A stretch of DNA of 64,000 nucleotides from an uncultured bacterium (lineage in GTDB: Bacteria; Actinomycetota; Actinomycetes; S36-B12; CAIKAW01), in the NCBI GenBank assembly GCA_903825575.1, contig CAIKAW010000081.1, forward strand, positions 25,793 to 89,792. The letters are read 5' to 3'. This document shows positions 1 to 64,000 of the stretch, in pieces. The translations under genes were made by a program, and so were the position numbers. A model generated the notes under the pieces. The model ran no database searches. It saw only the letters and a program-made list of their open reading frames with translations, and had not been told where the DNA came from. Numbering within the stretch: position 1 is the stretch's first letter; each line of letters begins with the position of its first letter.

Positions 1-111
1 GTCGAACTTGCGTTGCAGGACGTAGGCAGCGGTAAGTCCGGCGACGCCACTGCCAATTACGGCGGCGGTCGGTCGAGCAGTGGTTCCTGAAGGGAGTGCG
101 GTTGTGTTCAT
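1..111 (-). CDS. NAD(P)/FAD-dependent oxidoreductase, 5' fragment (gene continues past window start)
   Basis: The reverse-strand translation is MNTTALPSGTTARPTAAVIGSGVAGLTAAYVLQRKFD. It carries a GxGxxG dinucleotide-binding fingerprint. Its ATG (111..109) overlaps the TGA (110..108) of the upstream SDR gene (ATGA). Only 37 codons are visible. Confidence 0.55.
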   Translation of the reverse strand, partial: MNTTALPSGTTARPTAAVIGSGVAGLTAAYVLQRKFD

Positions 112-1079
112 GTCGACTTCGCGCCCGATAGCAGTGCGCGCTCTTCGGTCCAAGCCCACAGCTTCGTTGCTTCTGAAGCTGGGGTGGCGGTGCCGGGTAA
201 ACGCACGGTGGCCCGGATCCGCCTGTCGTGCCAGAATTGTCCGTTGCTTTCCAACGGTTCTGGGGCAGTGGCCAACCAGACGGCGGTGTCTGCGCCCTGA
301 TCTGGCGACCGAAGTAGTGGCCCCAGCCACTTCTCAAAACGCGGAAGCGATTCGCTTAGTCCGGGCGTTGCAACCCACCCGGGGTGCATGGCGTGGAAAG
401 TGATTCCCTTCGCCTGCGGGTAGGTAGCCCAGACTTCATTCAAGACCACTTGCGCCCGTTTCGTGCGCGCGTAAGCCTTTACTCCGTCGTAGTCCGCCGG
501 TGTTGGATCCAAGTCCGTCACAATCAATCGCTGGGTATACATGCCCCCGGACGAAACCGTGATCACGCGTGATCCTGCAGTGGCGCGAAGCACGGGCAGC
601 AGTTCGTGGGTGAGCACGAAAGGCGCGACTAGGTGGAGTTGGGCGGTTTGCTCATTTCCGTCAACGGTGCGCAGGTACCCATGACTCATTGCACCCGCGT
701 TGTGTATCAACGCGTCTATGCGCTCCGTTTCGCCTAACAGGTACTTGGCGGCTGAACGAACGGCCGCAAGATTTGTTAAGTCTGCGCTCAATGCGTGGAC
801 CTTCGCATTTGGCTGTCGTGCGGTGATCTGTGAGCACGCTGAAGCCAGTTTTGTTTCGCTTCGGCCGAGAAGCCAAACGTCCCAGTCGGCAGCGGCTAAT
901 TGGGTTGCGATGCTTAAGCCAATTCCGCCGGTAGCCCCGGTTACGAGTGCGACCTTGCCTGTGCCTTTGTCCGGCTCGTGCCAATGGGCCATTCGGCTTC
1001 TGACCAGGCTCCCGGGCCGTCCGAAGCTCAAGGCCACGGTGGCCTCGAGTGCACCATCGACTAGGCGGGTTAGCGGCAT
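108..1079 (-). CDS. short-chain dehydrogenase/reductase (SDR) family oxidoreductase
   Basis: 323-aa ORF. It has the TGxxxGxG cofactor motif (VALVTGATGGIG) and a YxxxK catalytic motif (YARTK). Confidence 0.85.
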   Translation of the reverse strand: MPLTRLVDGALEATVALSFGRPGSLVRSRMAHWHEPDKGTGKVALVTGATGGIGLSIATQLAAADWDVWLLGRSETKLASACSQITARQPNAKVHALSADLTNLAAVRSAAKYLLGETERIDALIHNAGAMSHGYLRTVDGNEQTAQLHLVAPFVLTHELLPVLRATAGSRVITVSSGGMYTQRLIVTDLDPTPADYDGVKAYARTKRAQVVLNEVWATYPQAKGITFHAMHPGWVATPGLSESLPRFEKWLGPLLRSPDQGADTAVWLATAPEPLESNGQFWHDRRIRATVRLPGTATPASEATKLWAWTEERALLSGAKST

Positions 1080-1080
1080 T

Positions 1081-1518
1081 TCAGTTTCTCGGGGGGCGGC
1101 AACTTGCCAGACCTGCGGCCGCCCGGTCTCCGGTTTTCCGGAACGCTAGTGAAAGCAAAGGAGCGGCCAGTCGTGCAATTCCCTTGAAGTCGAGAATTGC
1201 GTCGTAGGTAACCGCTGTCGTGGAGTCATCCACTTTGGCGAAAGTAATTGTGTCCAGAGACCTTGCAGTAGCCGTCTCGGCTAGCAGGACGACGCGATTA
1301 GGCCGTTCGTACTCCACGATCTCGTACGTCATTGGCACCCGATTGCCAAGGAAGACCGCGACCAGATCGAACTTGGTACCAAGGGCTACCGGGTCAGCCG
1401 TGCCCTGTTTGGCTTCGGCCACCCCTGGATCCCAGTCAGCTGCGGACGAAAAACGTGCCAAGTAATCAAACACGTCCGGCAGGCGGCCGGCTACTGACAC
1501 GGTGGCTACATAGCGCAT
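1081..1518 (-). CDS. SRPBCC-fold protein (polyketide cyclase/CoxG-like)
   Basis: 145-aa ORF that abuts the SDR gene with one intervening base. The N-terminal pattern MRYVATVSV..VFDYLARFSSAADWDPGV resembles SRPBCC ligand-binding proteins. The family call comes from remembered sequence pattern only. Confidence 0.65.
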   Translation of the reverse strand: MRYVATVSVAGRLPDVFDYLARFSSAADWDPGVAEAKQGTADPVALGTKFDLVAVFLGNRVPMTYEIVEYERPNRVVLLAETATARSLDTITFAKVDDSTTAVTYDAILDFKGIARLAAPLLSLAFRKTGDRAAAGLASCRPPRN

Positions 1519-1550
1519 TAGGGCTCCCCCGTTCTGGATAGTTGTTCAGA

Positions 1551-1568
1551 TCTAGTACATACTCTAGA
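1551..1568. promoter_or_regulatory. candidate operator: inverted repeat TCTAG-N8-CTAGA in the divergent region between the SRPBCC gene and the MerR/B12 regulator
   Basis: TCTAG (1551..1555) and CTAGA (1564..1568) are exact reverse complements. They lie in the 107-nt divergent intergenic region. No binding data exist. Confidence 0.2.
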
Positions 1569-1625
1569 CAAGGCCTTGACACCACGCAATTTGGAGCCGC
1601 ATTGACCCCCACCGATGAACCGCAA

Positions 1626-2531
1626 ATGCGGATCGGCGCCCTAGCGCGACTGGTAGGGGTAAACGTTGGCACCTTGCGGGCGTGGGAGCGGCGCTACGGA
1701 GTCCCTGAACCAGCCCGCACTGAGTCCGGCTTCCGGCTGTACTCGGCTGCTGACGAGGCGCAAGTGCGAACCATGCTCGGATACATGGCCACCGGCCTAG
1801 CTCCGGCGCAGGCCGCTCAACGTGCCCGGGGTGGTGTTCTTCACGAATCTGCTGGGCCGGTTGAACCGATTGATACCGGCCTTCTTCAGCGCCCCCGTGA
1901 AGCCCTGCTAGCGGCTTGTTTGGCGTTCGACGCTCGCGCCGCCCATGCCGCAATCGACGAAGTGATCGCCGCATTCACGGTCTCGACGGTGGTGGACGAC
2001 GTACTTTTTTGGTGTATTCGCGAAGTCGGGAAACGGCAGGAAGCCGGGCTTTCAATCTCTGAAGAGCACTTCACCAGTGCGCTGATTCGCGAACGAATGT
2101 TGGCCCTTGCTCGGGGCTGGGATGCCGGCACTGGCCGACGAGTTTTGCTTGCGTGCCCGCCAAACGAGCGCCATGACATCGGGCTGATCAGCCTTGGCTT
2201 AGCACTGCATCGGCACGGCTGGCGGGTGACCTTCCTGGGAGCCGACATGCCCGTCGGTTCGGTGACTCGCGCATATGCGGTGCTAAGGCCAAAGGCGGTT
2301 GTGCTGTCGGCGCTAGTCCCAGAGCGTTTTGGCTCGATATTGGACGAATTGCAGCCGCTGTCATCGCGAACGCGTCTCTTTCTCGCTGGGCCTGGAGCAG
2401 CCCACGTTGTTGCTCAGGTCCTCGGCGCTGAACGCCTCGTTGGCGACCCCGTTACGGCAGCAGCAACCCTAACGGCCTACTTTCCATTCAGCCCCGAGGG
2501 CACCGCAAAGGCTGGAGGCAGTACCGCCTAG
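1626..2531 (+). CDS. MerR-family transcriptional regulator with C-terminal cobalamin-binding domain (LitR/CarH-like)
   Basis: ORF 1542..2531 was trimmed to the ATG at 1626. MRIGALARLVGVNVGTLRAWERRYG is a MerR-type HTH. The C-terminal half has a B12-binding Rossmann-like domain with ExHxxG (NERHDIGL) followed by GWRVTFLGADMP. Confidence 0.8.
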   Translation: MRIGALARLVGVNVGTLRAWERRYGVPEPARTESGFRLYSAADEAQVRTMLGYMATGLAPAQAAQRARGGVLHESAGPVEPIDTGLLQRPREALLAACLAFDARAAHAAIDEVIAAFTVSTVVDDVLFWCIREVGKRQEAGLSISEEHFTSALIRERMLALARGWDAGTGRRVLLACPPNERHDIGLISLGLALHRHGWRVTFLGADMPVGSVTRAYAVLRPKAVVLSALVPERFGSILDELQPLSSRTRLFLAGPGAAHVVAQVLGAERLVGDPVTAAATLTAYFPFSPEGTAKAGGSTA

Positions 2532-2542
2532 AGTCTGCGACC

Positions 2543-4213
2543 ATGGCTGAGTTCATTTACACACTGCAGAAAGCCCGCAAGGCACATGGCGAAAAGGTAA
2601 TCCTCGACAATGTGACTTTGTCTTTCCTTCCGGGGGCCAAGATTGGGGTTGTGGGCCCCAATGGCTCGGGCAAGTCGACCCTGCTGAAGATCATGGCCGG
2701 CATGGAGCACGTATCCAATGGCGAGGCCATGTTGACGCCAGGATTCAGCGTCGGCGTACTCCTGCAGGAACCCGAGCTGGACGAAACCAAGACAGTGCTG
2801 GGCAACGTTGAAGCTGGCGTGTCCGGCATCAAGTCGAAAGTCGATCGTTACAACGCCATCTCAGTCGAACTCTCAGAGCCGGATGCCGATTACGACGCGC
2901 TACTCGCCGAGATGTCGGTGTTGCAAGAAGCAATCGAACACGCCAACGCTTGGGACCTTGACGCCCAACTCGAGCAGGCGATGGATGCTCTGCGTTGCCC
3001 CCCATCTGATGCAGATGTGACGGTGTTATCGGGAGGAGAGCGTCGTCGAGTTGCATTATGTGCATTGCTGCTGAGCCAACCCGACCTGCTGCTGCTCGAT
3101 GAACCGACCAACCACCTCGACGCCGAGAGCGTGCAGTGGCTCGAACAGCACCTTGAGAAGTACCCAGGAACAGTTATCGCCATCACCCACGATCGCTACT
3201 TCTTGGACAACGTCGCGCAGTGGATCCTCGAACTCGACCGAGGACGCGCGTACCCGTATGAAGGCAACTACTCCACCTACCTTGAGACGAAGTCGGCCCG
3301 ACTTAAGGTCGAGGGGCAGAAGGACGTAAAGCTGCGTAAGCGACTCGAGGACGAGTTGGAGTGGGTGCGCAGTAGCCCCAAGGCGCGTCAGGCCAAGAGC
3401 AAGTCGCGACTTGCCAGGTACGAGGAAATGGCAGCCGAGGCCGATCGCACCCGCAAACTGGATATGGACGAGATCCAGATTCCACCGGGCCCGCGACTCG
3501 GAAGCGTCGTCGTGGAAGCGGACAAGTTAACCAAGGGCTTCGGCGACCGAGTCCTAATCGACAACCTGTCGTTCACGCTGCCGCGCAACGGAATCGTCGG
3601 CGTCATCGGCCCGAACGGAGTCGGTAAGACGACGCTGTTCCGCATGATCATCGGCGACGAAACTGTCGACAGCGGAAGCGTGCGAGTCGGTGAAACCGTG
3701 TCGCTGTCCTACGTCGATCAGGGCCGCAGCGGACTCGACGGCAAGAAGAATGTCTGGGAGGTCGTCTCAGACGGACTGGACTTCATCAAGGTGGGTAACG
3801 TCGAAATGCCAAGCCGGGCCTACGTTTCGGCCTTCGGCTTCAAGGGTCCGGACCAGCAGAAGCCGTCGGGCGTGCTATCCGGCGGTGAGCGGAACCGCCT
3901 CAATCTTGCGCTCACCCTTAAGCAGGGCGGCAATCTTCTGCTGCTCGACGAACCGACAAACGATCTGGACGTCGAAACGCTCGGAAGTCTGGAGAATGCG
4001 CTTCTGGAGTTTCCTGGTTGCGCCGTAGTGGTGTCGCACGATCGATGGTTCCTTGACCGAGTTGCATCGCACATCTTGGCGTACGAGGGCGATTCGCAGT
4101 GGTTCTGGTTTGAAGGCAACTTCGAGTCATACGAGAAGAACAAGGTGGAGCGGCTTGGTATTGACGCCGCCCGGCCGCATCGGGCGACCTACCGCCGACT
4201 AACCCGCGACTAA
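2543..4213 (+). CDS. ettA: energy-dependent translational throttle protein EttA (ABC-F ATPase)
   Basis: 556 aa. The N-terminus MAEFIYTLQKARKAHGEKVILDNVTLSF is EttA-like. It has two ABC cassettes with Walker A motifs GPNGSGKST and GPNGVGKTT and signature motifs LSGGERRR and LSGGERNR. Confidence 0.95.
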   Translation: MAEFIYTLQKARKAHGEKVILDNVTLSFLPGAKIGVVGPNGSGKSTLLKIMAGMEHVSNGEAMLTPGFSVGVLLQEPELDETKTVLGNVEAGVSGIKSKVDRYNAISVELSEPDADYDALLAEMSVLQEAIEHANAWDLDAQLEQAMDALRCPPSDADVTVLSGGERRRVALCALLLSQPDLLLLDEPTNHLDAESVQWLEQHLEKYPGTVIAITHDRYFLDNVAQWILELDRGRAYPYEGNYSTYLETKSARLKVEGQKDVKLRKRLEDELEWVRSSPKARQAKSKSRLARYEEMAAEADRTRKLDMDEIQIPPGPRLGSVVVEADKLTKGFGDRVLIDNLSFTLPRNGIVGVIGPNGVGKTTLFRMIIGDETVDSGSVRVGETVSLSYVDQGRSGLDGKKNVWEVVSDGLDFIKVGNVEMPSRAYVSAFGFKGPDQQKPSGVLSGGERNRLNLALTLKQGGNLLLLDEPTNDLDVETLGSLENALLEFPGCAVVVSHDRWFLDRVASHILAYEGDSQWFWFEGNFESYEKNKVERLGIDAARPHRATYRRLTRD

Positions 4214-4284
4214 CCCGCGCCTAGCCCGTGCCTAGCCCGCGCCTAGCCCGCGCCTAACCCGTGCCTAGCCCGTGCCCAACCCGT
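4197..4284. repeat. tandem repeat, 8 copies of an 11-bp unit (consensus GCCTAGCCCGY)
   Basis: The units are gactaacccgc x2, gcctagcccgt, gcctagcccgc x2, gcctaacccgt, gcctagcccgt and gcccaacccgt, read directly. The first two units encode the last ettA codons and its TAA stop. Confidence 0.9.
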
Positions 4285-4285
4285 G

Positions 4286-4390
4286 ATGAATGGCCCTTTC
4301 TTCGCGCTTGAATGTGCTGGATGTGCCACCTATGCGAACCCAGGGGACATTGATCATGGAAGCGGCGGAGTGAATGGCACTTTCATCCCG
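4286..4390 (+). repeat. interspersed repeat, copy A (full unit flanked by two shortened units)
   Basis: The core CACCTATGCGAACCCAGGGGACATT lies at 4327..4351. The shortened units are GAATGGCCCTTTCTTCGCG (4289..4307) and GAATGGCACTTTCATCCCG (4372..4390). Related copies lie at 15100..15170 and 55157..55228. Confidence 0.6.
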
Positions 4391-4778
4391 TGTGGGTGGT
4401 CGGGGTGTTGATCATGGACTCGGCAGCCATTGTGAAGTAGGTCCAGAACGCCTGGGCGAGTTCAGGCTCAAGTCCGCGGTTGGCCACGGCTACCGCCATG
4501 CACTGCAACCACCGGTCCCGCGCCACTTCATCTACGGGGAACGGCGCATGTCGCATCCGAAGTCTTGGATGCCCCCGGGCCTCTTGGTAGTCGCTAGGTC
4601 CGCCCCAGTACTGAACTAGAAAGAGCGTCAGACGTTCGGCGGCCTCGGTCAGTTCGCTGTCTGGGTACATCGGGCGCAGCACATCGTCGCCCGCAACCCC
4701 GATGTAGAAGTCGGCGACGAGGTCGACGAAAAACTCACGCCCCCCGACCTGTTCGAACATCGTCGCCTTGTCAGTCAC
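4383..4778 (-). CDS. glbO: group 2 truncated hemoglobin (GlbO-type)
   Basis: FEQVGGREFF..VLRPMYP..FLVQYWGGPSDYQEARGHPRLRMRHAPF matches the trHbO family pattern as remembered from M. tuberculosis GlbO. The start was placed at GTG 4778 (ATG 4760 is an alternative). The full ORF to 4865 would overlap the upstream MscS gene by 50 nt. Confidence 0.85.
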   Translation of the reverse strand: MTDKATMFEQVGGREFFVDLVADFYIGVAGDDVLRPMYPDSELTEAAERLTLFLVQYWGGPSDYQEARGHPRLRMRHAPFPVDEVARDRWLQCMAVAVANRGLEPELAQAFWTYFTMAAESMINTPTTHTG

Positions 4779-4815
4779 TGTGCACCCAATTCTGATTGAC
4801 CGCCGATGCTCTTGT

Positions 4816-5802
4816 TCATCCGCTAGGTGGGGTAGGCGGAGTGGGGGACGCGGGGTTGACGCCACCCAAGGTAGGCGTTCCAGGCGCGACGGTGCGCACT
4901 AACACTGGAACCTTGATTCCATTGCGGTCGAACGCCACCTTCACTCGCTCTCGGATTGCACGGGATGCCGGAATCTGCTGCGTGGGCGCAGCCTTCGCTG
5001 TGATGCGGACGAAGACCGCATCCCCGGTCACCGATTCGACCCCTGCGTAGGTAGGCACGCCCAGCAGCACATCGTCGAATGCTGGATCCGCATCCATCTC
5101 CTGGCCAACTCGGTCGATCACATCTCTCACGCGTTCCAGGTCTTCCTTGTAGGCCACAGGAATGTCAACAATCGCCAACGTCCAACCCTGGGAACGGTTC
5201 GCAACGCGCAGAATCTCGCCATTTCGCACATACCAAACGATTCCGGTTAGGTCGCGCAAGCGAGTGATACGAAGAGTTATCTCCTCGACTGTCCCCATCG
5301 CCGGACCAAGATCCACCACATCGCCGACACCAAATTGATCTTCGATGATTAGGAAGATCCCGGCGAGGAAATCTTTGACCATTGTTTGGGCGCCGAATCC
5401 GAATGCGACGCCGACAACGCTTGCGCTGGCTAGCAAAGGAGTGACGTTGATGCCGAGGATCGAAAGGATGAGGAGGAGCGCGATTCCCCATACCGTGAAC
5501 GCTACGAAACTGCGCAGCAACTGTCCAACGGCGCTGGCCCGCTGCTCGCGTCGTTCGGTCATCATGATCGGGGCGAGCTCTGCTGTGCGAGCTGCCTTCT
5601 TCACTTGTCCAAGTCGTTCCTTGCGGGCCGCAAGCGTCATCTGCCGCACAACTCGTTTGATGATCCGCACGAGGAGCCAGTGCACGGACCCGGCAACCAC
5701 GAGGATCAGCAGCAACTTCAACCCGCTACCGATCAGCCAAGTCACGGCTGGATTCTTTGCTACGGGCTTCGCTGCGGCAGCCAATAGTCCAACGGCAATC
5801 AT
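4816..5802 (-). CDS. mechanosensitive ion channel (MscS family) protein
   Basis: It shows the MscS core pattern LASASVVGVAFGFGAQTMVKDFLAGIFLIIEDQFGVGDVV. The start was moved to ATG 5802, which overlaps the TGA of the upstream peptidase gene (ATGA). Confidence 0.85.
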   Translation of the reverse strand: MIAVGLLAAAAKPVAKNPAVTWLIGSGLKLLLILVVAGSVHWLLVRIIKRVVRQMTLAARKERLGQVKKAARTAELAPIMMTERREQRASAVGQLLRSFVAFTVWGIALLLILSILGINVTPLLASASVVGVAFGFGAQTMVKDFLAGIFLIIEDQFGVGDVVDLGPAMGTVEEITLRITRLRDLTGIVWYVRNGEILRVANRSQGWTLAIVDIPVAYKEDLERVRDVIDRVGQEMDADPAFDDVLLGVPTYAGVESVTGDAVFVRITAKAAPTQQIPASRAIRERVKVAFDRNGIKVPVLVRTVAPGTPTLGGVNPASPTPPTPPSG

Positions 5803-7913
5803 GGCGTCACCTCCAAGCCCGTAACCCACGCCTGGAAGGACAATACGTCGGCTGAAAGGTCCAGCGAACGCGAGAGCGAACGAGCCCCATGTCCCACGTC
5901 GCTTTCGCGCCGGATCAGGATCGGCGCCGACGAAGTGGTCGCAAACTGTAGCGCCGCACACATCTTGCGGGCGTGCATCGGATCAACTCGGGTATCCCCG
6001 TCGAAGATGGTGAAGAGCGTTGCCGGGTACGAGTTTCCTTGGCGGACATGGTGATACGGCGAGTAGCTGAGCAGCCATTCGAGTTCAACCGGGTCATCTG
6101 CTGACCCGTACTCGACATTCCACGTTGAGCCGAGGCCGAACTTCTCGTAACGCACCATGTCCAACAGCGGGGCGGAGCACACGACGCCGGCGAAGAGTTC
6201 GGGACGCTGTACAAGCGCTGCCCCAACAAGGAGCCCACCATTTGAGCCCCCGCTAATGCATAGCAAGTCGCTGGTGGTGATGCCTTCTTCGATCAACCAT
6301 TCAGCAGCAGCATGGAAGTCGTCGAACACATTCTGCTTGTTCGCAAGCATTCCATCGCGGTGCCATTGCTCGCCTTCTTCGGACCCACCTCGAATGTTGG
6401 GAATGGCATAGCAACCACCGAGTTCGAGCCACGCCAAGATCGTTGCCGAGTACCCCGGAGTCATAGGCGCGCCGAAACCTCCGTAGCCGTAGAGGATTGT
6501 CGGGCGCGGCCCACTAGGCGCATGAGCGGAGGTGAGGACGAACATGCGCACGGTTGTGCCATCCGCCGAGCGATATTCCACCTGCCGGCTTATGACCTCT
6601 GGGACTTCGGCCACCCCGGGCGGTTGCGACCAAACATCTGTGGTGTCGGTACGCGCGTCATAGCGGAAGACAGATGAAACGGTTGTGTGATCGGTGTAAC
6701 CGAACCAAGCCTCATGTCCGCCTTCGGGACGTTCGACCACTCCCGAGATAGAACCCAGCCCAGGCAATGGCACCGTCGCCATTCGCCGTCCCGTTGCGAG
6801 GTCATGAACGCCCAGTTCGCTCACCGCGTGACGGGTATGCGAAACGAGCAGGACTGCTTCGGCAAGTTCGGAACCATCAAGGATTGCAAAACCGTCAAGA
6901 ACTGCAATTTCGTCCTCGGGGATTAGGTCCACCCATGAGTCATAATCGGGCGTACTCGGGTCGGCCGTGCACAGACGGCCGCGGGGAGCGTCGCGGTCCG
7001 TGTAGATGTATGCCACGCCGTTTCGGCCAACGTGCAGACTGCTTTGGGCATCAACCCCTAACTGCACGACTCGGAAGTCTGGTTCAGCAAGCGATGAGGT
7101 GGACAAATCAGCGAGCCACATGTCATTGCGTGGCGCCGTTCCCTCTGCTGCAGACACGGTGAGCCAACGGCCATCCATGCTGACGGAGACTCCGTAATAG
7201 TTCGTGGCTAGGAGCCCCTCGCCAAAGATCATGACATCGGTTCCCGGGTCGGTGCCTACGGTGTGCAACCAAATCCGGCGGTGGAATTGTTCTTCGCCTT
7301 CAGGAGTCAACGAGGGAGCAAGGCGGCGCACGTAGTAGTACTGAGTTCCGCCAGGAACCCACGCAATTGGCGAGTACCTTGCCCGATCTATGGGACCGTC
7401 GACGATCGCGCCGGTAGCGACGTCCATAACACGTACGATTGATTCTTCGGTCCCACCTTCGCTGACTTGGTACGCCAGCAGGTGGCCCTCTTTTGATGGT
7501 TGCCAGGCGTCCAAAGTCGTCAGCCCGGATGCGTCGAGTTGCATTGGGTCGATCAGTAGTCGTTCAGTTCCATCGGGATCAATTGTGAGCAGTTGGGCGT
7601 GCTCTTGATCACCGTTGCGTCGCATTAGGAATTGGCGTTCGCCACGCCAGACCGGTGGTGAGATCGAACCGGCTGCTAGTAATTCGCCGAGCCGAGTCCG
7701 AAGCCGCTCTCGTCCAGGCCATTGCTCACCGGCTTTGGCATATAACGCGTCTTGCGCTAGCGACCAAGCTTGGGTGCCAGGTCCCTGGGCATCTTCGAGC
7801 CAGCGGTACGGGTCTGGCACCTGATGATCGAATAAGACATCGACTACGTCAGAACGCTCGCCGACCGGGTAGTTTGGCCGACCGCCGCTTAGCTGGACTC
7901 TGGATAAAGGCAT
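5799..7913 (-). CDS. prolyl oligopeptidase family serine peptidase (S9A)
   Basis: 704 aa. The N-terminal pattern is VPDPYRWLED. The catalytic serine motif is GGSNGGLLVGAA, and Asp and His lie in the C-terminal region (DTRVD, DVGHGA). Confidence 0.9.
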   Translation of the reverse strand: MPLSRVQLSGGRPNYPVGERSDVVDVLFDHQVPDPYRWLEDAQGPGTQAWSLAQDALYAKAGEQWPGRERLRTRLGELLAAGSISPPVWRGERQFLMRRNGDQEHAQLLTIDPDGTERLLIDPMQLDASGLTTLDAWQPSKEGHLLAYQVSEGGTEESIVRVMDVATGAIVDGPIDRARYSPIAWVPGGTQYYYVRRLAPSLTPEGEEQFHRRIWLHTVGTDPGTDVMIFGEGLLATNYYGVSVSMDGRWLTVSAAEGTAPRNDMWLADLSTSSLAEPDFRVVQLGVDAQSSLHVGRNGVAYIYTDRDAPRGRLCTADPSTPDYDSWVDLIPEDEIAVLDGFAILDGSELAEAVLLVSHTRHAVSELGVHDLATGRRMATVPLPGLGSISGVVERPEGGHEAWFGYTDHTTVSSVFRYDARTDTTDVWSQPPGVAEVPEVISRQVEYRSADGTTVRMFVLTSAHAPSGPRPTILYGYGGFGAPMTPGYSATILAWLELGGCYAIPNIRGGSEEGEQWHRDGMLANKQNVFDDFHAAAEWLIEEGITTSDLLCISGGSNGGLLVGAALVQRPELFAGVVCSAPLLDMVRYEKFGLGSTWNVEYGSADDPVELEWLLSYSPYHHVRQGNSYPATLFTIFDGDTRVDPMHARKMCAALQFATTSSAPILIRRESDVGHGARSLSRSLDLSADVLSFQAWVTGLEVTP

Positions 7914-7926
7914 AGACAGACCCTAT

Positions 7927-9378
7927 GTGCCCCCAAGCGAGACCGCCGGACCTAGGCTGAGCGTCGTGGCTCAGTTACATGACCTGACAGCCCTAGAGCA
8001 GGGTGCTGCACTTCGCCGTGGCGAATTCACGTCCGTGGAGTTGACGGAGCACTACCTGCGACGCTCCCAGAGTTTGGGTCCGCAGGTAGGAGCCTTTGTT
8101 ACCTTGACCCCGGAATTGGCACTGGACCAAGCCCGGGCGGCCGACACTGCTCGACAACTTGATCCTGACCCACTGGGCCCGCTTCACGGTGTCGTCGTAC
8201 CCGTGAAGGACCTAAACAATCTTGCCGGCATTCCAATCACTTACGGATCTGCGATTCCGAGCACCGTCGCGTTCTTCGACGATTTTGTCGTCGTCCTCAT
8301 GCGTCGAGCTGGCTTGGTGTGCACGGGAAAGACCAATACACCCGAATTCGGGTTGCCTTGCTACACCGAGAATGCGGTTGCCCCGCCAGCAAGAACACCG
8401 TGGGACTTGGATCGATCAGCTGGTGGCTCCAGCGGTGGCGCAGCCGCAAGTGTGGCGGCCGGATTAGCGTCGGCAGCACAGGGGTCGGACGGTGGGGGAT
8501 CCATACGAATACCTGCCAGTGTGTGCGGCCTGGTTGGACTCAAGCCATCGCGTTATCGGGTGAGCAGCGGGCCGCTAGGTGACCTACTTGGTGAACTAAC
8601 CGTTGAAGGTCCGATCGGTCGCACGGTTGCTGATGTCGCAGCATTGCTTGACGTCATGGCAGAGCCGTTCGCCGATGATCCGACCAGTTTGGTTCGCCCA
8701 AGTGGCGGCTTCCTCTCAGAAGTCACCCGTGTGCCTGCTCGACTGCGCATCGGGCGCTACGCGAAGCCAGTCATTTCCAATGCCCCGGTTGACCGCGAGT
8801 GCTTGGCGGCTTTTGAATCCGCCACCGAATTGCTAGTTGACTTAGGGCATGAGGTGGTAGATATCGATCCACCTTTCGACGACAGCGTGGTGCCGCTGTT
8901 CGAAACGATTTGGGCTTCGCTGGCGCTTTGGGCGCCGATTCCACAAGAGCAGGAAGCAATCCTGACACCGTTGACCAGGTGGCTAAGAGAGAAAGGCCGC
9001 GGTTATTCGGGCTTCGACATCGCAACGGCGGTGTCAACGATTCGATTGCTCTCTCGGGCAGCCCTGCGGTCTACTGCTGAGTTCGACGCTGTGCTTACGC
9101 CGACCCTAGCCGCTCCACCTGCCTTCATCGGCCAACTGCGCAACGACCAAGACCCGGCAGCTGATTTTGAAGCACAGAAAGCATTTACGCCGTTCACATC
9201 GCCCTACAACGTCACCGGTCAGCCAGCCATCACCTTGCCCCTTTACTGGACCGAGCAAGGGTTGCCGATTGGGATTCAACTCGTCGGACGCATCGCCCAG
9301 GAGGGTCCACTATTAGCGTTGGCCGCTCAACTTGAATCAGCGCGTCCGTGGATTCAGCGCAAGCCGGCTTGCTGGTGA
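7927..9378 (+). CDS. amidase (amidase-signature family)
   Basis: It has the AS-family Gly/Ser-rich signature [28 protein letters not shown]. The start is uncertain, either GTG 7927 or GTG 7966. Confidence 0.85.
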
Positions 9379-11546
9379 CGGCCAGTTCTTTGCTGCTCGC
9401 CGAACTTGCTGGTCGAGTCGGTGTTGCAATGAATTACCGAGACCAAGCCGGGGTTGAGGTGCAAGTTCCCGATGCCGTCGTGCGCGAGGTACTTGCGGCA
9501 TTGGACCTTCCGGCTAGCGACGATATCGAAGTGCAAGCCGCTCTTACGGAGTTGGATCGCAGGCGCTGGGCTGCGGTTCTCCCGCCGGTGGTCGTTATGC
9601 GAACTGATCGAGTCGCCCAATGCCCTGTTCACATACCGCACGGGACCTCGTTTCGAAGTTGGATAGAGCTTGAGGCGCACGTTGACTCTGAAGACGAGTT
9701 TGTCGTGGCCGCAGCGGCTGCAACGGTGGCCACGATGCCGATCCAAGTCGAACACAACGTCGAGCCGAGGCAGTGGGCTGACACGTTGATTGGTGAGGCA
9801 CTGATCGAGATCCCTGCCGGACTGCAGCTTGGCTGGCACCGGCTAGTTACCGAAACTGCAACTGGGCGGCACGAGTGCGTGTTGGTCGTCACGCCAGCGC
9901 GCACACCCGAACCGCAGTTACGTGGGCGCGGATGGGGGTTTGCAACGCAGTTGTATTCAGTTCGTTCAGCAGGTTCGTGGGGGCTTGGGGATGTCGCAGA
10001 CTTGAAGTCGTTGGCGCGGTGGAGCGGCGGCCTGGGTGCCGACCACATCATTGTCAACCCCCTGCACGCTGCTGCTCCAACGGTGCCACGTTCCGCTTCG
10101 CCCTACTTGCCAACGTCGCGACGTTTTGTGGATCCGGCCTACCTGCGCGTAGAAGAGATTCCCGAGTTCGTCGATTTGTCTGATGCCGATCAAAAGTTGA
10201 TCTCCGAATATCTAGCGGTGGCACGTGCCGCCGCTGCAGCTAGCGAGCTGCTCGAGCGCGACACAACTTGGCTGGCCAAGCTTGCCGCCTTAGAGATCGT
10301 CTACGAGCACGGTCGCTCCACCGGCGGTGAACTTGAATTCGAGAAGTACTTAGTTGCACAGGGGCAAGCGCTGACTTCCTTCGCACTCTGGTGCGCCATC
10401 GCAGAGGAATGTGCGAGCCGCAAGAGCGCGTGGCCGGTCGACCTTGTCGACATCAATGGTCAGGGGGTTCCAGCGGCTCTGGAACGATTGTCATCCCGGG
10501 TGAACTTCTACTCGTGGCTTCAGTGGAAGGTCGAGCAACAGTTACTCGATGCCCAAGCCATCGCCCTGGCCGCTGGCCAGGGAATTGGCGTTATCCACGA
10601 CCTGGCGGTTGGCGTACATCCAGTCGGCGCTGATGTGTGGGCAATGCCCGAACTCTTTGCTCGAGGTGTCTCGGTAGGTGCGCCGCCGGATGGGTACAAC
10701 CAGAACGGGCAGGACTGGTCGCAGCCACCTTGGCGACCTGATGCGCTAGCCAGCGCCGCCTACGCGCCATTTCGCGAATTGCTGCGGGCGAACCTGGCGC
10801 ACTCGGGCGGCCTGCGGATCGATCACATCATCGGCTTGTTTCGGCTTTGGTGGATTCCGGCTGGACAGCCGGCAACGCGCGGGACATATGTGCGTTACGA
10901 CGCCGACGCTTTGCTCGGGATCTTGGCTCTCGAGGCCACCCGGGCTGGGGCGGTGGTCGTCGGTGAGAATCTCGGCACCGTTGAACCTCATGTTGCTGAG
11001 GCGCTAGAAGGTCGCGGACTTCCGGGAACAACGGTGTTGTTTTTTGAGCGCTGGGGAGTGGGTCGAATCAATCCGCCGGAGAATTGGCCCGCAGACTCCT
11101 TGGCGGCAGTCACGGTGCACGACCTTCCACCCACACTTGGGTATTTGCGCGCTGAGCATGTGCGAATCAGAGAACGCCTCGGGCTGTTGCGTACCGATCC
11201 GACTGTCGAGTACGCATTGGCCGCAGCCGAGCGCGCCGATTGGGTGGCGTTCGCGTTTGAGCAGGGTGCCTTGGCATCGCCAGACCCGAGCGATGAGGAA
11301 GTGGTTTTGGCACTCCACCGCATACTAGGAAAGTCAGCCGCGCGGTTGCTGGCGATCTCGCTGGCCGATGCAGTCGGAGAGCAGCGCGCCCAGAACCAGC
11401 CCGGTACTCATCTGGAGTACCCAAATTGGCGCATTCCGCTTGGCGGGCCGAATCGGGAGCCAGTCAGCCTCGAGCAACTTGTTGCATCGACAAGAGTTCT
11501 GGATCTTGTGCACGCGGTTTCGGCTGGTTTCAAGCCTCAGCACTAG
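9348..11546 (+). CDS. malQ: 4-alpha-glucanotransferase (amylomaltase, long actinobacterial form)
   Basis: GH77 motifs are present: GFATQLYSVRS..WGLGD, LRIDHIIGLFRLWW and VVGENLGTV. An alternative start at GTG 9375 overlaps the amidase TGA (GTGA). Confidence 0.9.
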   Translation: MDSAQAGLLVTASSLLLAELAGRVGVAMNYRDQAGVEVQVPDAVVREVLAALDLPASDDIEVQAALTELDRRRWAAVLPPVVVMRTDRVAQCPVHIPHGTSFRSWIELEAHVDSEDEFVVAAAAATVATMPIQVEHNVEPRQWADTLIGEALIEIPAGLQLGWHRLVTETATGRHECVLVVTPARTPEPQLRGRGWGFATQLYSVRSAGSWGLGDVADLKSLARWSGGLGADHIIVNPLHAAAPTVPRSASPYLPTSRRFVDPAYLRVEEIPEFVDLSDADQKLISEYLAVARAAAAASELLERDTTWLAKLAALEIVYEHGRSTGGELEFEKYLVAQGQALTSFALWCAIAEECASRKSAWPVDLVDINGQGVPAALERLSSRVNFYSWLQWKVEQQLLDAQAIALAAGQGIGVIHDLAVGVHPVGADVWAMPELFARGVSVGAPPDGYNQNGQDWSQPPWRPDALASAAYAPFRELLRANLAHSGGLRIDHIIGLFRLWWIPAGQPATRGTYVRYDADALLGILALEATRAGAVVVGENLGTVEPHVAEALEGRGLPGTTVLFFERWGVGRINPPENWPADSLAAVTVHDLPPTLGYLRAEHVRIRERLGLLRTDPTVEYALAAAERADWVAFAFEQGALASPDPSDEEVVLALHRILGKSAARLLAISLADAVGEQRAQNQPGTHLEYPNWRIPLGGPNREPVSLEQLVASTRVLDLVHAVSAGFKPQH

Positions 11547-11567
11547 CGGTCGGAGCAGACGACCAGA

Positions 11568-14132
11568 TCACTCCGGCGGCGTCGCGCCGTCGTAACTTCG
11601 GGCACGCAGCGCACGCTGAACTCCGTCACGCCCTTCCACCATGAGTCGCCTCAGTGGCTCAGGTTGATCGGGGTCGTCGATCGCTGTGGTGGTCAGTGCG
11701 ACAGTGGTTTCGTCGATCAGGTACGAGGGGAACAGCCCTGCTCCGACGGTGAATGCCATTTCATGCGTGCGACGTCGCCAAGCAATGGGAATCTCGGCGA
11801 AATATCGTTCGCGGTATTCCGTTAGCAGTTCGACTTGATCGCGCTGCATGAATCCGGCCACCGTGGCGCTAAGCAGGGAATTGGTCAGATCATCACCTTC
11901 GACGGCCTCAGCCCAAGCCAGATGCTTGGCTTCCGCAGTCGGACGAGCCGCATAAGCCTGCTTCGCGTGCCGCTGGCCGGCTGCGGTCTCATCACGGGCA
12001 AGCTCGCCGGAGATGTCAGCCCCATTTGCATGACCTGTGATGATCAACCGATGCAGCAACGCCCAGCGCAACTCAGTGTCGATCACAAGTCCGGGAAGTT
12101 GAGCACCGCCATCGCGAAGCTGGGCCACAAAAGCCAAATCAGCAGCAGATTCGGCAGTTGCAGCAAAACCACGCAGTAGGGCGAGCTGCTGATCACTTCC
12201 CGGAGCCGCGACATCGAGCTGGGTCCTAAGCGCCTGCCCGAGTCGAATCAGATACGAAGCGCGGCGGTCAGGCGCTGCGAAACTATCGATTGCCTGACGC
12301 ACCTGACTAATCAGTTGCTGGGTGATCGCAATGTCAGACTCGTCAGGGAGACCTGCAAGCACCAATTGCAAGAACTGTGCGGTTGTCATCTCGGCGTCGC
12401 GAGTCATATCCCACGCGGCACCCCAGATCAACGCCCGCGGCATCGGGCTATGCAGGCGAGGCAAACCAGTAATCACCGCCTGCAAAGACGCGGGGTCAAG
12501 CCGAATCTTGGCGTACGTAAGGTCGTCATCATTGAGCAGAAGCAGCGCTGGTCGTTGCCTTCCAGCTAGCTCAGGCACCTCGGTTAAGGGGCCTGCGATG
12601 TCAACCTCAATCCGAGCAGTTCGCACCAACCCAGTATCACTATGGTCATAGCAACCGATGGCTAGGCGGTGCGACCGAAGTACGGACGGAAGCCCAGGCG
12701 GGTTGGTCGGCGGCTCTTGTTCAACTGCCAAACGAGTTATGGCACCGGTGGTATCAACGTCGATAATGGGTCGCAGCAGATTCACGCCAGCTGTCGTGAG
12801 CCATTCTTGGCTCCATGCCTCAAGATTCCGGCCAGATGCTGCGGAAAGCTCCGTTAGCAAATCAGCAATTTCGGTGTTACCCCAGGCGTGCTTTCCGAAG
12901 TACGCCTGTAGTCCGGCAAAGAATGCTGGCTCGCCGACCCACGCCACCAGTTGGCGGAGAGTCGCGGCTCCCTTTGCGTAAGTGATGCCGTCGAAATTGG
13001 ATGCGATGTAGTCAGTTCCGTGAATCTCGGTGTAGATCGGATGGGTAGAAGCAAGCTGGTCTTGTCGGTAGGCCCACGCCTTGCGTTGGATCAGAAATGT
13101 CGTCCACGCTTCAGGGAAACGGGTGGCCTTTACATTCGCGTCGTGAGAAGCCCACTCTGCGAAAGACTCGTTTAGCCACAGGTCGTCCCACCAGCGCATT
13201 GTCACTAAATCGCCGAACCACATGTGAGCAAGTTCGTGCAAGATCGTGTTGGACCGTTGTTCGTAGGCAGCATCCGTTACGCGGGCACGGAAAAGGTAAC
13301 TTTCGTGGTGGGTCACGCAACCGGCGTTTTCCATCGCACCTGCGTTGAATTCGGGGACGAACGACTGGTCGTACTTTCCGAATGGGTACGGCCGCTGGAA
13401 TTGCTCTTCGAAATATGCCATGCCCTGCTTGGTCGTTAGGAAGATGTCGGCGGCATCAAGGTGCGATGCAAGTGAAGCTCGGCAGTAGACGGACATCGGG
13501 TAAGTTCCGTTTGGCCCGACGTACTCGTCGTGCTCGCCGTAATACGGGCCGGCAACTACTGCGCAAATGTAAGTGGAGATTCGCGGCGTCGCTGCAAAAC
13601 GCCAGATCGCCCGGCCTTGTGTAGTTGCTTCCGACACTGGGGTCGCTGCGTTCGAAACGACCGTCCAGTAATCAGGAGCCGTCACGTCGATCTGGAAGGT
13701 TGCTTTCAGGTCGGGCTGCTCGAAGCAAGCAAAGACCCTTCGCGCATCCGAGGACTCGAACTGGGTATATAGGTACACCTCGTCGTCCACCGGATCAACG
13801 AAACGGTGCATACCTTCGCCCGTCTGCATGTAGTTGCAGGAGGCGACCACTTCCAACTCGTTTTCGGACGCGAGGTCCGTCAGCAGAATTCGGTTGCCGA
13901 CAAAGGTGACCCTTGGGTCAAGGTCGCGACCATTGAGCGTGATGGCCTCAACACTATTTGCGATGAGGTCGATCCAAGTTTCGGCGCCGGGAGTACGGCA
14001 TTGGAACCGGACCCGCGTTCGCGTCGCGAAGATGGGTCCGACACCTAAGTCAAGACTCACCTGATATGCGTGGACGCCGATTAGGGCGGCCCGCTCACGC
14101 GCGGCCGCCTCGGTGATGTCCGTCCCAGACAC
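11568..14132 (-). CDS. pepN: aminopeptidase N (M1 family)
   Basis: It has GAMEN (GAMENAGCVT) and the zinc site HELAHMWFGD..x18..E (NESFAEW). The start was trimmed to GTG 14132, which is preceded by GGGGGAAAA. The resulting N-terminus aligns with remembered PepN starts (..AAARERAALIGVHAYQVSLDL). Confidence 0.9.
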   Translation of the reverse strand: MSGTDITEAAARERAALIGVHAYQVSLDLGVGPIFATRTRVRFQCRTPGAETWIDLIANSVEAITLNGRDLDPRVTFVGNRILLTDLASENELEVVASCNYMQTGEGMHRFVDPVDDEVYLYTQFESSDARRVFACFEQPDLKATFQIDVTAPDYWTVVSNAATPVSEATTQGRAIWRFAATPRISTYICAVVAGPYYGEHDEYVGPNGTYPMSVYCRASLASHLDAADIFLTTKQGMAYFEEQFQRPYPFGKYDQSFVPEFNAGAMENAGCVTHHESYLFRARVTDAAYEQRSNTILHELAHMWFGDLVTMRWWDDLWLNESFAEWASHDANVKATRFPEAWTTFLIQRKAWAYRQDQLASTHPIYTEIHGTDYIASNFDGITYAKGAATLRQLVAWVGEPAFFAGLQAYFGKHAWGNTEIADLLTELSAASGRNLEAWSQEWLTTAGVNLLRPIIDVDTTGAITRLAVEQEPPTNPPGLPSVLRSHRLAIGCYDHSDTGLVRTARIEVDIAGPLTEVPELAGRQRPALLLLNDDDLTYAKIRLDPASLQAVITGLPRLHSPMPRALIWGAAWDMTRDAEMTTAQFLQLVLAGLPDESDIAITQQLISQVRQAIDSFAAPDRRASYLIRLGQALRTQLDVAAPGSDQQLALLRGFAATAESAADLAFVAQLRDGGAQLPGLVIDTELRWALLHRLIITGHANGADISGELARDETAAGQRHAKQAYAARPTAEAKHLAWAEAVEGDDLTNSLLSATVAGFMQRDQVELLTEYRERYFAEIPIAWRRRTHEMAFTVGAGLFPSYLIDETTVALTTTAIDDPDQPEPLRRLMVEGRDGVQRALRARSYDGATPPE

Positions 14133-14295
14133 TTTTCCCCCGTCAATCAACCGAACCGTCCATGCCTGCGCATGTGCCACCCCAGCGTTGCATCCTTCCA
14201 CGAGGGGGGCGTCCAGCCGGGAGGCGGAGGCGGCCCGGCGTGGTTTTACCACCTACTATCGATCGCGCACCACTTGATCACTTTCTGGAGCCCTG

Positions 14296-14904
14296 ATGAG
14301 CAAGCGCGAAACGGCGAGTTTCTGGTTCGACCCGAGCTGCCCTTGGGCTTGGGTGACTTCACGGTGGATGCTTGAAGTCCAGAAAGTGCGACCGGTGGAC
14401 GTGGAATGGCACGTCATGAGCATTTCCTACCTCAACGAAGGCAGGGAAATGCCAGCGAAGTATGTGAAGTTCATGGCCAAGGGTTGGGGTCCGGTGCGGG
14501 TCGTCGTGGCTGCCCGGGCGTTGCATGGGGACGAAGTCGTGGGGCCGCTTTACACGGCCCTCGGCGAACGTCGCCACGATCAGGGCCGCGATCTGACGCG
14601 CAAGGTCATCGTCGAAGCGCTGACTGAGGTCGGACTACCTGCCTCGCTCGCGGATGCCAGGAAGTCCGACGAGTGGGACGTCGCGCTCAAGGCCGAGCAC
14701 CATGCAGGGATGGACGCCGTGGGAATGGACGTCGGGACTCCTGTCATTCACGTCGGCGGGATGGCCTTCTTTGGTCCGGTCGTTAGCCCGACCCCACGCG
14801 GCGAGGCTGCCGGAAGACTCTGGGATGGCGTCAAACTGGTTGCTGGCACCGACGGATTCTTTGAAATCAAGCGCACTCGGACCCGGGGGCCCATCTTCAC
14901 CTGA
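14296..14904 (+). CDS. DsbA-like thioredoxin-fold protein, Rv2466c (mycothiol-dependent reductase) homologue, with CPWA instead of CPWC
   Basis: FWFDPSCPWAWVTSRWMLEV..WGPVRVV..HHAGMDAVG.DVGTP.IHV.G.AFFGPV..PRGE.AG.LWD..FFE.KRTR is near-collinear with Rv2466c as remembered. It lies next to pepN, as in M. tuberculosis. Confidence 0.85.
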   Translation: MSKRETASFWFDPSCPWAWVTSRWMLEVQKVRPVDVEWHVMSISYLNEGREMPAKYVKFMAKGWGPVRVVVAARALHGDEVVGPLYTALGERRHDQGRDLTRKVIVEALTEVGLPASLADARKSDEWDVALKAEHHAGMDAVGMDVGTPVIHVGGMAFFGPVVSPTPRGEAAGRLWDGVKLVAGTDGFFEIKRTRTRGPIFT

Positions 14905-14956
14905 GGCAGTTACCGACCTGTGGGGCGCTGGTTCGATGCGTACGTGGGGGCTGATG

Positions 14957-15031
14957 TGGTGCCCCCGGAAGGATTCGAACCTTCGCCTATGCCTCCGGAG
15001 GGCACCGCTCTATCCCCTGAGCTACGGGGGC
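14957..15031 (-). tRNA. tRNA-Arg (anticodon CCG)
   Basis: The reverse complement is GCCCCCGTAGCTCAGGGGATAGAGCGGTGCCCTCCGGAGGCATAGGCGAAGGTTCGAATCCTTCCGGGGGCACCA. It folds as a cloverleaf with a 7-bp acceptor stem, a D arm GCTC/GAGC, an anticodon loop CUCCGGA, a T arm GAAGG-TTCGAAT-CCTTC and an encoded CCA. Confidence 0.9.
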
Positions 15032-15099
15032 TCGGGAAGGCGAGGTTATCAGTTGGCCGCCGGGCCGCGGCCGGAAGCGGCTCGAACCAAAACAAACCG

Positions 15100-15170
15100 T
15101 TCATTCGTGCTGGCTTCGGTTGTTCCACCTATGCGCGCCCACGGCACATTCTTCGCGAATGCGGGCGCGG
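15100..15170 (+). repeat. interspersed repeat, copy B
   Basis: The core CACCTATGCGCGCCCACGGCACATT lies at 15126..15150, between tRNA-Arg and argS. It matches copy C at 23 of 25 positions and copy A at 21 of 25. The flanks share TTCATTCGTGCTGG and TTCTTCGCGAATG with copy A. Confidence 0.6.
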
Positions 15171-15183
15171 GTAGGGTTCGGGG

Positions 15184-16875
15184 ATGGAAATTGGGCAGTT
15201 GCGCGAGGCTTTGGTGGCAGCTCTGGCGGCGGCGGTGGCCGCGGGCGAGTTAACCGCCGTCGAGCCACTGCCGACCATTGACTTCGAACGTCCACGCAAC
15301 CGCGACCACGGCGACTATGCGAGCAACATCGCACTGGTCTTGGCCAAGAGAGTTGGTCGCTCGCCCCGCGACGTGGCAGAAGTCATTGCAGCTCGCCTTC
15401 GCGGGACCCCAGGGGTGGAAGCAGTTGACATCGCGGGTCCAGGTTTCTTGAACTTGACCTTGGCCGCGTCTGCGCAAGGAGAATTAGCCCGCACCATCGT
15501 CGCCGCAGGAACGCAGTACGGCTATTCCAAGACGCTGGCTGGCGTTCGGATCAACGTCGAGTTCATTTCTGCTAACCCGACGGGACCGCTCCATTTAGGT
15601 CATACCCGTTGGGCTGCCGTCGGCGATGCCATGGCTCGTGTCTTGGCAGCGGCAGGCGCTGAGGTTGCGCGCGAGTTCTACATCAACGATCGGGGGGTAC
15701 AGCTCGACCGGTTTGGTGCCTCACTAGAAGCTGTCGCCACGGGCAAGGCGGTGCCGGAAGACGGCTACCACGGCAGCTACATCGTGGACTTGGCGGCTCG
15801 GATTGTCGCCGAACATCCCGGCATCCTCGAACTTTCACAGGCTGATCGGATGGTGGCCTTCCGAGAGGCCGGTTACGTACTGCAATTAGCCCAGCAACGC
15901 CAGGTCCTTGAAACCTTCCATACCCATTTCGACGTCTGGTATTCCGAGCGGACGTTGCACTCATCGGGCGCCGTCGAACGCGGCATGCAACGACTGCGCG
16001 AACACGGTCATGTGTTCGAGCTCGAGGGTGCAGTTTGGCTGCGCACTACGGACTTCGACGACGACAAAGACCGGGTGCTCATCAAGAGCGATGGAGAACT
16101 TACCTACTTCGCCAGCGACATCGCCTACTACGTCGACAAGCGGGACCGCGGCTTCGATATTTGCATCTACCTGCTCGGCGCCGACCATCACGGCTACGTG
16201 AACCGGCTGCGGGCTGTCGCCGCGTGTGCTGGCGATGATCCGAACTACGCCATCGACGTTGTGATTGGCCAGCTCGTCAAGATGATGAAGGGCGGCGAAG
16301 AAGTTCGCCTGTCCAAGCGAGCTGGAAACATGATCACCTTAGAAGATCTCGTAAACGAGGTCGGAGTTGATGCTGCCCGCTATAGCTTGATTCGTTATCC
16401 AGCCACATCGCCGCTGGTGCTCGACCTCGACCTGCTCGTCCAGCGAACCAACGAGAACCCGGTCTACTACGTGCAATATGCGCACGCTCGGATTAGTTCG
16501 GTGCTGCGTAATGCCAGCGAACTTGGGATCGACTGGGTCGCGGGCTCTGGTCCGGCCGGCCAAATTGCCATGGACGGTTTCGATGCGGCGTTGCTCGACC
16601 ACGAGCGCGAGAAGGCACTGCTTGGCACACTAGGTGAGTTCCCTCGCATCGTTGCATCGGCGGCCGAATTGCGTGAACCGCATCGGGTTGCCCGCTACCT
16701 CGAAGAACTGGCGACGGCCTACCACAAGTTCTACGACTCGTGCCGAGTGCTTCCTCGCGGCGACGAGTCCCTCGAGCCGGTTTCGTTTGCCCGCCTGTGG
16801 CTTTGCGCCGCGACCCGTCAGGTAATCGCCAACGGGCTCGATTTGCTGGGCGTCAGCGCTCCGGAACGGATGTAA
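15184..16875 (+). CDS. argS: arginine--tRNA ligase
   Basis: 563 aa. It has the class I HIGH-type motif (ANPTGPLHLGHTR), the ArgS C-terminal anticodon-binding region and the terminal ..GVSAPERM typical of ArgS. Confidence 0.95.
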   Translation: MEIGQLREALVAALAAAVAAGELTAVEPLPTIDFERPRNRDHGDYASNIALVLAKRVGRSPRDVAEVIAARLRGTPGVEAVDIAGPGFLNLTLAASAQGELARTIVAAGTQYGYSKTLAGVRINVEFISANPTGPLHLGHTRWAAVGDAMARVLAAAGAEVAREFYINDRGVQLDRFGASLEAVATGKAVPEDGYHGSYIVDLAARIVAEHPGILELSQADRMVAFREAGYVLQLAQQRQVLETFHTHFDVWYSERTLHSSGAVERGMQRLREHGHVFELEGAVWLRTTDFDDDKDRVLIKSDGELTYFASDIAYYVDKRDRGFDICIYLLGADHHGYVNRLRAVAACAGDDPNYAIDVVIGQLVKMMKGGEEVRLSKRAGNMITLEDLVNEVGVDAARYSLIRYPATSPLVLDLDLLVQRTNENPVYYVQYAHARISSVLRNASELGIDWVAGSGPAGQIAMDGFDAALLDHEREKALLGTLGEFPRIVASAAELREPHRVARYLEELATAYHKFYDSCRVLPRGDESLEPVSFARLWLCAATRQVIANGLDLLGVSAPERM

Positions 16876-16877
16876 TC

Positions 16878-18317
16878 GTGCGAGCGCACCCGGCTGGTCC
16901 GCGTCATGGAGATGTTTCTACGAGTCCTGCAATCCCGATCGCACCGATCGATGCAGTACAGCTCGGCGAACTTGCAGCTGAAGTTTGGCCGATCACCGCG
17001 CAACGCTCTCTCAAGGGCGTCATGCACGTGGGGGGTGTCGACGTCCGGGATCTTGCGGCCGAGTATCAGACGCCATTGTTTGTGTGGGACCTCGACTATT
17101 TCAGGTCGCGGCTAGCCGCGTTCGCGACTGCGTTTGCCGACGCCGGTCCAGGACCGACGGTGTTCTATGCAGCTAAGGCCTTCTTGGCTGGGCTTGCTGT
17201 ACGCGAAGTTTCCGCAGCCGGGCTCGGTATCGACGTCTGCACTGGTGGCGAACTGACGCTCGCTCTTCGGGCCGGAGCCGATCCCGCAAACCTGATGTTC
17301 CACGGCAACAACAAGTCGGCTTCGGAGTTGACTCAGGCCCTAGACGCGGGCGTCGGCCGGTTCGTAATCGACTCGTTTGAAGAACTGGTGCGACTGGCGG
17401 CGTTGGCTGAAGACCGCGGAGTCAAAGCCCGCGTCCTGATTCGCGTCACAGTGGGCGTTGAGGCGCACACCCATGAGTTCATCGCTACTGCCCACGAGGA
17501 TCAGAAGTTCGGCTTCTCCTTAGCCGGGGGAGCAGCAGCTGAAGCAGTTCGGCGAGTGCTGGGGCTGGATTCGCTCGAACTGGTCGGGTTGCATTCGCAC
17601 ATTGGTTCGCAGATCTTCGACGCCGATGGCTTTGAAGTCGCCGCGCATCGAGTGGTGGAATTACTGGCGGATGTGCGTGACGAGCATGGGGTCGAGTTAG
17701 CCGAACTCGACCTAGGCGGCGGCATGGGCATCGCGTATGTCTCCGACGATGACCCCCTGCAGATCGAAGACCTGGCGGGCCGGCTCCGGGTAATCGTCGA
17801 ACGCGAGACAGCCAGCCGTGGACTGACGGTGCCGCGGATTCTTGTTGAACCAGGCCGGGCCATCGTCGGACCAACCATGGTGACCCTCTACGAGGTTGGC
17901 ACCGTCAAGCCCATCGATCTTGGTGGTGGGCACAGCCGTACCTATATATCGGTCGATGGCGGAATGAGTGACAACATCCGCACCGCGCTCTACGACGCTG
18001 ACTACACGGTCACTCTCGCGTCGCGGGCCCCCACTGTCCCAGCGACCTTGGCCCGTGTGGTTGGCAAGCATTGTGAAAGCGGCGACATTGTCGTCCGCGA
18101 CGCTTGGCTGCCCGCGGACGTTGTCCCGAGTGACCTGCTGGCAGTTGCAGCAACCGGGGCTTATTGCCGCGCAATGGCGTCGACATACAACCTCGTTCCG
18201 CGCCCGGCCGTGGTGGCAGTTAGCGCTGGAACCACGCGGCTCGTACTTCGGCGCGAGTCGGTCGATGACCTTTTAGCGCTCGATGTGGAACTGTTCCCCG
18301 GCCCTGACGCCTCCTAG
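16878..18317 (+). CDS. lysA: diaminopimelate decarboxylase
   Basis: It has the PLP-lysine region FYAAKAF, plus GGGMGIAY, EPGRAIVG and HCESGD. The start was placed at GTG 16878, just after the argS stop. The longer ORF from 16740 lies inside argS. Confidence 0.93.
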   Translation: MRAHPAGPRHGDVSTSPAIPIAPIDAVQLGELAAEVWPITAQRSLKGVMHVGGVDVRDLAAEYQTPLFVWDLDYFRSRLAAFATAFADAGPGPTVFYAAKAFLAGLAVREVSAAGLGIDVCTGGELTLALRAGADPANLMFHGNNKSASELTQALDAGVGRFVIDSFEELVRLAALAEDRGVKARVLIRVTVGVEAHTHEFIATAHEDQKFGFSLAGGAAAEAVRRVLGLDSLELVGLHSHIGSQIFDADGFEVAAHRVVELLADVRDEHGVELAELDLGGGMGIAYVSDDDPLQIEDLAGRLRVIVERETASRGLTVPRILVEPGRAIVGPTMVTLYEVGTVKPIDLGGGHSRTYISVDGGMSDNIRTALYDADYTVTLASRAPTVPATLARVVGKHCESGDIVVRDAWLPADVVPSDLLAVAATGAYCRAMASTYNLVPRPAVVAVSAGTTRLVLRRESVDDLLALDVELFPGPDAS

Positions 18318-18405
18318 GTACGCAGGGAAACTGCCAATCTGACAGTCTTGGACCCCGATCGACAGTTAACGCACGTTCTGATCTGGCGCGGCAACGGAGG
18401 TAGTC

Positions 18406-19716
18406 ATGGGTGAGGACGGCGCACAGCAACCGCCACGGCTGACTGTGGCATTGCTAGGTGCGGGCACCGTCGGCACCCAAGTCGCCCGGCTGCTCTCCGA
18501 GAATGCCGATGACCTTCTGGCCCGCGTGGGTGCACGGATCGAACTGATCGGCGTCGGCGTCCGCGACGGTTCGAAAGTTCGCGATGGCATCGATCCGTCG
18601 CTGGTGACAACTGATTTAGACGAATTGGTCTCACGTGGAGCCGACATCGTCGTCGAAGTCATGGGCGGAATCGAACCGGCTCGGACCTTGCTGCTAGCCG
18701 CCATGGCCCGCGGATCGTCAATCGTGACCGCGAACAAGGCACTTCTTGCCGAAGACGGAGCCACCTTGCACGATGCCGCTGCGGCGGGGGGACTTGATCT
18801 GTACTTCGAGGCCAGTGTGGCTGGGGCGATCCCGCTGCTGCGCCCGCTGCGCGACTCGTTGGCCGGAGACCGAGTTCGCCGGGTCCTCGGAATCGTCAAC
18901 GGCACCACTAACTACATATTGACCAAGATGGACGAAGAAGGGGCGGACTACGCCGACGCATTAGCTGAGGCGCAGCGATTGGGCTATGCCGAAGCCGATC
19001 CCACTGCTGACGTCGAAGGCTTTGACGCCGCAGCAAAGGCCGCTATTTTGGCGAGCCTGGCCTTCCACACGCGAGTTACCGGCGCCGACGTGCACCGCGA
19101 GGGCCTGTCAAACGTAACCGCTGCCGATGTTGCTGCTGCCCGCGACATGGGCTTCGTGATCAAGTTACTTGCGGTTGCCGAACTATCCGATGATGAGCGC
19201 GGCGTCTGCGTGCGAGTGCATCCCGCGATGGTTCCGCGTACCCATCCCTTGGCCGGCGTTCGCGACGCGTTCAACGCTGTGTTCGTAGAAGCGGACGCGG
19301 CTGGCCAGGTCATGTTCTATGGCCGCGGAGCCGGCGGTGCCCCAACAGCTTCGGCAGTGATGGGCGACTTGGTTGCTGTGGCTCGCCATAAGGTCGCTGG
19401 TTCTCGTGGCCCTGGCGAGTCGGCCTACGCCAATCTTGAGATCCGCCCGATCGGTGAGGCGCTGACCCGGTACTACGTGAATCTGCAAGTCGCCGATCGA
19501 CCTGGCGTTCTTGCTGCAATTGCGACGGTCTTTGCTGAACACGGCGTGAGCATCCAGAACGTCAGACAGGACGGACATGGCGCTGATGCCATGTTGATGG
19601 TGCGCACTCACCTCGCGCGCGACGCAGCTCTGGCCAGAACTTTGGCTTCCCTTCGCGAGATGGATTCGGTCCGCAGTGTCATCGGGGTGCTGCGGGTAGA
19701 GGGGGAGACCTCATGA
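18406..19716 (+). CDS. hom: homoserine dehydrogenase
   Basis: It has an N-terminal NAD(P) fold ([17 protein letters not shown]), a catalytic domain and a C-terminal ACT-like domain. GGAGG lies upstream of the ATG. It precedes thrC-thrB. Confidence 0.93.
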
Positions 19717-20780
19717 CCCCGGCATCGCCGCAATGGCGTGGCGTGATCAATGAGTATCGCGACCGGTTGCCGGTCACGGCGGACATGCCGGTAATCACCC
19801 TTGGTGAGGGTGGTACGCCATTGGTGTTGGCAGAGCATCTTTCCGAACTCGTAGGGTGTCGAGTCTTCCTCAAAGTCGAAGGGGCCAATCCAACCGGCTC
19901 ATTCAAAGACCGTGGAATGACGATGGCCTTGTCAAAAGCGGCCTTGGACGGTGCGCGCGCTGTGATCTGCGCATCGACCGGGAATACAAGTGCCAGCGCC
20001 GCCGCTTACGCCGTGAAAGCCGGAATGACCTGCGCAGTCCTGGTGCCCGAAGGCAAGATCGCGATGGGCAAGCTCGCGCAAGCCCTTGTCCACGGCGCCG
20101 CTCTGCTCCACGTTCAGGGAAACTTCGACGACTGCCTGACGCTGGCGCGTGAACTGGCCGACAACTATCCAGTTGCGCTCGTCAACTCCGTGAATCCCTA
20201 CCGCATCGAGGGACAGAAGACCGCCGCGTTTGAGATTGTCGACGCGCTGACCCAAGCCCCGGACATCCACTGCTTACCGGTCGGCAACGCTGGAAATATC
20301 ACGGCCTACTGGCAGGGCTACCGCGAGTACGCCGACGCAGGTCTTTCCGCCTTGCCGCGAATGTGGGGTTTCCAGGCCGCAGGTGCAGCGCCGATCGTTT
20401 TGGGCCATCCGGTGCTGGAACCAGAAACCATCGCGACCGCGATCCGAATTGGTAATCCCGCGTCATGGGAGCAAGCCATCGCCGCCCGGGATGAGTCTGG
20501 CGGGCAAATCGATTCAGTTACCGATCAAGAGATTCTGGCGGCCTATCGGATGCTGGCTGCGCGCGAAGGGGTATTTGTCGAGCCTGCCTCCGCTGCCGGC
20601 GTGGCAGGGCTGATCAAGTCTTACGACGCCGGGCTGGTGGATTCAGGCCAGACCATCGTGATCACAGTCACCGGGAACGGGCTAAAGGACCCGCACTGGG
20701 CCTTGGAAGGAAGCGCCGAACCGCTGCCGGTACCTGTTGACGCAGTAGTAGTGGCGCAACGCCTAGGGCTGGTCGAGTGA
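19713..20780 (+). CDS. thrC: threonine synthase
   Basis: It has the PLP-lysine motif [10 protein letters not shown] and [13 protein letters not shown]. An ATGA overlap links it to hom. Confidence 0.95.
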
Positions 20781-21700
20781 ACGAGTTCGTGCGCGCCACG
20801 GTCAGCGTGCGGGTTCCGGCCACGAGTGCGAATCTCGGTCCCGGATTTGACTCATACGGCTTGGCCCTTGACCTTCATGACGAACTGAGTGCGACGCTAG
20901 CCCCGGAACTAAGGATCGACGTTACAGGCGAGGGCGACACCACCTTGCCGCGGGATGAGACCCATCTGGTGTGGCAGGCAATGCAACGGCTATTCGCCGA
21001 GGTTGGGGTTGAGCCTCCGGGAGTGCATTTGGTCTGCCACAACAAGATTCCGCATGGCCGCGGGCTTGGATCGTCGGCCGCGGCCATCGTCGCAGGACTT
21101 CTGCTAGCCCGCGCTTTGCTGGTCGAAACCCAAGTCTCCGATCAGCGGATCCTTGAGTTGGCCAGTGAATTAGAAGGACACCCGGACAACGTTGCCGCAG
21201 CTCTTTACGGCGGATTTACTCTGGCCTGGATTGATAGCCAGCCTGTCCAAGGTTTGCCGGGAGGCCACGGTTCTGCGCAGGCGGTCCGTATGGAACCTTT
21301 CGCTGCGTTGCGAGTTGTCGTTGTGGTGCCTGAAACAATGTTGGCGACAAGCCGGGCACGTGCCGTGCTTCCGGCTTCGGTGCCGCACTGTGATGCGGTG
21401 ATCAATGTCGCTAGAGCCGGACTTCTGGTTGAAGCCCTAACTCGCAGACCTGACTTACTACTGCCGGCGACCTTTGATCGACTTCACCAGGAACAGCGGC
21501 GCGAGGCGTACCCGGAAACATGGCGAGAAGTCGAACTCTTGCGTGACGCTGGGCTGGCTGCAGTCGTGTCGGGGGCCGGACCGACCGTGCTAGTGCTTTC
21601 GGTCGAGCCGATCTTGGAGCGGGTGCGTGAGTTGGTCGGCAGCGGGCTCGACGTACGCGAATTGGGGCTTGATTTGACCGGGGCGCGCGTAGGCGCCTGA
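20777..21700 (+). CDS. thrB: homoserine kinase
   Basis: It has the GHMP kinase motif [21 protein letters not shown] overlap links it to thrC. Confidence 0.93.
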
Positions 21701-21820
21701 AGGTGCTACAGTTTTGCCGTTCACGGGAGTCCGGAGTTTCTCTCCGGCCCAATCCCGACATCCGCAGGCACAAATAATCGTGCACCGGACTGTCGAGGAC
21801 CTATCTGTTAAGGATCAAGA

Positions 21821-23563
21821 GTGACCGAATCTGTCACAACCACCCCCACCGGGCGTGGCTCTGGGTCGGGACTACCGACCATGCTCCTGCCGGAGCTCAA
21901 GACATTGGCTTCGAAGCTGGGAATCACCGGCGCATCAGCCATGCGAAAGGGCGACCTAGTCGCCGCAATTCAGGCCCGCCAGGTGAGCGCACCGGCCGAA
22001 CGCCCGGCCCGTAGCGAACGCCCGGCCCGCCAGCCGCGTGCCGAACGACCCGCCGGACCGCCGGCCGCAGCGGACGAGTCGGCCAGCAACGACCGCCCTG
22101 AAACCACAAGCAATGACCGTCCGCCGCGCAACGATCGCCCACGCAACGATGATCGTCAGCGCAACGACGATCGCCCGCCGCGCAACGATGACCGAGGCCC
22201 GCGTACAGACAGCGCGCCCCGCAACGACGCTGGCCCGCGCACCGATGGCGCCCCCCGCGCCGACGCCGGTCCGCGCACAGATGAAGACGACCGCGGTCGT
22301 AGTCGTCGTCGTGGACGTGGTCGGGACCGCTACAACCGTGAGGATCGCGGACCGCGCGACCAGCAGCGCCCGCGCCCGCCACGTGATCGCTTCGAGTCTG
22401 AACCCGAAGTCAACGATGACGATGTTCTGGTTACCGTCGCCGGCATCCTCGACGTCATGGAGAACTACGCCTTCGTCCGGACCACCGGCTACCTGCCAGG
22501 TCCGAATGACGTTTACGTCTCCTTGTCGATGGTGAAGAAGGCTGGGCTGCGCAAGGGCGATGTCATCACGGGCATGGTCCGCCAGCCTGGCGATGGCGAG
22601 CGCCGCGAGAAGTTCAACCCGCTCGTGCGGATCGAGACGGTAAATGGCGCCGACCCAGAGTTGGCGCGCAATCGCATCGAATTCGGCAAGTTGACTCCGC
22701 TGTACCCGCAGGACCGACTTCGCCTTGAGACCGAGTCGAACAACTTGGTCACCCGGGTGATCGACCTCGTCGGTCCCATTGGAAAGGGACAGCGCGGGCT
22801 CATTGTTTCCCCACCCAAGGCTGGCAAGACGATGGTGCTGCAAGCCATCGCGAATGCAATTGCGGTAAACAACCCCGAGTGCCACCTGATGGTCGTTTTG
22901 GTTGACGAGCGGCCTGAAGAGGTCACCGACATGCAGCGCTCGGTCAAGGGTGAGGTAATCGCCTCTACGTTCGACCGTCCCGCAGAGGACCACACGATCA
23001 TTGCTGAACTCGCGATTGAGCGAGCTAAGCGACTGGTTGAAATGGGCCACGACGTCGTCGTCTTGTTGGACTCGATGACTCGCCTCGGTCGCGCCTACAA
23101 CCTTGCGGCCCCGGCCAGCGGCCGAATTCTTTCCGGTGGCGTTGACTCCACGGCGCTCTACCCGCCAAAGCGGTTCTTCGGCGCGGCCCGGAATATCGAG
23201 AACGGTGGTTCGCTCACCATTCTTGCCACGGCGCTCGTTGAGACCGGGTCCCGCATGGACGAGGTCATCTTCGAGGAGTTCAAGGGCACCGGAAACATGG
23301 AGCTCAAGCTGGATAGGCGCTTGGCTGACAAGCGAATCTTCCCGGCCGTCGATGTTGACGCTTCGGGTACCCGTAAGGAAGAGCTCCTCATGTCACCTGA
23401 GGAACTCAAGGTCGTCTGGAAGCTTCGTCGGGTGCTGCATGCCCTCGACTCTCAGCAGGCGATCGAGTTGCTGCTGAACAAGTTGCGGGAGACCAAAACC
23501 AACAACGAATTCCTGCTCCAAGTGCAGAAGACGACCCCTGGCATGGGGGCCGACGACGACTGA
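21821..23563 (+). CDS. rho: transcription termination factor Rho with long R/D/N/P-rich N-terminal insertion
   Basis: It has the Walker A motif PPKAGKT. The core ([49 protein letters not shown]) is collinear with mycobacterial Rho as remembered. GTG start, with AAGGA upstream. Confidence 0.95.
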
Positions 23564-23672
23564 GCCGGGCACCCGGTTTGGCCCTAGCACGCGGCGATGG
23601 CAGACTTGGCAGGCTCCCGGTTCACGGTGCGATATCCATCGCAGCGACCCGGGACGAGTTGAAGGAGAAGTT

Positions 23673-23891
23673 GTGAAGCCCGAGATCCACCCGGCCTACG
23701 CCGAGACGACCGTGCACTGCACCTGCGGTTCGACGTTCGTGACCCGCAGCACAGCTAAGACCGGCGTGATTAACGCTGACGTCTGCTCGCAGTGTCACCC
23801 GTTCTACACGGGCAAGCAGAAGATCCTCGACACCGGCGGCCGCGTTGCCAAGTTCGAGGCGCGATTCGGGAAGAAGTCAGCCGAAAAGTAG
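23673..23891 (+). CDS. rpmE: 50S ribosomal protein L31 (zinc-ribbon form)
   Basis: MKPEIHPAY...HCTCG...[13 protein letters not shown]. Four Cys residues form the Zn ribbon. GAAGGAG precedes the GTG start. Confidence 0.93.
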
Positions 23892-23925
23892 CCGTTGGCT
23901 GCCGGTCGGGATCGGGAGCCATCTC

Positions 23926-25011
23926 GTGTTTGAATCCATGGCGGCACTTGCCGCACAGTTGGGCGAGGTAGAAGCCCAGTTGTCGGATCCGGCTGTCCAT
24001 GCCGATCCGGCCCTAGCTCGCAAACTTGGTCGCGAGTACGCCCGACTGCGTCCCATCGTCCACACGTGGGTTGCGTGGCGCGATGCAGATTCTGACCTGA
24101 GTGCGGCGACCGAACTGGGAGCCGACGATGCCGCGTTCGCTGCAGAGGCAGCCGAACTTCTTGTGCAACGAGACACCCTCGCGGCGAAGTTGCAGTTACT
24201 GCTCGTGCCGCGTGATCCGGTAGACGACAACGACGTGATCCTCGAACTCAAAGCTGGCGAGGGTGGCCAAGAATCAGCGCTTTTCGTTGGCGACTTGTTG
24301 CGCATGTATTTGCACTATGCCGAAAACCGCGGCTGGACCACGGAGATTCTTGAAGCCGAAGATAGCGACATGGGCGGTTACAAAGACGTCCACGTTGCGG
24401 TTAAGGCGCGAGGAATGGTTGGACCAAATGAAGCCCCGTATGCGCGGCTGAAGTACGAGGCCGGAGTTCACCGAGTGCAGCGCGTCCCTATCACCGAGTC
24501 GCAAGGGCGCATCCACACCTCGGCTGCTGGCGTGCTCGTACTACCCGAGGCCGAAGAGGTCGACGTCAAGATCGAGCCCAACGACTTGCGCATAGATGTT
24601 TTCCGGTCTTCTGGACCGGGCGGTCAGAGCGTGAACACCACCGACTCAGCCGTGCGGATCACCCACCTGCCTACTGGGATCGTGGTTTCGTGCCAGAACG
24701 AGAAGAGTCAATTGCAGAACCGGGAGCAGGCGATGCGAATCTTGCGAGCTCGGATTTTGGCCGCGGCCCAAGAAGCAGCAGATCTGGAAGCATCGGAGAC
24801 CAGGCGCTCGCAGGTGCGCACGGTCGACCGGAGCGAGCGCATCCGCACCTACAACTTTGCAGAGAATCGCATCAGCGACCATCGAGTTGGGTTCAAGGCC
24901 TACAACCTTGACCAGGTGCTCGACGGCGAACTTGATCCGGTCGTTGAGGCCTGCCTGGCCGCGGACTTGGCCGCCCGACTTTCGGCGGCGACCCCCGGAA
25001 CACCCAAGTGA
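23926..25011 (+). CDS. prfA: peptide chain release factor 1
   Basis: It has the GGQ motif ([10 protein letters not shown]) and an RF1-type tripeptide region ([10 protein letters not shown]). The start was trimmed to GTG 23926 (GGGAG lies upstream), because the ORF from 23845 overlaps rpmE. Confidence 0.93.
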
Positions 25012-25958
25012 ATGGACCGCTGACTCCCGACGAGGGGATTGTCACCATCCGAGCCGTCCTGGCTGATGCTGAACGTCGCCTTGCGGCTGCCGGAGTTCCC
25101 AGCCCAGCCGTCGACGCGGCCGAGCTGTTGGCCCTAGTCCGCGGCGTAAGACGAAACCGGTTATTGATGTCCGACCCAGTTCCCGATGTCGAGCTCGTGC
25201 GATTCGAGTCGCTGCTGCTTAGACGGGCGGCGAGGGTCCCTTTGCAGCATTTGACGGGGGTGGCGGGCTTTCGCAGGCTGGATTTGCAGGTCGGTCCTGG
25301 GGTGTTTGTTCCACGACCGGAGACTGAACTGGTCGCGGAGGTGGCATTGCGCACAATCAATGCCGGCTCCGGAAGGCAACTGGTTCTCGACCTGTGCGCC
25401 GGCAGCGGCGCCATCGGCTTGGCTATCGCGACCGAGGCGTGCGATGTGGACGTCATCGCGGTCGAAATCGAGCCGTCTGCGGTGGAGTGGGCGGAGCGCA
25501 ACGCAGCATCCTTGGGCGTGAAGATTGCCGAACGAGGAAGTACTTATCGACTGATCTTGGCCGATGCTGGTGAACTCGGGCAGCGTGAACAACCCTTAGC
25601 TGAGATCGCAGGCCGGGTCGACATCGTGGTTGCTAACCCGCCCTATATTCCGGACGACGCTGTGCCGCGGGATCCCGAGGTGCGCGAGCACGATCCCCGA
25701 GCTGCCCTGTACGGCGGACCTGATGGGCTTCGAGTGGTGCGACTAATCGTGGACTCGGCCGTGCGGCTGCTTCGTCCAGGTGGCCTGCTGATCATCGAGC
25801 ACGGCGACGAGCAGGGCGAACTTTCGTCTGGAGAAGGGGTGCCGGCCGTCATCCGGGCGGCCGAAACCGAAAGTGGCCCGGCCTTCACTGCCGTCATTGA
25901 CCGACCGGACCTAAATGGCCGGCCCCGTTTCACGATGGCGAAACGAGTCTTGCAATGA
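25008..25958 (+). CDS. prmC: release factor glutamine N5-methyltransferase (PrmC/HemK)
   Basis: It has the NPPY motif (VANPPYIP) and a SAM-binding region ([11 protein letters not shown]). A GTGA overlap links it to prfA. Confidence 0.88.
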
Positions 25959-26608
25959 GTTTGGTAATCAATCTGGCTGACCCGGAAGACCGGATCGCTG
26001 GCTTGGATGCGGCGGCTAACGCCATGCGCCGCCACGAGCTTGTGGTGTTGCCAACCGACACTGTTTACGGCATCGGCACCGACGCCTTTAGCGTGCAAGG
26101 CGTTGCGGCCTTGTTGGATGCCAAAGGCAGGGGCCGCAATCTGCCGGTCCCCGTGCTTGTCGGGTCACCCAAGACCGTCGACGGATTGGTGCGCAGCCTC
26201 TCCGGAGCCGGCCGAGACCTGATCGAAGCGTTTTGGCCCGGAGCCCTGACGATCGTGGCCCGCGCGCAACCGACCCTGCAGTGGGATCTGGGAGACACAT
26301 CCGGGACGGTGGCGGTGCGAATGCCGTTACATCCGGCTGCGATCGAACTACTTCGCAAGGTAGGACCGATGGCAGTGAGTAGCGCAAATAAGTCCGGGTC
26401 ACCTCCCGCAGCAACAATTGAGAAGGCGTTGGAGCAATTCGGCGAAGCGGTCCGGGTGTATCTCGATGGCGGCCCGAGCACAACAATCGAACCGTCGACG
26501 ATCGTCGACGTTTCCGGCGACCAGCCGAGAGCATTGCGGGTCGGCGCTTTGAGCTTGGAACTGTTGCGCACGGTGGTGCCAGATCTACTTGGGCCGGATT
26601 CGGGCTGA
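25955..26608 (+). CDS. L-threonylcarbamoyladenylate synthase (TsaC/YwlC/Sua5 family)
   Basis: YrdC-domain motifs are present: LPTDTVYGIGTDA and SSANKSG. An ATGA overlap links it to prmC. Confidence 0.85.
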   Translation: MSLVINLADPEDRIAGLDAAANAMRRHELVVLPTDTVYGIGTDAFSVQGVAALLDAKGRGRNLPVPVLVGSPKTVDGLVRSLSGAGRDLIEAFWPGALTIVARAQPTLQWDLGDTSGTVAVRMPLHPAAIELLRKVGPMAVSSANKSGSPPAATIEKALEQFGEAVRVYLDGGPSTTIEPSTIVDVSGDQPRALRVGALSLELLRTVVPDLLGPDSG

Positions 26609-26630
26609 GACAGCTGCGCCAGACTGGTTA

Positions 26631-26653
26631 GACTCCGGCCACGTACCGGAGTC
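26631..26653 (+). other. perfect 8-bp stem-loop GACTCCGG-N7-CCGGAGTC between tsaC and glyA (possible terminator or processing site)
   Basis: The arms at 26631..26638 and 26646..26653 are exact reverse complements. No T-tract follows. Confidence 0.3.
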
Positions 26654-26673
26654 GAACCACGGGGGAACCGAAT

Positions 26674-27948
26674 ATGAACGCTAGTGCCGTGCCTTTCTGG
26701 GGCCCAGACTTCGGCGCCCTCCAGTCCTCCGACCCAGAGATCGCCAACATCGTCTTGGCCGAACTCGATCGACTTCGCGGTGGCCTTCAGCTGATCGCGA
26801 GTGAGAACTTCACATCCCCTGCGGTGCTCGCGGCACTTGGCTCGACCCTGAGCAACAAGTACGCCGAGGGCTACCCGGGTCGCCGCTACTACGGCGGGTG
26901 CGCCGAAGTCGACAAGGCCGAAATGCTTGGCATCGAGCGCGCCAAGGCGCTCTTCGGCGCTGACCACGCGAACCTACAGCCGCACTCGGGCGCCTCAGCG
27001 AACATCGCCGCGTACGGCGCGTTCGTAAAACCGGGCGAGACCGTTATGGCGATGTCGTTGCCGCACGGTGGGCATCTGACGCACGGATCCAAGGTGAATT
27101 TCTCCGGCAAGTGGTTCGATATCGCCTCCTATGGGGTGCGCCAGGACACCGAGCTCATCGACTACGACGAAGTCCGTAGCCTGGCCCTCGAGCGGCGCCC
27201 AAAGATGATCATCTGCGGGGCCACGGCCTACCCGAGGCTGATTGACTTCGCGGCCTTCCGATCGATCGCCGATGAAGTCGGTGCGATCCTGATGGTTGAT
27301 GCAGCGCACTTCATCGGGCTCGTGGCTGGCGGTGCGATTCCCAGCCCAGTTCCCTACGCCGACGTCGTGTGCTTCACGACTCACAAGGTGCTCCGCGGCC
27401 CCCGCGGCGGGATGATCCTTTGCAAGGCCGAGCATGCCGCTGCAATCGACAAGGCAGTCTTCCCGATGATGCAGGGTGGTCCGCTCATGCATTCGGTCGC
27501 GGCCAAGGCTGTCGCTCTGAAGGAAGCAGCGACCCCGGAATACCAGTCCTACGCCCGGAACGTGATTGCTAACGCACAGGCCTTGGCCGCCGGCCTGGCG
27601 GCCGAAGGGATGCGTCCGGTCTCAGGGGGAACAGACACTCACCTCGCGCTGATCGACCTGCAGGCCGTCGGCGTCACCGGAGCCGAGGCTGAACAGCGCT
27701 GCGATGCAGCACGAATTACGTTGAACAAGAACTCGATTCCTTTCGACCCGGCGACAGCTGCGGTGACCTCGGGCATTCGGGTCGGGACACCTGCCGTGAC
27801 CACCCAAGGAATGACGGTCGATCAGATGGCAGCGATAGCAAACTGCATCGGTAGGGCCGTTCGTTCAACGAGTTCAGCGGAAACCACGGCAGTCGCCGAA
27901 GAGGTGCTGGGCCTGTGTCGGACCCACCCGGCTTACCCGCGGGGCTAA
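26674..27948 (+). CDS. glyA: serine hydroxymethyltransferase
   Basis: It has LIASENFTSPAV and the PLP-lysine region TTHKVLRGPRGG. Confidence 0.95.
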   Translation: MNASAVPFWGPDFGALQSSDPEIANIVLAELDRLRGGLQLIASENFTSPAVLAALGSTLSNKYAEGYPGRRYYGGCAEVDKAEMLGIERAKALFGADHANLQPHSGASANIAAYGAFVKPGETVMAMSLPHGGHLTHGSKVNFSGKWFDIASYGVRQDTELIDYDEVRSLALERRPKMIICGATAYPRLIDFAAFRSIADEVGAILMVDAAHFIGLVAGGAIPSPVPYADVVCFTTHKVLRGPRGGMILCKAEHAAAIDKAVFPMMQGGPLMHSVAAKAVALKEAATPEYQSYARNVIANAQALAAGLAAEGMRPVSGGTDTHLALIDLQAVGVTGAEAEQRCDAARITLNKNSIPFDPATAAVTSGIRVGTPAVTTQGMTVDQMAAIANCIGRAVRSTSSAETTAVAEEVLGLCRTHPAYPRG

Positions 27949-27957
27949 CCTGCTCAG

Positions 27958-29055
27958 GTGCGTGAGTATCTGCTTTGCCTGTTCGCCGCCGCGGCGGTGA
28001 CCTATTTGGCGACGGCCCCGGTCCGTCGCTTGGCCATCGGGATCGGAGCCGTAGCCGAGGTCCGCGATCGCGATGTCCACGCCGAGCCGACGCCTCGGCT
28101 GGGGGGACTTGCCATGTTCCTTGGGCTGCTGGCCGGGATGCTGCTGTCCAGCAAGTTGCCCATGATGCGCGAAGTGTTTCCGCACACTCGCGAATGGTTC
28201 GGGTTGCTTGCAGGGTGCACCCTGATCGTCGCGCTCGGGGTCGTGGATGACCGCTTTGGCCTAGATGCGCCGACGAAATTTGCGGGCCAGGTTCTAGCTG
28301 CGGCCGTAATGGCTTTCGAGGGCGTACAGGTCTTGTACCTTCCGACCGGCAGTGGCTCGGTGGTACTCGACCCGACTACGAGCATTGTTCTTACGGTCCT
28401 GGTCGTTGTGGTCACGGTTAACGCAATCAACTTCGTCGACGGCCTCGACGGACTTGCTGCCGGGATTGTCGCGATCGCCGCCCTAGCTTTCTTCGCTTAC
28501 TCGTATTTGCTATCGGTCGAGTACGGCTTTCAGCGTGCCACGATGCCGACCCTGATTTCGGCCTGTCTGGCAGGGATCTGCCTTGGATTTTTGCCCCACA
28601 ACCTGTACCCAGCCCGCATCTTCATGGGTGATACCGGTGCCATGCTCATCGGTCTGTTGCTCGCGGCCTCCACGATCACGATGTCTGGCCAAGTGGACAC
28701 TGGCGCCTTGGAAGGTACGACGCTTTTACCCGCGCTGCTTCCGATCCTGCTTCCTGTGGCGGTAGTTGCGATTCCTCTGATTGATCTGCTGCTGGCAGTG
28801 GTTCGTCGCACCCGAGCTCGCCGTTCGCCCTTTGCCGCAGACAAGGAGCACCTGCACCACCGCCTGCTCGAACTTGGACACTCGCAGCGGCGGGCGGTTC
28901 TGCTCCTGCACCTATGGACACTGCTGATCGCAGGTGCAGCGGTGGCATTGGCGTTTGTGCCGGTGGCCGTGGCTGCACTTGGGTTCTTTGCGGGTGTTGT
29001 GGTGCTGGTGTTGGCCGTCCGCTGGCCTACCTTGCAGACTCGGTTCCGGGTCTGA
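27958..29055 (+). CDS. wecA: undecaprenyl-phosphate GlcNAc-1-phosphate transferase (WecA/Rfe; MraY-family glycosyltransferase 4)
   Basis: This is a polytopic membrane protein with NAINFVDGLDGLAAG and FMGDTGAMLIG motifs. Its position before the atp operon matches mycobacteria. Confidence 0.85.
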   Translation: MREYLLCLFAAAAVTYLATAPVRRLAIGIGAVAEVRDRDVHAEPTPRLGGLAMFLGLLAGMLLSSKLPMMREVFPHTREWFGLLAGCTLIVALGVVDDRFGLDAPTKFAGQVLAAAVMAFEGVQVLYLPTGSGSVVLDPTTSIVLTVLVVVVTVNAINFVDGLDGLAAGIVAIAALAFFAYSYLLSVEYGFQRATMPTLISACLAGICLGFLPHNLYPARIFMGDTGAMLIGLLLAASTITMSGQVDTGALEGTTLLPALLPILLPVAVVAIPLIDLLLAVVRRTRARRSPFAADKEHLHHRLLELGHSQRRAVLLLHLWTLLIAGAAVALAFVPVAVAALGFFAGVVVLVLAVRWPTLQTRFRV

Positions 29056-29231
29056 GTTTGCCTCCTCCCCGGGGGGAGTGGGCATGATGGCCCCGTGTAC
29101 AGTTCTGGATCGAACGCACGGGGCGCCCGCGGGCTAGTAATCGCGGTGAAAAGCCTGGCTCGGAGCCGATCAGTTAGAGAGGACCTCAGTGGTTTCGCAG
29201 TGGTCGGCCGGCTCACTTTGGGTGAGCGGAC

Positions 29232-29465
29232 ATGACCGACGAAACCGGTCCGGAGCGAAGTCCAACTCAGTCCTCCCTCCCCGGTGCAGCAGCGTTCTTG
29301 GGCATGGGAATCTCGATTGCGGCCAGCGTCGGGGCCGGCGTGTGGCTGGGCCTACTGGCCGATTCTCGACTGCACACTGCACCTGCGTTGTTGATCGTGG
29401 GAGTCGTGCTGGGAGTCGTAGTTTCGGTGGTTTCCGTCGTGGCGCAGATCAAGCGCTTCTTGTGA
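29232..29465 (+). CDS. AtpZ/AtpI-family small membrane protein
   Basis: 77 aa with two hydrophobic helices (FLGMGISIAASVGAGVWLGLLAD..LLIVGVVLGVVVSVV). It lies immediately upstream of the atp genes. Confidence 0.6.
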   Translation: MTDETGPERSPTQSSLPGAAAFLGMGISIAASVGAGVWLGLLADSRLHTAPALLIVGVVLGVVVSVVSVVAQIKRFL

Positions 29466-29481
29466 CGTCCAGCGAGCGGAC

Positions 29482-29895
29482 GTGACGACCTTGCTCGATG
29501 ACCTCAAGCCTGACTCCCTGACCCGCGTGATGCGCCCGACTGTGTTCTCGGCAATCGCACTTGGCCTAATTGGGTTTGGCGTCTCGATCTGGCTGTCTGC
29601 CCCGACTGCCGCCGTTGGAATCGTGATCGGGATTGTCGCGGCCATCTTCAATGTGCGAATCCTTGGGGCCGGAGTCCTTCGGGTACCTGCCGATCAGGCC
29701 GAGGAGACCAAGTCGGTGCGCCGCCTGCTGGGCAAGAACAGTGCAGTCCGGTTAACGCTTATCACCGCGGTTGCCATAGGTTTGGTTTTACTGAACCACC
29801 CGCTTGGAATCGGCATGGTGGTCGGGCTCGTGCTTTTCCAGATTGCTTTTGTCGTCAACGCAGGTCGCGTCATAATCGCAACCAAGGCTGGATGA
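29482..29895 (+). CDS. ATP synthase protein I-like membrane protein
   Basis: 137 aa with four predicted hydrophobic segments, positioned just before atpB. The call rests on position and hydrophobicity only. Confidence 0.5.
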   Translation: MTTLLDDLKPDSLTRVMRPTVFSAIALGLIGFGVSIWLSAPTAAVGIVIGIVAAIFNVRILGAGVLRVPADQAEETKSVRRLLGKNSAVRLTLITAVAIGLVLLNHPLGIGMVVGLVLFQIAFVVNAGRVIIATKAG

Positions 29896-29904
29896 GGAAT
29901 ACCG

Positions 29905-30642
29905 GTGATGGTCTCGACAAGTGTTGTGCACTCTGCCGCAACGATTGACGTCGGCGGGCACGCGGCCACGGCACAACTTTTTGGAATGACGATCTCGCTA
30001 GACATCGTTTGGTCGAGTCTGGCAGCGGCGGCAGTGGTCCTCGGACTTGGATTCGCGATGCGAGCCAAGGCGACGTCAGGTGTCCCCGGCAAACTGCAAC
30101 TTATCTGGGAGACGCTGACCGAGCAGGTCTCGGAGATCGCAGGGTCGGCATTGGGCCCGGCTGGGCGCAAGTTTGTGCCGTTGGCCATGTCTATCTTCAT
30201 CTTCATTCTTGTCTGTAACTGGATTGAGGTCATCCCATCTGGGCATAACCCGGAGTGGTTCCCAGCACCGACCTCTGATGTGAACCTTCCGCTGGCGATG
30301 GCCCTGACCGTGATTGCCTTGGTCCACTACAACTCCATCAAGGCGCGCGGTTTCAAGGGTTACTTCAAGCATTACCTAGAGCCCTACCCGGTCATGCTCC
30401 CGATTAACATCATCGAAGAGATCACTAAGCCGATCACTTTGACATTCCGGTTGTTCGGAAACCTTTTCGCGAGCGTCCTGATGGTGACCGTGATTACGGC
30501 TTTGGTTCCCATTTGGGCGATTCCATTCGGTGAGCTGCCCTGGAAGATCTTCGCGATGGCGATTGGGGCCATTCAGGCATTCATCTTTGCCCTCCTGACG
30601 ATCATCTACCTCGGTATCGGGATGGATACCAGTGGGCACTAG
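29905..30642 (+). CDS. atpB: F0F1 ATP synthase subunit a
   Basis: It has the conserved Arg helix motif ITLTFRLFGNLFA. The start is GTG 29905 or ATG 29908. Confidence 0.92.
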   Translation: MMVSTSVVHSAATIDVGGHAATAQLFGMTISLDIVWSSLAAAAVVLGLGFAMRAKATSGVPGKLQLIWETLTEQVSEIAGSALGPAGRKFVPLAMSIFIFILVCNWIEVIPSGHNPEWFPAPTSDVNLPLAMALTVIALVHYNSIKARGFKGYFKHYLEPYPVMLPINIIEEITKPITLTFRLFGNLFASVLMVTVITALVPIWAIPFGELPWKIFAMAIGAIQAFIFALLTIIYLGIGMDTSGH

Positions 30643-30735
30643 CATTTGGCGACCCCGCGGCGCATCGGACTTGTCCGTCGTGGGTACCCGAAAGACTTTT
30701 CGAAACAGCAGCAGCAAGCGATCTCTGGAGGAGAA

Positions 30736-31002
30736 ATGGCAGTAGATGCTGGGCTTGACAGCGCGATTCGCGTAGCTGGAGCCCTAATCGGTGGCGGTCT
30801 GGCACTAGCCGGCGGTGCCGCCGGCGCGGCCATCGGTGACGGCCTTGTGGGTAGCTCGACGATCCAGGCGATCGCTCGGCAGCCCGAAATTGAGAGCAAG
30901 GCTCGTACCTACTTCTTCCTGACCGTTGGTCTGGTTGAGGCCGCGTACTTCATCAACCTGCTCTTCATGGTCGTTTTCGTTTACGTCTTCTCGAGCAAGT
31001 AA
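30736..31002 (+). CDS. atpE: F0F1 ATP synthase subunit c
   Basis: ORF 30646.. was trimmed to ATG 30736, which is preceded by GGAGGAG. It has the Gly-rich helix [11 protein letters not shown], the loop ARQPE and the carboxylate helix LVEAAYF. Confidence 0.9.
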
Positions 31003-31043
31003 CCCCAGATCTGCGATGGACCTACGACAGCACTTGCCGATGA

Positions 31044-31622
31044 TTGAGCAAGAACTGGCGTGGTCCGGACGAAGTGGAGCGCGTTGACGTGGTGCCAACA
31101 GCATCGATTTTCTTGCTTCCCAACGGGACGTTTTTCGTCGAGTTGGCGATCTTCCTTGTCATTGTCTTTTTGATCGGCAAATACATTCTCCCGCCGATCA
31201 ACAAGGCGCTCGAGGAGCGTCAGGAGCACATCAAGTCCTCGCTTGAGGCCGCTGATGTGGCTCGTGCCGATGCGGCCGCTGCCGATGGTGAGCGCCGTGC
31301 GGCACTCGAGGAAGGCCGTCGTCAGGCCCGCGAGATTGTTGCGCAGGCCAATGGCACGGCCGACCAAGTGCGGGCCGAGGCCGTGACCAAGGCGCAGGTC
31401 GAGTACGACCGGATCTTGGCCAAGGCCGACTCTGAGGTCGCAGTCCACCGTCAGCGTGCAGTCGAGGAAGCTGCTGGCCGGATGGGCGAGATCGTGTTCG
31501 ACACCGTCGAGCGCGTGATCGGCCGCGAAGTTGACGCCACGACACACCGCGACCTGATTGACGCTGCGGTCACCGCGCTGAAGGCCGACGCGGCAGCCGC
31601 GGGAGCGGGATCGCGTCCGTGA
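31044..31622 (+). CDS. atpF: F0F1 ATP synthase subunit b
   Basis: It has a single N-terminal TM helix (LPNGTFFVELAIFLVIVFLIGKYI) followed by a long charged helix. The true start may be GTG 31089 (GGAG lies upstream). Confidence 0.85.
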   Translation: MSKNWRGPDEVERVDVVPTASIFLLPNGTFFVELAIFLVIVFLIGKYILPPINKALEERQEHIKSSLEAADVARADAAAADGERRAALEEGRRQAREIVAQANGTADQVRAEAVTKAQVEYDRILAKADSEVAVHRQRAVEEAAGRMGEIVFDTVERVIGREVDATTHRDLIDAAVTALKADAAAAGAGSRP

Positions 31623-32554
31623 AACCAAGCCTGCAGGGGTTCGCCGCCGCCGTCGTTGAGTCAGTCTCCGGACCGGCTTTGGCGACGTTGGCGGAGGAAT
31701 TGGAAGCCGTTCACTCGTTAGTGGACGGCAATCCTGTCTTGCGGGCGGCTTTGACTGATACCTCAATGTCCGCGGCCACCCGACGCGCCGTCGTTGATGA
31801 TCTGCTTGCCGATCGTGTCTCCAGCCAGGCCCGGCGAAGTGCGGCATTTGCGGCCGGGGCGGCATCTGCCCCGGAACTGCCGGCGGCGCTGGCATGGTTG
31901 GCAGCCCGCGCCCGGCACGCGGCCGAAGGAATCGCAGTCCAAGAACCAGCGTTGGGGTATCTATCCGCTCGAGCACGGGTGGGGGGTTACGCCACCTTCG
32001 TTTTCGAGTCTGTCGCAACCGATTCCTTGCCGCAGATCGAGGATGAACTCTTCCGCTTCGCTCGTACCGTCGAGTCAATGCCGTCACTGCGGACGGCCCT
32101 TTCGAACCGCGACCTTCCGCTTGAAGTTCGACTAGCCGTCGTCAACGCGTTACTGGCAGGCAAGGTTGAGTCAGCCACGTTGGCCCTCGTCGGATACACG
32201 ATTGAAGGTGGCCGACCGCGCGATCTGGTTGGCACCTTGGACTTCCTGGTCGAGCACACGGCGCGCGCCCGCGGTTGGCGGGTGGCGCGGGTCCACTCGG
32301 CTCGCGACATTGCCCCCGCTGAGCGCGACGAGTTAGGCCGCGCGCTTTCGGCGCTTGCTGGCAACCCAGTTGAACTGCAGGTGAGCATTGAGTCGAAGTT
32401 GCTAAGCGGCGTACTTGTCCAACTTGGCGACTTGCAGATCGACTCGACCACCCGCGGGCGGCTCGATGCTTTGCACGAACACCTCTTCAGCCGCGGCTGG
32501 GAAGACTTACTTGACGGACCCGAGCATGGATCAGCAGACAAGGGAGCACGTTGA
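31619..32554 (+). CDS. atpH: F0F1 ATP synthase subunit delta (extended, 311 aa)
   Basis: The C-terminal pattern is OSCP-like ([35 protein letters not shown]). A GTGA overlap links it to atpF. Confidence 0.85.
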
Positions 32555-34077
32555 TGGCAGAGCTGACGATCGACGCCAACGAAATCACGGAGGCGTTGCG
32601 ACGGCACGTGGCCGAGTACACCCCAGCGGTGGGTTCGGAGCAGGTGGGGCGCATCGTCGAGGTCGGTGACGGCATCGCGCGAGTCTCCGGCTTGCCGAGT
32701 GCTGCGGTCAACGAGTTGCTCGAGTTTGAAGACGGCACCCTCGGGTTGGCGCTGAACCTCGACGAAGACACCATCGGTGCAGTCGTCTTGGGATCAGTCG
32801 ACCGACTTGAGGAGGAGCAGGTCGTCCGGGCGACCGGACGCATCCAGACCGTTCCGGTCGGCGACGCGCTGCTCGGACGCGTTGTGAACGCGCTTGGCGA
32901 GCCGATCGATGGCAAGGGTCCGATCGCCACGGACATCACTCGTCGTATGGAGGTCCAGGCGCCCGGCATCATCGGCCGCCAGCCAGTTTCCGAGCCGCTA
33001 CAGACCGGCATCAAGGCCATTGACGCCATGACCCCGATTGGTCGTGGCCAGCGCGAACTGATCATCGGCGACCGCAAGACCGGCAAGACGACGGTCGCGA
33101 TCGACACGATCATTAATCAGCGCGGTCTCGGTGTGAAGTGCATCTACGTTGCTATCGGCCAGAAGAACTCCTCGGTCGCGCAGACCGTCGCCACGCTCAC
33201 CGAGCATGACGCGATGGATTACACGGTCGTTGTCGTGGCTTCCGCTGGTGACCCGGCGCCTTTCAAGTTCCTTGCCCCCTACGCCGGTTGCGCGATGGGT
33301 CAGCACTGGATGGAGAACGGCGAGCATGCACTAGTCGTCTATGACGACTTGTCGAAGCAGGCTGAGGCCTACCGCCAGGTATCGCTGTTGCTGCGACGCC
33401 CCCCGGGCCGCGAGGCTTACCCCGGCGACGTCTTCTACCTGCACAGCCGGTTGCTCGAGCGCGCAGCCAAGTTGTCCGATGCCCTTGGTGGCGGGTCGCT
33501 CACCGCGCTGCCGATCATCGAGACCAAGGCCGGCGACATTTCGGCCTACATTCCCACCAACGTCATTTCGATCACCGATGGTCAGGTCTTCCTTGAGGCC
33601 GACCTGTTCTACTCCGGTGTTCGTCCGGCCATCAACGTCGGCAACTCGGTGAGTCGAGTTGGTGGCGCTGCACAGATCAAGGCCATGAAGGGTGTTGCCG
33701 GAACGCTAAAGCTTGACCTTGCTCAGTTCCGCGAGCTCGAGTCGTTTGCAACGTTCGGTTCCGAGCTCGACAAGGTTTCCCAAGCGCAGCTTGACCGTGG
33801 CTACCGGCTCACCGAGTTGCTCAAGCAGCCGCAGAACGCGCCCGTGCCGGTCGAGGAGCAGGTGCTCGTTGTATATGCGGGCACCCGTGGCTGGACCGAC
33901 ACCGTTCCGGTTTCTGAGGTGCGCCGATTCGAGGCTGAACTGCGCGAGAACTTCCGGGCACATCACTCGGACTTGCTCACTCACACCCGCACTACCGGCA
34001 CTCTGCCCGACGCAGCGCTGCTGGATGCGGCATTGACTTCCTTCGTCGCCGGATTCGATACCGGGAAGGTTGACTGA
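32554..34077 (+). CDS. atpA: F0F1 ATP synthase subunit alpha
   Basis: It has the Walker A motif [15 protein letters not shown] and the conserved region [24 protein letters not shown] 32554 shares one nucleotide with the atpH TGA. Confidence 0.95.
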
Positions 34078-34080
34078 CCT

Positions 34081-36460
<2,380 letters not shown>

Positions 36461-36461
<1 letters not shown>

Positions 36462-36973
36462 TGGCAGACACGTTTGCCCTTGAGGTCGTCACCCCGGAGC
36501 GGGTGCTGGTTGCGGCCGCTGCGACTGCGGTTTCGCTGCGGACATCCGGCGGCAGCATGACCGTTCTGGCGGGGCATGCTGCTTTCGTGGGCGATCTGAT
36601 TTCTAGCGAGGTCCGAGTAGACCGAGTTGACGAAGAACCCTTGCGGATGGCCATTCACGGCGGTTACGTGCAGGTCGACACCGGTCGCGGAGCAGTTGAG
36701 GGTGTTGCTGGCGTGGGCGATGGTCCGATCTCAGGTGTGTCCACCCGCGTGACCTTGGTTGTTGGCGTAGCCGAACTTGCCACCGACATTGACGTTCCGC
36801 GGGCCGAGGCCGCCAAGGCCGATGCGCAAAGTCGCCTAGATGCGTTGCGGGCCGGGGCAAGCCGCACTGACTCTTCCGAGGAAGCACGAATTGATCTGGA
36901 CGTGCAGGCGGCCGAAGCCGACCTAGCCCGAGCCGAACTTCGTCTTCAAGTAGCTGGGGTAAGCGTCAGCTGA
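36461..36973 (+). CDS. atpC: F0F1 ATP synthase subunit epsilon (170 aa, carries an insertion)
   Basis: It has an N-terminal beta-sandwich (LEVVTPERVL..LAGHAAF) and C-terminal helices (DIDVPRAEAAKADAQ). A TAATG junction links it to atpD. Confidence 0.85.
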
Positions 36974-36975
36974 AT

Positions 36976-37548
36976 CTAGCGTTCGCCGCCGGGTGTCCAT
37001 AGGACGTCACCAGCAGTGCCGTTGGCTGCCCGCGCAAGGATGAAGAGCAGGTCAGATAGCCGGTTGAGGTACTTGGCTGTCAGGAGGTTTACACCCTGCG
37101 CGTACTCGTCTACTGCAGCCCAGGCGGCGCGCTCCGCTCGGCGCACGACAGTGCGCGCGACATGCAACAGGGCGCTGCCAGCAGTGCCTCCAGGCAGGAT
37201 GAACGACCGCAAGGAACTAAGTGCTGCGTTGTGTTCGTCGCACGCTGACTCGAGACGAACGATGTAGTCCTCGGTGATTCGCAGCGGTGGGTGCTCGGGG
37301 TTTTCGATCACCGGCGTGCACAAGTCGGCTCCGACATCGAACAGTTCGTTTTGGATCCGGATCAGCAGTTTGTGAAGGTCCGGAGGCAGGTCGCCAAGCG
37401 CCAGCGCGACCCCGATGGCGGAGTTTGCCTCGTCGACATCGGCATAGGCGTTGAGCCGAAGGTCGTTCTTATCGGTGCGACTGAAGTCGCCGAGAGCAGT
37501 CGTGCCGTCATCGCCGGTGCGGGTGTAGATCCGAGTTAGATTGACCAC
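36976..37548 (-). CDS. ATP:cob(I)alamin adenosyltransferase, PduO type
   Basis: The N-terminal motif is IYTRTGDDGTTAL, with a PduO-type helical bundle pattern (FILPGG..A..LHVARTVVRRAER). Confidence 0.88.
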   Translation of the reverse strand: MVNLTRIYTRTGDDGTTALGDFSRTDKNDLRLNAYADVDEANSAIGVALALGDLPPDLHKLLIRIQNELFDVGADLCTPVIENPEHPPLRITEDYIVRLESACDEHNAALSSLRSFILPGGTAGSALLHVARTVVRRAERAAWAAVDEYAQGVNLLTAKYLNRLSDLLFILARAANGTAGDVLWTPGGER

Positions 37549-37600
37549 GGGACCACCTTAGGCCCCATAGCGGCGGCGGGCTCGGTGGACGCTGGTTACC

Positions 37601-38893
37601 ATGGCCCACGTGGAGGCCATCAGGATCGTCGGCGGCGCCCGGCTGGCCGGTTCGGTCCGGGTCCCGGGCGCGAAGAACAGCGTGCTGATGCTGATGGCTG
37701 CTGCGCTCCTTGCCGAAGGTCGCACCATCCTCGAGGATGTGCCGGTAATCCTCGATGTCGCGATCATGTCCGAGTTGCTGCGGCGCCTCGGCTGCGAAGT
37801 TGAGCATGACGTTGTATTGGGGCGCCTAACAATCGACGTTCCGGCCGAGCCGCTGCACCAAGCTGACTACGACCTCGTGCGACGAATGCGTGCGTCCATC
37901 AATGTTCTCGGCCCACTGCTCGGACGCCTAGGTATCGCCGATGTCGCCTTGCCCGGCGGGGACAATATTGGCTCGCGCGGCCTTGACCTGCACATCTCCG
38001 GCCTTGAACGACTTGGCGCCACCGTCGAAAGTGAACACGGGTATCTGGTTGCACGCGCGCCTGGTGGCCTTGTAGGTGCCACGTTGTGGTTGGACTTCCC
38101 GAGCGTGGGCGCGACGTTGAATTTGTTAATGGCAGCCGTGTTGGCTCGGGGCACCACAGTGATCGACAACGCAGCGCGTGAACCGGAGATCGTCGACGCC
38201 GCGCACTTGTTGGTCGCGATGGGAGCCAAAATCGATGGAATAGGAACCTCGACCCTGATGATCGACGGGGTCGAGGAACTGCACTCCGTCACACATCGAG
38301 TTGTACCGGATCGAATCGTTGCTGGGACGTGGGCGGTCGCTGCAGCCCTGACGTTGGGCGACATCACCATCAACAACGCAGATGCTTCCCACCTCGAGAT
38401 TGCGCTCGACAAACTTGCCCAGGCTGGGGCTGACGTTGTGGTTCATGACGACGGATTCCGCGTACGCATGTCCAAACGTCCGTTGGCGGTCGATGTCGTG
38501 ACCTTGCCCTACCCGGGATTCCCAACCGATCTGCAACCGCACTTCCTTGCGCTGAATTCGATTGCGGTGGGGGCCGGAATGGTCACCGAGAATCTGTTCG
38601 AAGCCCGGTTCCGATTTGTTCAGGAATTGGCACGGATGGGTGCCGAGGTGCGCACCGATGGCCACCACGCGCTGGTGCGCGGGCGCGAACGCCTATCCGG
38701 CGCCCCTGTTGAAGCCAGCGATATCCGCGCCGGTGCGGCGTTGGTGCTGGCCGGGCTGGTTGCTGAAGGGATAACTACAGTCCACGAGGTTCAGCATGTT
38801 GACCGTGGTTATGCCCACTTTGTTGAGGATCTGCAACGGTTGGGCGCCGATGTGACTCGAATCCAAACCGATCTGGGAACTGGTGCTCCGTGA
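37601..38893 (+). CDS. murA: UDP-N-acetylglucosamine 1-carboxyvinyltransferase (Asp at the fosfomycin-target position)
   Basis: It has VPGAKNSVL and the active-site loop [15 protein letters not shown]. The GAC codon at 37961..37963 sits where E. coli MurA has the Cys. Confidence 0.95.
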
Positions 38894-40881
38894 CTCGCGA
38901 TAAGCCGTGGCTGATGCGAACGTACGCTGGCCACTCCTCGCCCACTGAGTCAAACGAGTTGTTTCGAAAGAACTTAGCCAAGGGACAGACCGGCCTTTCG
39001 GTGGCCTTCGACCTGCCAACCCAGACGGGCTACGACCCGGACGACGACCTGGCCGTTGGCGAAGTTGGCAAGGTCGGGGTGCCTATTACGCACCTGGGCG
39101 ATATGCGAGCCCTGTTCGCCGGAATCCCGCTGAATCAAATGAATACTTCAATGACCATCAATGCGACGGCGATGTGGCTGCTGGCACTGTATGTCGTCGC
39201 TGCCGAGGAACAGGGCGTACCGGCAATCGAATTGTCGGGGACTACCCAGAACGACATCGTCAAGGAGTACCTGTCGCGCGGTACCTACATCTTCCCGCCC
39301 GGGCCAAGTCTTCGCCTGACGACTGATGTGATCGCTTACACCGTCACCAATGTGCCAAAGTGGAATCCGACGAACATCTGCAGCTATCACCTGCAAGAGG
39401 CTGGCGCGACGCCTGTGCAGGAACTGGCTTTTGCGCTGTCCACGGCGATCGCGGTGCTTGATGCCGTGCGCGATTCGGGGCAAGTGCCGCCGGAACGGTT
39501 CGGCGATGTAGTTGCGCGCATCTCGTTCTTTGTGAATGCCGGGGTGCGGTTCGTCGAAGAGCTGTCCAAGATGCGGGCCTTCGTTGCGTTGTGGGACGAA
39601 TTGACGCTGGAGCGCTACGGGGTTACCGATGCGGATCAGCGCCGTTTTCGGTACGGGGTACAGGTGAACTCACTCGGACTTACGGCGGCGCAACCCGAGA
39701 ACAACGTTCAAAGAATTGTGCTCGAAACACTTGGCGTGACGCTTTCCAAGAATGCCCGAGCGCGGGCTGTTCAGTTGCCTGCATGGAATGAAGCGCTTGG
39801 TTTGCCGCGCCCGTGGGACCAGCAATGGTCCTTGCGAATCCAGCAGGTGCTTGCCTTTGAAAGCGACCTCTTGGAATACCCGGACATATTCGATGGCTCG
39901 GTAGTTATCGAGAAAATGACTTCCGACTTGGTAGCCGCCGCCCGCGAGGAGATGGCGAAGGTGGCTTCGCTCGGTGGTGTTGTGGCGGCGGTTGAAAGCG
40001 GGTATCTAAAGTCTGCGCTTGTCTCATCGCATGCTGACCGCAGGGCCCGCATCGAGTCCGGTGAAGAAATCGTTGTCGGAGTCAATGCATTCGAGAACAC
40101 CGAACCGAGCCCGCTGACGGTCGATATCGATTCCTCCGTCATGCAAGTGGATCCGGCTGTCGAAGCCAAGGCGCGCGAGTCGCTCAATCGGTGGCGCTCA
40201 AGCCGGGAATCAGCTAGGTCATCGGCTGCGTTGGCGCAACTGATTGCCGCCGCCAATACCGCCGAGAACTTGATGCCAGCCACACTCGAATGCGTTCGCG
40301 CGGGCGTCACGACGGGGGAGTGGGCTGGTGCGCTCCGGGATGTGTTTGGCGAATACCGCGCTCCAACCGGGGTCTCAGGCGCCGTCGGTACTGCCGCACC
40401 CACACCGTCTTTGGCGGCGTTACGCGTGGCTGTTCGCGAAACGGGGATCGCGATCGGCGGCCACCTGCGCCTTCTAGTCGGTAAGCCGGGCCTAGACGGA
40501 CACAGCAACGGTGCCGAACAGATTGCGGTGCGGGCGCGCGACGCCGGCTTTGAGGTTGTGTATCAAGGAATTCGGCTGACGCCAGCACAGATTGTCGCTG
40601 CTGCCGTGGCCGAGGACGTTCAATGCGTCGGCCTTTCGATCCTGTCTGGCTCCCATCGGGTGGCAGTGCCCCAGGTTGTCGAGGGTTTGCGCGCTGCGGG
40701 CGTGACCGATGTTCCGGTTGTCGTCGGCGGAATCATTCCTGATGCCGACGCCGAATGGCTGCTGGCGAATGGAGTCGCAGCGGTTTTCACGCCGAAGGAT
40801 TTCGATGCCACGGTGATCATGTCCAAATTGCTTGATGAGATTCGCGTTGCGCACGGGCTGACTCGATTGGTCGGGTCGTGA
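38890..40881 (+). CDS. B12-dependent acyl-CoA mutase, catalytic and cobalamin-binding domains fused (methylmalonyl-CoA mutase family; likely ethylmalonyl-CoA mutase, MeaA/Ecm type)
   Basis: It has [33 protein letters not shown] and [12 protein letters not shown]. The C-terminal B12 domain has DxHxxG (GLDGHSNG). No G-protein domain is present. A GTGA overlap links it to murA. The subfamily call is inferred from remembered motifs and from the presence of ccr in the window. Confidence 0.8.
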
Positions 40882-41504
40882 CTGTCGCGAGCACCAAGTT
40901 TCTGTTTATCAGGCACGGAGAAAGCACCGGCAATGCCACTAACATCTGGACCTCGGCGCCGCATGTTCATCCGCTCACTGAACTTGGACATGAGCAAGCG
41001 ACTGCTGTCGGTCAACGACTGAAGGATGCCGGCGTTCAGGCGCTGTACTCAAGCCAGTTACTGCGGGCGCGTGAGACGGCAGCCGATATTGGTGTGCAGA
41101 TCGGGCTCGACGCGACTGCAATCGATGGAGTGCAGGAACTCCACGTTGGAGTCCACGAAGGCGCACATGATGATGAGGTCGGCCCGATCGCTGAAGAAGT
41201 GTTCACCGCTTGGCTTGGTGCTGGTGACCTTAGTGGCGGATTCGCAGGCGGCGAGACAGGGCAAGAGATTGTCACTCGTTTCCTCTCAGCGGTCCAGATA
41301 TTGGCCCAGTCTCACAAAGGCGAAACCATCGCGGTGGTGTCGCACGGCGGCGTACTGGCGTTGGGGCTCAGCACGCTATGCCCAAACCTGCCGGCATTGA
41401 CCGTTGCCACGCACCTGCTTGCCAACTGTGATGTCGTTGAGGTCATTCAAGACAGTTCAGAGCATTGGCGTTGTGTTTCTTGGGCAGGTCGGATTACCGA
41501 CTAG
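40878..41504 (+). CDS. histidine phosphatase family protein (phosphoglycerate mutase-like)
   Basis: It has the RHG motif (FIRHGESTGN) and a second His region (VSHGGVL). A GTGA overlap links it to the mutase gene. Confidence 0.8.
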   Translation: MTVASTKFLFIRHGESTGNATNIWTSAPHVHPLTELGHEQATAVGQRLKDAGVQALYSSQLLRARETAADIGVQIGLDATAIDGVQELHVGVHEGAHDDEVGPIAEEVFTAWLGAGDLSGGFAGGETGQEIVTRFLSAVQILAQSHKGETIAVVSHGGVLALGLSTLCPNLPALTVATHLLANCDVVEVIQDSSEHWRCVSWAGRITD

Positions 41505-42349
41505 GACTCGCCCCGGCGATTCCACCTGAATAACGTCAGGCTCAACAGCAGGCCACCCAACACCCAGGCACCGAGCACCAGTGCGCAACGACCAAGTTCG
41601 AAGGAGCCGGTCGTTTCTAGCGCAGACGCTTGGGCCGGCAGGAAGACTCCGCGCATCGCTTGGGTAAGCCACTTGAGCGGGAAGAGCGCCGAGAATTGCT
41701 GCATCCAGGCGGGCAATTGGCTGTACTGAAAGAACACGCCAGAGGTGAATTGGAGCACCAAAATGAGTGGGGTGACGACAGCTGGAGCGCCCTTGCCTGT
41801 CTTAGGAATAACCGAAAACGCGATTCCAAGCAACGTGCATCCGGTTAGGCCCAAGACGCTTGCCCAAGCGAACGTCAGCCACTGACTTCCACCCGGCAGG
41901 CTGATCTTGAAAAACAATTTCCCGACGAGGATTAATAGCGCAACCTGAGCGACGTATGCGACGAATACCATCCCGATCTTGCCGATGAAGTACGCCAACT
42001 TCGGCATCGGAGTACCTTGCAACCGCTTCAAGGTGCCGTCATCGCGTTCCATTGGAATGGCGATCGCGAGGTTCTGGAAGCTCGTATAGAGAATTCCCGA
42101 TGCAATCATCCCGGCAACGAAGTACTGCGCAAATGTAATTTGGGTCGGTGGAAGTTTCTGGTTACCGAATACCGAACCAAAGATGATCATCAACATCATT
42201 GGTAGGGCAAAATTGAACACCGCTGACTGCCGATCCCGGAAGAATTGTTTAAGTTCGATGCCGATTCGGCGGCCTCCGAGCTTTAGCGCACCCACTAGCC
42301 CGACGTGCACCGCAGTGTGCTGCTGTGTCGATGAAGTAGCCGTGGTCAT
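41501..42349 (-). CDS. ABC-2 type transporter permease
   Basis: 282 aa with six hydrophobic segments, overlapping the upstream ATPase gene by 4 nt. This is the typical ABC-2 exporter arrangement. Confidence 0.8.
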   Translation of the reverse strand: MTTATSSTQQHTAVHVGLVGALKLGGRRIGIELKQFFRDRQSAVFNFALPMMLMIIFGSVFGNQKLPPTQITFAQYFVAGMIASGILYTSFQNLAIAIPMERDDGTLKRLQGTPMPKLAYFIGKIGMVFVAYVAQVALLILVGKLFFKISLPGGSQWLTFAWASVLGLTGCTLLGIAFSVIPKTGKGAPAVVTPLILVLQFTSGVFFQYSQLPAWMQQFSALFPLKWLTQAMRGVFLPAQASALETTGSFELGRCALVLGAWVLGGLLLSLTLFRWNRRGES

Positions 42350-43233
42350 TCCGGGCTCCCGACGTCGTTGACAAGGGATAAGTAGACGTCCTCCAGGCTT
42401 GGCCGACGCACTGCCAATTCAGGAACCTCACCGCCGAACCGGGTAGCCAAATCTGCGATAAACGCCGTTGGGTGTTCGCTGTGCTGCGAACGGGTTTGTC
42501 CGTGTTCCAGCCAACTCACCTCGGCGGTACCGGTTTGCCGGCCACCGACTCGGTCCGGACTGTCGCATGCGATGACCTTGCCTGCGGCAATGATCGCTAC
42601 TCGGTCGGCAAGGACTTGAGCTTCCTCGAGGTAATGGGTCGTGAGCAAGATCGTCGTGTTCTCGGCCTTGAGACGTGCAATGAGGTCCCAGAACTCGCGG
42701 CGCGCTTCTGGGTCAAAGCCGGTCGTTGGTTCGTCAAGAAACAGTAGTTCTGGGCGACCGATGATTCCCAAGCCGACGTCAAGTCGCCGCCGTTGACCGC
42801 CAGAAAGCTTCCCCCCACGCGTATCGCGTTTCTCGGTCAGCCCGATCGCCTCAACAACTTCGTCAACGTCGCGAGGATTTGGGTAGTACGCAGCAAAGTG
42901 ACTCAGGCTTTCGACCACCGTGAGGTCGGTGAGGTCCTGGGTGGATTGCAGGACTATCCCAAGTCGCGACTTCCAGTCGAGATCGCCGTGGGCCGGGTCG
43001 TGACCAAGAACTTCTACTTCGCCGGCGTCGCGTTTTCGGTAGCCCTCAAGGATCTCGACTGTCGTGGTCTTGCCGGCTCCGTTCGGCCCAAGCAGTCCCA
43101 GACATTCGCCGCGGATCACGTCGAGGTCAACCCCGGCAACAGCCTTGGTATCCCCGTAGGACTTGTGCAGTCCACGCACCTTCACGGCTAGAGCGGTGCC
43201 GTCCGGCACCGGCACGATAAGTGAATCCGCCAT
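42346..43233 (-). CDS. ABC transporter ATP-binding protein (DrrA-like exporter ATPase)
   Basis: It has the Walker A motif GPNGAGKTTT, the signature LSGGQRRRL and the Walker B motif LLFLDEPT. Confidence 0.9.
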   Translation of the reverse strand: MADSLIVPVPDGTALAVKVRGLHKSYGDTKAVAGVDLDVIRGECLGLLGPNGAGKTTTVEILEGYRKRDAGEVEVLGHDPAHGDLDWKSRLGIVLQSTQDLTDLTVVESLSHFAAYYPNPRDVDEVVEAIGLTEKRDTRGGKLSGGQRRRLDVGLGIIGRPELLFLDEPTTGFDPEARREFWDLIARLKAENTTILLTTHYLEEAQVLADRVAIIAAGKVIACDSPDRVGGRQTGTAEVSWLEHGQTRSQHSEHPTAFIADLATRFGGEVPELAVRRPSLEDVYLSLVNDVGSPE

Positions 43234-43245
43234 GGTCAGATTCTG

Positions 43246-43920
43246 TCAGAACAGCCGGGCTGACACGTCATCCATGCCGCGCATAGTTTCGTAGTCCAGC
43301 ACTAGGCATCGGATCCCGCGGTCGTTCGCTAGCGCTCGGGCCTGGGGTTTGATCTCCTGGGCGGCGAAAACTCCAGCAACTGGGGCTAGTAGCTCATCTC
43401 TGTTAAGCAGTTCGAGGTACCGGGTCAACTGCTCGACGCCGTCAATGTCACCGCGTCGCTTGATTTCCACCGCCACTGCCAGACCCGCCGCGTCCCGGCA
43501 CATTAAGTCAACGGGACCGATCGGCGTCGGGTACTCGCGCCGCACGAGCCGCCACCCTCGGCCAAGCAGTTCGACTTGTTCAGCCAACAACTCCTGCAGG
43601 TGTGCTTCGACGCCATCCTTGATAAGTCCGGGGTCCTGGCCGAGTTCATGGCTGGAATCGTGGAAAACCTCGACAAAAGTGATGACCAGTCGTTCGCCGG
43701 CCTTGTTCGTGACTTCCCACGTTCCGGTGCCGGCATCATCTACGTCCTCGACGACCGCGCATGGGGGACTCATCCAGTTCAGCGGCTTGTAGGCGCGATC
43801 GTCCGCATGCACGGAAACTGAGCCATCGGCCTTAACCAGAATCAGTCGCGGCGCCAACGGAAGGTGGGCACTTAGACGTCCGGCGTAGTCGACCGAACAG
43901 TGAGCAATGACAAGGCGCAT
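43246..43920 (-). CDS. nucS: endonuclease NucS (EndoMS, non-canonical mismatch repair)
   Basis: [21 protein letters not shown]...[21 protein letters not shown] and the C-terminal nuclease domain ([13 protein letters not shown]) match NucS as remembered. Confidence 0.93.
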
Positions 43921-43926
43921 CGAGAA

Positions 43927-45396
43927 TTAGCGCCGATGTCGCAGGCGGTCATAGCGAACGACGATGTCGGTGGCTCGCTTTGCCCGCGAGAACGAGGTGA
44001 GGCTGATCGGCGCCTTGAACTGCTGCCGGGTGATTGCCTTGGACCTAGCGAATTCGCGAAGTCCGTCGGCGCCGTGGATGCGGCCAAATCCTGAACTGCC
44101 GACCCCTCCCCAAGACAAGGCAGGGACTCCGGCGTACATAACCCAAGAGTTGATGCTGACCATGCCGACTCGAAGTCGTTCCGCCGCTTCCTGCGCTCGT
44201 CGTTTGCCGAAGACTGATGCGGCCAAACCGAATGGAGTTGAGTTGGCCAACTCGATTGCCTGGTCTAGGTCTCGGACCTTGGTTACCACGATCGTGGGTC
44301 CGAAAGTCTCTTCGGTCGCAGCAATGTTGCCGGGAGGGACATCGGTGAGCAAGATCGGGCCGATTAGGCGATCGCCTACCGATTCGGGTCCGCCCACCAC
44401 TGCTCGTCCGCCATCGGCAAGGGCCGCGTCCACGTGTCGCCTGACAACTTCGACCTGGCTGGGCATCGTCATAGGGCCGTACGAAGCGCCGTCCTGGCTG
44501 CCGGGGGTTAGATTGCGCAAGATGGCGGACAGTTCCGCCACGAACTGGTCGTAGCGCTCGGCCACGACGAACACCCGCTCAACCGCCGTGCAACTTTGAC
44601 CTGCGTTTGAGACCCCGCCAAATGCTGCCGCATCCGCCGCAGCGGACACATCGGCGTCCACATCGACGATGAGCGCGTCCTTGCCTCCGAGCTCGAGGAC
44701 CACCGGCGTAAGCGACTCGGCGCAAGTTGCCATCACCCGAGCCCCTGTCGTCGTCGAGCCGGTAAAGGACACCTTGTCGACCCCCGATCGGCAAAGCGCT
44801 GCACCAGTACCTCCACGCCCCGAGACCTGCTGCAGTACCGGATGCTCGGGCACGACTCGGGCGAAAGATTCGACTAGCCAGGCGCCGGTCGCAGTTGTGA
44901 ATTCACTCGGCTTAAACACAACGGCATTCCCTGCGGCAAGCGCGTAGGCGATCGAACCCATTGGAGTGAATACCGGGTAGTTCCACGGGCCGATAACACC
45001 GACGACGCCGAACGGTTCGTAGCGGAGGCTGGCCGACTGATTGGCCGTGAGAATGGTGCGCGAAACCCGGCGCTTTCCTAGAACTCGCGAAGCATTGCGG
45101 CCGGCCCAAGCAAGATGATCAAGAGTAAGAGCAACCTCGAGGACTGCGTCCGGCAACGGCTTGCCAGTTTCCAACGCAATCAGTTGCGCCAATTCGATCT
45201 CGTGAGCTGCGATGTCAGCCGCCCACCGGCGCAGGCGCCGCGATCGTTCCCTAAAGCCCAACCCAGCCCACCATCGACCGGCTCCACGGGCATGAGCCAC
45301 GACTTCCTCGACAGCGTCCACCCCCAGGACGGGGAAAGAGCCGACCAATCCCCCGGTGGTTGGCGAATGAATGTCGAAAGTCTCGGTTACCGTCAT
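43927..45396 (-). CDS. NAD(P)-dependent aldehyde dehydrogenase
   Basis: It has FTGSTTTG, ELGGKDA and the catalytic Cys region NAGQSCTAVERV. The start was trimmed to ATG 45396, because the ORF extension to 45588 is Pro/Arg-rich and overlaps the divergent gene. Confidence 0.88.
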   Translation of the reverse strand: MTVTETFDIHSPTTGGLVGSFPVLGVDAVEEVVAHARGAGRWWAGLGFRERSRRLRRWAADIAAHEIELAQLIALETGKPLPDAVLEVALTLDHLAWAGRNASRVLGKRRVSRTILTANQSASLRYEPFGVVGVIGPWNYPVFTPMGSIAYALAAGNAVVFKPSEFTTATGAWLVESFARVVPEHPVLQQVSGRGGTGAALCRSGVDKVSFTGSTTTGARVMATCAESLTPVVLELGGKDALIVDVDADVSAAADAAAFGGVSNAGQSCTAVERVFVVAERYDQFVAELSAILRNLTPGSQDGASYGPMTMPSQVEVVRRHVDAALADGGRAVVGGPESVGDRLIGPILLTDVPPGNIAATEETFGPTIVVTKVRDLDQAIELANSTPFGLAASVFGKRRAQEAAERLRVGMVSINSWVMYAGVPALSWGGVGSSGFGRIHGADGLREFARSKAITRQQFKAPISLTSFSRAKRATDIVVRYDRLRHRR

Positions 45397-45529
45397 GTCC
45401 GCTCTCCGGTTCCGGTGGCCGCGGCTGGGCGGCCGAGGGTGGTTCCGAGTGTATGACCGCCGAGTGGGAGACTGCCCACGACCGTCCGCGGAGGGCGTGC
45501 CCCAATCGAACGGGATCGCAGGGAGCCAA

Positions 45530-47311
45530 ATGGAAGGCAAGGTCAGCAAGGTCGGGGTCGTCGGCCTCGGGACGATGGGGGCCGGCATTGCCGAGGTTTT
45601 TGCTCGCGCTGGCTATGACGTGCTCGGTGTCGACGAATCAGAGGGTGCTGTCGAGCGCGGCCGGGCTCACGTTGACGGGTCGACAAATCGCGCTGTCAGC
45701 CGGGGCAAGCTCACCGACGTTGAGCGGGCCGGCATCTTGGCAAACATCAAGTACTCGACGTCGCTAGATGACCTAGCTGATCGCGATCTGGTGATTGAGG
45801 CGGTTCCCGAGCAACTCGAACTCAAGCGCCGGATCATGGCGCACCTAGATGGCATCCTCGCCCCACACGCCATCTTGGCAAGTAATACGTCGTCTTTGTC
45901 GGTCACTCAGATCTCCGTCGCCACTTCGCGTCCTGCACGTGTGGTGGGTATGCACTTCTTCAACCCGGCCCCGGTCTTGCGGTTCGTTGAAATTGTGCAA
46001 ACGGTCGTGTCTGACCCAGAAGTTGTGGCCACGGTACGTGGAGTTGCAGAAAGCTTGGGTAAGGAGCCGGTGGTTGTAGGTGACAAGGCCGGGTTTATCG
46101 CGAACGCTCTCCTTTTTGGCTACCTAAATCACGCAATCTCGATGTACGAGAACCGTTATGCCACCCGAGAGGACATCGACGCAGCCATGCGGTTGGGCTG
46201 CGGCCTGCCCATGGGGCCGCTCGCGCTACTCGACTTGATCGGGCTCGACACGGCATACGAGGTGCTAGACACGATGTACCGCGAGGGCCGAGACCGACTT
46301 CATGCACCCAGCCCGATACTTAAGCAGTTGGTCACGGCAGGTCTACGCGGGCGCAAGAGCGGACGAGGCTTCTACTCCTATGAGCAGCCCAACTCCCCAG
46401 TAGTCATCCCGGATGCGGCAACTCCGATCAACGATGCGAGCAGTGGTCCAATCCCGCGGTCGATCCAGTCGGTCGGAATTGTTGGTTCAGGCACCATGGC
46501 AACAGGGATGATCGAGGTATTCGCCCGCGCTGGATTCGACACTATCTTTGTCGCGCGTTCGCCCGAGAAGGTCGCAAAGGTTCTCGCGAATCTACAGAAG
46601 TCACTCGATAAGGGCGTCGCTCGCGGCAAGTTAACGCAAGATGAGCGAGCTGAAGCGCTGACGCACGTGACCGGTACGTCGACTTTGGACGATCTGTCTC
46701 GCGTGGACTTAGTGATTGAGGCAGTTGTCGAGGAACTAGGTGTCAAGACCGCGCTTTTCGCCGCGCTCGATGAGATCTGTCGTAGCGGAGCGGTGATCGC
46801 CACGACTACGTCGAGCCTGCCGGTTGTCGAATTGGCAGCGGCGACTTCGCGTCCACAGGATGTCGTTGGGCTGCACTTCTTCAATCCGGCCGCCGTGATG
46901 CGTTTGGTTGAGGTCGTACACACCGTGGCGACATCAGATGACGTGATCGTGACGGCCATTGATGTTTGCCAGCGGCTTGGAAAGCACCCAGTCCAGTGTG
47001 CCGACCGGGCTGGCTTCATTGTGAATGCATTGTTGTTCCCGTACCTGAATGACGCGGTGAAGATGCTCGAGGCGAACTACGCCAGTGCCGACGACATCGA
47101 CACCGCGATGAAGACTGGCTGTGGGTACCCGATGGGTCCATTCGAACTTTTGGATGTTGTCGGACTTGATGTCTCACATGCGATTCAGCGGACGCTGTAC
47201 CTAGAATTCCGCGAGCGCGGCTTCGCCCCGGCACCTTTACTTGAGCACCTCGTTACGGCTGGGTACCTCGGACGTAAGACCGGGCGTGGCTTTCGAACGT
47301 ATGCGGTGTGA
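45530..47311 (+). CDS. tandem-duplicated 3-hydroxyacyl/3-hydroxybutyryl-CoA dehydrogenase (two complete HBD modules)
   Basis: It has two Rossmann starts (VGVVGLGTMGAGIAEVFA and VGIVGSGTMATGMIEVFA). Each is followed by NTSSL/TTSSL, HFFNPA and a C-terminal dimerisation domain. The start is at ATG 45530, after GGGAG. Confidence 0.85.
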   Translation: MEGKVSKVGVVGLGTMGAGIAEVFARAGYDVLGVDESEGAVERGRAHVDGSTNRAVSRGKLTDVERAGILANIKYSTSLDDLADRDLVIEAVPEQLELKRRIMAHLDGILAPHAILASNTSSLSVTQISVATSRPARVVGMHFFNPAPVLRFVEIVQTVVSDPEVVATVRGVAESLGKEPVVVGDKAGFIANALLFGYLNHAISMYENRYATREDIDAAMRLGCGLPMGPLALLDLIGLDTAYEVLDTMYREGRDRLHAPSPILKQLVTAGLRGRKSGRGFYSYEQPNSPVVIPDAATPINDASSGPIPRSIQSVGIVGSGTMATGMIEVFARAGFDTIFVARSPEKVAKVLANLQKSLDKGVARGKLTQDERAEALTHVTGTSTLDDLSRVDLVIEAVVEELGVKTALFAALDEICRSGAVIATTTSSLPVVELAAATSRPQDVVGLHFFNPAAVMRLVEVVHTVATSDDVIVTAIDVCQRLGKHPVQCADRAGFIVNALLFPYLNDAVKMLEANYASADDIDTAMKTGCGYPMGPFELLDVVGLDVSHAIQRTLYLEFRERGFAPAPLLEHLVTAGYLGRKTGRGFRTYAV

Positions 47312-47314
47312 GCG

Positions 47315-47620
47315 TTGGCCCGCCGAAACCGCCGTCGCGATGATGCGCCCCTCGAACTGCGAGTCGGAGCGCGGCAAGAGGTTGAGGAACACTCCGACGG
47401 CGACTGGGTAGTTCGCCGCATCACCGGATCTTCGTCCGTGAAGACCTATCGCTGCCCAGGCTGTGACCAAGAAATCCGTCCGGCCACCCCGCACGTTGTC
47501 GCTTGGCCGGCCGATATGGCTGCCGGCGAGGAAGATCGTCGTCACTGGCACTCGGCCTGCTGGACAGCGCGTGAACGCCGCGCTCCGCGCGGCCCACGTG
47601 GCGCCGGACCTAGGTACTAG
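47315..47620 (+). CDS. hypothetical small basic protein with possible zinc-ribbon (CPGC ... HSAC)
   Basis: 101-aa ORF tightly following hbd (3-nt gap). Its composition looks coding-like. No function was recognised. Confidence 0.5.
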   Translation: MARRNRRRDDAPLELRVGARQEVEEHSDGDWVVRRITGSSSVKTYRCPGCDQEIRPATPHVVAWPADMAAGEEDRRHWHSACWTARERRAPRGPRGAGPRY

Positions 47621-47629
47621 CGTCCCTGC

Positions 47630-48370
47630 ATGAATAGGATTCGGGCCAATTCCGTGCTGCCCGCTGAACGTCGACCAATCACGCTGCAGACTTCCGATGG
47701 ACTGCAACTGGTTGGGGAACTGGCCAGTCCGATTGGACGGCCCCCGACCGCCACATTGATCTGTGTGCATCCGCTCCCGACGCATGGCGGAATGATGGAC
47801 AGCCATGTGCTTCGCAAAGCGGCTTGGCGATTACCAGCACTAGCCGGCGTTGCAATCCTGCGCTTCAACACACGCGGCACGGCCAGTGCTGCTGGCACGA
47901 GTCAAGGTCGCTTCGACGGTGGAACGGCCGAGGGCCTCGACTTGGCGGCTGCAATTGCATTCACGCTTGCACTTGGATTGCCAGACCCTTGGCTACTCGG
48001 TTGGTCATTCGGCACTGACGTCGTCATTCGCCACGGCGATGTAGACCCGGTACAAGGCGCGATTCTCCTGTCGCCCCCGTTGCACTACTCGCAGCCCGAG
48101 GACCTCTTGCACTGGGCTGTTTCCGGCCGGGCGCTGGTAGCCGTCGTACCGGAGTTCGACGACTACCTGCGGCCCGAAGCAGCACGGGAAAGGTTTGCCG
48201 TCGTGCCGCAGGCGCAAGTGATTGCAGTGCCAGGCGCCAAACACCTGTGGGTCGGCGAGCCATTGGTGCGTATTGTGCTGGATGAAACAGTTCACTGGCT
48301 GGCACCGGAGATAGGGCCGCTGCCGACGACGTGGAACGGCGAAATGAGCTCGTGGAATGACTTGGCGTGA
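47630..48370 (+). CDS. alpha/beta hydrolase fold protein
   Basis: 246 aa. It has a nucleophile elbow GWSFG and an HPLPTHGG oxyanion-like region. Confidence 0.7.
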   Translation: MNRIRANSVLPAERRPITLQTSDGLQLVGELASPIGRPPTATLICVHPLPTHGGMMDSHVLRKAAWRLPALAGVAILRFNTRGTASAAGTSQGRFDGGTAEGLDLAAAIAFTLALGLPDPWLLGWSFGTDVVIRHGDVDPVQGAILLSPPLHYSQPEDLLHWAVSGRALVAVVPEFDDYLRPEAARERFAVVPQAQVIAVPGAKHLWVGEPLVRIVLDETVHWLAPEIGPLPTTWNGEMSSWNDLA

Positions 48371-48395
48371 CCCTCACTAGCGAACGGAGAGCCAC

Positions 48396-49157
48396 ATGAG
48401 TTTCGACTTGACCGGGCGACGAGCAATCGTGACTGGTGCGTCGCGTGGAATCGGCCGAGCCATCGCAATTGCGTTCGCAGCCGCAGGCGCCGACGTGGCA
48501 CTTCTCGCACGCGATGGCGAGACGTTGGCAGAGGTGAGTGCCCGAGTATCTGAATTTGGACGCTTAGCTGTCGTCCTACCGACCGACGTCTTAGACGCGG
48601 AGGCCACCCGCGCCTCCGTTGCTGCCGCCATCGACGCGCTTGGTGGGCTTGACATCGTGGTGAATAACGCCGGCGGCAACTCCTTTATGTGGCCAGCCGT
48701 GAGCATGCGTCCGGCAGGGTGGGAGCGCACCCTGCACCTGAACTTGGATTCGGTATTTACGGTTTGCCAGGCTGCCGGACCTCATTTATTGGCCCAGGGA
48801 AGCGGCTCCGTGATCAACGTCGCGTCGGTTGCCGGGCACGGCGCCGTACCTGGGATGGCTCACTATGCGGCAGCAAAGGCAGCAGTTCTTTCGCTGACCA
48901 GAACCTTGGCCTTTGAGTGGGCGGAGAGCGGAGTGCGCGTTAACGCTTTAACCCCAGGCTGGATTGAGACCGATCTGACTGACTTCCTGCGGACCTCTGG
49001 TGAGACGGAAGCTGGCGTGCTCGCTGGTGTACCCATGCATCGCTGGGGGCAACCTCACGAGTTAGCCCAACCCGCGGTCTTCTTAGCATCAGATGCATCA
49101 TCATTCATGACCGGTCAGGAATTGGTGATCGACGGTGGCCTGCTGGTCGCTCCGTGA
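48396..49157 (+). CDS. SDR family oxidoreductase (FabG-like)
   Basis: It has TGASRGIGRAIA, NNAG and YAAAKAA motifs. Confidence 0.85.
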   Translation: MSFDLTGRRAIVTGASRGIGRAIAIAFAAAGADVALLARDGETLAEVSARVSEFGRLAVVLPTDVLDAEATRASVAAAIDALGGLDIVVNNAGGNSFMWPAVSMRPAGWERTLHLNLDSVFTVCQAAGPHLLAQGSGSVINVASVAGHGAVPGMAHYAAAKAAVLSLTRTLAFEWAESGVRVNALTPGWIETDLTDFLRTSGETEAGVLAGVPMHRWGQPHELAQPAVFLASDASSFMTGQELVIDGGLLVAP

Positions 49158-49942
49158 GTTCGATTGACCGGCCCGCGCTCATTTTGCTGCATGCCTTTCC
49201 GCTGGATCATCGGGTCTGGGACGACGTCATTGGGTGCCTGCGCGAATCACCGCGGTGGATCGAACGGGTAGTGCTAACTCCGGACTTTCGAGGTTTCGGT
49301 GCGACACCCTTGGCCGACTCCAACGACGCAACGATACCCGCGCCGAGTCTGGACGTGCTTGCCGACGACGTCCTCACTGGCCTCGACGCTGCAGGGATCG
49401 AACGAGCGGTAGTCGCTGGTGTCTCGCTCGGGGGATACGTTGCGATGGCCCTTCTCCGGCGGGCACCTGAGCGAATCGTCGGACTCGGACTGGTGGACAC
49501 CAAGCCGGGACCTGACGGCGTCGACGCGCGGGCGAATCGCCTGCGGATTGCGGACGACATGAAAGCTGGCGGTAACGTCGCGGCGCTAGCCCGTGCCATG
49601 CTCCCGGGCCTTCTTGGTCCGACAACACTTACCGAATCCCCAGAGCTGGTAGAGCGAGTACGCGACTGGATTCACGGGGCAGATCCGTTAGCGATCGCGT
49701 GGGTGCAACGAGCAATGGCCCAACGTCCCGACTCAATTCAGGAGCTACGCGACTTCACTGGGCCGGCGACAATTGTGTGGGGCGAAGACGACGCGCTAGC
49801 GGGCTGGCTCGAACAGGACGCGATGGCTCAGGCATTGCAGGTTCCGGTTAGACGCATCGAAGCAGTTGGGCATCTGACACCGGTGGAGGCACCCGTAGAA
49901 GTCGCCGCAGCAATTCATATGCTTCTCGACGTTGCAACCTAG
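49154..49942 (+). CDS. alpha/beta hydrolase
   Basis: It has a nucleophile elbow GVSLGG and a C-terminal His (AVGHLTPVE). A GTGA overlap links it to the SDR gene. Confidence 0.8.
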   Translation: MSSIDRPALILLHAFPLDHRVWDDVIGCLRESPRWIERVVLTPDFRGFGATPLADSNDATIPAPSLDVLADDVLTGLDAAGIERAVVAGVSLGGYVAMALLRRAPERIVGLGLVDTKPGPDGVDARANRLRIADDMKAGGNVAALARAMLPGLLGPTTLTESPELVERVRDWIHGADPLAIAWVQRAMAQRPDSIQELRDFTGPATIVWGEDDALAGWLEQDAMAQALQVPVRRIEAVGHLTPVEAPVEVAAAIHMLLDVAT

Positions 49943-49956
49943 CCCCAGGGCGTGGG

Positions 49957-50460
49957 CTAGCGGTCGGGTGGCGGCTGCGTGGTCGCCAATTGGGTAGTGG
50001 CTTGAGCGATCTGCTCGGCAATGAGTTCTACAACAGGAGCCACCGCACTACGCACAGCCTGCGTTAGGCCGGTGCCCGAAGACATATCGGCAACTTCGAC
50101 TCCGAGGATCACCAGACGCGTTGGCATTCGGTCAAGGGCGCGCCCGAATTCGATTGCGTCTTGGACACCCAGGGCGTGGCTACTTCTCCCGGCCGTAGTC
50201 AACTGCAGCCCGGAAGCATCAGACGTCGCCGTAACTTCGAAATGATGAACAGTGCCGGGCGGCTGGGAGCCCGATTCAGCCGCATCCACCAAGATCGCCA
50301 ATTCGCGGTCCTGCCAGCGTTCGACTAGAGCGGCCGGTTCGCCAAGTTCCTCAACCACGTCGATTGCTAAACCCAGCTCGGCGACCGCTTCGATGATGGC
50401 CAACCCAACCCCGTCGTCATGTCGGTACGGGTTTCCGATCCCGATAACAATCGGACGCAT
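49957..50460 (-). CDS. hydrogenase maturation endopeptidase (HyaD/HycI family)
   Basis: It has IVIGIGNPYRHDDGVG and a later His region. The start was trimmed to ATG 50460, which shares one nucleotide with the large-subunit TGA. Confidence 0.85.
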   Translation of the reverse strand: MRPIVIGIGNPYRHDDGVGLAIIEAVAELGLAIDVVEELGEPAALVERWQDRELAILVDAAESGSQPPGTVHHFEVTATSDASGLQLTTAGRSSHALGVQDAIEFGRALDRMPTRLVILGVEVADMSSGTGLTQAVRSAVAPVVELIAEQIAQATTQLATTQPPPDR

Positions 50461-51764
50461 CAGGCGCGGACAATCGTCAGGTCGAGGAAGTGAGTGGCGC
50501 AAGAAATGCAGGGGTCGTAATTGCGGATCGCTTGTTCGCACTGCCTAGTAAGTTCGCCGTCATCAAGATGCAGTCGTTGTGAAACGAACTCGCGCATGTC
50601 GTGCTCAATTGCGTGTTGATTCTGCGATGTTGGCGGAATGATCACGGCATCGAGCACTGAACCGTCGGCCCCGATGTCGTAGCGGTGGTACAAAGTCCCA
50701 CGAGGTGCTTCAGTGCAGCTATGGCCTCTACCGGCTCGTCCGATAACCGAAACCGAAGGGGCACGGGGAGGCGCGTAACTTTCAACGATCCGTAGAGCTT
50801 CATCAAGAGCAAAAACCAATTCCACAGCCCGCACGATGATGCTCTGGAAGGGGTTGCGACATACCGGTCCGAGCCCGGCAGAAACTGCGGCCTGCCTTGC
50901 GATTTCGGGCAACTTGTCGTAGTTCAACGAATAGCGAGCCAGTGGTCCGACGAGGTATTCCCCACGCTCAAGCAAGTGTGCCTGCAGGGCGTTGGAATGC
51001 GGCACGTGTTCCTCCGCCACGTGATCGAGGAAATTCGCGACATCGATATCGAGGCCACGATCCGAGACGAGTCGACCTTCGTTCAGCGGATACTCGTGAG
51101 GGTGGCGAAGTGAGACTAGCTCCCAGTCACCGTTGAAGTCGGGGAACTCGAAACCACCTACCCAGGCCACCGTGTCAAGGGCATCCTGCCGGGCGCGACG
51201 CAGCGGTTCGACTAGCGCGGCTAGCGCTGACTGACTTGGAGATCGGTAGAAGCCACCAACTCGCACATTGACCGGATGGATCGCGCGACCACCAACGATT
51301 TCGATCAACTCGTTGCCGACCTTCTTCATCCTCAAACCACGCTCGACCAGGGCCCGGTGGTCGCGTGCCAATTCGATTGCGCTTCGAAAACCTAGGAAGT
51401 CAGGAGCATGCAACAGATAGATGTGGAGCGCATGGCTTTCGATCCATTCACCGCAGTACAGCAGCCGCCGTAGGTCCCTCAAGTCTGCTGGAAGCGTGAC
51501 GCCAAGGGCCTGCTCAATCGCATGACAGGCGCTCATCTGGTACGCAACTGGACAGATGCCGCAGATGCGGGCTGTGATGTCCGGGGGCTCGGTGAAATTG
51601 CGCCCACGTAACAGGGCCTCGAAAAAGCGCGGCGGTTCGTAGATCTCAAGTCGAACGTCCGTAACTTGGCCGTCAACAACGTTGACATGCATGGCGCCTT
51701 CGCCTTCAACTCTGGTCAACGCCCGTACGTCTAGAGTGCGAATACCGCGATGTGAATGCGTCAT
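50460..51764 (-). CDS. hyhL: [NiFe] hydrogenase large subunit, group 3b-like (434 aa)
   Basis: The N-terminal NiFe ligand motif is [16 protein letters not shown]. The C-terminal motif is DPCISCATH, followed by a short cleavable tail. The short length fits the group 3 cytosolic enzymes. Confidence 0.92.
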
Positions 51765-52564
51765 TCAGAACCTCGCCTTGGGGACTGGATCGGGTACAGG
51801 GCCAAGGCGGCGGTCCTAAACTCCGGTGCGTTTACGTTGAAGGTGCTAAAGCTGCGTTCAATGTCGCGATCGTTGGTACCGACGCGACGCAATTGCTCTG
51901 TCAGAGCGGCTGTGTTAGCGCTTTCGCTGGGCCCAAAGCAGCCAAAGCAGCCGCGTCCAATCGAAGGGCAAAGGGAATGGCAGCCTGCTTGTGTCACCGG
52001 CCCCAAACACGGGGTCCCCGAAGCGACAAGCACACAGGCATTTCCAGCCTGCTTGCATTCTTGGCACACCGAGTAGCTAGGTAATCTGGGCGTACGGCCG
52101 GCTAGCAGAGCCGAGATCGCTTCCAGTAGTTGAGTTCGGCTGATCGGACAGCCGCGAAGTTCGAGATCTACCGGAACGTGGTCCGCGATTCCCGTCGATG
52201 TTTCGAGCGTCTTGATAAATTCTGGATGCGCATACACGATCGACGTGAATTCTTGGACATCGGCGGAGTTACGCAGTGCCTGGATGCCGCCGGAGGTAGC
52301 ACACGCCCCGATAGTCACTAACTTCCTTGACGCCGCGCGAACCTCGCGGATGCGTTCGGCGTCGTGAGCCGTGGTGATAGACCCCTCAACCAACGACACG
52401 TCGTACATCTGATCGACACGATCGTGGCCCGCCTCAAGAAAGTAGGCGATATCGATAGCCTCTGAAAGGCCGAGAATCTCGTCCTCGCAATCGAGCAAAG
52501 TGAGTTGACAGCCGTCGCAAGACGAGAATTTCCAGACGGCTAGCGTGGGGCGGCTCGTAGTCAC
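51761..52564 (-). CDS. hyhS: [NiFe] hydrogenase small subunit (delta; NuoB-like FeS protein)
   Basis: It has [20 protein letters not shown] and RGCP, plus a Cys-rich C-terminus. The start was placed at GTG 52564, overlapping the gamma-subunit TGA (GTGA). An ATGA overlap links it to the large subunit. Confidence 0.85.
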
Positions 52565-53412
52565 AGTTCGCGCACCCCAAGCATCGATTCCACTCTGGCC
52601 CACGGGAAGACCGGTCCGTCCGAGCAAACGAACAACTCGCCAAACTGGCAGTGCCCGCACATCGTGACGGCGCATTGCATGTTGCGTTCCATCGACACTT
52701 GGATACCTTCAGCGGAAACTCCGCGATCCAGCAGTGCGCGGGCACCAAATCGCATCATGACCTCTGGGCCGCACACGAATGCGACCGCATCAGTTAGGTT
52801 ATGTCGAATTCGACCGAGGAGTGTGGTGACCACCCCGACGTCGCCAGTCCAACCCGGAGCAGAGCGGTCGACTGTTGTCTCGACTTGGAGCGACAGGCTC
52901 CAAGCTGCGGTCTCAGCCGGGAAAAGCAGATCATTGGGCGTCCGGGCACCTAGCAATACCGCCACCTGACCGTAGGCTTCGCGATCCGCCAAGATTGCCT
53001 CCACAACTGGCCGCAATGGCGCCAGCCCAATCCCGCCGGCCATCACCACCACATCCTGACCTCGGGCTGGCGTCAGATCCCATCCGATGCCGAAAGGTCC
53101 ACGGACACCGAGTTGATCGCCGGGCCTGAGCTCGCAAAGCGCATGGCTCACGGCACCAACGTCGTGAATCGTGTGAAGGATGACGTTGGTTAATGGCGGG
53201 ACTGCGCAAAGCGAAATTGGTACTTCGCCAACGCCGTAGGCCCACAACATATTGAACTGGCCCGGCGCCGGAGCCGTCAGCGCGTCGCTCAACTCGATAA
53301 CAAGCGTGACTGTCCCTGGCCCTTCGACGACACGGTCAACGACCCGAGCAACGGTCGGCGTCATGGGGCCGGCGCCTGAGAGATCAGCTGGTCGGCGCAC
53401 GGTGGTACACAT
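52561..53412 (-). CDS. hyhG: hydrogenase gamma subunit: FAD/NAD(P)-binding oxidoreductase with C-terminal 2Fe-2S site (AsrB-like)
   Basis: It has a ferredoxin-NADP reductase-like fold ([13 protein letters not shown] and [10 protein letters not shown]) and a CxxxxCxxC...C cluster ([16 protein letters not shown]). ATG 53364 is an alternative start. Confidence 0.85.
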
Positions 53413-53851
53413 CCAGTAGTCGAAGGTGAGTTGAACGAAGGTCTGCGTCGAGTAGCGTCGAGAAGCGTTTCATCAGGTCGTAGCCCAGTACCGGATCGCT
53501 ATCGCACTTGCCTCGGATGCAATGGCCGTCGAATTGGATGGTCGCGAGAGGCTCGAGGGCTTCGGCGTCGAAGTGCCAGCGATATGGAGGGAACAGCCAT
53601 GACCAGCCGACAATCTGACCCGGGCCGCGCGTCTCCAATGTCACCAAGCCAGCGTGCGGTGTGTAGATGCCTAGCGCTACTCGGCCTTCGCGGATTAGAT
53701 GAAAGTCTGTGGCAGGCGCGCCTTCGGTGAAGAGTCGAGTGCCGGCGTGGATTCGCTGGTGCCGCGCGCAGCCCGCTAGGAGCGTCAGGGTACTTTCATC
53801 GATGTCGGCAAAAATTGGCTGCGCCGCAAGGGTTTCCATGATCGACTTCAT
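53384..53851 (-). CDS. stand-alone cyclic-nucleotide-binding-like domain protein (no HTH)
   Basis: 155 aa. FADIDESTLTLLAGCARHQRIHAGTRLFTEGAPATDFHLIREGRVAL is the cNMP/Crp-type beta-barrel pattern. An ATGA overlap links it to the upstream beta-subunit gene. Confidence 0.75.
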   Translation of the reverse strand: MKSIMETLAAQPIFADIDESTLTLLAGCARHQRIHAGTRLFTEGAPATDFHLIREGRVALGIYTPHAGLVTLETRGPGQIVGWSWLFPPYRWHFDAEALEPLATIQFDGHCIRGKCDSDPVLGYDLMKRFSTLLDADLRSTHLRLLDVYHRAPTS

Positions 53852-55161
53852 GTGGCTAGCCCTTCGTCGGTTTGTGGCCGAACACTTTCGGGGTACTTGG
53901 TGGCGGTATCTGTGGCCCGAATCGCCTCAAGTTCGGTCCTGATATCGATGCCTACCGGACAGGTAGTGATGCAACGACCGCAGCCGACGCAGCCAGACAC
54001 GTCAAACTGGTCAACCCAAGTCGACATCTTGTGGGTCAGCCACTGGCGGTATCGGGAACTGGTCGACGTTCGCGCATTCCCACCGTGCATTTGCGAGTAG
54101 GAGACACCGAAGCAAGAAGCCCATACCCGCGCTCGTACGACTCCATCATCGCCGATGGGGTTCTCGTCTACGACGTCGCTGCAGAAACAAGTTGGGCACG
54201 ACATGGTGCAATTCCCGCAGGATAGACAGCGGGCCGCTACGTCATCCCAACGCGGATTCTCGCGATTGCGGGCGAGTAGCTCGTGGACATCGTCAAGCTT
54301 CACGCCTTGTCCGATTGCGGTCGCCGCGGCCTGCACGATCTGGGTTGCGGCACCCGTTTCGGAATCAGATGCCGGTTTGCATGCGAGTTGAGCAAGCACG
54401 TCCGCCCCGGCTTGGGTTCCAGCATTTGCAACGAAATAATGGTCAGGGGAGTTGGGCGTTGAATTTACTTCGGTGAGCCGGATGTCGTAGCCCCCTGATG
54501 CTTCGGGCCCGGTACCTGCAGATACGCAGAAGCAGGTCGCCGCCGGACTGCCGCAGGACACAGCCACCACAAACATGTCTTGGGTATTTGCCGCGTAAGT
54601 CGGGTCGGGTGCTTCGGGTCGCATGAACACCCGGCGCTGGACGTCCAAGGCAGCGATTTCGCAGGCCCGCATTCCGATGAATGCATACCGAGGTCTCGCG
54701 GGGGGGATCGTGGTTATAGCTAGCGCGCCATCTTCACGTCGCGCCCGGAACAGTTCGCTGCGAGCCGGGAAGACGTAGCGCTTCCACGACGTCGGTGCCA
54801 GCGCGTATCCGAACAGTGCATCGTCGTCACGTCGTCGCAGTCGATAGTGACCGGGCCCCTGTTCATCACCCCAGCCGGACGGCAAATCGGCCGCGCCGCC
54901 GATTGGCTGATAGCCGATTACCGGTCCGTCGACCTTCGGGCCGATCACGGTGCGACCGTCAGCACCCAACCTGCGAATGAGTTGGTCGACGTCGGCGACG
55001 GTGAGGATCAAAGGACCGCCGAACGCTTGCGGCTCGATCTGGGGCTGAGGTTGCGGCGCCACTGGTTTCCTCACGGCACCATCGTCCTGCTGGGCGGGTT
55101 CGGGCTCAAGGGTCGTTGGGTAGCGCGTCCGGGAGTCATCAGACCCGAACATATCTTCCAT
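53848..55161 (-). CDS. hyhB: hydrogenase beta subunit: 4Fe-4S dicluster protein (AsrA/HydB-like)
   Basis: It has the ferredoxin-type motifs CLSCGNCTMSCPTCFC and CVGCGRCITTCPVG. It is the first gene of the tightly coupled hydrogenase cluster. The start is ATG 55161 (alternative 55152). Confidence 0.8.
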   Translation of the reverse strand: MEDMFGSDDSRTRYPTTLEPEPAQQDDGAVRKPVAPQPQPQIEPQAFGGPLILTVADVDQLIRRLGADGRTVIGPKVDGPVIGYQPIGGAADLPSGWGDEQGPGHYRLRRRDDDALFGYALAPTSWKRYVFPARSELFRARREDGALAITTIPPARPRYAFIGMRACEIAALDVQRRVFMRPEAPDPTYAANTQDMFVVAVSCGSPAATCFCVSAGTGPEASGGYDIRLTEVNSTPNSPDHYFVANAGTQAGADVLAQLACKPASDSETGAATQIVQAAATAIGQGVKLDDVHELLARNRENPRWDDVAARCLSCGNCTMSCPTCFCSDVVDENPIGDDGVVRARVWASCFGVSYSQMHGGNARTSTSSRYRQWLTHKMSTWVDQFDVSGCVGCGRCITTCPVGIDIRTELEAIRATDTATKYPESVRPQTDEGLAT

Positions 55162-55228
55162 TCATGGGTGCGCCGATTGTTTCACCTATGCGCACCCACG
55201 GCACTTTCCTCAGGTGTTTCGGAAGCGG
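55157..55228 (+). repeat. interspersed repeat, copy C (contains 8-bp hairpin GGGTGCGC-N16-GCGCACCC)
   Basis: The core CACCTATGCGCACCCACGGCACTTT lies at 55183..55207. The hairpin arms lie at 55166..55173 and 55190..55197. The repeat fills the 48-nt gap between the ccr stop and the hyhB start. Confidence 0.6.
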
Positions 55229-56541
55229 TTGATCTCGGTTAGGTGGCGGGCTCTTAGCTCTGGGTTTCGGACCCCCAGGCCTTCCTCGGGGGTCAGACAG
55301 CGCACCCCAACTTTTCCTTGGTGCAGGTTGCGGTGCACTTCGAATGCGGCCTGACCGGTGTCTTCTAGAGCAAAGGTTTTGGACAGCGTGGGGTGTACCT
55401 TGCCGCGCTGGATCAGCCGGTTGGCCTCCCAGGCTTCGCGGTAGTTCGCGAAGTGTGACCCGACGATTCGCTTCAGGCTCATCCACAGGTATCGGTTGTC
55501 GTACTCGTGCATGTACCCCGATGTTGACGCGCACGTGACAATCGTCCCGCCTTTGCGGGCGACGTACACACTCGCGCCGAAAGTCTCCCGGCCCGGATGT
55601 TCGAAAACGATGTCCACATCGTCGCCGTCAGAAAGGTCACGAATCTGGCGTCCGAGCCGTTGCCATTCCTTCGGGTCCTGGGTGTGCTCGTCTTTCCAGA
55701 ACTTGTACCCCTCAGCAGCCCGGTCAATGATCAACTCCGCGCCCAGGCTACGAGCTATCTCCGCCTTCTCAGGAGAAGACACGACGCAAATCGGAGTGGC
55801 CCCTCCATTGATTGCCAACTGGGTTGCGTAGGAGCCGAGGCCACCGGAGGCTCCCCAAATTAGGACGAGGTCGCCTTGCTTCATCCCGGCACCATTGCGT
55901 GAGACCAACTGGCGGTAAGCGGTGGAGTTGACGAGCCCGGGTGAGGCGGCTTCTTCCCAAGTCAAGTGGTCTGGCTTGTGCAGGAGTTGATTGGCCTTGA
56001 CTAAGGCAACCTGCGCTAGGCCGCCGAAGTTCGTCTCAAAACCCCAGATTCGTTGCTCGGGATCGAGCATTGTGTCGTTGTGCCCGAGTGGGCTTTCCAG
56101 CTCAACGGAAAGGCAGTGGGCGACTACCTCTTGGCCTGGTGCCCAAGTGTGGACACCGGGTCCAACCTTCAGCACGACGCCCGACAGGTCGGAGCCGATC
56201 ACGTGGTAGGGCAAGTCATGGCGTTTGGCCAGTGGGTTAGTGCGGCCGTAGCGCGCCAAGAAAGAGAATGTCGAAACCGGCTCAAAGATTGCCGACCACA
56301 CTGTGTTGTAGTTGATTGAGCTGGCCATTACCGCAACCAGTGCTTCACCGGGGCCAACCTCCGGTAGCGGGACATCTTCCACGTGCAGCGACTTACGCGG
56401 ATCGCGCTCGGGCGTCGACACGCCATCGAACATCTGTTGCTCGTCGCGGTGGACGGTCACGGCGCGATACGTCTCGGGCAGTCGAAGATTTCCGATCGAC
56501 TCGTTTGCGCCGGCAAGAATGGCGTCGAGGATCTGTTGCAT
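55210..56541 (-). CDS. ccr: crotonyl-CoA carboxylase/reductase
   Basis: 443 aa. The pattern LPETYRAVTVH..DPRKSLHVEDVPLPE..SSINYNTVWSAIFEP..RIWGFETNFGGLA is the Ccr-type MDR reductase pattern as remembered. AGGAG lies upstream of the ATG. Confidence 0.88.
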   Translation of the reverse strand: MQQILDAILAGANESIGNLRLPETYRAVTVHRDEQQMFDGVSTPERDPRKSLHVEDVPLPEVGPGEALVAVMASSINYNTVWSAIFEPVSTFSFLARYGRTNPLAKRHDLPYHVIGSDLSGVVLKVGPGVHTWAPGQEVVAHCLSVELESPLGHNDTMLDPEQRIWGFETNFGGLAQVALVKANQLLHKPDHLTWEEAASPGLVNSTAYRQLVSRNGAGMKQGDLVLIWGASGGLGSYATQLAINGGATPICVVSSPEKAEIARSLGAELIIDRAAEGYKFWKDEHTQDPKEWQRLGRQIRDLSDGDDVDIVFEHPGRETFGASVYVARKGGTIVTCASTSGYMHEYDNRYLWMSLKRIVGSHFANYREAWEANRLIQRGKVHPTLSKTFALEDTGQAAFEVHRNLHQGKVGVRCLTPEEGLGVRNPELRARHLTEINRFRNT

Positions 56542-56596
56542 CTCGGCTCCTGAAGCTGGGGGGTGCGGTGCGGTGAAACCTACCCGGTAGCCAACC

Positions 56597-57049
56597 TCAG
56601 CGCTCGACGGCTGCCTGAACTAACTCAACAAGCACGCCGCCGCAATCCTTTGGGTGGACGAAGTTAACCAAGGATCCCGCCGTGCCCGGGCGCGGGTACT
56701 CGTAGAGCACCCGCAGGCCAGCGGCCCGGAGCCGGACGGCTGCCGCGACGACGTCGACGACACCGAAAGCCAATTGCTGTACGCCAGGGCCATTGCGGTC
56801 TAAGAACTTGGCGATAGTTGAGTCAGGGGCAAGCGGGGCCAGGAGTTGCAGGAAGGCATCCCCGACCGCCAGCATTCCCTCGCGGACACCTTGGTCTTCG
56901 TTTATCTCCTCATGCACCAGTGGCAGCCCGAATGTTCGCGCGTAAAACTCGACCGCTGCATCGAAATCAGCGACTGCTAGGCCAACGTGATCAATCCGGG
57001 TAACCAGCGGTCCCAGCAGGTCTCCCACGGCTGGTCTGGCGTTGGTCAC
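56597..57049 (-). CDS. mce: methylmalonyl-CoA / ethylmalonyl-CoA epimerase (VOC family)
   Basis: RIDHVGLAVADFDAAVEFY..GVQQLAF..FVHPKDCGGVLVELVQ. The start was trimmed to GTG 57049, which is preceded by GGGGAGGA. The longer ORF to 57319 overlaps the divergent thiolase gene. Confidence 0.88.
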   Translation of the reverse strand: MTNARPAVGDLLGPLVTRIDHVGLAVADFDAAVEFYARTFGLPLVHEEINEDQGVREGMLAVGDAFLQLLAPLAPDSTIAKFLDRNGPGVQQLAFGVVDVVAAAVRLRAAGLRVLYEYPRPGTAGSLVNFVHPKDCGGVLVELVQAAVER

Positions 57050-57130
57050 GATGGTCCTCCCCGGGGCGATTGACGGGACTCGTCGTCGGTATCGTTTCAG
57101 GTCAGGTTGTGACTCGATCAGGAGGTCGTC

Positions 57131-58318
57131 ATGTCCGGCTCGGTAATCGTCGCAGGTGCCCGTACGCCAATGGGTCGACTCCTCGGTGGATTGAAGGATT
57201 TGTCGGCTCCTGCGCTGGGAGGGGTGGCTATCAAGGCGGCGCTCGAACGCGCTGGAGTCGCACCCGAACAAGTCGATTACGTGATCGTCGGCCAAGTCAT
57301 CCAGGCCGGTGCCGGACAAATGCCGGCTCGTCAGGCCGCCGTGGCCGGTGGGATCCCAATGGATGTGCCTTCGTTGTTGATCAACAAGGTCTGCCTTTCA
57401 GGAATCGATGCCATTGCACTGGCCGACCAACTAATCCGCGCCGGCGAATTCGAGATCATCGTCGCTGGCGGCATGGAGTCCATGACTAACGCACCGCACC
57501 TGCTGCCGAAGTCACGCGAAGGGTTCAAGTACGGCGACACGACCCTGGTTGATTCGATGGCCCACGACGCCTTGTTCTGCGCCTTCGATCAGGTAGCCAT
57601 GGGTGTTTCAACCGAGGGCTACAACGCACGTTATGACCTCACCCGCGAAGAGCAGGATGCTTTCTCAGCTCGCTCACACCAGCTTGCCGCCCGTGCGGCT
57701 GCGGCTGGGATATTCGCTGAAGAGATCGCACCAGTATCGATTCCGCAACGCAAGGGTGACCCCGTGGTTATCAGCGTTGACGAAGGAGTTCGAGGCGAAA
57801 CCACAGTGGAGTCGCTTGGTAAGTTGCGACCGGCCTTCGCGAAGGACGGCACTATCACGGCTGGTTCGTCCTCGCAGATTTCAGATGGCGCGTGTGCTGT
57901 TGTGGTCATGAGCAAGGCCAAAGCAGAAGAGCTCGGGCTGAGCTGGCTAGCTGAAATCGGAGCCCACGGAGTCGTCGCAGGCCCCGACGCGTCGCTGCAG
58001 GAACAACCGGCGAATGCGATTGCCAAGGCGTGCGCAAGAGAAGGAATCGCACCGACAGACCTCGACCTGATTGAAATCAACGAGGCGTTTGCAGCGGTTG
58101 GCATTGTGTCGCAGCGCAAGTTGGGTGTCGACCCGGATCGCGTGAACGTCAATGGCGGCGCGATCGCACTTGGTCACCCCGTTGGTATGTCAGGTGCGCG
58201 GATTGCTTTGCATCTGGCGCTTGAGTTGAAGCGTCGTGGTGGTGGGGTCGGAGCGGCCGCACTTTGTGGCGGCGGCGGTCAGGGCGACGCCCTAATCCTG
58301 CGCGTCCCGCGGAGTTGA
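57131..58318 (+). CDS. acetyl-CoA C-acetyltransferase (thiolase II)
   Basis: It has the acyl-Cys region [29 protein letters not shown] and the C-terminal Cys motif LCGGGGQG. Confidence 0.93.
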
Positions 58319-59319
58319 CCCAAGCACAATCCTCCGGCGATGTCGGGGGAGCGGAGGTTGTTGCCGACTTAGTGGCGCGGGCTCGCGCTGGGCAGCCGAG
58401 GGCGGTAGCGCGGTTGGTTTCGATGGTCGAGTCGGCGGCACCGCAACTTCGCGAAGTCATGTCCGCACTTGCGCCGGATTCAGGTAAGGCCTATGTCATT
58501 GGCATCACGGGTGCCCCTGGAGTCGGTAAGTCCACGACCACGTCGGCGCTAGTCCGTGCCTACCGTGCCGCAGGCCAGCGCGTGGGTGTGCTTGCGGTCG
58601 ACCCTTCGTCGCCATTTTCTGGCGGCGCGCTCTTGGGTGACCGAGTCCGAATGCAGGAGCACGCGACCGACCCGAACGTCTTCATCCGATCGATGGCTTC
58701 GCGCGGTCACCTCGGTGGCCTGGCAGCTGCGACCCCGCAAGCGTTGCGCGTCCTTGATGCCACTGGGGTTGACGTCGTCCTCGTCGAAACGGTTGGTGTT
58801 GGGCAATCTGAGATTGAAGTTGCGGCCGCGGTCGACACGACTTTGGTGCTTCTGGCCCCGGGCATGGGCGATGGCATCCAAGCAGCCAAGGCTGGCATCC
58901 TCGAGATCGGCGATGTGTTCGGCGTGAACAAGGCTGATCGTGACGGTGCTTCTGCAACGGCCAGGGAATTGCGCAGCATGGTTGCCCTTGGGAACCGGCA
59001 GGCGGGCGACTGGGTGCCCGAAGTTGTGTCTTTCTCGGCCGCCACGGGCCAAGGGATTGACGCCCTGCTGGTCGCGCTGGCCGCCCATCGCGACTACCTG
59101 CTTGGAGGAGCTCGACTCCTCGAGCGGCGGGTGCGTCGCGCGGCGGCAGAAGTCGAGGCCCTGACCGTCGCGACTTTGCGGGCCCGGATCGGCGAGGTTC
59201 GCGGCGACGCCCGGCTCGAATCCCTTGCCCGTTCGGTGGCCGAAGGCCGCACCGATGCCTACACGGCGGCCGATCGGCTTGCCGAAGCGCTAGCTGGGTC
59301 GGAGAAGATGGCGCCATGA
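58315..59319 (+). CDS. meaB: methylmalonyl-CoA mutase-associated GTPase MeaB (ArgK family)
   Basis: It has the P-loop [18 protein letters not shown] and NKAD. The start was tentatively placed at TTG 58315, overlapping the thiolase TGA. The ORF track starts at 58264. Confidence 0.88.
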
Positions 59320-60266
59320 GCGAGTCATTCAGTATGCGTGGTGCGGTCGATCTAGGTGCCTTGGCTAGGCGCTCGGCTTCGCCGGCCCCCGGCGCGGCAG
59401 GTCCGGTAGGGGCCGCAGCGACGCGCGGTTCCGGCTCCGGAGTGGTGCGCGATGTCACGACGGCGACTTTCGAGTCTGACGTGATTGAGCTGTCGATGAC
59501 GGTGCCGGTGATCATCGACCTTTGGGCTACTTGGTGTGAGCCGTGCAAGTCGTTGTCACCGATCTTGGAGCAACTAGCGGTTGCCGATGGGGGACGTTGG
59601 TTGCTGGCCAAGATTGACGTTGACGCCGAACAGCAGATCGCAGCGGCGTTCAAAGTGCAGTCGATTCCGTCAGTTTTCGCGGTGATTAAGGGTCAGCCGC
59701 TGCCGTTATTCCAAGGCGCTCTTCCAGCGCCTCAAGTTCGGCGGTTCATCGACGAAGTGCTGCGAGTCGCCACCGAACAAGGGCTTGTAGGCACGGTGCC
59801 AGGTGCGGTTGCCCCGAACGAGTCACAGGATGTTGAAGTCGAAGTTGAGCCGCCGCTGGATCCGCGTCTAGTTGTCGCGTTCGATGCGATCGAAGCCGGA
59901 GACTGGGATGCCGCGTCACAGGCTTATCGCGAACTACTCGCGGCCAGTCCAGCCGACCAGTTAGCCAAGGCCGGGCTAGCGCAAGTTGAGTTGTTGCGCC
60001 GTACTGATGGTCGCGATAGTGCCGTCGATGTGACTGCAGCTGATGCCGATCCGGATGATGTTGCTGCTGGCCTTCTAGCCGCCGACGCCGAGTTGATCAA
60101 CGGTGACGCGGTAGCGGCATTTAACCGATTGATCGCGCTAGTGCGCCTGACGGCGGGGCCTGAACGCAACCTGCTTCGGCTGCGGTTGCTTGAGCTGTTC
60201 GAAATCATGGGGGAGTCACCTGAGGTGGCTAGGGCGCGGACGGCTTTGGCTTCGGCGCTGTTTTAG
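59316..60266 (+). CDS. thioredoxin-domain protein with C-terminal TPR-like domain (YbbN/CnoX-like)
   Basis: It has a WCEPC active site within a thioredoxin fold (IIDLWATWCEPCKSL..IPSVFA), followed by a helical repeat domain. An ATGA overlap links it to meaB. Confidence 0.85.
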   Translation: MSESFSMRGAVDLGALARRSASPAPGAAGPVGAAATRGSGSGVVRDVTTATFESDVIELSMTVPVIIDLWATWCEPCKSLSPILEQLAVADGGRWLLAKIDVDAEQQIAAAFKVQSIPSVFAVIKGQPLPLFQGALPAPQVRRFIDEVLRVATEQGLVGTVPGAVAPNESQDVEVEVEPPLDPRLVVAFDAIEAGDWDAASQAYRELLAASPADQLAKAGLAQVELLRRTDGRDSAVDVTAADADPDDVAAGLLAADAELINGDAVAAFNRLIALVRLTAGPERNLLRLRLLELFEIMGESPEVARARTALASALF

Positions 60267-60278
60267 ATAGACGCTGTT

Positions 60279-62456
60279 CTAGTTCGGCGGGCTTTGAAGC
60301 CAGATCGTGCCGAGCGGTGGCAAGGTAAGCACGGCTGATGCCGGCCGAGCATGCCACCCAACCCCAGTTGCGTTAACGGCGCCACCGTTACCGGTGCCCG
60401 TGCCGCCAAAGGTGGTGGCGTCAGTATTCAACACTTCACTCCACTGACCAGTTCTGGGCAACCCAAGTCGGTAGCCGGCGCGAGGTACAGCCGAGAAGTT
60501 ACTCACGCACGCGATTGCGTTGCCGTCGGCGTCGTAGCGCAGCCAGGAGAAGACGTTGGCGGCGCTATCGTCTGCATCGATCCATTCGAATCCGCCTGGT
60601 TCGTGGTCGCGCGCCCATAGCGCCGGAGTCTTTACATAGCAACGGTTCAACTCAGTCAGGCAGTCTTGTACACCTTTGTTCTCGCTGTGGTCGAGCAGCC
60701 ACCAGTCAAGTCCGTTGGTTTCTGACCATTCGTTTGATTGGGCAAACTCCGCACCCATGAAGAGCAGTTTCTTGCCAGGATGCGCATAGAAGTACGCAAG
60801 GTAAGCCCGCAGTGTTGCAAAGGCCCGCCACGGATCGCCGGACATCTTTCGCAGCAAAGAGCCCTTGCCGTGCACGACCTCATCGTGTGACAACGGCAAA
60901 ACGAAGTTCTCGCTCCACTGGTAGGCGAGCGCAAACGTCAGTTCGTTGTGGTGAAACTGTCGATGGATCGGGTCATGCCCCATGTAATCAAGGCTGTCGT
61001 GCATCCAACCCATGTTCCATTTCAGGCCGAAACCAAGGCCGCCCTCGCTCGTTGGACGCGTAACGCCGGGCCATGCGGTTGATTCCTCGGCGACGGTAAT
61101 AACCCCGGGCACTCGCCGATACAGCGTGGCATTGACCTCTTGAAGCAGCGCTACTGCTTCGAGGTTCTCGCGGCCACCGTGCGTATTTGGGGTCCAGGCT
61201 CCTTCTGCTCGGGCGTAGTCCAGATAGAGCATGGAAGCAACAGCGTCGACACGAAGCCCATCAATGTGAAATTGCTCGCACCAGTAGACCGCGTTAGCAA
61301 CTAAGAAGTTGCGTACTTCAGGCCGGCCGAAGTCGAAGATCAGCGTGCCCCATTCCGGGTGCTCGCCGCGTTGAGGGTCGGGATTCTCATACAGCGCGGT
61401 TCCGTCGAAACGCGCCAAGGCGAATTCGTCGCGAGGGAAATGAGCGGGCACCCAGTCCAGCAGAACCCCTACTCCAGCCTGATGCAGGGCATCGACAAGG
61501 AACCGGAAGTCGTCGGGCGTACCAAAGCGGGAGGTGGGAGCAAAGTAGGACGTGACTTGGTAGCCCCAGGAACCGCCAAAAGGATGTTCGGCTACGGGCA
61601 GGAATTCGACGTGAGTGAAGCCACGTGCGACCACATAGTCGGTCAACTGGGTGGCAAGTTGCCGATAATCGAGCCCCGGTCGCCACGACCCGACATGAAC
61701 TTCGTAGGTGGCCATCGGTCCGAGGTGCGGATTCTTTGCTGCCCGTTGAGTTATCCAGTCGTTGTCGCCCCAGTTGTATTGCGAAGTGAACACGCGCGAG
61801 GCAGTTGCCGGGGGGACTTCGGCGTATTGCGCCATTGGATCGGCCTTGAGGTGCCAATGATCATCTGGTCCGAGGATGGCGAATTTGTAACTAGTACCGT
61901 CTAAAACATCGGGCACAAACAACTCCCAAATGCCCGACGCCCCCAGCGAACGCATGGGATGTGATGTGCCGTCCCAGAAGTTGAAATCGCCGACGACTCG
62001 AACGCCGCGGGCATTCGGTGCCCAAACGGCGAATGCCGTCCCTGTCACCGGTCCGGAGAGCGTTTCGTAGGACGTGGTGTGGGCGCCGAGGACTTGCCAA
62101 AGTTCTTCGTGGCGGCCTTCGGCAATCAGGTGCAGGTCGAGTTCGCCCAGCGTGGGCAAGAAGCGGTACGGATCGTCGGTGACCCGCACGTCGGTCCCGT
62201 ACGTTACTTCGATTCGGTAGTCGGGAACCTGCAAAAGGTCAAGCGTGCAAGACCAGATCCCGTCGATTTCGTGAGTGAAGCCGAAACGGGTGGCAGCGAT
62301 GATTGCGCAGACACTGGTTGCCAACGGCCTTAGCGTGCGGATCGTCACCGCGCCGTCTGCTAGGTGCGGGCCAAGGACCGAGTGCGGATCGTGGTGTCGA
62401 CCTGCCGCAACCAATCGCGATTGTGAGGAACCGACAGGCTGGTTGGGACCGACCAT
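60279..62456 (-). CDS. glgB: 1,4-alpha-glucan branching enzyme
   Basis: GH13 motifs are present: [21 protein letters not shown] and [10 protein letters not shown]. The start was trimmed to ATG 62456, which shares one nucleotide with the glgE TGA. The resulting N-terminus ..[18 protein letters not shown] matches remembered GlgB starts. Confidence 0.95.
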
Positions 62457-64000
62457 CACGATACGACCGGTTTGACCACGACTATGTGTGCGACCGCAAC
62501 TAGGGGATCGAGTCGAATGTAGGTGTCTGATCCCCAGGTCCACGTGTTTTGGGAGAGCTGATCTACGACTTCAAACCCGTCCTGCAATCCCAACGCCGCA
62601 AGATCCCAGTGCACCGTTGCTTGCCTGACGCCGCGTGGCTGCGTCGTTACCACCACGAGAACAATGTTGTCGCCATCCTGCTTCGAGTAGGCGAGAACAT
62701 CTGGTCCGGAAACCGGGTGAAAGACCAAGTTGCGCAGTTGCTGTAGGGCCGGCTGCTCGCGGCGAATCAGGTTTAGGGTTCGCAGGTACGGAGTCAGAGT
62801 CTTTCCACGCGACTCCAAACCTGTCCAGTCACGCGGGCGGTATTCATATTTCTCGGAGTCCAGGTATTCCTCGCTGCCTGGTTTCAATGCAGTTGCTTCA
62901 TAGAGTTCGAAGCCCGAATACATGCCCCAAGTCGGAGCAAGCGTTGCTGCCAGAGTGGCTCTAATCGCGAATGCGGCCGCCCCGCCCTGCTGTAAGTAGT
63001 CGCTGAGGATGTCGGGAGTATTGACGAACAGGTTTGGCCGCATGAACGATGCGGCCGGCCCACTCAACTCGGTCAAGTATTCGACGATCTCGGCGGGCTG
63101 ATTGCGCCAAGTAAAGTACGTGTAACTCTGATGGAAGCCGACTTCGCCAAGGGCTCGCATCATTGCCGGACCGGTAAATGCTTCGGCCAAGAACAGGATG
63201 TCCGGGTGACTGGTTGCCACCCGCCGCAAAAGCTCGTCCCAAAATGTGAGTGGTTTGGTATGCGGGTTGTCGACCCGGAAGATGCGCACCCCCGCGTCCG
63301 CCCAGAAGCCGATGATGCGTTCAGCTTCGTTCAACAGTCCGGGTAGGTCGACGTCGAAGTTGATCGGATAAATGTCTTGATAGCGCTTGGGTGGATTCTC
63401 GGCATAGGCGATCGAGCCGTCGGCGCGGGTGACGAACCATTCGGGATGGGCATTGACCCAAGGGTGGTCGGGAGAAACTTGCAGTGCGAAGTCCAAGGCG
63501 ACCTCTAGGCCAAGATCTTTCGCCCTAGCCACGAAGTCCACAAAATCGGCCAAAGTTCCAAGATCCGGGTGGACAGCATCGTGGCCACCCGCAGTTGCGC
63601 CGATGGCCCACGGAGACCCAGGATCGCCAGGGGCCGCGGTAAGGCCGTTGTTCGGGCCCTTTCGAAATGCATTGCCGATTGGATGAATCGGTGGCAGGTA
63701 AATGACGTCGAACCCGGCGTCGGCTATGGCAGCGAGCCGTTTGGATGCCGTAGCGAAAGTCCCAGACTTTGGTGGTCTTTGGCGCGCCCCTTCTGAACGG
63801 GGAAAGAACTCATACCAACTTCCGAAGAGTGCGCGTTCGCGTTCGACGCGCAACGGCCACGGCCCGCATTCGCAAACGAGATCGCGCAGCGGGAACTGTC
63901 CGAGCAATTCCCAAACCGGATCGGCTAGCGCCACTGCTAGTCGGTGCTCAGGCGGTATTAAGTTGTCGCTCAACGCGGCGATCGCTTGCTTTATCGGTTG
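62456..64000 (-). CDS. glgE: alpha-1,4-glucan:maltose-1-phosphate maltosyltransferase, 5'-truncated by window end
   Basis: It has [23 protein letters not shown] and LFLAEAFT. The reading frame stays open for the 9 codons between 63973 and the window end, so the gene continues upstream. Confidence 0.9.

Follow-up and report, generated by a model that had tools for sequence, protein, structure and literature searches.

A lineage-specific REP-like extragenic repeat family, often at stop codons, in an uncultured actinobacterium

The REP, BIME and REPIN elements of E. coli and Pseudomonas are imperfect palindromes found in many extragenic copies, as singlets and inverted doublets, and have no U-tract. 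Liang, Rudd and Deutscher reportedly found (Mol Cell, 2015) that REPs lying no more than about 15 nt from a stop codon affect translation of the upstream gene. The REPs of E. coli are distributed over convergent, tandem and divergent contexts at about 60, 40 and 1%, and REPs have been described both as partly Rho-dependent terminators and as mRNA stabilisers (bioRxiv 10.64898/2026.03.23.713779). Stem-loops are present at the 3′ ends of Rho-dependent and Rho-independent terminators alike (PMC13613805), and Rho is reported to shape much of mycobacterial termination (bioRxiv 10.1101/2022.06.01.494293). Rho-dependent terminators do not normally form a repeated, sequence-conserved family. MITEs such as Correia of Neisseria, ERIC, RUP and Nezha are dispersed repeats, short and non-coding, which lie at gene ends and can carry transcription signals. 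Integron attC sites and Vibrio cholerae repeats are imperfect palindromes that start at, or overlap, the stop codon of the gene before them. MIRUs are inserted at start codons, where an internal ORF becomes coupled to the gene (PMC12548453).

The repeat family described here, from an uncultured lake actinobacterium (GenBank assembly GCA_903825575.1), shares with REP, BIME and REPIN elements the multi-copy, extragenic, imperfectly palindromic form, the occurrence as singlets and inverted doublets and the lack of a U-tract. It has no sequence relation to REPs, however, and its unit is longer (73–90 nt, against about 35 nt, range 20–40 nt). The 5′ GTAG of REPs is absent, GTAG occurring solely where the neighbouring stop codon is TAG; there is no RAYT (PF01797), and the copies number 26 rather than hundreds. 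In contrast to REPs, the unit is directional, with one end fixed 0–2 nt from a stop codon, and its core is kept as sequence while the palindromic arm is decaying. It is also preceded by a tract in which C exceeds G, a skew that E. coli REPs do not have (bioRxiv 10.64898/2026.03.23.713779). The resemblance to a Rho-dependent terminator, a likeness of sequence, lies in the succession of a C-rich, G-poor tract of about 80 nt and a structured, G-rich segment at the gene end; the conserved, repeated nature of the units sets them apart. Like MIRUs, they are actinobacterial intergenic repeats with ends codon-phased with the flanking genes and a small ORF-like frame, but MIRUs measure 46–101 bp, form tandem arrays in operons and are start-anchored, whereas the present units are dispersed singles or inverted doublets, are stop-anchored and have no conserved ORF end. 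Unlike MITEs, they have no constant terminal inverted repeats, target-site duplication or related insertion sequence, and they are ancient at orthologous sites. The attC sites share with them the palindromic form, the position at stop codons and a neighbouring gene content that varies, but stand in arrays beside an integrase; the present units are spread among housekeeping genes on 15 contigs, and integron-like cassettes were rejected as an explanation for this reason.

The repeat unit and its copies

The window, that is, the whole 64,000-nucleotide stretch of DNA analysed, contains three copies, here called A, B and C. A first-pass annotation had recorded three 25-nt cores on the + strand with 21–23 of 25 positions identical, and had placed them between ettA and glbO, between tRNA-Arg and argS, and between ccr and a hydrogenase operon. 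A pattern search agrees: CACCTATGCGNNCCCASGGSACWTT matches exactly at 4327–4351, 15126–15150 and 55183–55207, all on the + strand, and nowhere in 100 shuffles (chance expectation 0), the pairwise identities are 21, 21 and 23 of 25, and the contexts are correct by coordinates. The features of the three loci are as follows.

2543–4213, + strand: ettA, neighbour of copy A
4283..4355, − strand: copy A, full unit, the most degenerate (nhmmer, 44 bits), between convergent ettA and glbO
4327..4351, + strand: 25-nt core of copy A, as first reported (pattern search)
4372..4388, − strand: extra partial terminal module, GGATGAAAGTGCCATTC on the − strand; TGA at 4383–4385 serves glbO as its stop codon (offset +2 in the partial unit)
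4383–4865, − strand: glbO (Bac_globin), neighbour of copy A
14957..15031, − strand: tRNA-Arg(CCG), neighbour of copy B
15082..15154, − strand: copy B, full unit, reading GAAGAATGTGCC...TTTGTTTT on the − strand (nhmmer, 63 bits)
15126..15150, + strand: 25-nt core of copy B, as first reported (pattern search)
15172..15177, + strand: TAGGGT, a −10-like hexamer outside the repeat, 6 nt ahead of the argS ATG
15184–16875, + strand: argS, neighbour of copy B
49957–55161, − strand: NiFe-hydrogenase operon, neighbour of copy C
55139..55211, − strand: copy C, full unit, reading cc-TGA-GGAAAGTGCCGTGGGTGCGCATAGGTGAAACA... on the − strand (nhmmer, 70 bits); TGA is the ccr stop codon, offset −1
55183..55207, + strand: 25-nt core of copy C, as first reported (pattern search)
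55210..55212, − strand: ccr stop codon TGA, overlapping the end of copy C (stop-offset scan and comparison with a relative)
55210–56541, − strand: ccr, neighbour of copy C
55212..55289, − strand: C-rich, G-poor tract (C/G 1.23) formed by the final 78 nt of ccr, preceding copy C in mRNA sense; candidate rut region

The similarity that had been seen to run into the flanks of the cores is real, the 25-nt core being part of a longer unit of about 73–90 nt. A search of the whole genome (2.2 Mb, 95% complete), with copies scored by nhmmer, finds not three but 26 of these units on 15 contigs, about 12 per Mb. All 26 are extragenic, lying between gene calls that, outside the window, come from a crude caller made for this analysis. 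The unit consists of a core of 29–31 nt and a decayed palindromic arm, with pairwise identities of 0.886 and 0.551, respectively. It is directional, and on the strand opposite to the one first reported its initial bases are nGA-WGA-AAG-TGCC. Palindromic variants of the form TGAAAGTGCCGTGCGTGC...GCACGCACGGCACTTTCA have a stop codon at either end, and five inverted doublets (C9, C13, C22, C103 and L027) all have their stop-proximal ends pointing outward. At one locus the terminal module is triplicated in tandem. The three motifs of the window are thus the conserved core of a lineage-specific, REP-like extragenic repeat family, a conclusion that is well supported; a REP- or MITE-like element was among the original candidates, and its REP-like form is favoured by the 26 dispersed extragenic copies, their palindromic character, the inverted doublets, a bias towards gene 3′ ends and the lack of any Rfam match.

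The family was found in none of 40, and then in none of 389, other genomes of the order, and a collection of 185,579 species gave one match, which did not have the flanks of the element. A metagenome match (L025) covers the core only and is attributed to chance, and a locus joining halves of two different copies (L018), taken as an assembly chimera or a recombinant, was left unused. A sister lineage of about 74% DNA identity has copies B and C at the same sites; these two and three other copies occupy orthologous sites whose coding flanks are just 70–82% identical. The ortholog of copy B is at the same site in L056 and L057 (ArgRS 80% identical), and that of copy C directly follows the ccr stop codon in L038–L042. 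The possibilities raised at first that the three copies might be the only ones, with no counterparts in relatives, or might match the termini of a known mobile element, can therefore be set aside: the copies number 26, two of those in the window are at orthologous sites, and no such match was found.

A structured RNA had also been proposed, with covariation as its check. The minus-sense RNA folds on average 3.3 kcal/mol lower than the plus-sense RNA, and for copy C the − strand RNA reaches −28.7 kcal/mol (z = −3.35; + strand, z = −0.87). The z-scores are heterogeneous, at about 0 for copy B, about −1 for the family mean and −7.8 for the copy on C16, which is one of several perfect hairpins. 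The RNAalifold consensus, however, is just −3.4 kcal/mol with no compensatory pairs, and for the arm helix of the C16 copy the share of paired cells, 61.2%, is that of the shuffle mean, again with no covariation. A conserved fold thus finds no backing in covariation, and the hairpin was reduced to a decayed palindrome. Known RNA families were also ruled out, Rfam giving only tRNAs in the window at gathering score and nothing on the element in 10 copies at E ≤ 1, where the only other matches were tRNAs and, elsewhere in the loci, two below threshold.

Stop codons, the upstream tract and a possible 3′-end role

The TTTCWTC end of the unit overlaps the stop codon of a long gene in 12 of 26 copies, against 2.8 expected (p < 1e-6; none of 2,000,000 simulations reached 12), while the opposite end does so in none of the 26. 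Two further copies have the stop codon inside a partial terminal unit; with partial terminal units counted, stops lie at offsets −2 to +2 in 14/26 copies and within 34 nt in 19/26. The first-pass annotation had read the motif on the + strand; the likely functional strand is the reverse, the stop-anchored orientation being that of the − strand in all three window copies. Copy B abuts no stop, lying as it does between the divergent tRNA-Arg(CCG) and argS genes. The ccr stop codon at copy C is native, because the Ccr C-terminus (...NRFRNT*) is the same in a relative that does not have the element (L043).

The gene context of the family is convergent for 12 copies, tandem for 11 and divergent for 2, with one copy beside a contig end. 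Convergent regions are enriched over a background of 13–15% (p = 2e-5 to 1e-4), and the bias, including the rarity between divergent genes, is like that of REPs. Among the tandem copies the stop-proximal end is turned towards the upstream gene in 7/11; two of the other four form the second half of an inverted doublet, and one (copy B) faces the tRNA gene. About 19 of the 26 copies face a gene 3′ end. The adjacent genes, which include glyS, coaX, ispF, argH, leuA, serA, ccr and glbO, are functionally diverse and so form no regulon.

Upstream of the unit, in mRNA sense, 78 nt have a median C/G of 1.59, compared with 0.93 for all gene 3′ ends, and C/G exceeds 1 in 25 of the 26 copies (p = 1e-13). 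A rho gene is present at C81:48228, in a frame of 583 aa (PF07497, 97 bits). The window has few canonical hairpin-plus-U terminators, with no enrichment, and an intrinsic-terminator scan flags none of its three copies, which have no U-tract and only TTTCWTC as a tail.

The best reading of these features is that the unit marks transcript ends as a REP-like 3′-end module, probably a Rho-assisted terminator or a 3′-end protector, and is not peptide-coding; we put the probability of this reading at about 0.5. We infer that the − strand copy would be transcribed as a 3′ UTR, that Rho may be involved and that termination or stability would be affected. The unit would act in the mRNA of the upstream gene: once the ribosome departs at the stop codon, Rho would load on the C-rich tract, and the G-rich, partly self-complementary repeat would then pause RNA polymerase, or form a 3′ stem-loop by which the end of the transcript is defined and protected, or both. 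Where two genes converge, both would be served by an inverted doublet or a fully palindromic variant.

Several observations limit this reading. The C-rich tract is coding sequence and could mirror a bias of insertion or retention instead of rut function; single comparisons of orthologs are mixed, the ccr tract of a relative that has no element being just as C-rich, while the serA tract does co-vary with the presence of the element. The missing covariation, the heterogeneous folding z-scores and the lack of a U-tract also count against the reading. The copies upstream of cysS and dus, and copy B, have no gene end to serve, yet the sister lineage has kept copy B, so termination can be no more than part of the explanation. 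At copy C the next operon, that of the hydrogenase, begins within or just past the unit, and it would require its own promoter if the unit were a strong terminator. Finally, the period-3 pattern on the other strand is unexplained by a 3′-end module.

Other readings of the family

An unlikely reading is that of a non-autonomous mobile element (of REPIN, IS200/IS605-derived or MITE type) that inserts beside nGA/TGA, or into C-rich/G-rich asymmetric DNA, and has no host function, surviving only where it is harmless, right after stops, with occasional gene conversion keeping the copies recognisable. Such an element would account for a dispersed multi-copy family with palindromic variants, inverted doublets, a tandem triplicate and no covariation, and for the synteny breaks or indels beside units (the 5–6 kb hydrogenase operon, an ACAD gene) and the mere remnant of the serA-side copy in L060. 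Copies in the sister lineage also have lineage-specific states in common (GAATGTGCC, CCATG), and its non-orthologous copies are 77% identical to each other but 59–68% identical to their orthologs in this genome. The machinery, however, was not found: no Y1 transposase/RAYT, TnpB, IS4/IS5 DDE or IS110 gene is present in the 95% complete genome, PF01797 giving no matches there (control genomes were detected) and PF07282, PF01609 and PF01548 likewise none, so that partners of the REPIN/RAYT, IS200/IS605-TnpB, IS4/IS5 and IS110 types are all absent. The sole two contigs with an rve transposase have only chance words of 8–13 nt in common with the unit. The flanks of the 26 copies contain no direct repeat that would mark a target-site duplication, and terminal inverted repeats are confined to the palindromic variants (C22_-37153, C9_+13151, C13_-14173 and L014), standard units having unlike ends. 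The copies are also old, occupying orthologous sites across about 74% DNA identity; the best match of L013 and L014 in this genome is their ortholog, which points to vertical descent, and a core 89% identical beside an arm decayed to 55% argues for constraint on the core. A C>G tract of 78 nt, moreover, exceeds a typical target site. That the core is a DNA or RNA binding site for a sequence-specific protein (nucleoid-organising, supercoil-barrier or regulatory), with its location at gene ends secondary, is improbable: conservation of sequence without structure, retention of copy B in a divergent promoter region, a place with no transcript end, and lineage-specific shifts of the consensus that fit co-evolution with a trans factor all agree with it, but no candidate protein was found, the dyad symmetry of the core is weak, and strict orientation with 0–2 nt stop anchoring is unexpected of a DNA-organising site. 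Resemblances to parS, a DnaA box, an SOS box and an ECF promoter were rejected by eye, each suiting few copies or having the wrong spacing. It is very improbable that the + strand carries a promoter and 5′ leader, with GGAACA...CATTC as the promoter and the core as the transcript start, driving argS, cysS, dus or antisense RNAs against convergent genes. Doublets do point outward like divergent promoters, some copies lie 20–30 nt upstream of starts, and GGAAC resembles an ECF −35 motif, but no −10 motif stands at a fixed distance from it, a sigma-70 promoter scan was empty in the copies, and about three-quarters of them face a gene 3′ end. At argS, TAGGGT is probably part of a leaderless promoter, and GGGTAGGGT followed by 6–7 nt and the start codon is kept in this genome, L056 and L057; it lies outside the unit, and the spacing between the −10-like motif and the repeat varies (17 nt against 8 nt).

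The remaining readings concern translation through the unit. The first-pass annotation had offered a micro-ORF as one candidate, noting period-3 substitutions and the peptides MRTQGTL.. (13 aa), MRAHGTF.. (40 aa) and MRTHGTF.. (14 aa), which are encoded as claimed. The frame, GTN YCR CCT AKG CGN ACN CAY GGC ACW TTC NTS, would give a + strand mini-ORF of 8–11 codons, V-[PS]-P-[MR]-R-T-H-G-T-F-[ILFM], acting as a leader or arrest peptide irrespective of the sequence downstream. The periodicity is reproducible, entropy by codon position being 0.30/0.11/0.68 over 36 distinct copies (permutation p = 0.010); the frequent third-position variants are all synonymous, as are CAC>CAT and ACT>ACA in the sister lineage, codon 8 is NTS in every copy and hence hydrophobic, and several copies lie 20–30 nt upstream of real genes (argS, cysS, dus). 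Its strength is nevertheless marginal (p about 0.01–0.07): the synonymous-variant test over six frames gives p = 0.07 (8/16), with one minus-strand frame at 7/16. The variable positions first singled out, 17, 20 and 23, vary almost solely in copy A, the most degenerate copy (44 bits, against 55–79), the family-wide variable positions being 2, 7, 11 and 14. Third-position variability lends the micro-ORF some support, but a constant start, a ribosome-binding signal and a conserved end are lacking. AGG replaces ATG in 4 of 26 copies, and although all four of these have an in-frame GTG 9 nt upstream, L030 has neither ATG nor GTG; by inspection, the upstream sequence is CACCT or CGCCT (YRCCT), with no Shine–Dalgarno sequence and no TANNNT at leaderless distance. 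The ORFs are between 9 and over 100 aa long; orthologous copies at argS have one of 40 aa, one of 8 aa and one fused to argS itself. About 70% of copies would, if translated, be read antisense into a convergent gene, and neither stop-codon anchoring nor the C>G tract is explained. A translated mini-ORF of itself is accordingly improbable, and a combination of the two strands is quite improbable. In such a two-strand device, a stop-anchored 3′ UTR on one strand would be met head-on by a mini-ORF of 8–11 codons (V-P-P-M-R-T-H-G-T-F-hydrophobic) on the other, and ribosome occupancy of the mini-ORF, or a trans factor reading the codon-phased core, would gate Rho access or hairpin formation. We know of no earlier description of a dispersed family of identical, codon-constrained mini-ORFs anchored at stop codons. 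A recoding signal, by selenocysteine insertion or UGA readthrough with a tail (W/R/G)-K-C-R-A/G-C-A to an invariant in-frame TAG, is hardly credible. UGA is followed by the conserved structured sequence in one constant frame in 12 copies, with the TAG 8 codons downstream, but ARAGORN finds 52 tRNAs and no tRNA-Sec in the 95% complete genome, two copies have TAG in another frame, several stops lie 5–20 nt upstream, many copies have no upstream ORF, and the adjacent proteins are unrelated housekeeping enzymes.

Implications

Should none of these functional readings hold, the family would be one more lineage-specific repeat, mainly a nuisance for annotation and for assembly, as a place at which assemblies break or chimerise. 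Small and cheap to test, the residual codon-like periodicity is an anomaly; the two-strand device, if true, would link, for about 20 housekeeping genes, the end of translation to the formation of transcript ends. Streamlined freshwater actinobacteria are abundant and mostly uncultured, and to our knowledge it is not known how their transcript ends are formed. A sequence-defined module that lies exactly at the stop codon of about 20 genes, with a rut-like tract and a conserved core, would offer a way to study Rho-type termination and 3′-end protection in high-GC bacteria, and could be moved as a part into reporter tests. The family also shows that REP-like elements can persist at the same sites over genus-level divergence without a recognisable transposase, and this persistence bears on the question of whether such repeats are domesticated or selfish.

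Members and sequence of the repeat family

The three cores described in the first-pass annotation lie exactly where it placed them, in the gene contexts it named, and their pattern was matched 0 times in 100 dinucleotide-preserving shuffles. Their pairwise identity (21–23 of 25), the similarity in their flanks and the three plus-frame peptides (13, 40 and 14 aa) were all reproduced.

Features discussed in the text (window positions unless a locus is named)
4327–4351, plus strand: core of copy A, between ettA and glbO
15126–15150, plus strand: core of copy B, between tRNA-Arg(CCG) and argS
15163–15186: GGGTAGGGT–argS start element, conserved across lineages (L056 5985–6003; L057 6003–6021)
49957–55161: hydrogenase operon (Fe-S protein, cNMP-binding protein, FAD/NAD subunit, small subunit, large subunit, HycI protease)
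55183–55207, plus strand: core of copy C, between ccr and the NiFe-hydrogenase operon

The repeat family is real but larger than the three copies first counted. A relaxed core search combined with an nhmmer profile, run over the whole source assembly (2.21 Mb, 108 contigs, 60.8% GC, rated 95% complete), gave 26 copies on 15 contigs, each match spanning 74–98 nt at 44–79 bits; by nhmmer, copy A is the weakest. The window spans C81:25793-89792 of this assembly, and the names attached to its nearest Ccr and ArgRS homologs suggest the order Nanopelagicales. On the reported strand the consensus is gcGGAACAa..CG..CATTCntgg.TG.GCc.t.TGTgc-CRCCTAKGCGcACsCACGGCACTTTCWTC, with a purine-rich tail after it, and pairwise identity is 0.886 in the core versus 0.551 in the 40-nt arm. 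The pattern was absent from the 40 same-order genomes searched, and a sequence-only covariance model made from 31 copies matched 1 of 390 genomes of the order, the source genome alone. Scanned for exact matches, 185,579 species genomes yielded one only, which lacked the element's flanks, and Rfam placed no family on the element, either at gathering score in the window or at E<=1 for ten copies. Metagenome contigs bearing the pattern are mostly of the same species (97–99.9% identity), with a few from diverged relatives. In the metagenome contig L018, the left half of a copy on another contig (C94_-9703) is joined to the right half of copy C; recombination or chimeric assembly at the common 27-nt core would account for this, and such repeats are places where an assembly can break or be mis-joined. 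On contig C33 one copy carries its terminal module GCACGGCACTTTCATGC three times in tandem (C33:26490-26540), and the contig's two copies, 1.1 kb apart and in direct orientation, enclose a 313-aa gene; L014, a relative, likewise has two direct copies, but the gene between them is another one.

Coding and folding potential

The period-3 variation noted in the first-pass annotation recurs in the whole family at marginal significance. Of the positions named there, 17, 20 and 23 owe their variation almost entirely to copy A, the degenerate one; in the family at large it is core positions 2, 7, 11 and 14 that vary. Across the 33 nt GTN YCR CCT AKG CGN ACN CAY GGC ACW TTC NTS, column entropy at the three codon positions is 0.30, 0.11 and 0.68 (permutation p=0.010) in a set of 36 distinct copies, those of relatives included. 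This periodicity would fit a translated micro-ORF on the plus strand, as would the frequent third-position variants, which are all synonymous, and the sister-lineage substitutions, which are synonymous as well. Translation is nevertheless improbable and stays a minor rival: the synonymous-variant test gives p=0.07 after six-frame correction, with one minus-strand frame scoring nearly as high; AGG replaces ATG in 4 of 26 copies; and neither a ribosome-binding site nor a leaderless promoter was found. ORF length varies between 9 and over 100 aa; orthologs of the argS-site copy give 40 aa, 8 aa or a fusion to argS; and in the majority of copies the frame would read antisense into a convergent gene. 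At argS itself, GGGTAGGGT is followed after 6–7 nt by the start codon, and the conservation of this arrangement across lineages suggests that the argS mRNA is leaderless, with TAGGGT as the -10 element; the annotated argS start in L057 is probably 18 nt too far upstream.

The proposal of a structured RNA gained no support from covariation. For minus-sense RNA of the units the folding energy averages 3.3 kcal/mol below that of plus-sense RNA; the ccr-sense strand of copy C reaches -28.7 kcal/mol (z=-3.35; other strand z=-0.87), and copy B has z of about 0. Perfect hairpins occur among the arms (C16, z=-7.8), yet z averages only about -1 over the family. RNAalifold found a weak consensus (-3.4 kcal/mol) and no compensatory changes, and the arm helix is paired in 61.2% of cells, a value identical to the shuffle mean; we therefore describe the arm as a palindrome in decay rather than as a fold kept by selection. 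Terminators of the canonical hairpin-plus-U kind were not detected at the copies, nor were they enriched in the window.

Anchoring to stop codons and gene ends

Genes were called with our own codon-usage caller (1852 calls, 87% coding), checked by Pfam on the window genes and ten other neighbours. The TTTCWTC end of the unit overlaps the stop codon of an opposite-strand gene in 12 of 26 copies, versus 2.8 expected under uniform placement within each intergenic region, and a count of 12 was reached in 0 of 2,000,000 simulations; the GGAACA end overlaps a stop in 0 of 26. On the strand opposite to that reported, the unit begins nGA-WGA-AAG-TGCC, and the stop is nGA (TGA-WGA-AAG) in seven copies, WGA (xGA-TGA-AAG) in three full copies and a TAG immediately 5' of ATGAAAG in two. 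Two more stops, of glbO (window 4383–4385) and a C33 gene, fall within extra partial 'GATGAAAGTGCC' modules, and five others lie 5–20 nt upstream of the unit. Ccr ends at the same codon (...NRFRNT*) in the source genome, in the sister lineage with the unit and in the relative L043 without it, so the overlapped ccr stop is native. The neighbours are ordinary genes: glyS, coaX, ispF, argH, leuA, serA, ccr, glbO, and those for a carbamate-kinase-like protein, an aminotransferase, an XPB helicase and an M20 hydrolase, together with acyl-CoA and aldehyde dehydrogenases assigned by eye.

Twelve copies lie in convergent, 11 in tandem and 2 in divergent contexts; convergent space makes up 13–15% of intergenic space, and units are enriched there (p=2e-5 to 1e-4). 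E. coli REPs, at about 60/40/1% convergent/tandem/divergent (bioRxiv 10.64898/2026.03.23.713779), likewise sit mainly at convergent or tandem gene ends, with few between divergent genes. The stop-proximal end points toward the upstream gene in 7 of 11 tandem copies; among the remaining four, two each form the second half of an inverted doublet, while copy B faces a tRNA gene. In all five inverted doublets (C9, C13, C22, C103, L027) the stop-proximal ends face outward, and full palindromes TGAAAGTGCCGTGCGTGC...GCACGCACGGCACTTTCA (C22_-37153, C9_+13151, C13_-14173 and both L014 copies) offer a stop codon to each gene of a convergent pair. On one strand of C9:11987-13179 stand glyS, a unit, a 114-aa gene, an inverted unit and dus; the second unit has a plus-frame ATG that shares the reading frame of dus, for which it would supply a plausible N-terminus, MRTHGTFLPDGGRPVVVLAPMAGVTN. 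The ettA–glbO spacer is filled by the copy A unit and an 11-nt tandem repeat, CTAACCCGCGC (7.7 copies, 87% matches, window 4199–4283), which begins in the final ettA codons (stop 4213) and extends to copy A.

Past the TTTCWTC end lie 40 nt rich in G and poor in C (skew +0.26, compared with -0.004 at antisense gene ends). Read as mRNA, the 78 nt before the unit show a C/G median of 1.59 versus 0.93 for all gene 3' ends, and C/G exceeds 1 in 25 of 26 tracts (Mann-Whitney p=1e-13). Such C>G composition is the signature of a Rho-utilisation site, and rho is encoded in the genome. The tract may be under selection or may reflect insertion or retention bias; comparison of tract with element presence in orthologs gave one case each way.

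Age of the family and its likely role

The sister lineage, a diverged relative (Ccr 93%, ArgRS 80%; DNA 70–74% identical across 8 kb), holds copy C immediately 3' of the ccr stop and copy B between tRNA-Arg and argS, and diverged contigs carry orthologs of three other copies (L013/C78, L014/C33, L015/C53). Ortholog identity (0.59–0.76) is not above the paralog mean (0.64), which points to an arm that is saturated while the core has been held. Sister-lineage copies have the states GAATGTGCC and CCATG in common, and the 77% identity of two non-orthologous ones suggests some homogenisation among them.

Gene content differs directly beside units between the source genome and its relatives. The six-gene, 5.2-kb hydrogenase operon is missing in the sister lineage, where the gene directly after ccr is a convergent one for an alpha/beta-hydrolase and has its stop within the unit; synteny picks up again on both sides, which marks the operon as a lineage-specific indel with copy C at its border. 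The putative longest-ORF start of its first gene, the ATG at 55161, sits in the copy C loop 'CCATGAATGG' (window 55159–55165), 48 nt past the ccr stop. C53:3769-4980 holds an acyl-CoA dehydrogenase gene, its TAG stop abutting a unit, that is missing in the metagenome contig L015; identity between L015 and C53 is 97% to one side and 71% to the other, and the breakpoint falls some 12 nt beyond the unit. One doublet has, in L060, only a short remnant of its serA-side copy.

No Y1 transposase, TnpB, IS4/IS5 or IS110 genes were found in the 95%-complete genome. The only transposase-like genes found, rve/integrase cores on C96 (3.7 kb) and C36 (2.1 kb), are open frames of 308 and 318 aa, each alone on a short contig unrelated to the unit. 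Of the REP/MITE-like candidate, the REP-like part is well supported (multi-copy, gene-end bias, inverted doublets). The unit departs from REP/REPIN proper in RAYT, GTAG and unit length, and from MITEs in TSD and IS partner; TIRs occur in the palindromic variants alone, the two ends of a standard unit being unlike. It is therefore classed as REP-like, apart from both.

A role at 3' ends cannot be the whole story, since copy B and the copies upstream of cysS and dus lie in promoter regions. The best-supported reading, to which we give a probability of about one half, is a lineage-specific REP-like family whose units, lying against a gene's stop codon, act in that gene's 3' UTR. Stem-loops occur at the 3' ends of Rho-dependent and Rho-independent terminators alike (PMC13613805); here, a rut-like tract precedes a conserved, G-rich, partly self-complementary segment, which would pause the polymerase and/or form a protective 3' stem-loop.

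Follow-up and report, generated by a model that had tools for sequence, protein, structure and literature searches.

We find that the six hydrogenase genes downstream of the crotonyl-CoA carboxylase/reductase gene (ccr) in a 64-kb stretch of actinobacterial DNA (hereafter the window) are best read as an autonomous group 3b [NiFe]-hydrogenase cassette that was acquired in this lineage and inserted into the slot between ccr and an alpha/beta-hydrolase gene, leaving it next to ccr by accident. We give this reading a probability of roughly 0.8.

Gene content of the locus

An ORF check placed mce, ccr and the six hydrogenase genes, all eight on the minus strand, where the original prediction had them (Table 1). 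The identities proposed for the first two also stand, as both products score above the NCBIfam curated cut-offs: 128 bits against 115 for Mce (TIGR03081) and 587 bits against 379 for Ccr (TIGR01751). By sequence reading, mce starts at a GTG preceded by GGGGAGGA, and locus comparison found the gene beside ccr in all relatives. The thiolase and meaB genes are likewise conserved context of mce-ccr, with the same order in relatives. Genes for C4/C5 acyl-CoA metabolism are abundant nearby (thiolase, a double 3-hydroxybutyryl-CoA dehydrogenase, epimerase, MeaB and a single-chain acyl-CoA mutase).

Table 1. Features of the ccr-hydrogenase locus, in window coordinates.
Feature	Position	Strand	Basis
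meaB, divergent from mce-ccr	58315-59319	+	TIGR00750
thiolase, divergent from mce-ccr	57131-58318	+	Thiolase_N/C
mce, methylmalonyl/ethylmalonyl-CoA epimerase, 150 aa	56597..57049	-	TIGR03081
ccr, crotonyl-CoA carboxylase/reductase, 443 aa	55210..56541	-	TIGR01751 equivalog
11-bp GC-rich hairpin without U-tract, in ancestral ccr 3' flank	55163..55200	-	folding and inverted repeat
cassette-borne leader, or non-homologous 5' portion of hyhB ORF	55063..55152	-	homology limits
hyhB, AsrA-like 4Fe-4S beta subunit, ORF of 437 aa	53848..55161	-	Fer4_22, sulfhyd_HydB, sulfhyd_ShyB
cNMP-binding-domain gene, 155 aa, no HTH domain	53384..53851	-	PF00027
hyhG, AsrB-like FAD/NAD(P)-binding 2Fe-2S gamma subunit, 267 aa	52561..53364 (long start: 53412)	-	NAD_binding_1, DHODB_Fe-S_bind
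hyhS, small (delta) subunit, 267 aa from GTG overlapping hyhG stop	51761..52564	-	Oxidored_q6
hyhL, [NiFe] large subunit, 434 aa	50460..51764	-	PF00374
hydrogenase maturation endopeptidase, 167 aa	49957..50460	-	TIGR00072, HycI Pfam
alpha/beta-hydrolase gene, convergent with ccr, right border of variable slot	49154..49942	+	Abhydrolase families, protein alignment

ShyA/ShyD/ShyB and HydA/HydD/HydB were the top NCBIfam models of the alpha, delta and beta subunits. HyhB matched Fer4_22 in Pfam (108 bits), with sulfhyd_HydB and sulfhyd_ShyB as its top NCBIfam matches; HyhG was best matched by AsrB, with HydG and ShyC lower; and ShyD and HydD were the best NCBIfam models for HyhS, whose longest ORF extends to 52675 and which has all 12 of the cysteines that are invariant among 123 homologues. 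PF00027 is the sole Pfam family match of the cNMP-domain protein. The endopeptidase scored 102 bits against TIGR00072 (cut-off 47) and also matched the HycI Pfam family.

The two large-subunit motifs originally reported were recovered at R66-C71 (RICGIC) and D417-H425 (DPCISCATH), giving ligand cysteines C68, C71, C419 and C422 and a C-terminal extension of 9 residues beyond H425. The L1 motif terminates in Y75, where the canonical residue is His. Among solved structures, HyhL best matched the P. furiosus sulfhydrogenase I alpha subunit and the T. kodakarensis cytosolic hydrogenase (PDB 9nez, 5yxy) at ~207 bits over its full length, above MvhA (group 3c, 171 bits), HoxH (3d, 152 bits) and FrhA (3a, 126 bits); its score against the ShyA model was 263 bits. 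Judged by these matches, the hydrogenase is of the group 3b NAD(P)-linked type, as originally proposed. The closest HyhL homologue is 77% identical, followed by a plateau at 65-70% across phyla.

Integrity of the cassette

Most hydrogenase gene junctions show the start/stop overlaps described earlier: ATGA at hyhB/cNMP and at hyhS/hyhL, GTGA at hyhG/hyhS, and TGATG at hyhL/protease, where the protease start and the hyhL stop share one base. The cNMP-domain gene and hyhG overlap by 29 nt if hyhG begins at its long start, and are separated by 19 nt if it begins at the short one. The short start is favoured, as alignments with homologues begin at the first residue of the shorter protein.

A second metagenome assembly from another sample (L172) is 99.81% identical to the window over 10,704 nt without gaps and has the same gene order, thiolase-mce-ccr-hyh-hydrolase. 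Differences between the two could indicate a passenger cassette in decay, recently arrived, poorly integrated, and in this population either without function or subject to relaxed selection. The cassette accounts for 12 of the 20 SNPs, with 8 nonsynonymous changes to 4 synonymous ones, compared with 2 nonsynonymous and 6 synonymous in the flanks; moreover, L172 carries C186W in HyhS, replacing a cysteine invariant in 123/123 homologues, and has lost the protease stop codon. Pfam or NCBIfam scans of ~55 of the ~60 ORFs in the window, the other five being short (72-196 aa, at 14920-15174, 23673-23891, 43964-44554 and 44669-44947), also found no hyp maturation genes, as the original prediction had stated. 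However, adjacent hyp genes are commonly missing from group 3b cassettes (PMC11879354), and the SNP contrast is small (p ~0.2 by rough estimate) and could be explained by assembly error. In the window all reading frames are intact, and the four NiFe-ligand cysteines of HyhL, the 12 invariant cysteines of HyhS and the translational-coupling overlaps are retained. We consider decay an unlikely account of this cassette.

A conserved cassette in a variable slot

The order hyhB-cNMP-hyhG-hyhS-hyhL-protease recurs in 72-76 of 80 genome loci spanning Actinomycetota, Acidobacteriota, Dormibacterota, Planctomycetota, Bacteroidota, Proteobacteria and others, and the cassette was also recovered at 80 metagenome loci. 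With the cNMP-domain gene lying between hyhB and hyhG in 74/81 and 74/80 cassette loci, the six genes form a unit conserved across phyla. We searched the surroundings of these loci for Ccr, Mce and thiolase (genome loci: E<=1e-10, within 10 kb; metagenome loci: 1e-8, within 7 kb, 47 of the 80 extending 1.5 kb or more upstream of hyhB). Neither ccr nor mce was found at any of the 80 genome or 80 metagenome loci, and thiolase gave no match in either set. The only MeaB-like match, 49% identical, lay upstream of hyhB at a single locus (L158), and the only neighbours to recur were hypF, hypE and hypD, which follow the cassette on its downstream side in 15-18 of 80 loci.

Relatives retain the synteny glgB-trx-meaB-thiolase/mce-ccr/hydrolase-SDR. 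In L082-L086 (Ccr 93% identical) and L171 (83%), the region from thioredoxin-meaB-thiolase through the 3HCDH gene is conserved and the slot is empty, with 42-52 nt between the ccr and hydrolase stops. Other relatives carry cargo there: AraC and glyoxalase genes in L087 (Ccr 89%), an amidase gene in L088 (84%) and four unrelated genes in L170 (81%). A hydrogenase was absent from every relative's ccr locus that covers sequence downstream of ccr, making the hyh cassette beside ccr unique to this species. Related MAGs hold Ccr homologues at 93% identity, as against 77% for the nearest HyhL; homologues at 84% are labelled Ca. Nanopelagicales.

The original prediction placed the hydrogenase genes 48 nt behind ccr. 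That distance holds to the first ATG of the hyhB ORF, but HyhB homology begins only at ORF residue ~51, the first ~50 codons matching no other HyhB, which suggests a start at the GTG at 55062 and a gap of ~147 nt. This GTG is preceded by GAGGAAA, and most homologues have an in-frame stop at most 12 codons upstream of the homology start; hyhB thus probably encodes 404 aa. An ungapped alignment with the relative L085 extends from ccr across the 48-nt gap, matching that relative's ccr/hydrolase intergenic region, and ends at ~55153; it identifies the 48 nt as ancestral ccr 3' flank. Within it lies the hairpin (-23.2 kcal/mol, z = -2.8 by folding), recovered also by a separate inverted-repeat search. 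Lacking a U-tract, it falls short of a canonical intrinsic terminator; it may act either as a terminator or as an mRNA-stabilising structure. Translation of the adjoining 55063..55152 is improbable, and a putative cassette promoter could lie there; a consensus scan of 49500-57600 found no sigma-70-like promoter.

These comparisons bear directly on the original proposal that hydrogenase and Ccr work together, with the hyh genes co-transcribed with mce-ccr and either supplying H2-derived NADPH for reductive carboxylation of crotonyl-CoA or venting NADPH as H2 during ethylmalonyl-CoA flux. In its favour, Ccr is a genuine consumer of NADPH and CO2 (TIGR01751), and HyhG, the gamma subunit, contains a domain for NAD(P) binding. 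Many genes nearby belong to C4/C5 acyl-CoA metabolism, and ccr and the hyh genes lie close together on one strand in an arrangement kept in two samples. Against this, the adjacency is missing from the 160 other cassette loci and from relatives' ccr loci that cover the region downstream of ccr, the slot of other relatives holds unrelated cargo, and a stable hairpin separates ccr from hyhB. Our literature search found no paper on natural Ccr-hydrogenase coupling; its matches were in-vitro or electroenzymatic work. We regard a functional module as very unlikely. Because a self-contained cassette appears to have inserted, in this lineage only, into a variable slot behind ccr, the adjacency looks incidental.

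A chimeric contig fusing a hydrogenase fragment to the ccr locus, conceivable in a metagenome-assembled genome, is effectively refuted, since the relatives' syntenic backbone flanks the cassette on both sides and L172 independently reproduces both junctions. GC3 of the cassette genes (0.62-0.67) is not different from that of the flanks (0.63-0.71) and thus gives no compositional sign of recent transfer, and we saw no mobile-element genes or target-site duplications at the cassette borders.

In the acquired-cassette reading that we favour, 49957 to ~55152 would be the autonomous six-gene unit, its genes presumably translationally coupled through their start/stop overlaps, and its insertion site a hypervariable slot between convergent genes. 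Its position beside ccr would then be a chance result of the insertion site. Expression would probably come from predicted signals in its own leader of ~100-150 nt. Some read-through from the mce-ccr promoter is possible: the L087 and L088 cargo directly after ccr is also co-directional and tightly abutted, so slot cargo of this kind may be expressed in that way. Maturation would require hyp genes from another part of the genome. By analogy with other bacterial group 3b enzymes, the hydrogenase would be cytosolic, NAD(P)H-linked and bidirectional, serving mainly in redox balancing.

Comparison with known systems

Like ethylmalonyl-CoA clusters of the ccr-ecm-meaB type (Streptomyces/Rhodobacter), the window has ccr, epimerase, thiolase, MeaB, 3-hydroxybutyryl-CoA dehydrogenase and a single-chain B12 acyl-CoA mutase; in contrast to them, no mcd, mch or mcl was seen in it. 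Our literature search found no hydrogenase in described clusters of this kind.

The cassette shares its alpha-beta-gamma-delta architecture with the archaeal sulfhydrogenases, and P. furiosus sulfhydrogenase I/II and the T. kodakarensis cytosolic NiFe-hydrogenase (PDB 9nez, 9e15, 5yxy) are the best full-length structure matches of the large subunit. The archaeal equivalog cut-offs lie far above the scores obtained here (ShyA, 263 against 700 bits), and the L1 motif ends in Tyr in the bacterial clade and in His in archaeal RICSFCSAAH. To our knowledge, archaeal sulfhydrogenase operons lack a cNMP-domain gene. The group 3d soluble hydrogenase of Cupriavidus necator likewise has a small cNMP-domain accessory protein, HoxI, encoded within a cytosolic NAD(P)-linked hydrogenase operon. 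The cNMP protein of one group 3b cassette has been termed HoxI-like (PMC12319191), and only by this analogy might the protein here be an NADPH-binding subunit.

The cassette has the same subunit set as M. smegmatis Hyh/Hyd3 and Frankia synton-4: an AsrA-like and an AsrB-like diaphorase subunit, a small subunit, a short large subunit of ~430 aa and a dedicated protease. In synton-4 (hyhGB-hupSL-protease), which lacks hyp genes, the same cNMP gene is present as Francci3_4499 and, as here, lies between the two diaphorase genes (PMC11879354). Here, too, the cassette lacks hyp genes, and its distribution, like that of bacterial Hyh, is patchy and incongruent with phylogeny. M. smegmatis Hyh evolves H2 in hypoxia (bioRxiv 10.1101/2023.09.11.557286) and is DosR-regulated, whereas this cassette has no DosR-like box and, unlike those two systems, lies directly downstream of ccr: a known cassette type in a lineage-specific location.

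The gene block downstream of ccr encodes a group 3b-type hydrogenase

All genes listed by the original prediction on the minus strand between 49957 and 57049 were present, as judged by ORF coordinates and by Pfam and NCBIfam matches (Table). The short start/stop overlaps described for the hydrogenase block were also found (hyhB/cNMP, ATGA; hyhG/hyhS, GTGA; hyhS/hyhL, ATGA; hyhL/protease, TGATG), and at the cNMP/hyhG junction homologues favour the short hyhG start, which leaves a 19-nt gap. The junctions within the block show translational coupling. As had been stated, no hyp gene was found; the Pfam or NCBIfam scans covered ~55 ORFs of the window, nearly all of the ORFs called.

Table. Coordinates of features in and around the hydrogenase cassette
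Feature	Coordinates	Strand	Remarks
mce	56597-57049	-	TIGR03081 equivalog, 128.2 bits (cut-off 114.95, passed); methylmalonyl/ethylmalonyl-CoA epimerase
ccr	55210-56541	-	TIGR01751 equivalog, 586.9 bits (cut-off 378.55, passed)
hyhB		-	AsrA-like beta subunit; Fer4_22
cNMP-domain gene	53384-53851	-	155 aa; cNMP_binding the sole Pfam family match; no HTH
hyhG		-	AsrB-like FAD/NAD(P) gamma subunit; NAD_binding_1 and DHODB_Fe-S_bind
hyhS		-	small (delta) subunit; Oxidored_q6
hyhL		-	large (alpha) subunit, 434 aa; NiFeSe_Hases
Maturation endopeptidase		-	last cassette gene; TIGR00072
Hairpin after ccr	55163-55200		11 bp, GC-rich
Start of hyhB ORF	55011-55161	-	first ~50 codons, P/Q/E-rich
L1 motif of HyhL	51540-51567		residues 66-75
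Cargo slot behind ccr	49943-55209
Double 3HCDH gene	45530-47311	+	593 aa; two full 3HCDH_N/3HCDH units
B12-related genes	36976-40881, 58315-59319, 1542-2531		PduO-type cobalamin adenosyltransferase, 663-aa mutase, MeaB, MerR-family regulator
tRNA	14960-15031		Rfam

The large subunit, HyhL, had been proposed to belong to group 3b. In a phmmer search of the PDB, its best full-length matches were the alpha subunit of P. furiosus sulfhydrogenase I (SHI, 9nez; 208.6 bits) and the T. kodakarensis cytosolic hydrogenase (5yxy; 206.5), with lower scores for MvhA (group 3c, 171), HoxH (3d, 152.5), FrhA (3a, 126.5) and group 1 enzymes (<95 bits). NCBIfam models scored HyhL at 263 (ShyA) and 224 (HydA), versus 145 for FrhA and 122 for VhuA. 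Sulfhydrogenase models also came first for the delta and beta subunits, and the gamma subunit matched AsrB first, followed by HydG and ShyC. Because the best structure matches and the NCBIfam ranking both lead to group 3b enzymes, these comparisons make membership of HyhL in group 3b well supported: its similarity to characterised enzymes of group 3b exceeds that to groups 3a, 3c, 3d, 1 or 2. The gene set of a group 3b heterotetramer is complete, with AsrA-like beta, AsrB-like gamma, small delta and large alpha subunits. Scored against the NCBIfam sulfhydrogenase equivalogs (ShyA/B/C/D and HydA/B/G/D), whose cut-offs are archaeal, all four subunits fell short (alpha 263 vs 700, delta 170 vs 460, gamma 134 vs 650, beta 113 vs 750 bits). 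By these scores, the cassette proteins are relatives of the archaeal sulfhydrogenases, not their equivalogs.

Both nickel-iron ligand motifs that had been reported are present in HyhL, L1 as R66-I-C68-G-I-C71 and L2 as D417-P-C419-I-S-C422-A-T-H425. The histidine said to end L1 is not; Tyr75 replaces the usual His of RxCGxCxxxH, and Tyr is found there in 25/25 members of the clade.

The cNMP-domain gene is present in 74/81 and 74/80 of the cassette loci compared (L002-L168), always with hyhB on one side and hyhG on the other; in the window its start and the stop of hyhB overlap. Given this near-universal occurrence, fixed position and overlap, and the lack of an HTH, the protein fits better as an enzyme subunit or accessory protein (HoxI-like) than as a transcription factor, and it gains support as an integral, nearly universal part of bacterial group 3b cassettes.

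Relatives carry an empty or differently filled site behind ccr

The window's ccr has homologues at 93, 92, 89, 88 and 84% protein identity, the 84% set being labelled Ca. Nanopelagicales or Actinomycetes MAGs. In the five closest loci compared (L082-L086, Ccr 93%), the slot between ccr and the convergent alpha/beta-hydrolase gene is empty, with the two stop codons 42 nt apart. These loci have exactly the backbone of the window: glgB, thioredoxin, meaB, thiolase, divergent mce-ccr, convergent hydrolase and SDR, followed by a 246-aa protein, an Rv1322-like gene, the double 3HCDH gene, an aldehyde dehydrogenase and nucS. Their backbone proteins are 59-93% identical to the window's (~78% mean). 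The slot is also empty in L171 (Ccr 83%), where the distance is 52 nt; it holds an AraC-type gene and a glyoxalase in L087 (89%), an amidase abutting ccr in L088 (84%) and four unrelated genes in L170 (81%). The first cargo gene after ccr runs in the same direction as ccr in L087, L088 and the window, and on the opposite strand in L170. The empty slots of L082-L086 and L171 indicate that the empty site is the ancestral state.

Conservation of the ccr-hyh adjacency was not borne out. It is absent from 9/9 relatives' ccr loci with downstream sequence, which represent five distinct arrangements, and was found solely within the same species, in assembly L172. On this comparison of loci, the actinobacterial family has a hypervariable slot for cargo in the interval behind ccr, and that cargo is the hydrogenase cassette in the window's species only. 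The case is a clean, bracketed one of cassette insertion, and relatives retain the empty site. Composition gave no signature of transfer, as the GC3 of the cassette is indistinguishable from that of its flanks, and the hydrolase C-terminus was uninformative about where the insertion occurred, since the C-termini differ among all relatives.

An assembly chimera is ruled out by L172 (ERZ18668215), an independent assembly from another sample that matches window positions 47210-57913 at 99.81% over 10,704 nt, with no gaps and across both junctions. The two sequences differ by 20 SNPs, 12 in the cassette (8 nonsynonymous, 4 synonymous) and the others in the flanks (2 nonsynonymous, 6 synonymous). 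L172 carries C186W in HyhS, at a Cys invariant in 123/123 homologues, and has lost the protease stop (TAG to CAG at 49959); the window itself has no broken frame and keeps every invariant cysteine. This pattern could come from relaxed selection or assembly error, and does not suffice for a claim of relaxed selection.

The cassette is widespread and has other neighbours elsewhere

HyhL has at least 8000 database relatives. Among the matches listed, the nearest besides the window's own protein is 77% identical, and identities are then flat at 65-70% across Dormibacterota, Brocadiia, Acidimicrobiia and other Actinomycetes, among others. We surveyed GTDB species genomes, which yielded 80 cassette loci from many phyla, and checked gene order by tblastn; the order hyhB-cNMP-hyhG-hyhS-hyhL-protease was kept in 72-76 of the 80. 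Homologues of Ccr, Mce, thiolase and MeaB were absent within 10 kb of the cassette in all 80 genome loci. Metagenome contigs searched with HyhB supplied 80 further loci, 47 of them extending 1.5 kb or more upstream of hyhB, and again none had Ccr or Mce near the cassette. The adjacency therefore does not recur in independent lineages (0/80 genome and 0/80 metagenome loci). Closer HyhB relatives that might reveal an older ccr junction were sought in metagenome contigs, where the best match was 53% identical. When flanking ORFs were clustered, the only recurrent neighbours were hypF, hypE and hypD, located downstream in 15-18 of 80 loci. The cassette is thus a widespread, self-contained unit.

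One metagenome locus, L158, has a MeaB-like G3E GTPase gene directly upstream of hyhB (12-596), 49% identical to the window's MeaB, which may be a HypB-like or ArgK-like gene. The nearest cassette, L001 from a soil metagenome, has HyhL at 77%, subunits 72-83% identical and the protease at 54%. Its flanks were compared with the slot: no hydrolase is encoded on the 3' side, and on the 5' side the sequence breaks off within hyhB. The sample that gave L001 also gave L087, which has ccr and lacks the cassette.

The hyhB start and the junction with ccr

The window aligns with L085 (Ccr 93%) ungapped from inside ccr, past the stop and through the whole 48-nt gap, to ~55153, so this gap is the ancestral 3' flank of ccr and not derived from the cassette. 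It contains a GC-rich hairpin (-23.2 kcal/mol, z = -2.8; 2/200 shuffles fold as well). The hairpin is followed by AUGAAUGG, with no U-tract, and so does not qualify as a canonical intrinsic terminator. A weaker hairpin occurs in relatives at the equivalent site between the convergent genes; covariation between the two was unusable because the stems lie in different registers.

The homology of HyhB to 73 other HyhB sequences has its median start at ORF residue 51. The P/Q/E-rich codons before that point have no counterpart in the 73 homologues, most of which have an in-frame stop that leaves at most 12 residues N-terminal of the homology start. The likely start is GTG 55062, which is preceded by GAGGAAA, and the public gene call (start 55152, 434 aa) is probably too long. 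Beyond correcting the hyhB start, this revises the reported 48-nt ccr-hyh gap, which is true to the start of the ORF; the functional distance from the likely start would be ~147 nt. About 100 nt of the interval would then have arrived with the cassette and could include a promoter of its own.

Scans of 49500-57600 for consensus sigma-70 promoters and U-tract terminators yielded no promoter and two terminator-like matches, fewer than expected by chance and neither at the ccr-hyhB junction. The only Rfam element was the tRNA, with nothing credible in 54900-55300. DosR-type regulation as in M. smegmatis was considered and rejected: when up to 3 mismatches were allowed, GGGACTWWAGTCCC occurred 4 times vs 4.7 expected, and never near hyhB. 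No motif upstream of hyhB was shared across 137 cassette loci (L002-L168), in which dyads occur sporadically, TGTGA-N6-TCACA (CRP/FNR-like) in 5/137 and GGGAC-N4-GTCCC (DosR-like) in 4/137; neither is in the window. The lack of a common motif and these sporadic dyads suggest that the cassette is regulated separately by each host lineage. Non-coding DNA after the cassette in L001 (4056-4226) contains two DosR-box-like dyads, TGACTGAAGTCCC and AGGACCTAAGTCAC.

The remaining window and the ethylmalonyl-CoA genes

Elsewhere the window carries housekeeping genes, namely argS, lysA, hom, thrC, thrB, rho, prfA, prmC, glyA, the atp operon, murA, an adenosyltransferase, a single-chain acyl-CoA mutase, nucS, glgB and glgE. 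Of the genes of the ethylmalonyl-CoA pathway, ccr and the epimerase gene are present; mcd, mch and mcl were not found within the window. The 663-aa mutase falls below the MCM equivalog cut-off (534 vs 876) and could be ethylmalonyl-CoA mutase, ecm. B12-related genes are scattered, including a MerR-family regulator with B12-binding domains (CarH/LitR-like). The tandem-duplicated 3-hydroxybutyryl-CoA dehydrogenase is kept in all relatives.

Across 29905-62543, the order atp operon, murA, nucS, Rv1322-like, mce, thiolase, thioredoxin-TPR, glgB, glgE mirrors that of the M. tuberculosis Rv1304-Rv1327c region. From this likeness, the backbone appears to be an anciently conserved feature of Actinomycetes to which ccr and meaB were added.

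Discussion

We consider it probable (roughly 80%) that a self-contained group 3b cassette, mobile by horizontal transfer, was inserted at a variable site downstream of ccr, which would make the adjacency incidental. A widely mobile cassette of this kind would have dropped into the hypervariable slot behind ccr. The cassette family is known and the location specific to the lineage; a new mechanism is not indicated.

The original prediction held that the hydrogenase could link H2 oxidation to NADPH supply for reductive carboxylation, or could equally vent excess reductant as H2 during ethylmalonyl-CoA flux. Such coupling is chemically sensible, but it finds no comparative support and we regard it as very improbable. 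A narrower version, slimmer still if anything, is confined to this species: read-through from the mce-ccr promoter would express the captured hydrogenase, which would have been recruited to tie H2 to the NADPH pool feeding the reductive carboxylation of crotonyl-CoA. Some read-through from this promoter into the cassette is possible, since ccr and the cassette are co-directional, the cargo genes of L087 and L088 abut ccr and share its orientation, and the hairpin lacks a U-tract. If the narrower version held, it would amount to a natural ethylmalonyl-CoA route assisted by H2, with its operon still at an early stage of formation. Genuine coupling would make this the first natural case of a hydrogenase linked to reductive carboxylation of the Ccr type, of interest for the design of H2-driven CO2-fixation pathways.

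Judged by its analogue in M. smegmatis, Hyh, the enzyme most likely serves in redox balancing of NAD(P)H/H2; in hypoxia Hyh disposes of reductant by evolving H2 (bioRxiv 10.1101/2023.09.11.557286). P. furiosus SHI retains the His at the end of L1, whereas the bacterial 3b clade of HyhL has Tyr. The group 3b synton of Frankia is a further analogue of the cassette: it also carries the cNMP gene, lacks hyp genes and is patchily distributed (PMC11879354).
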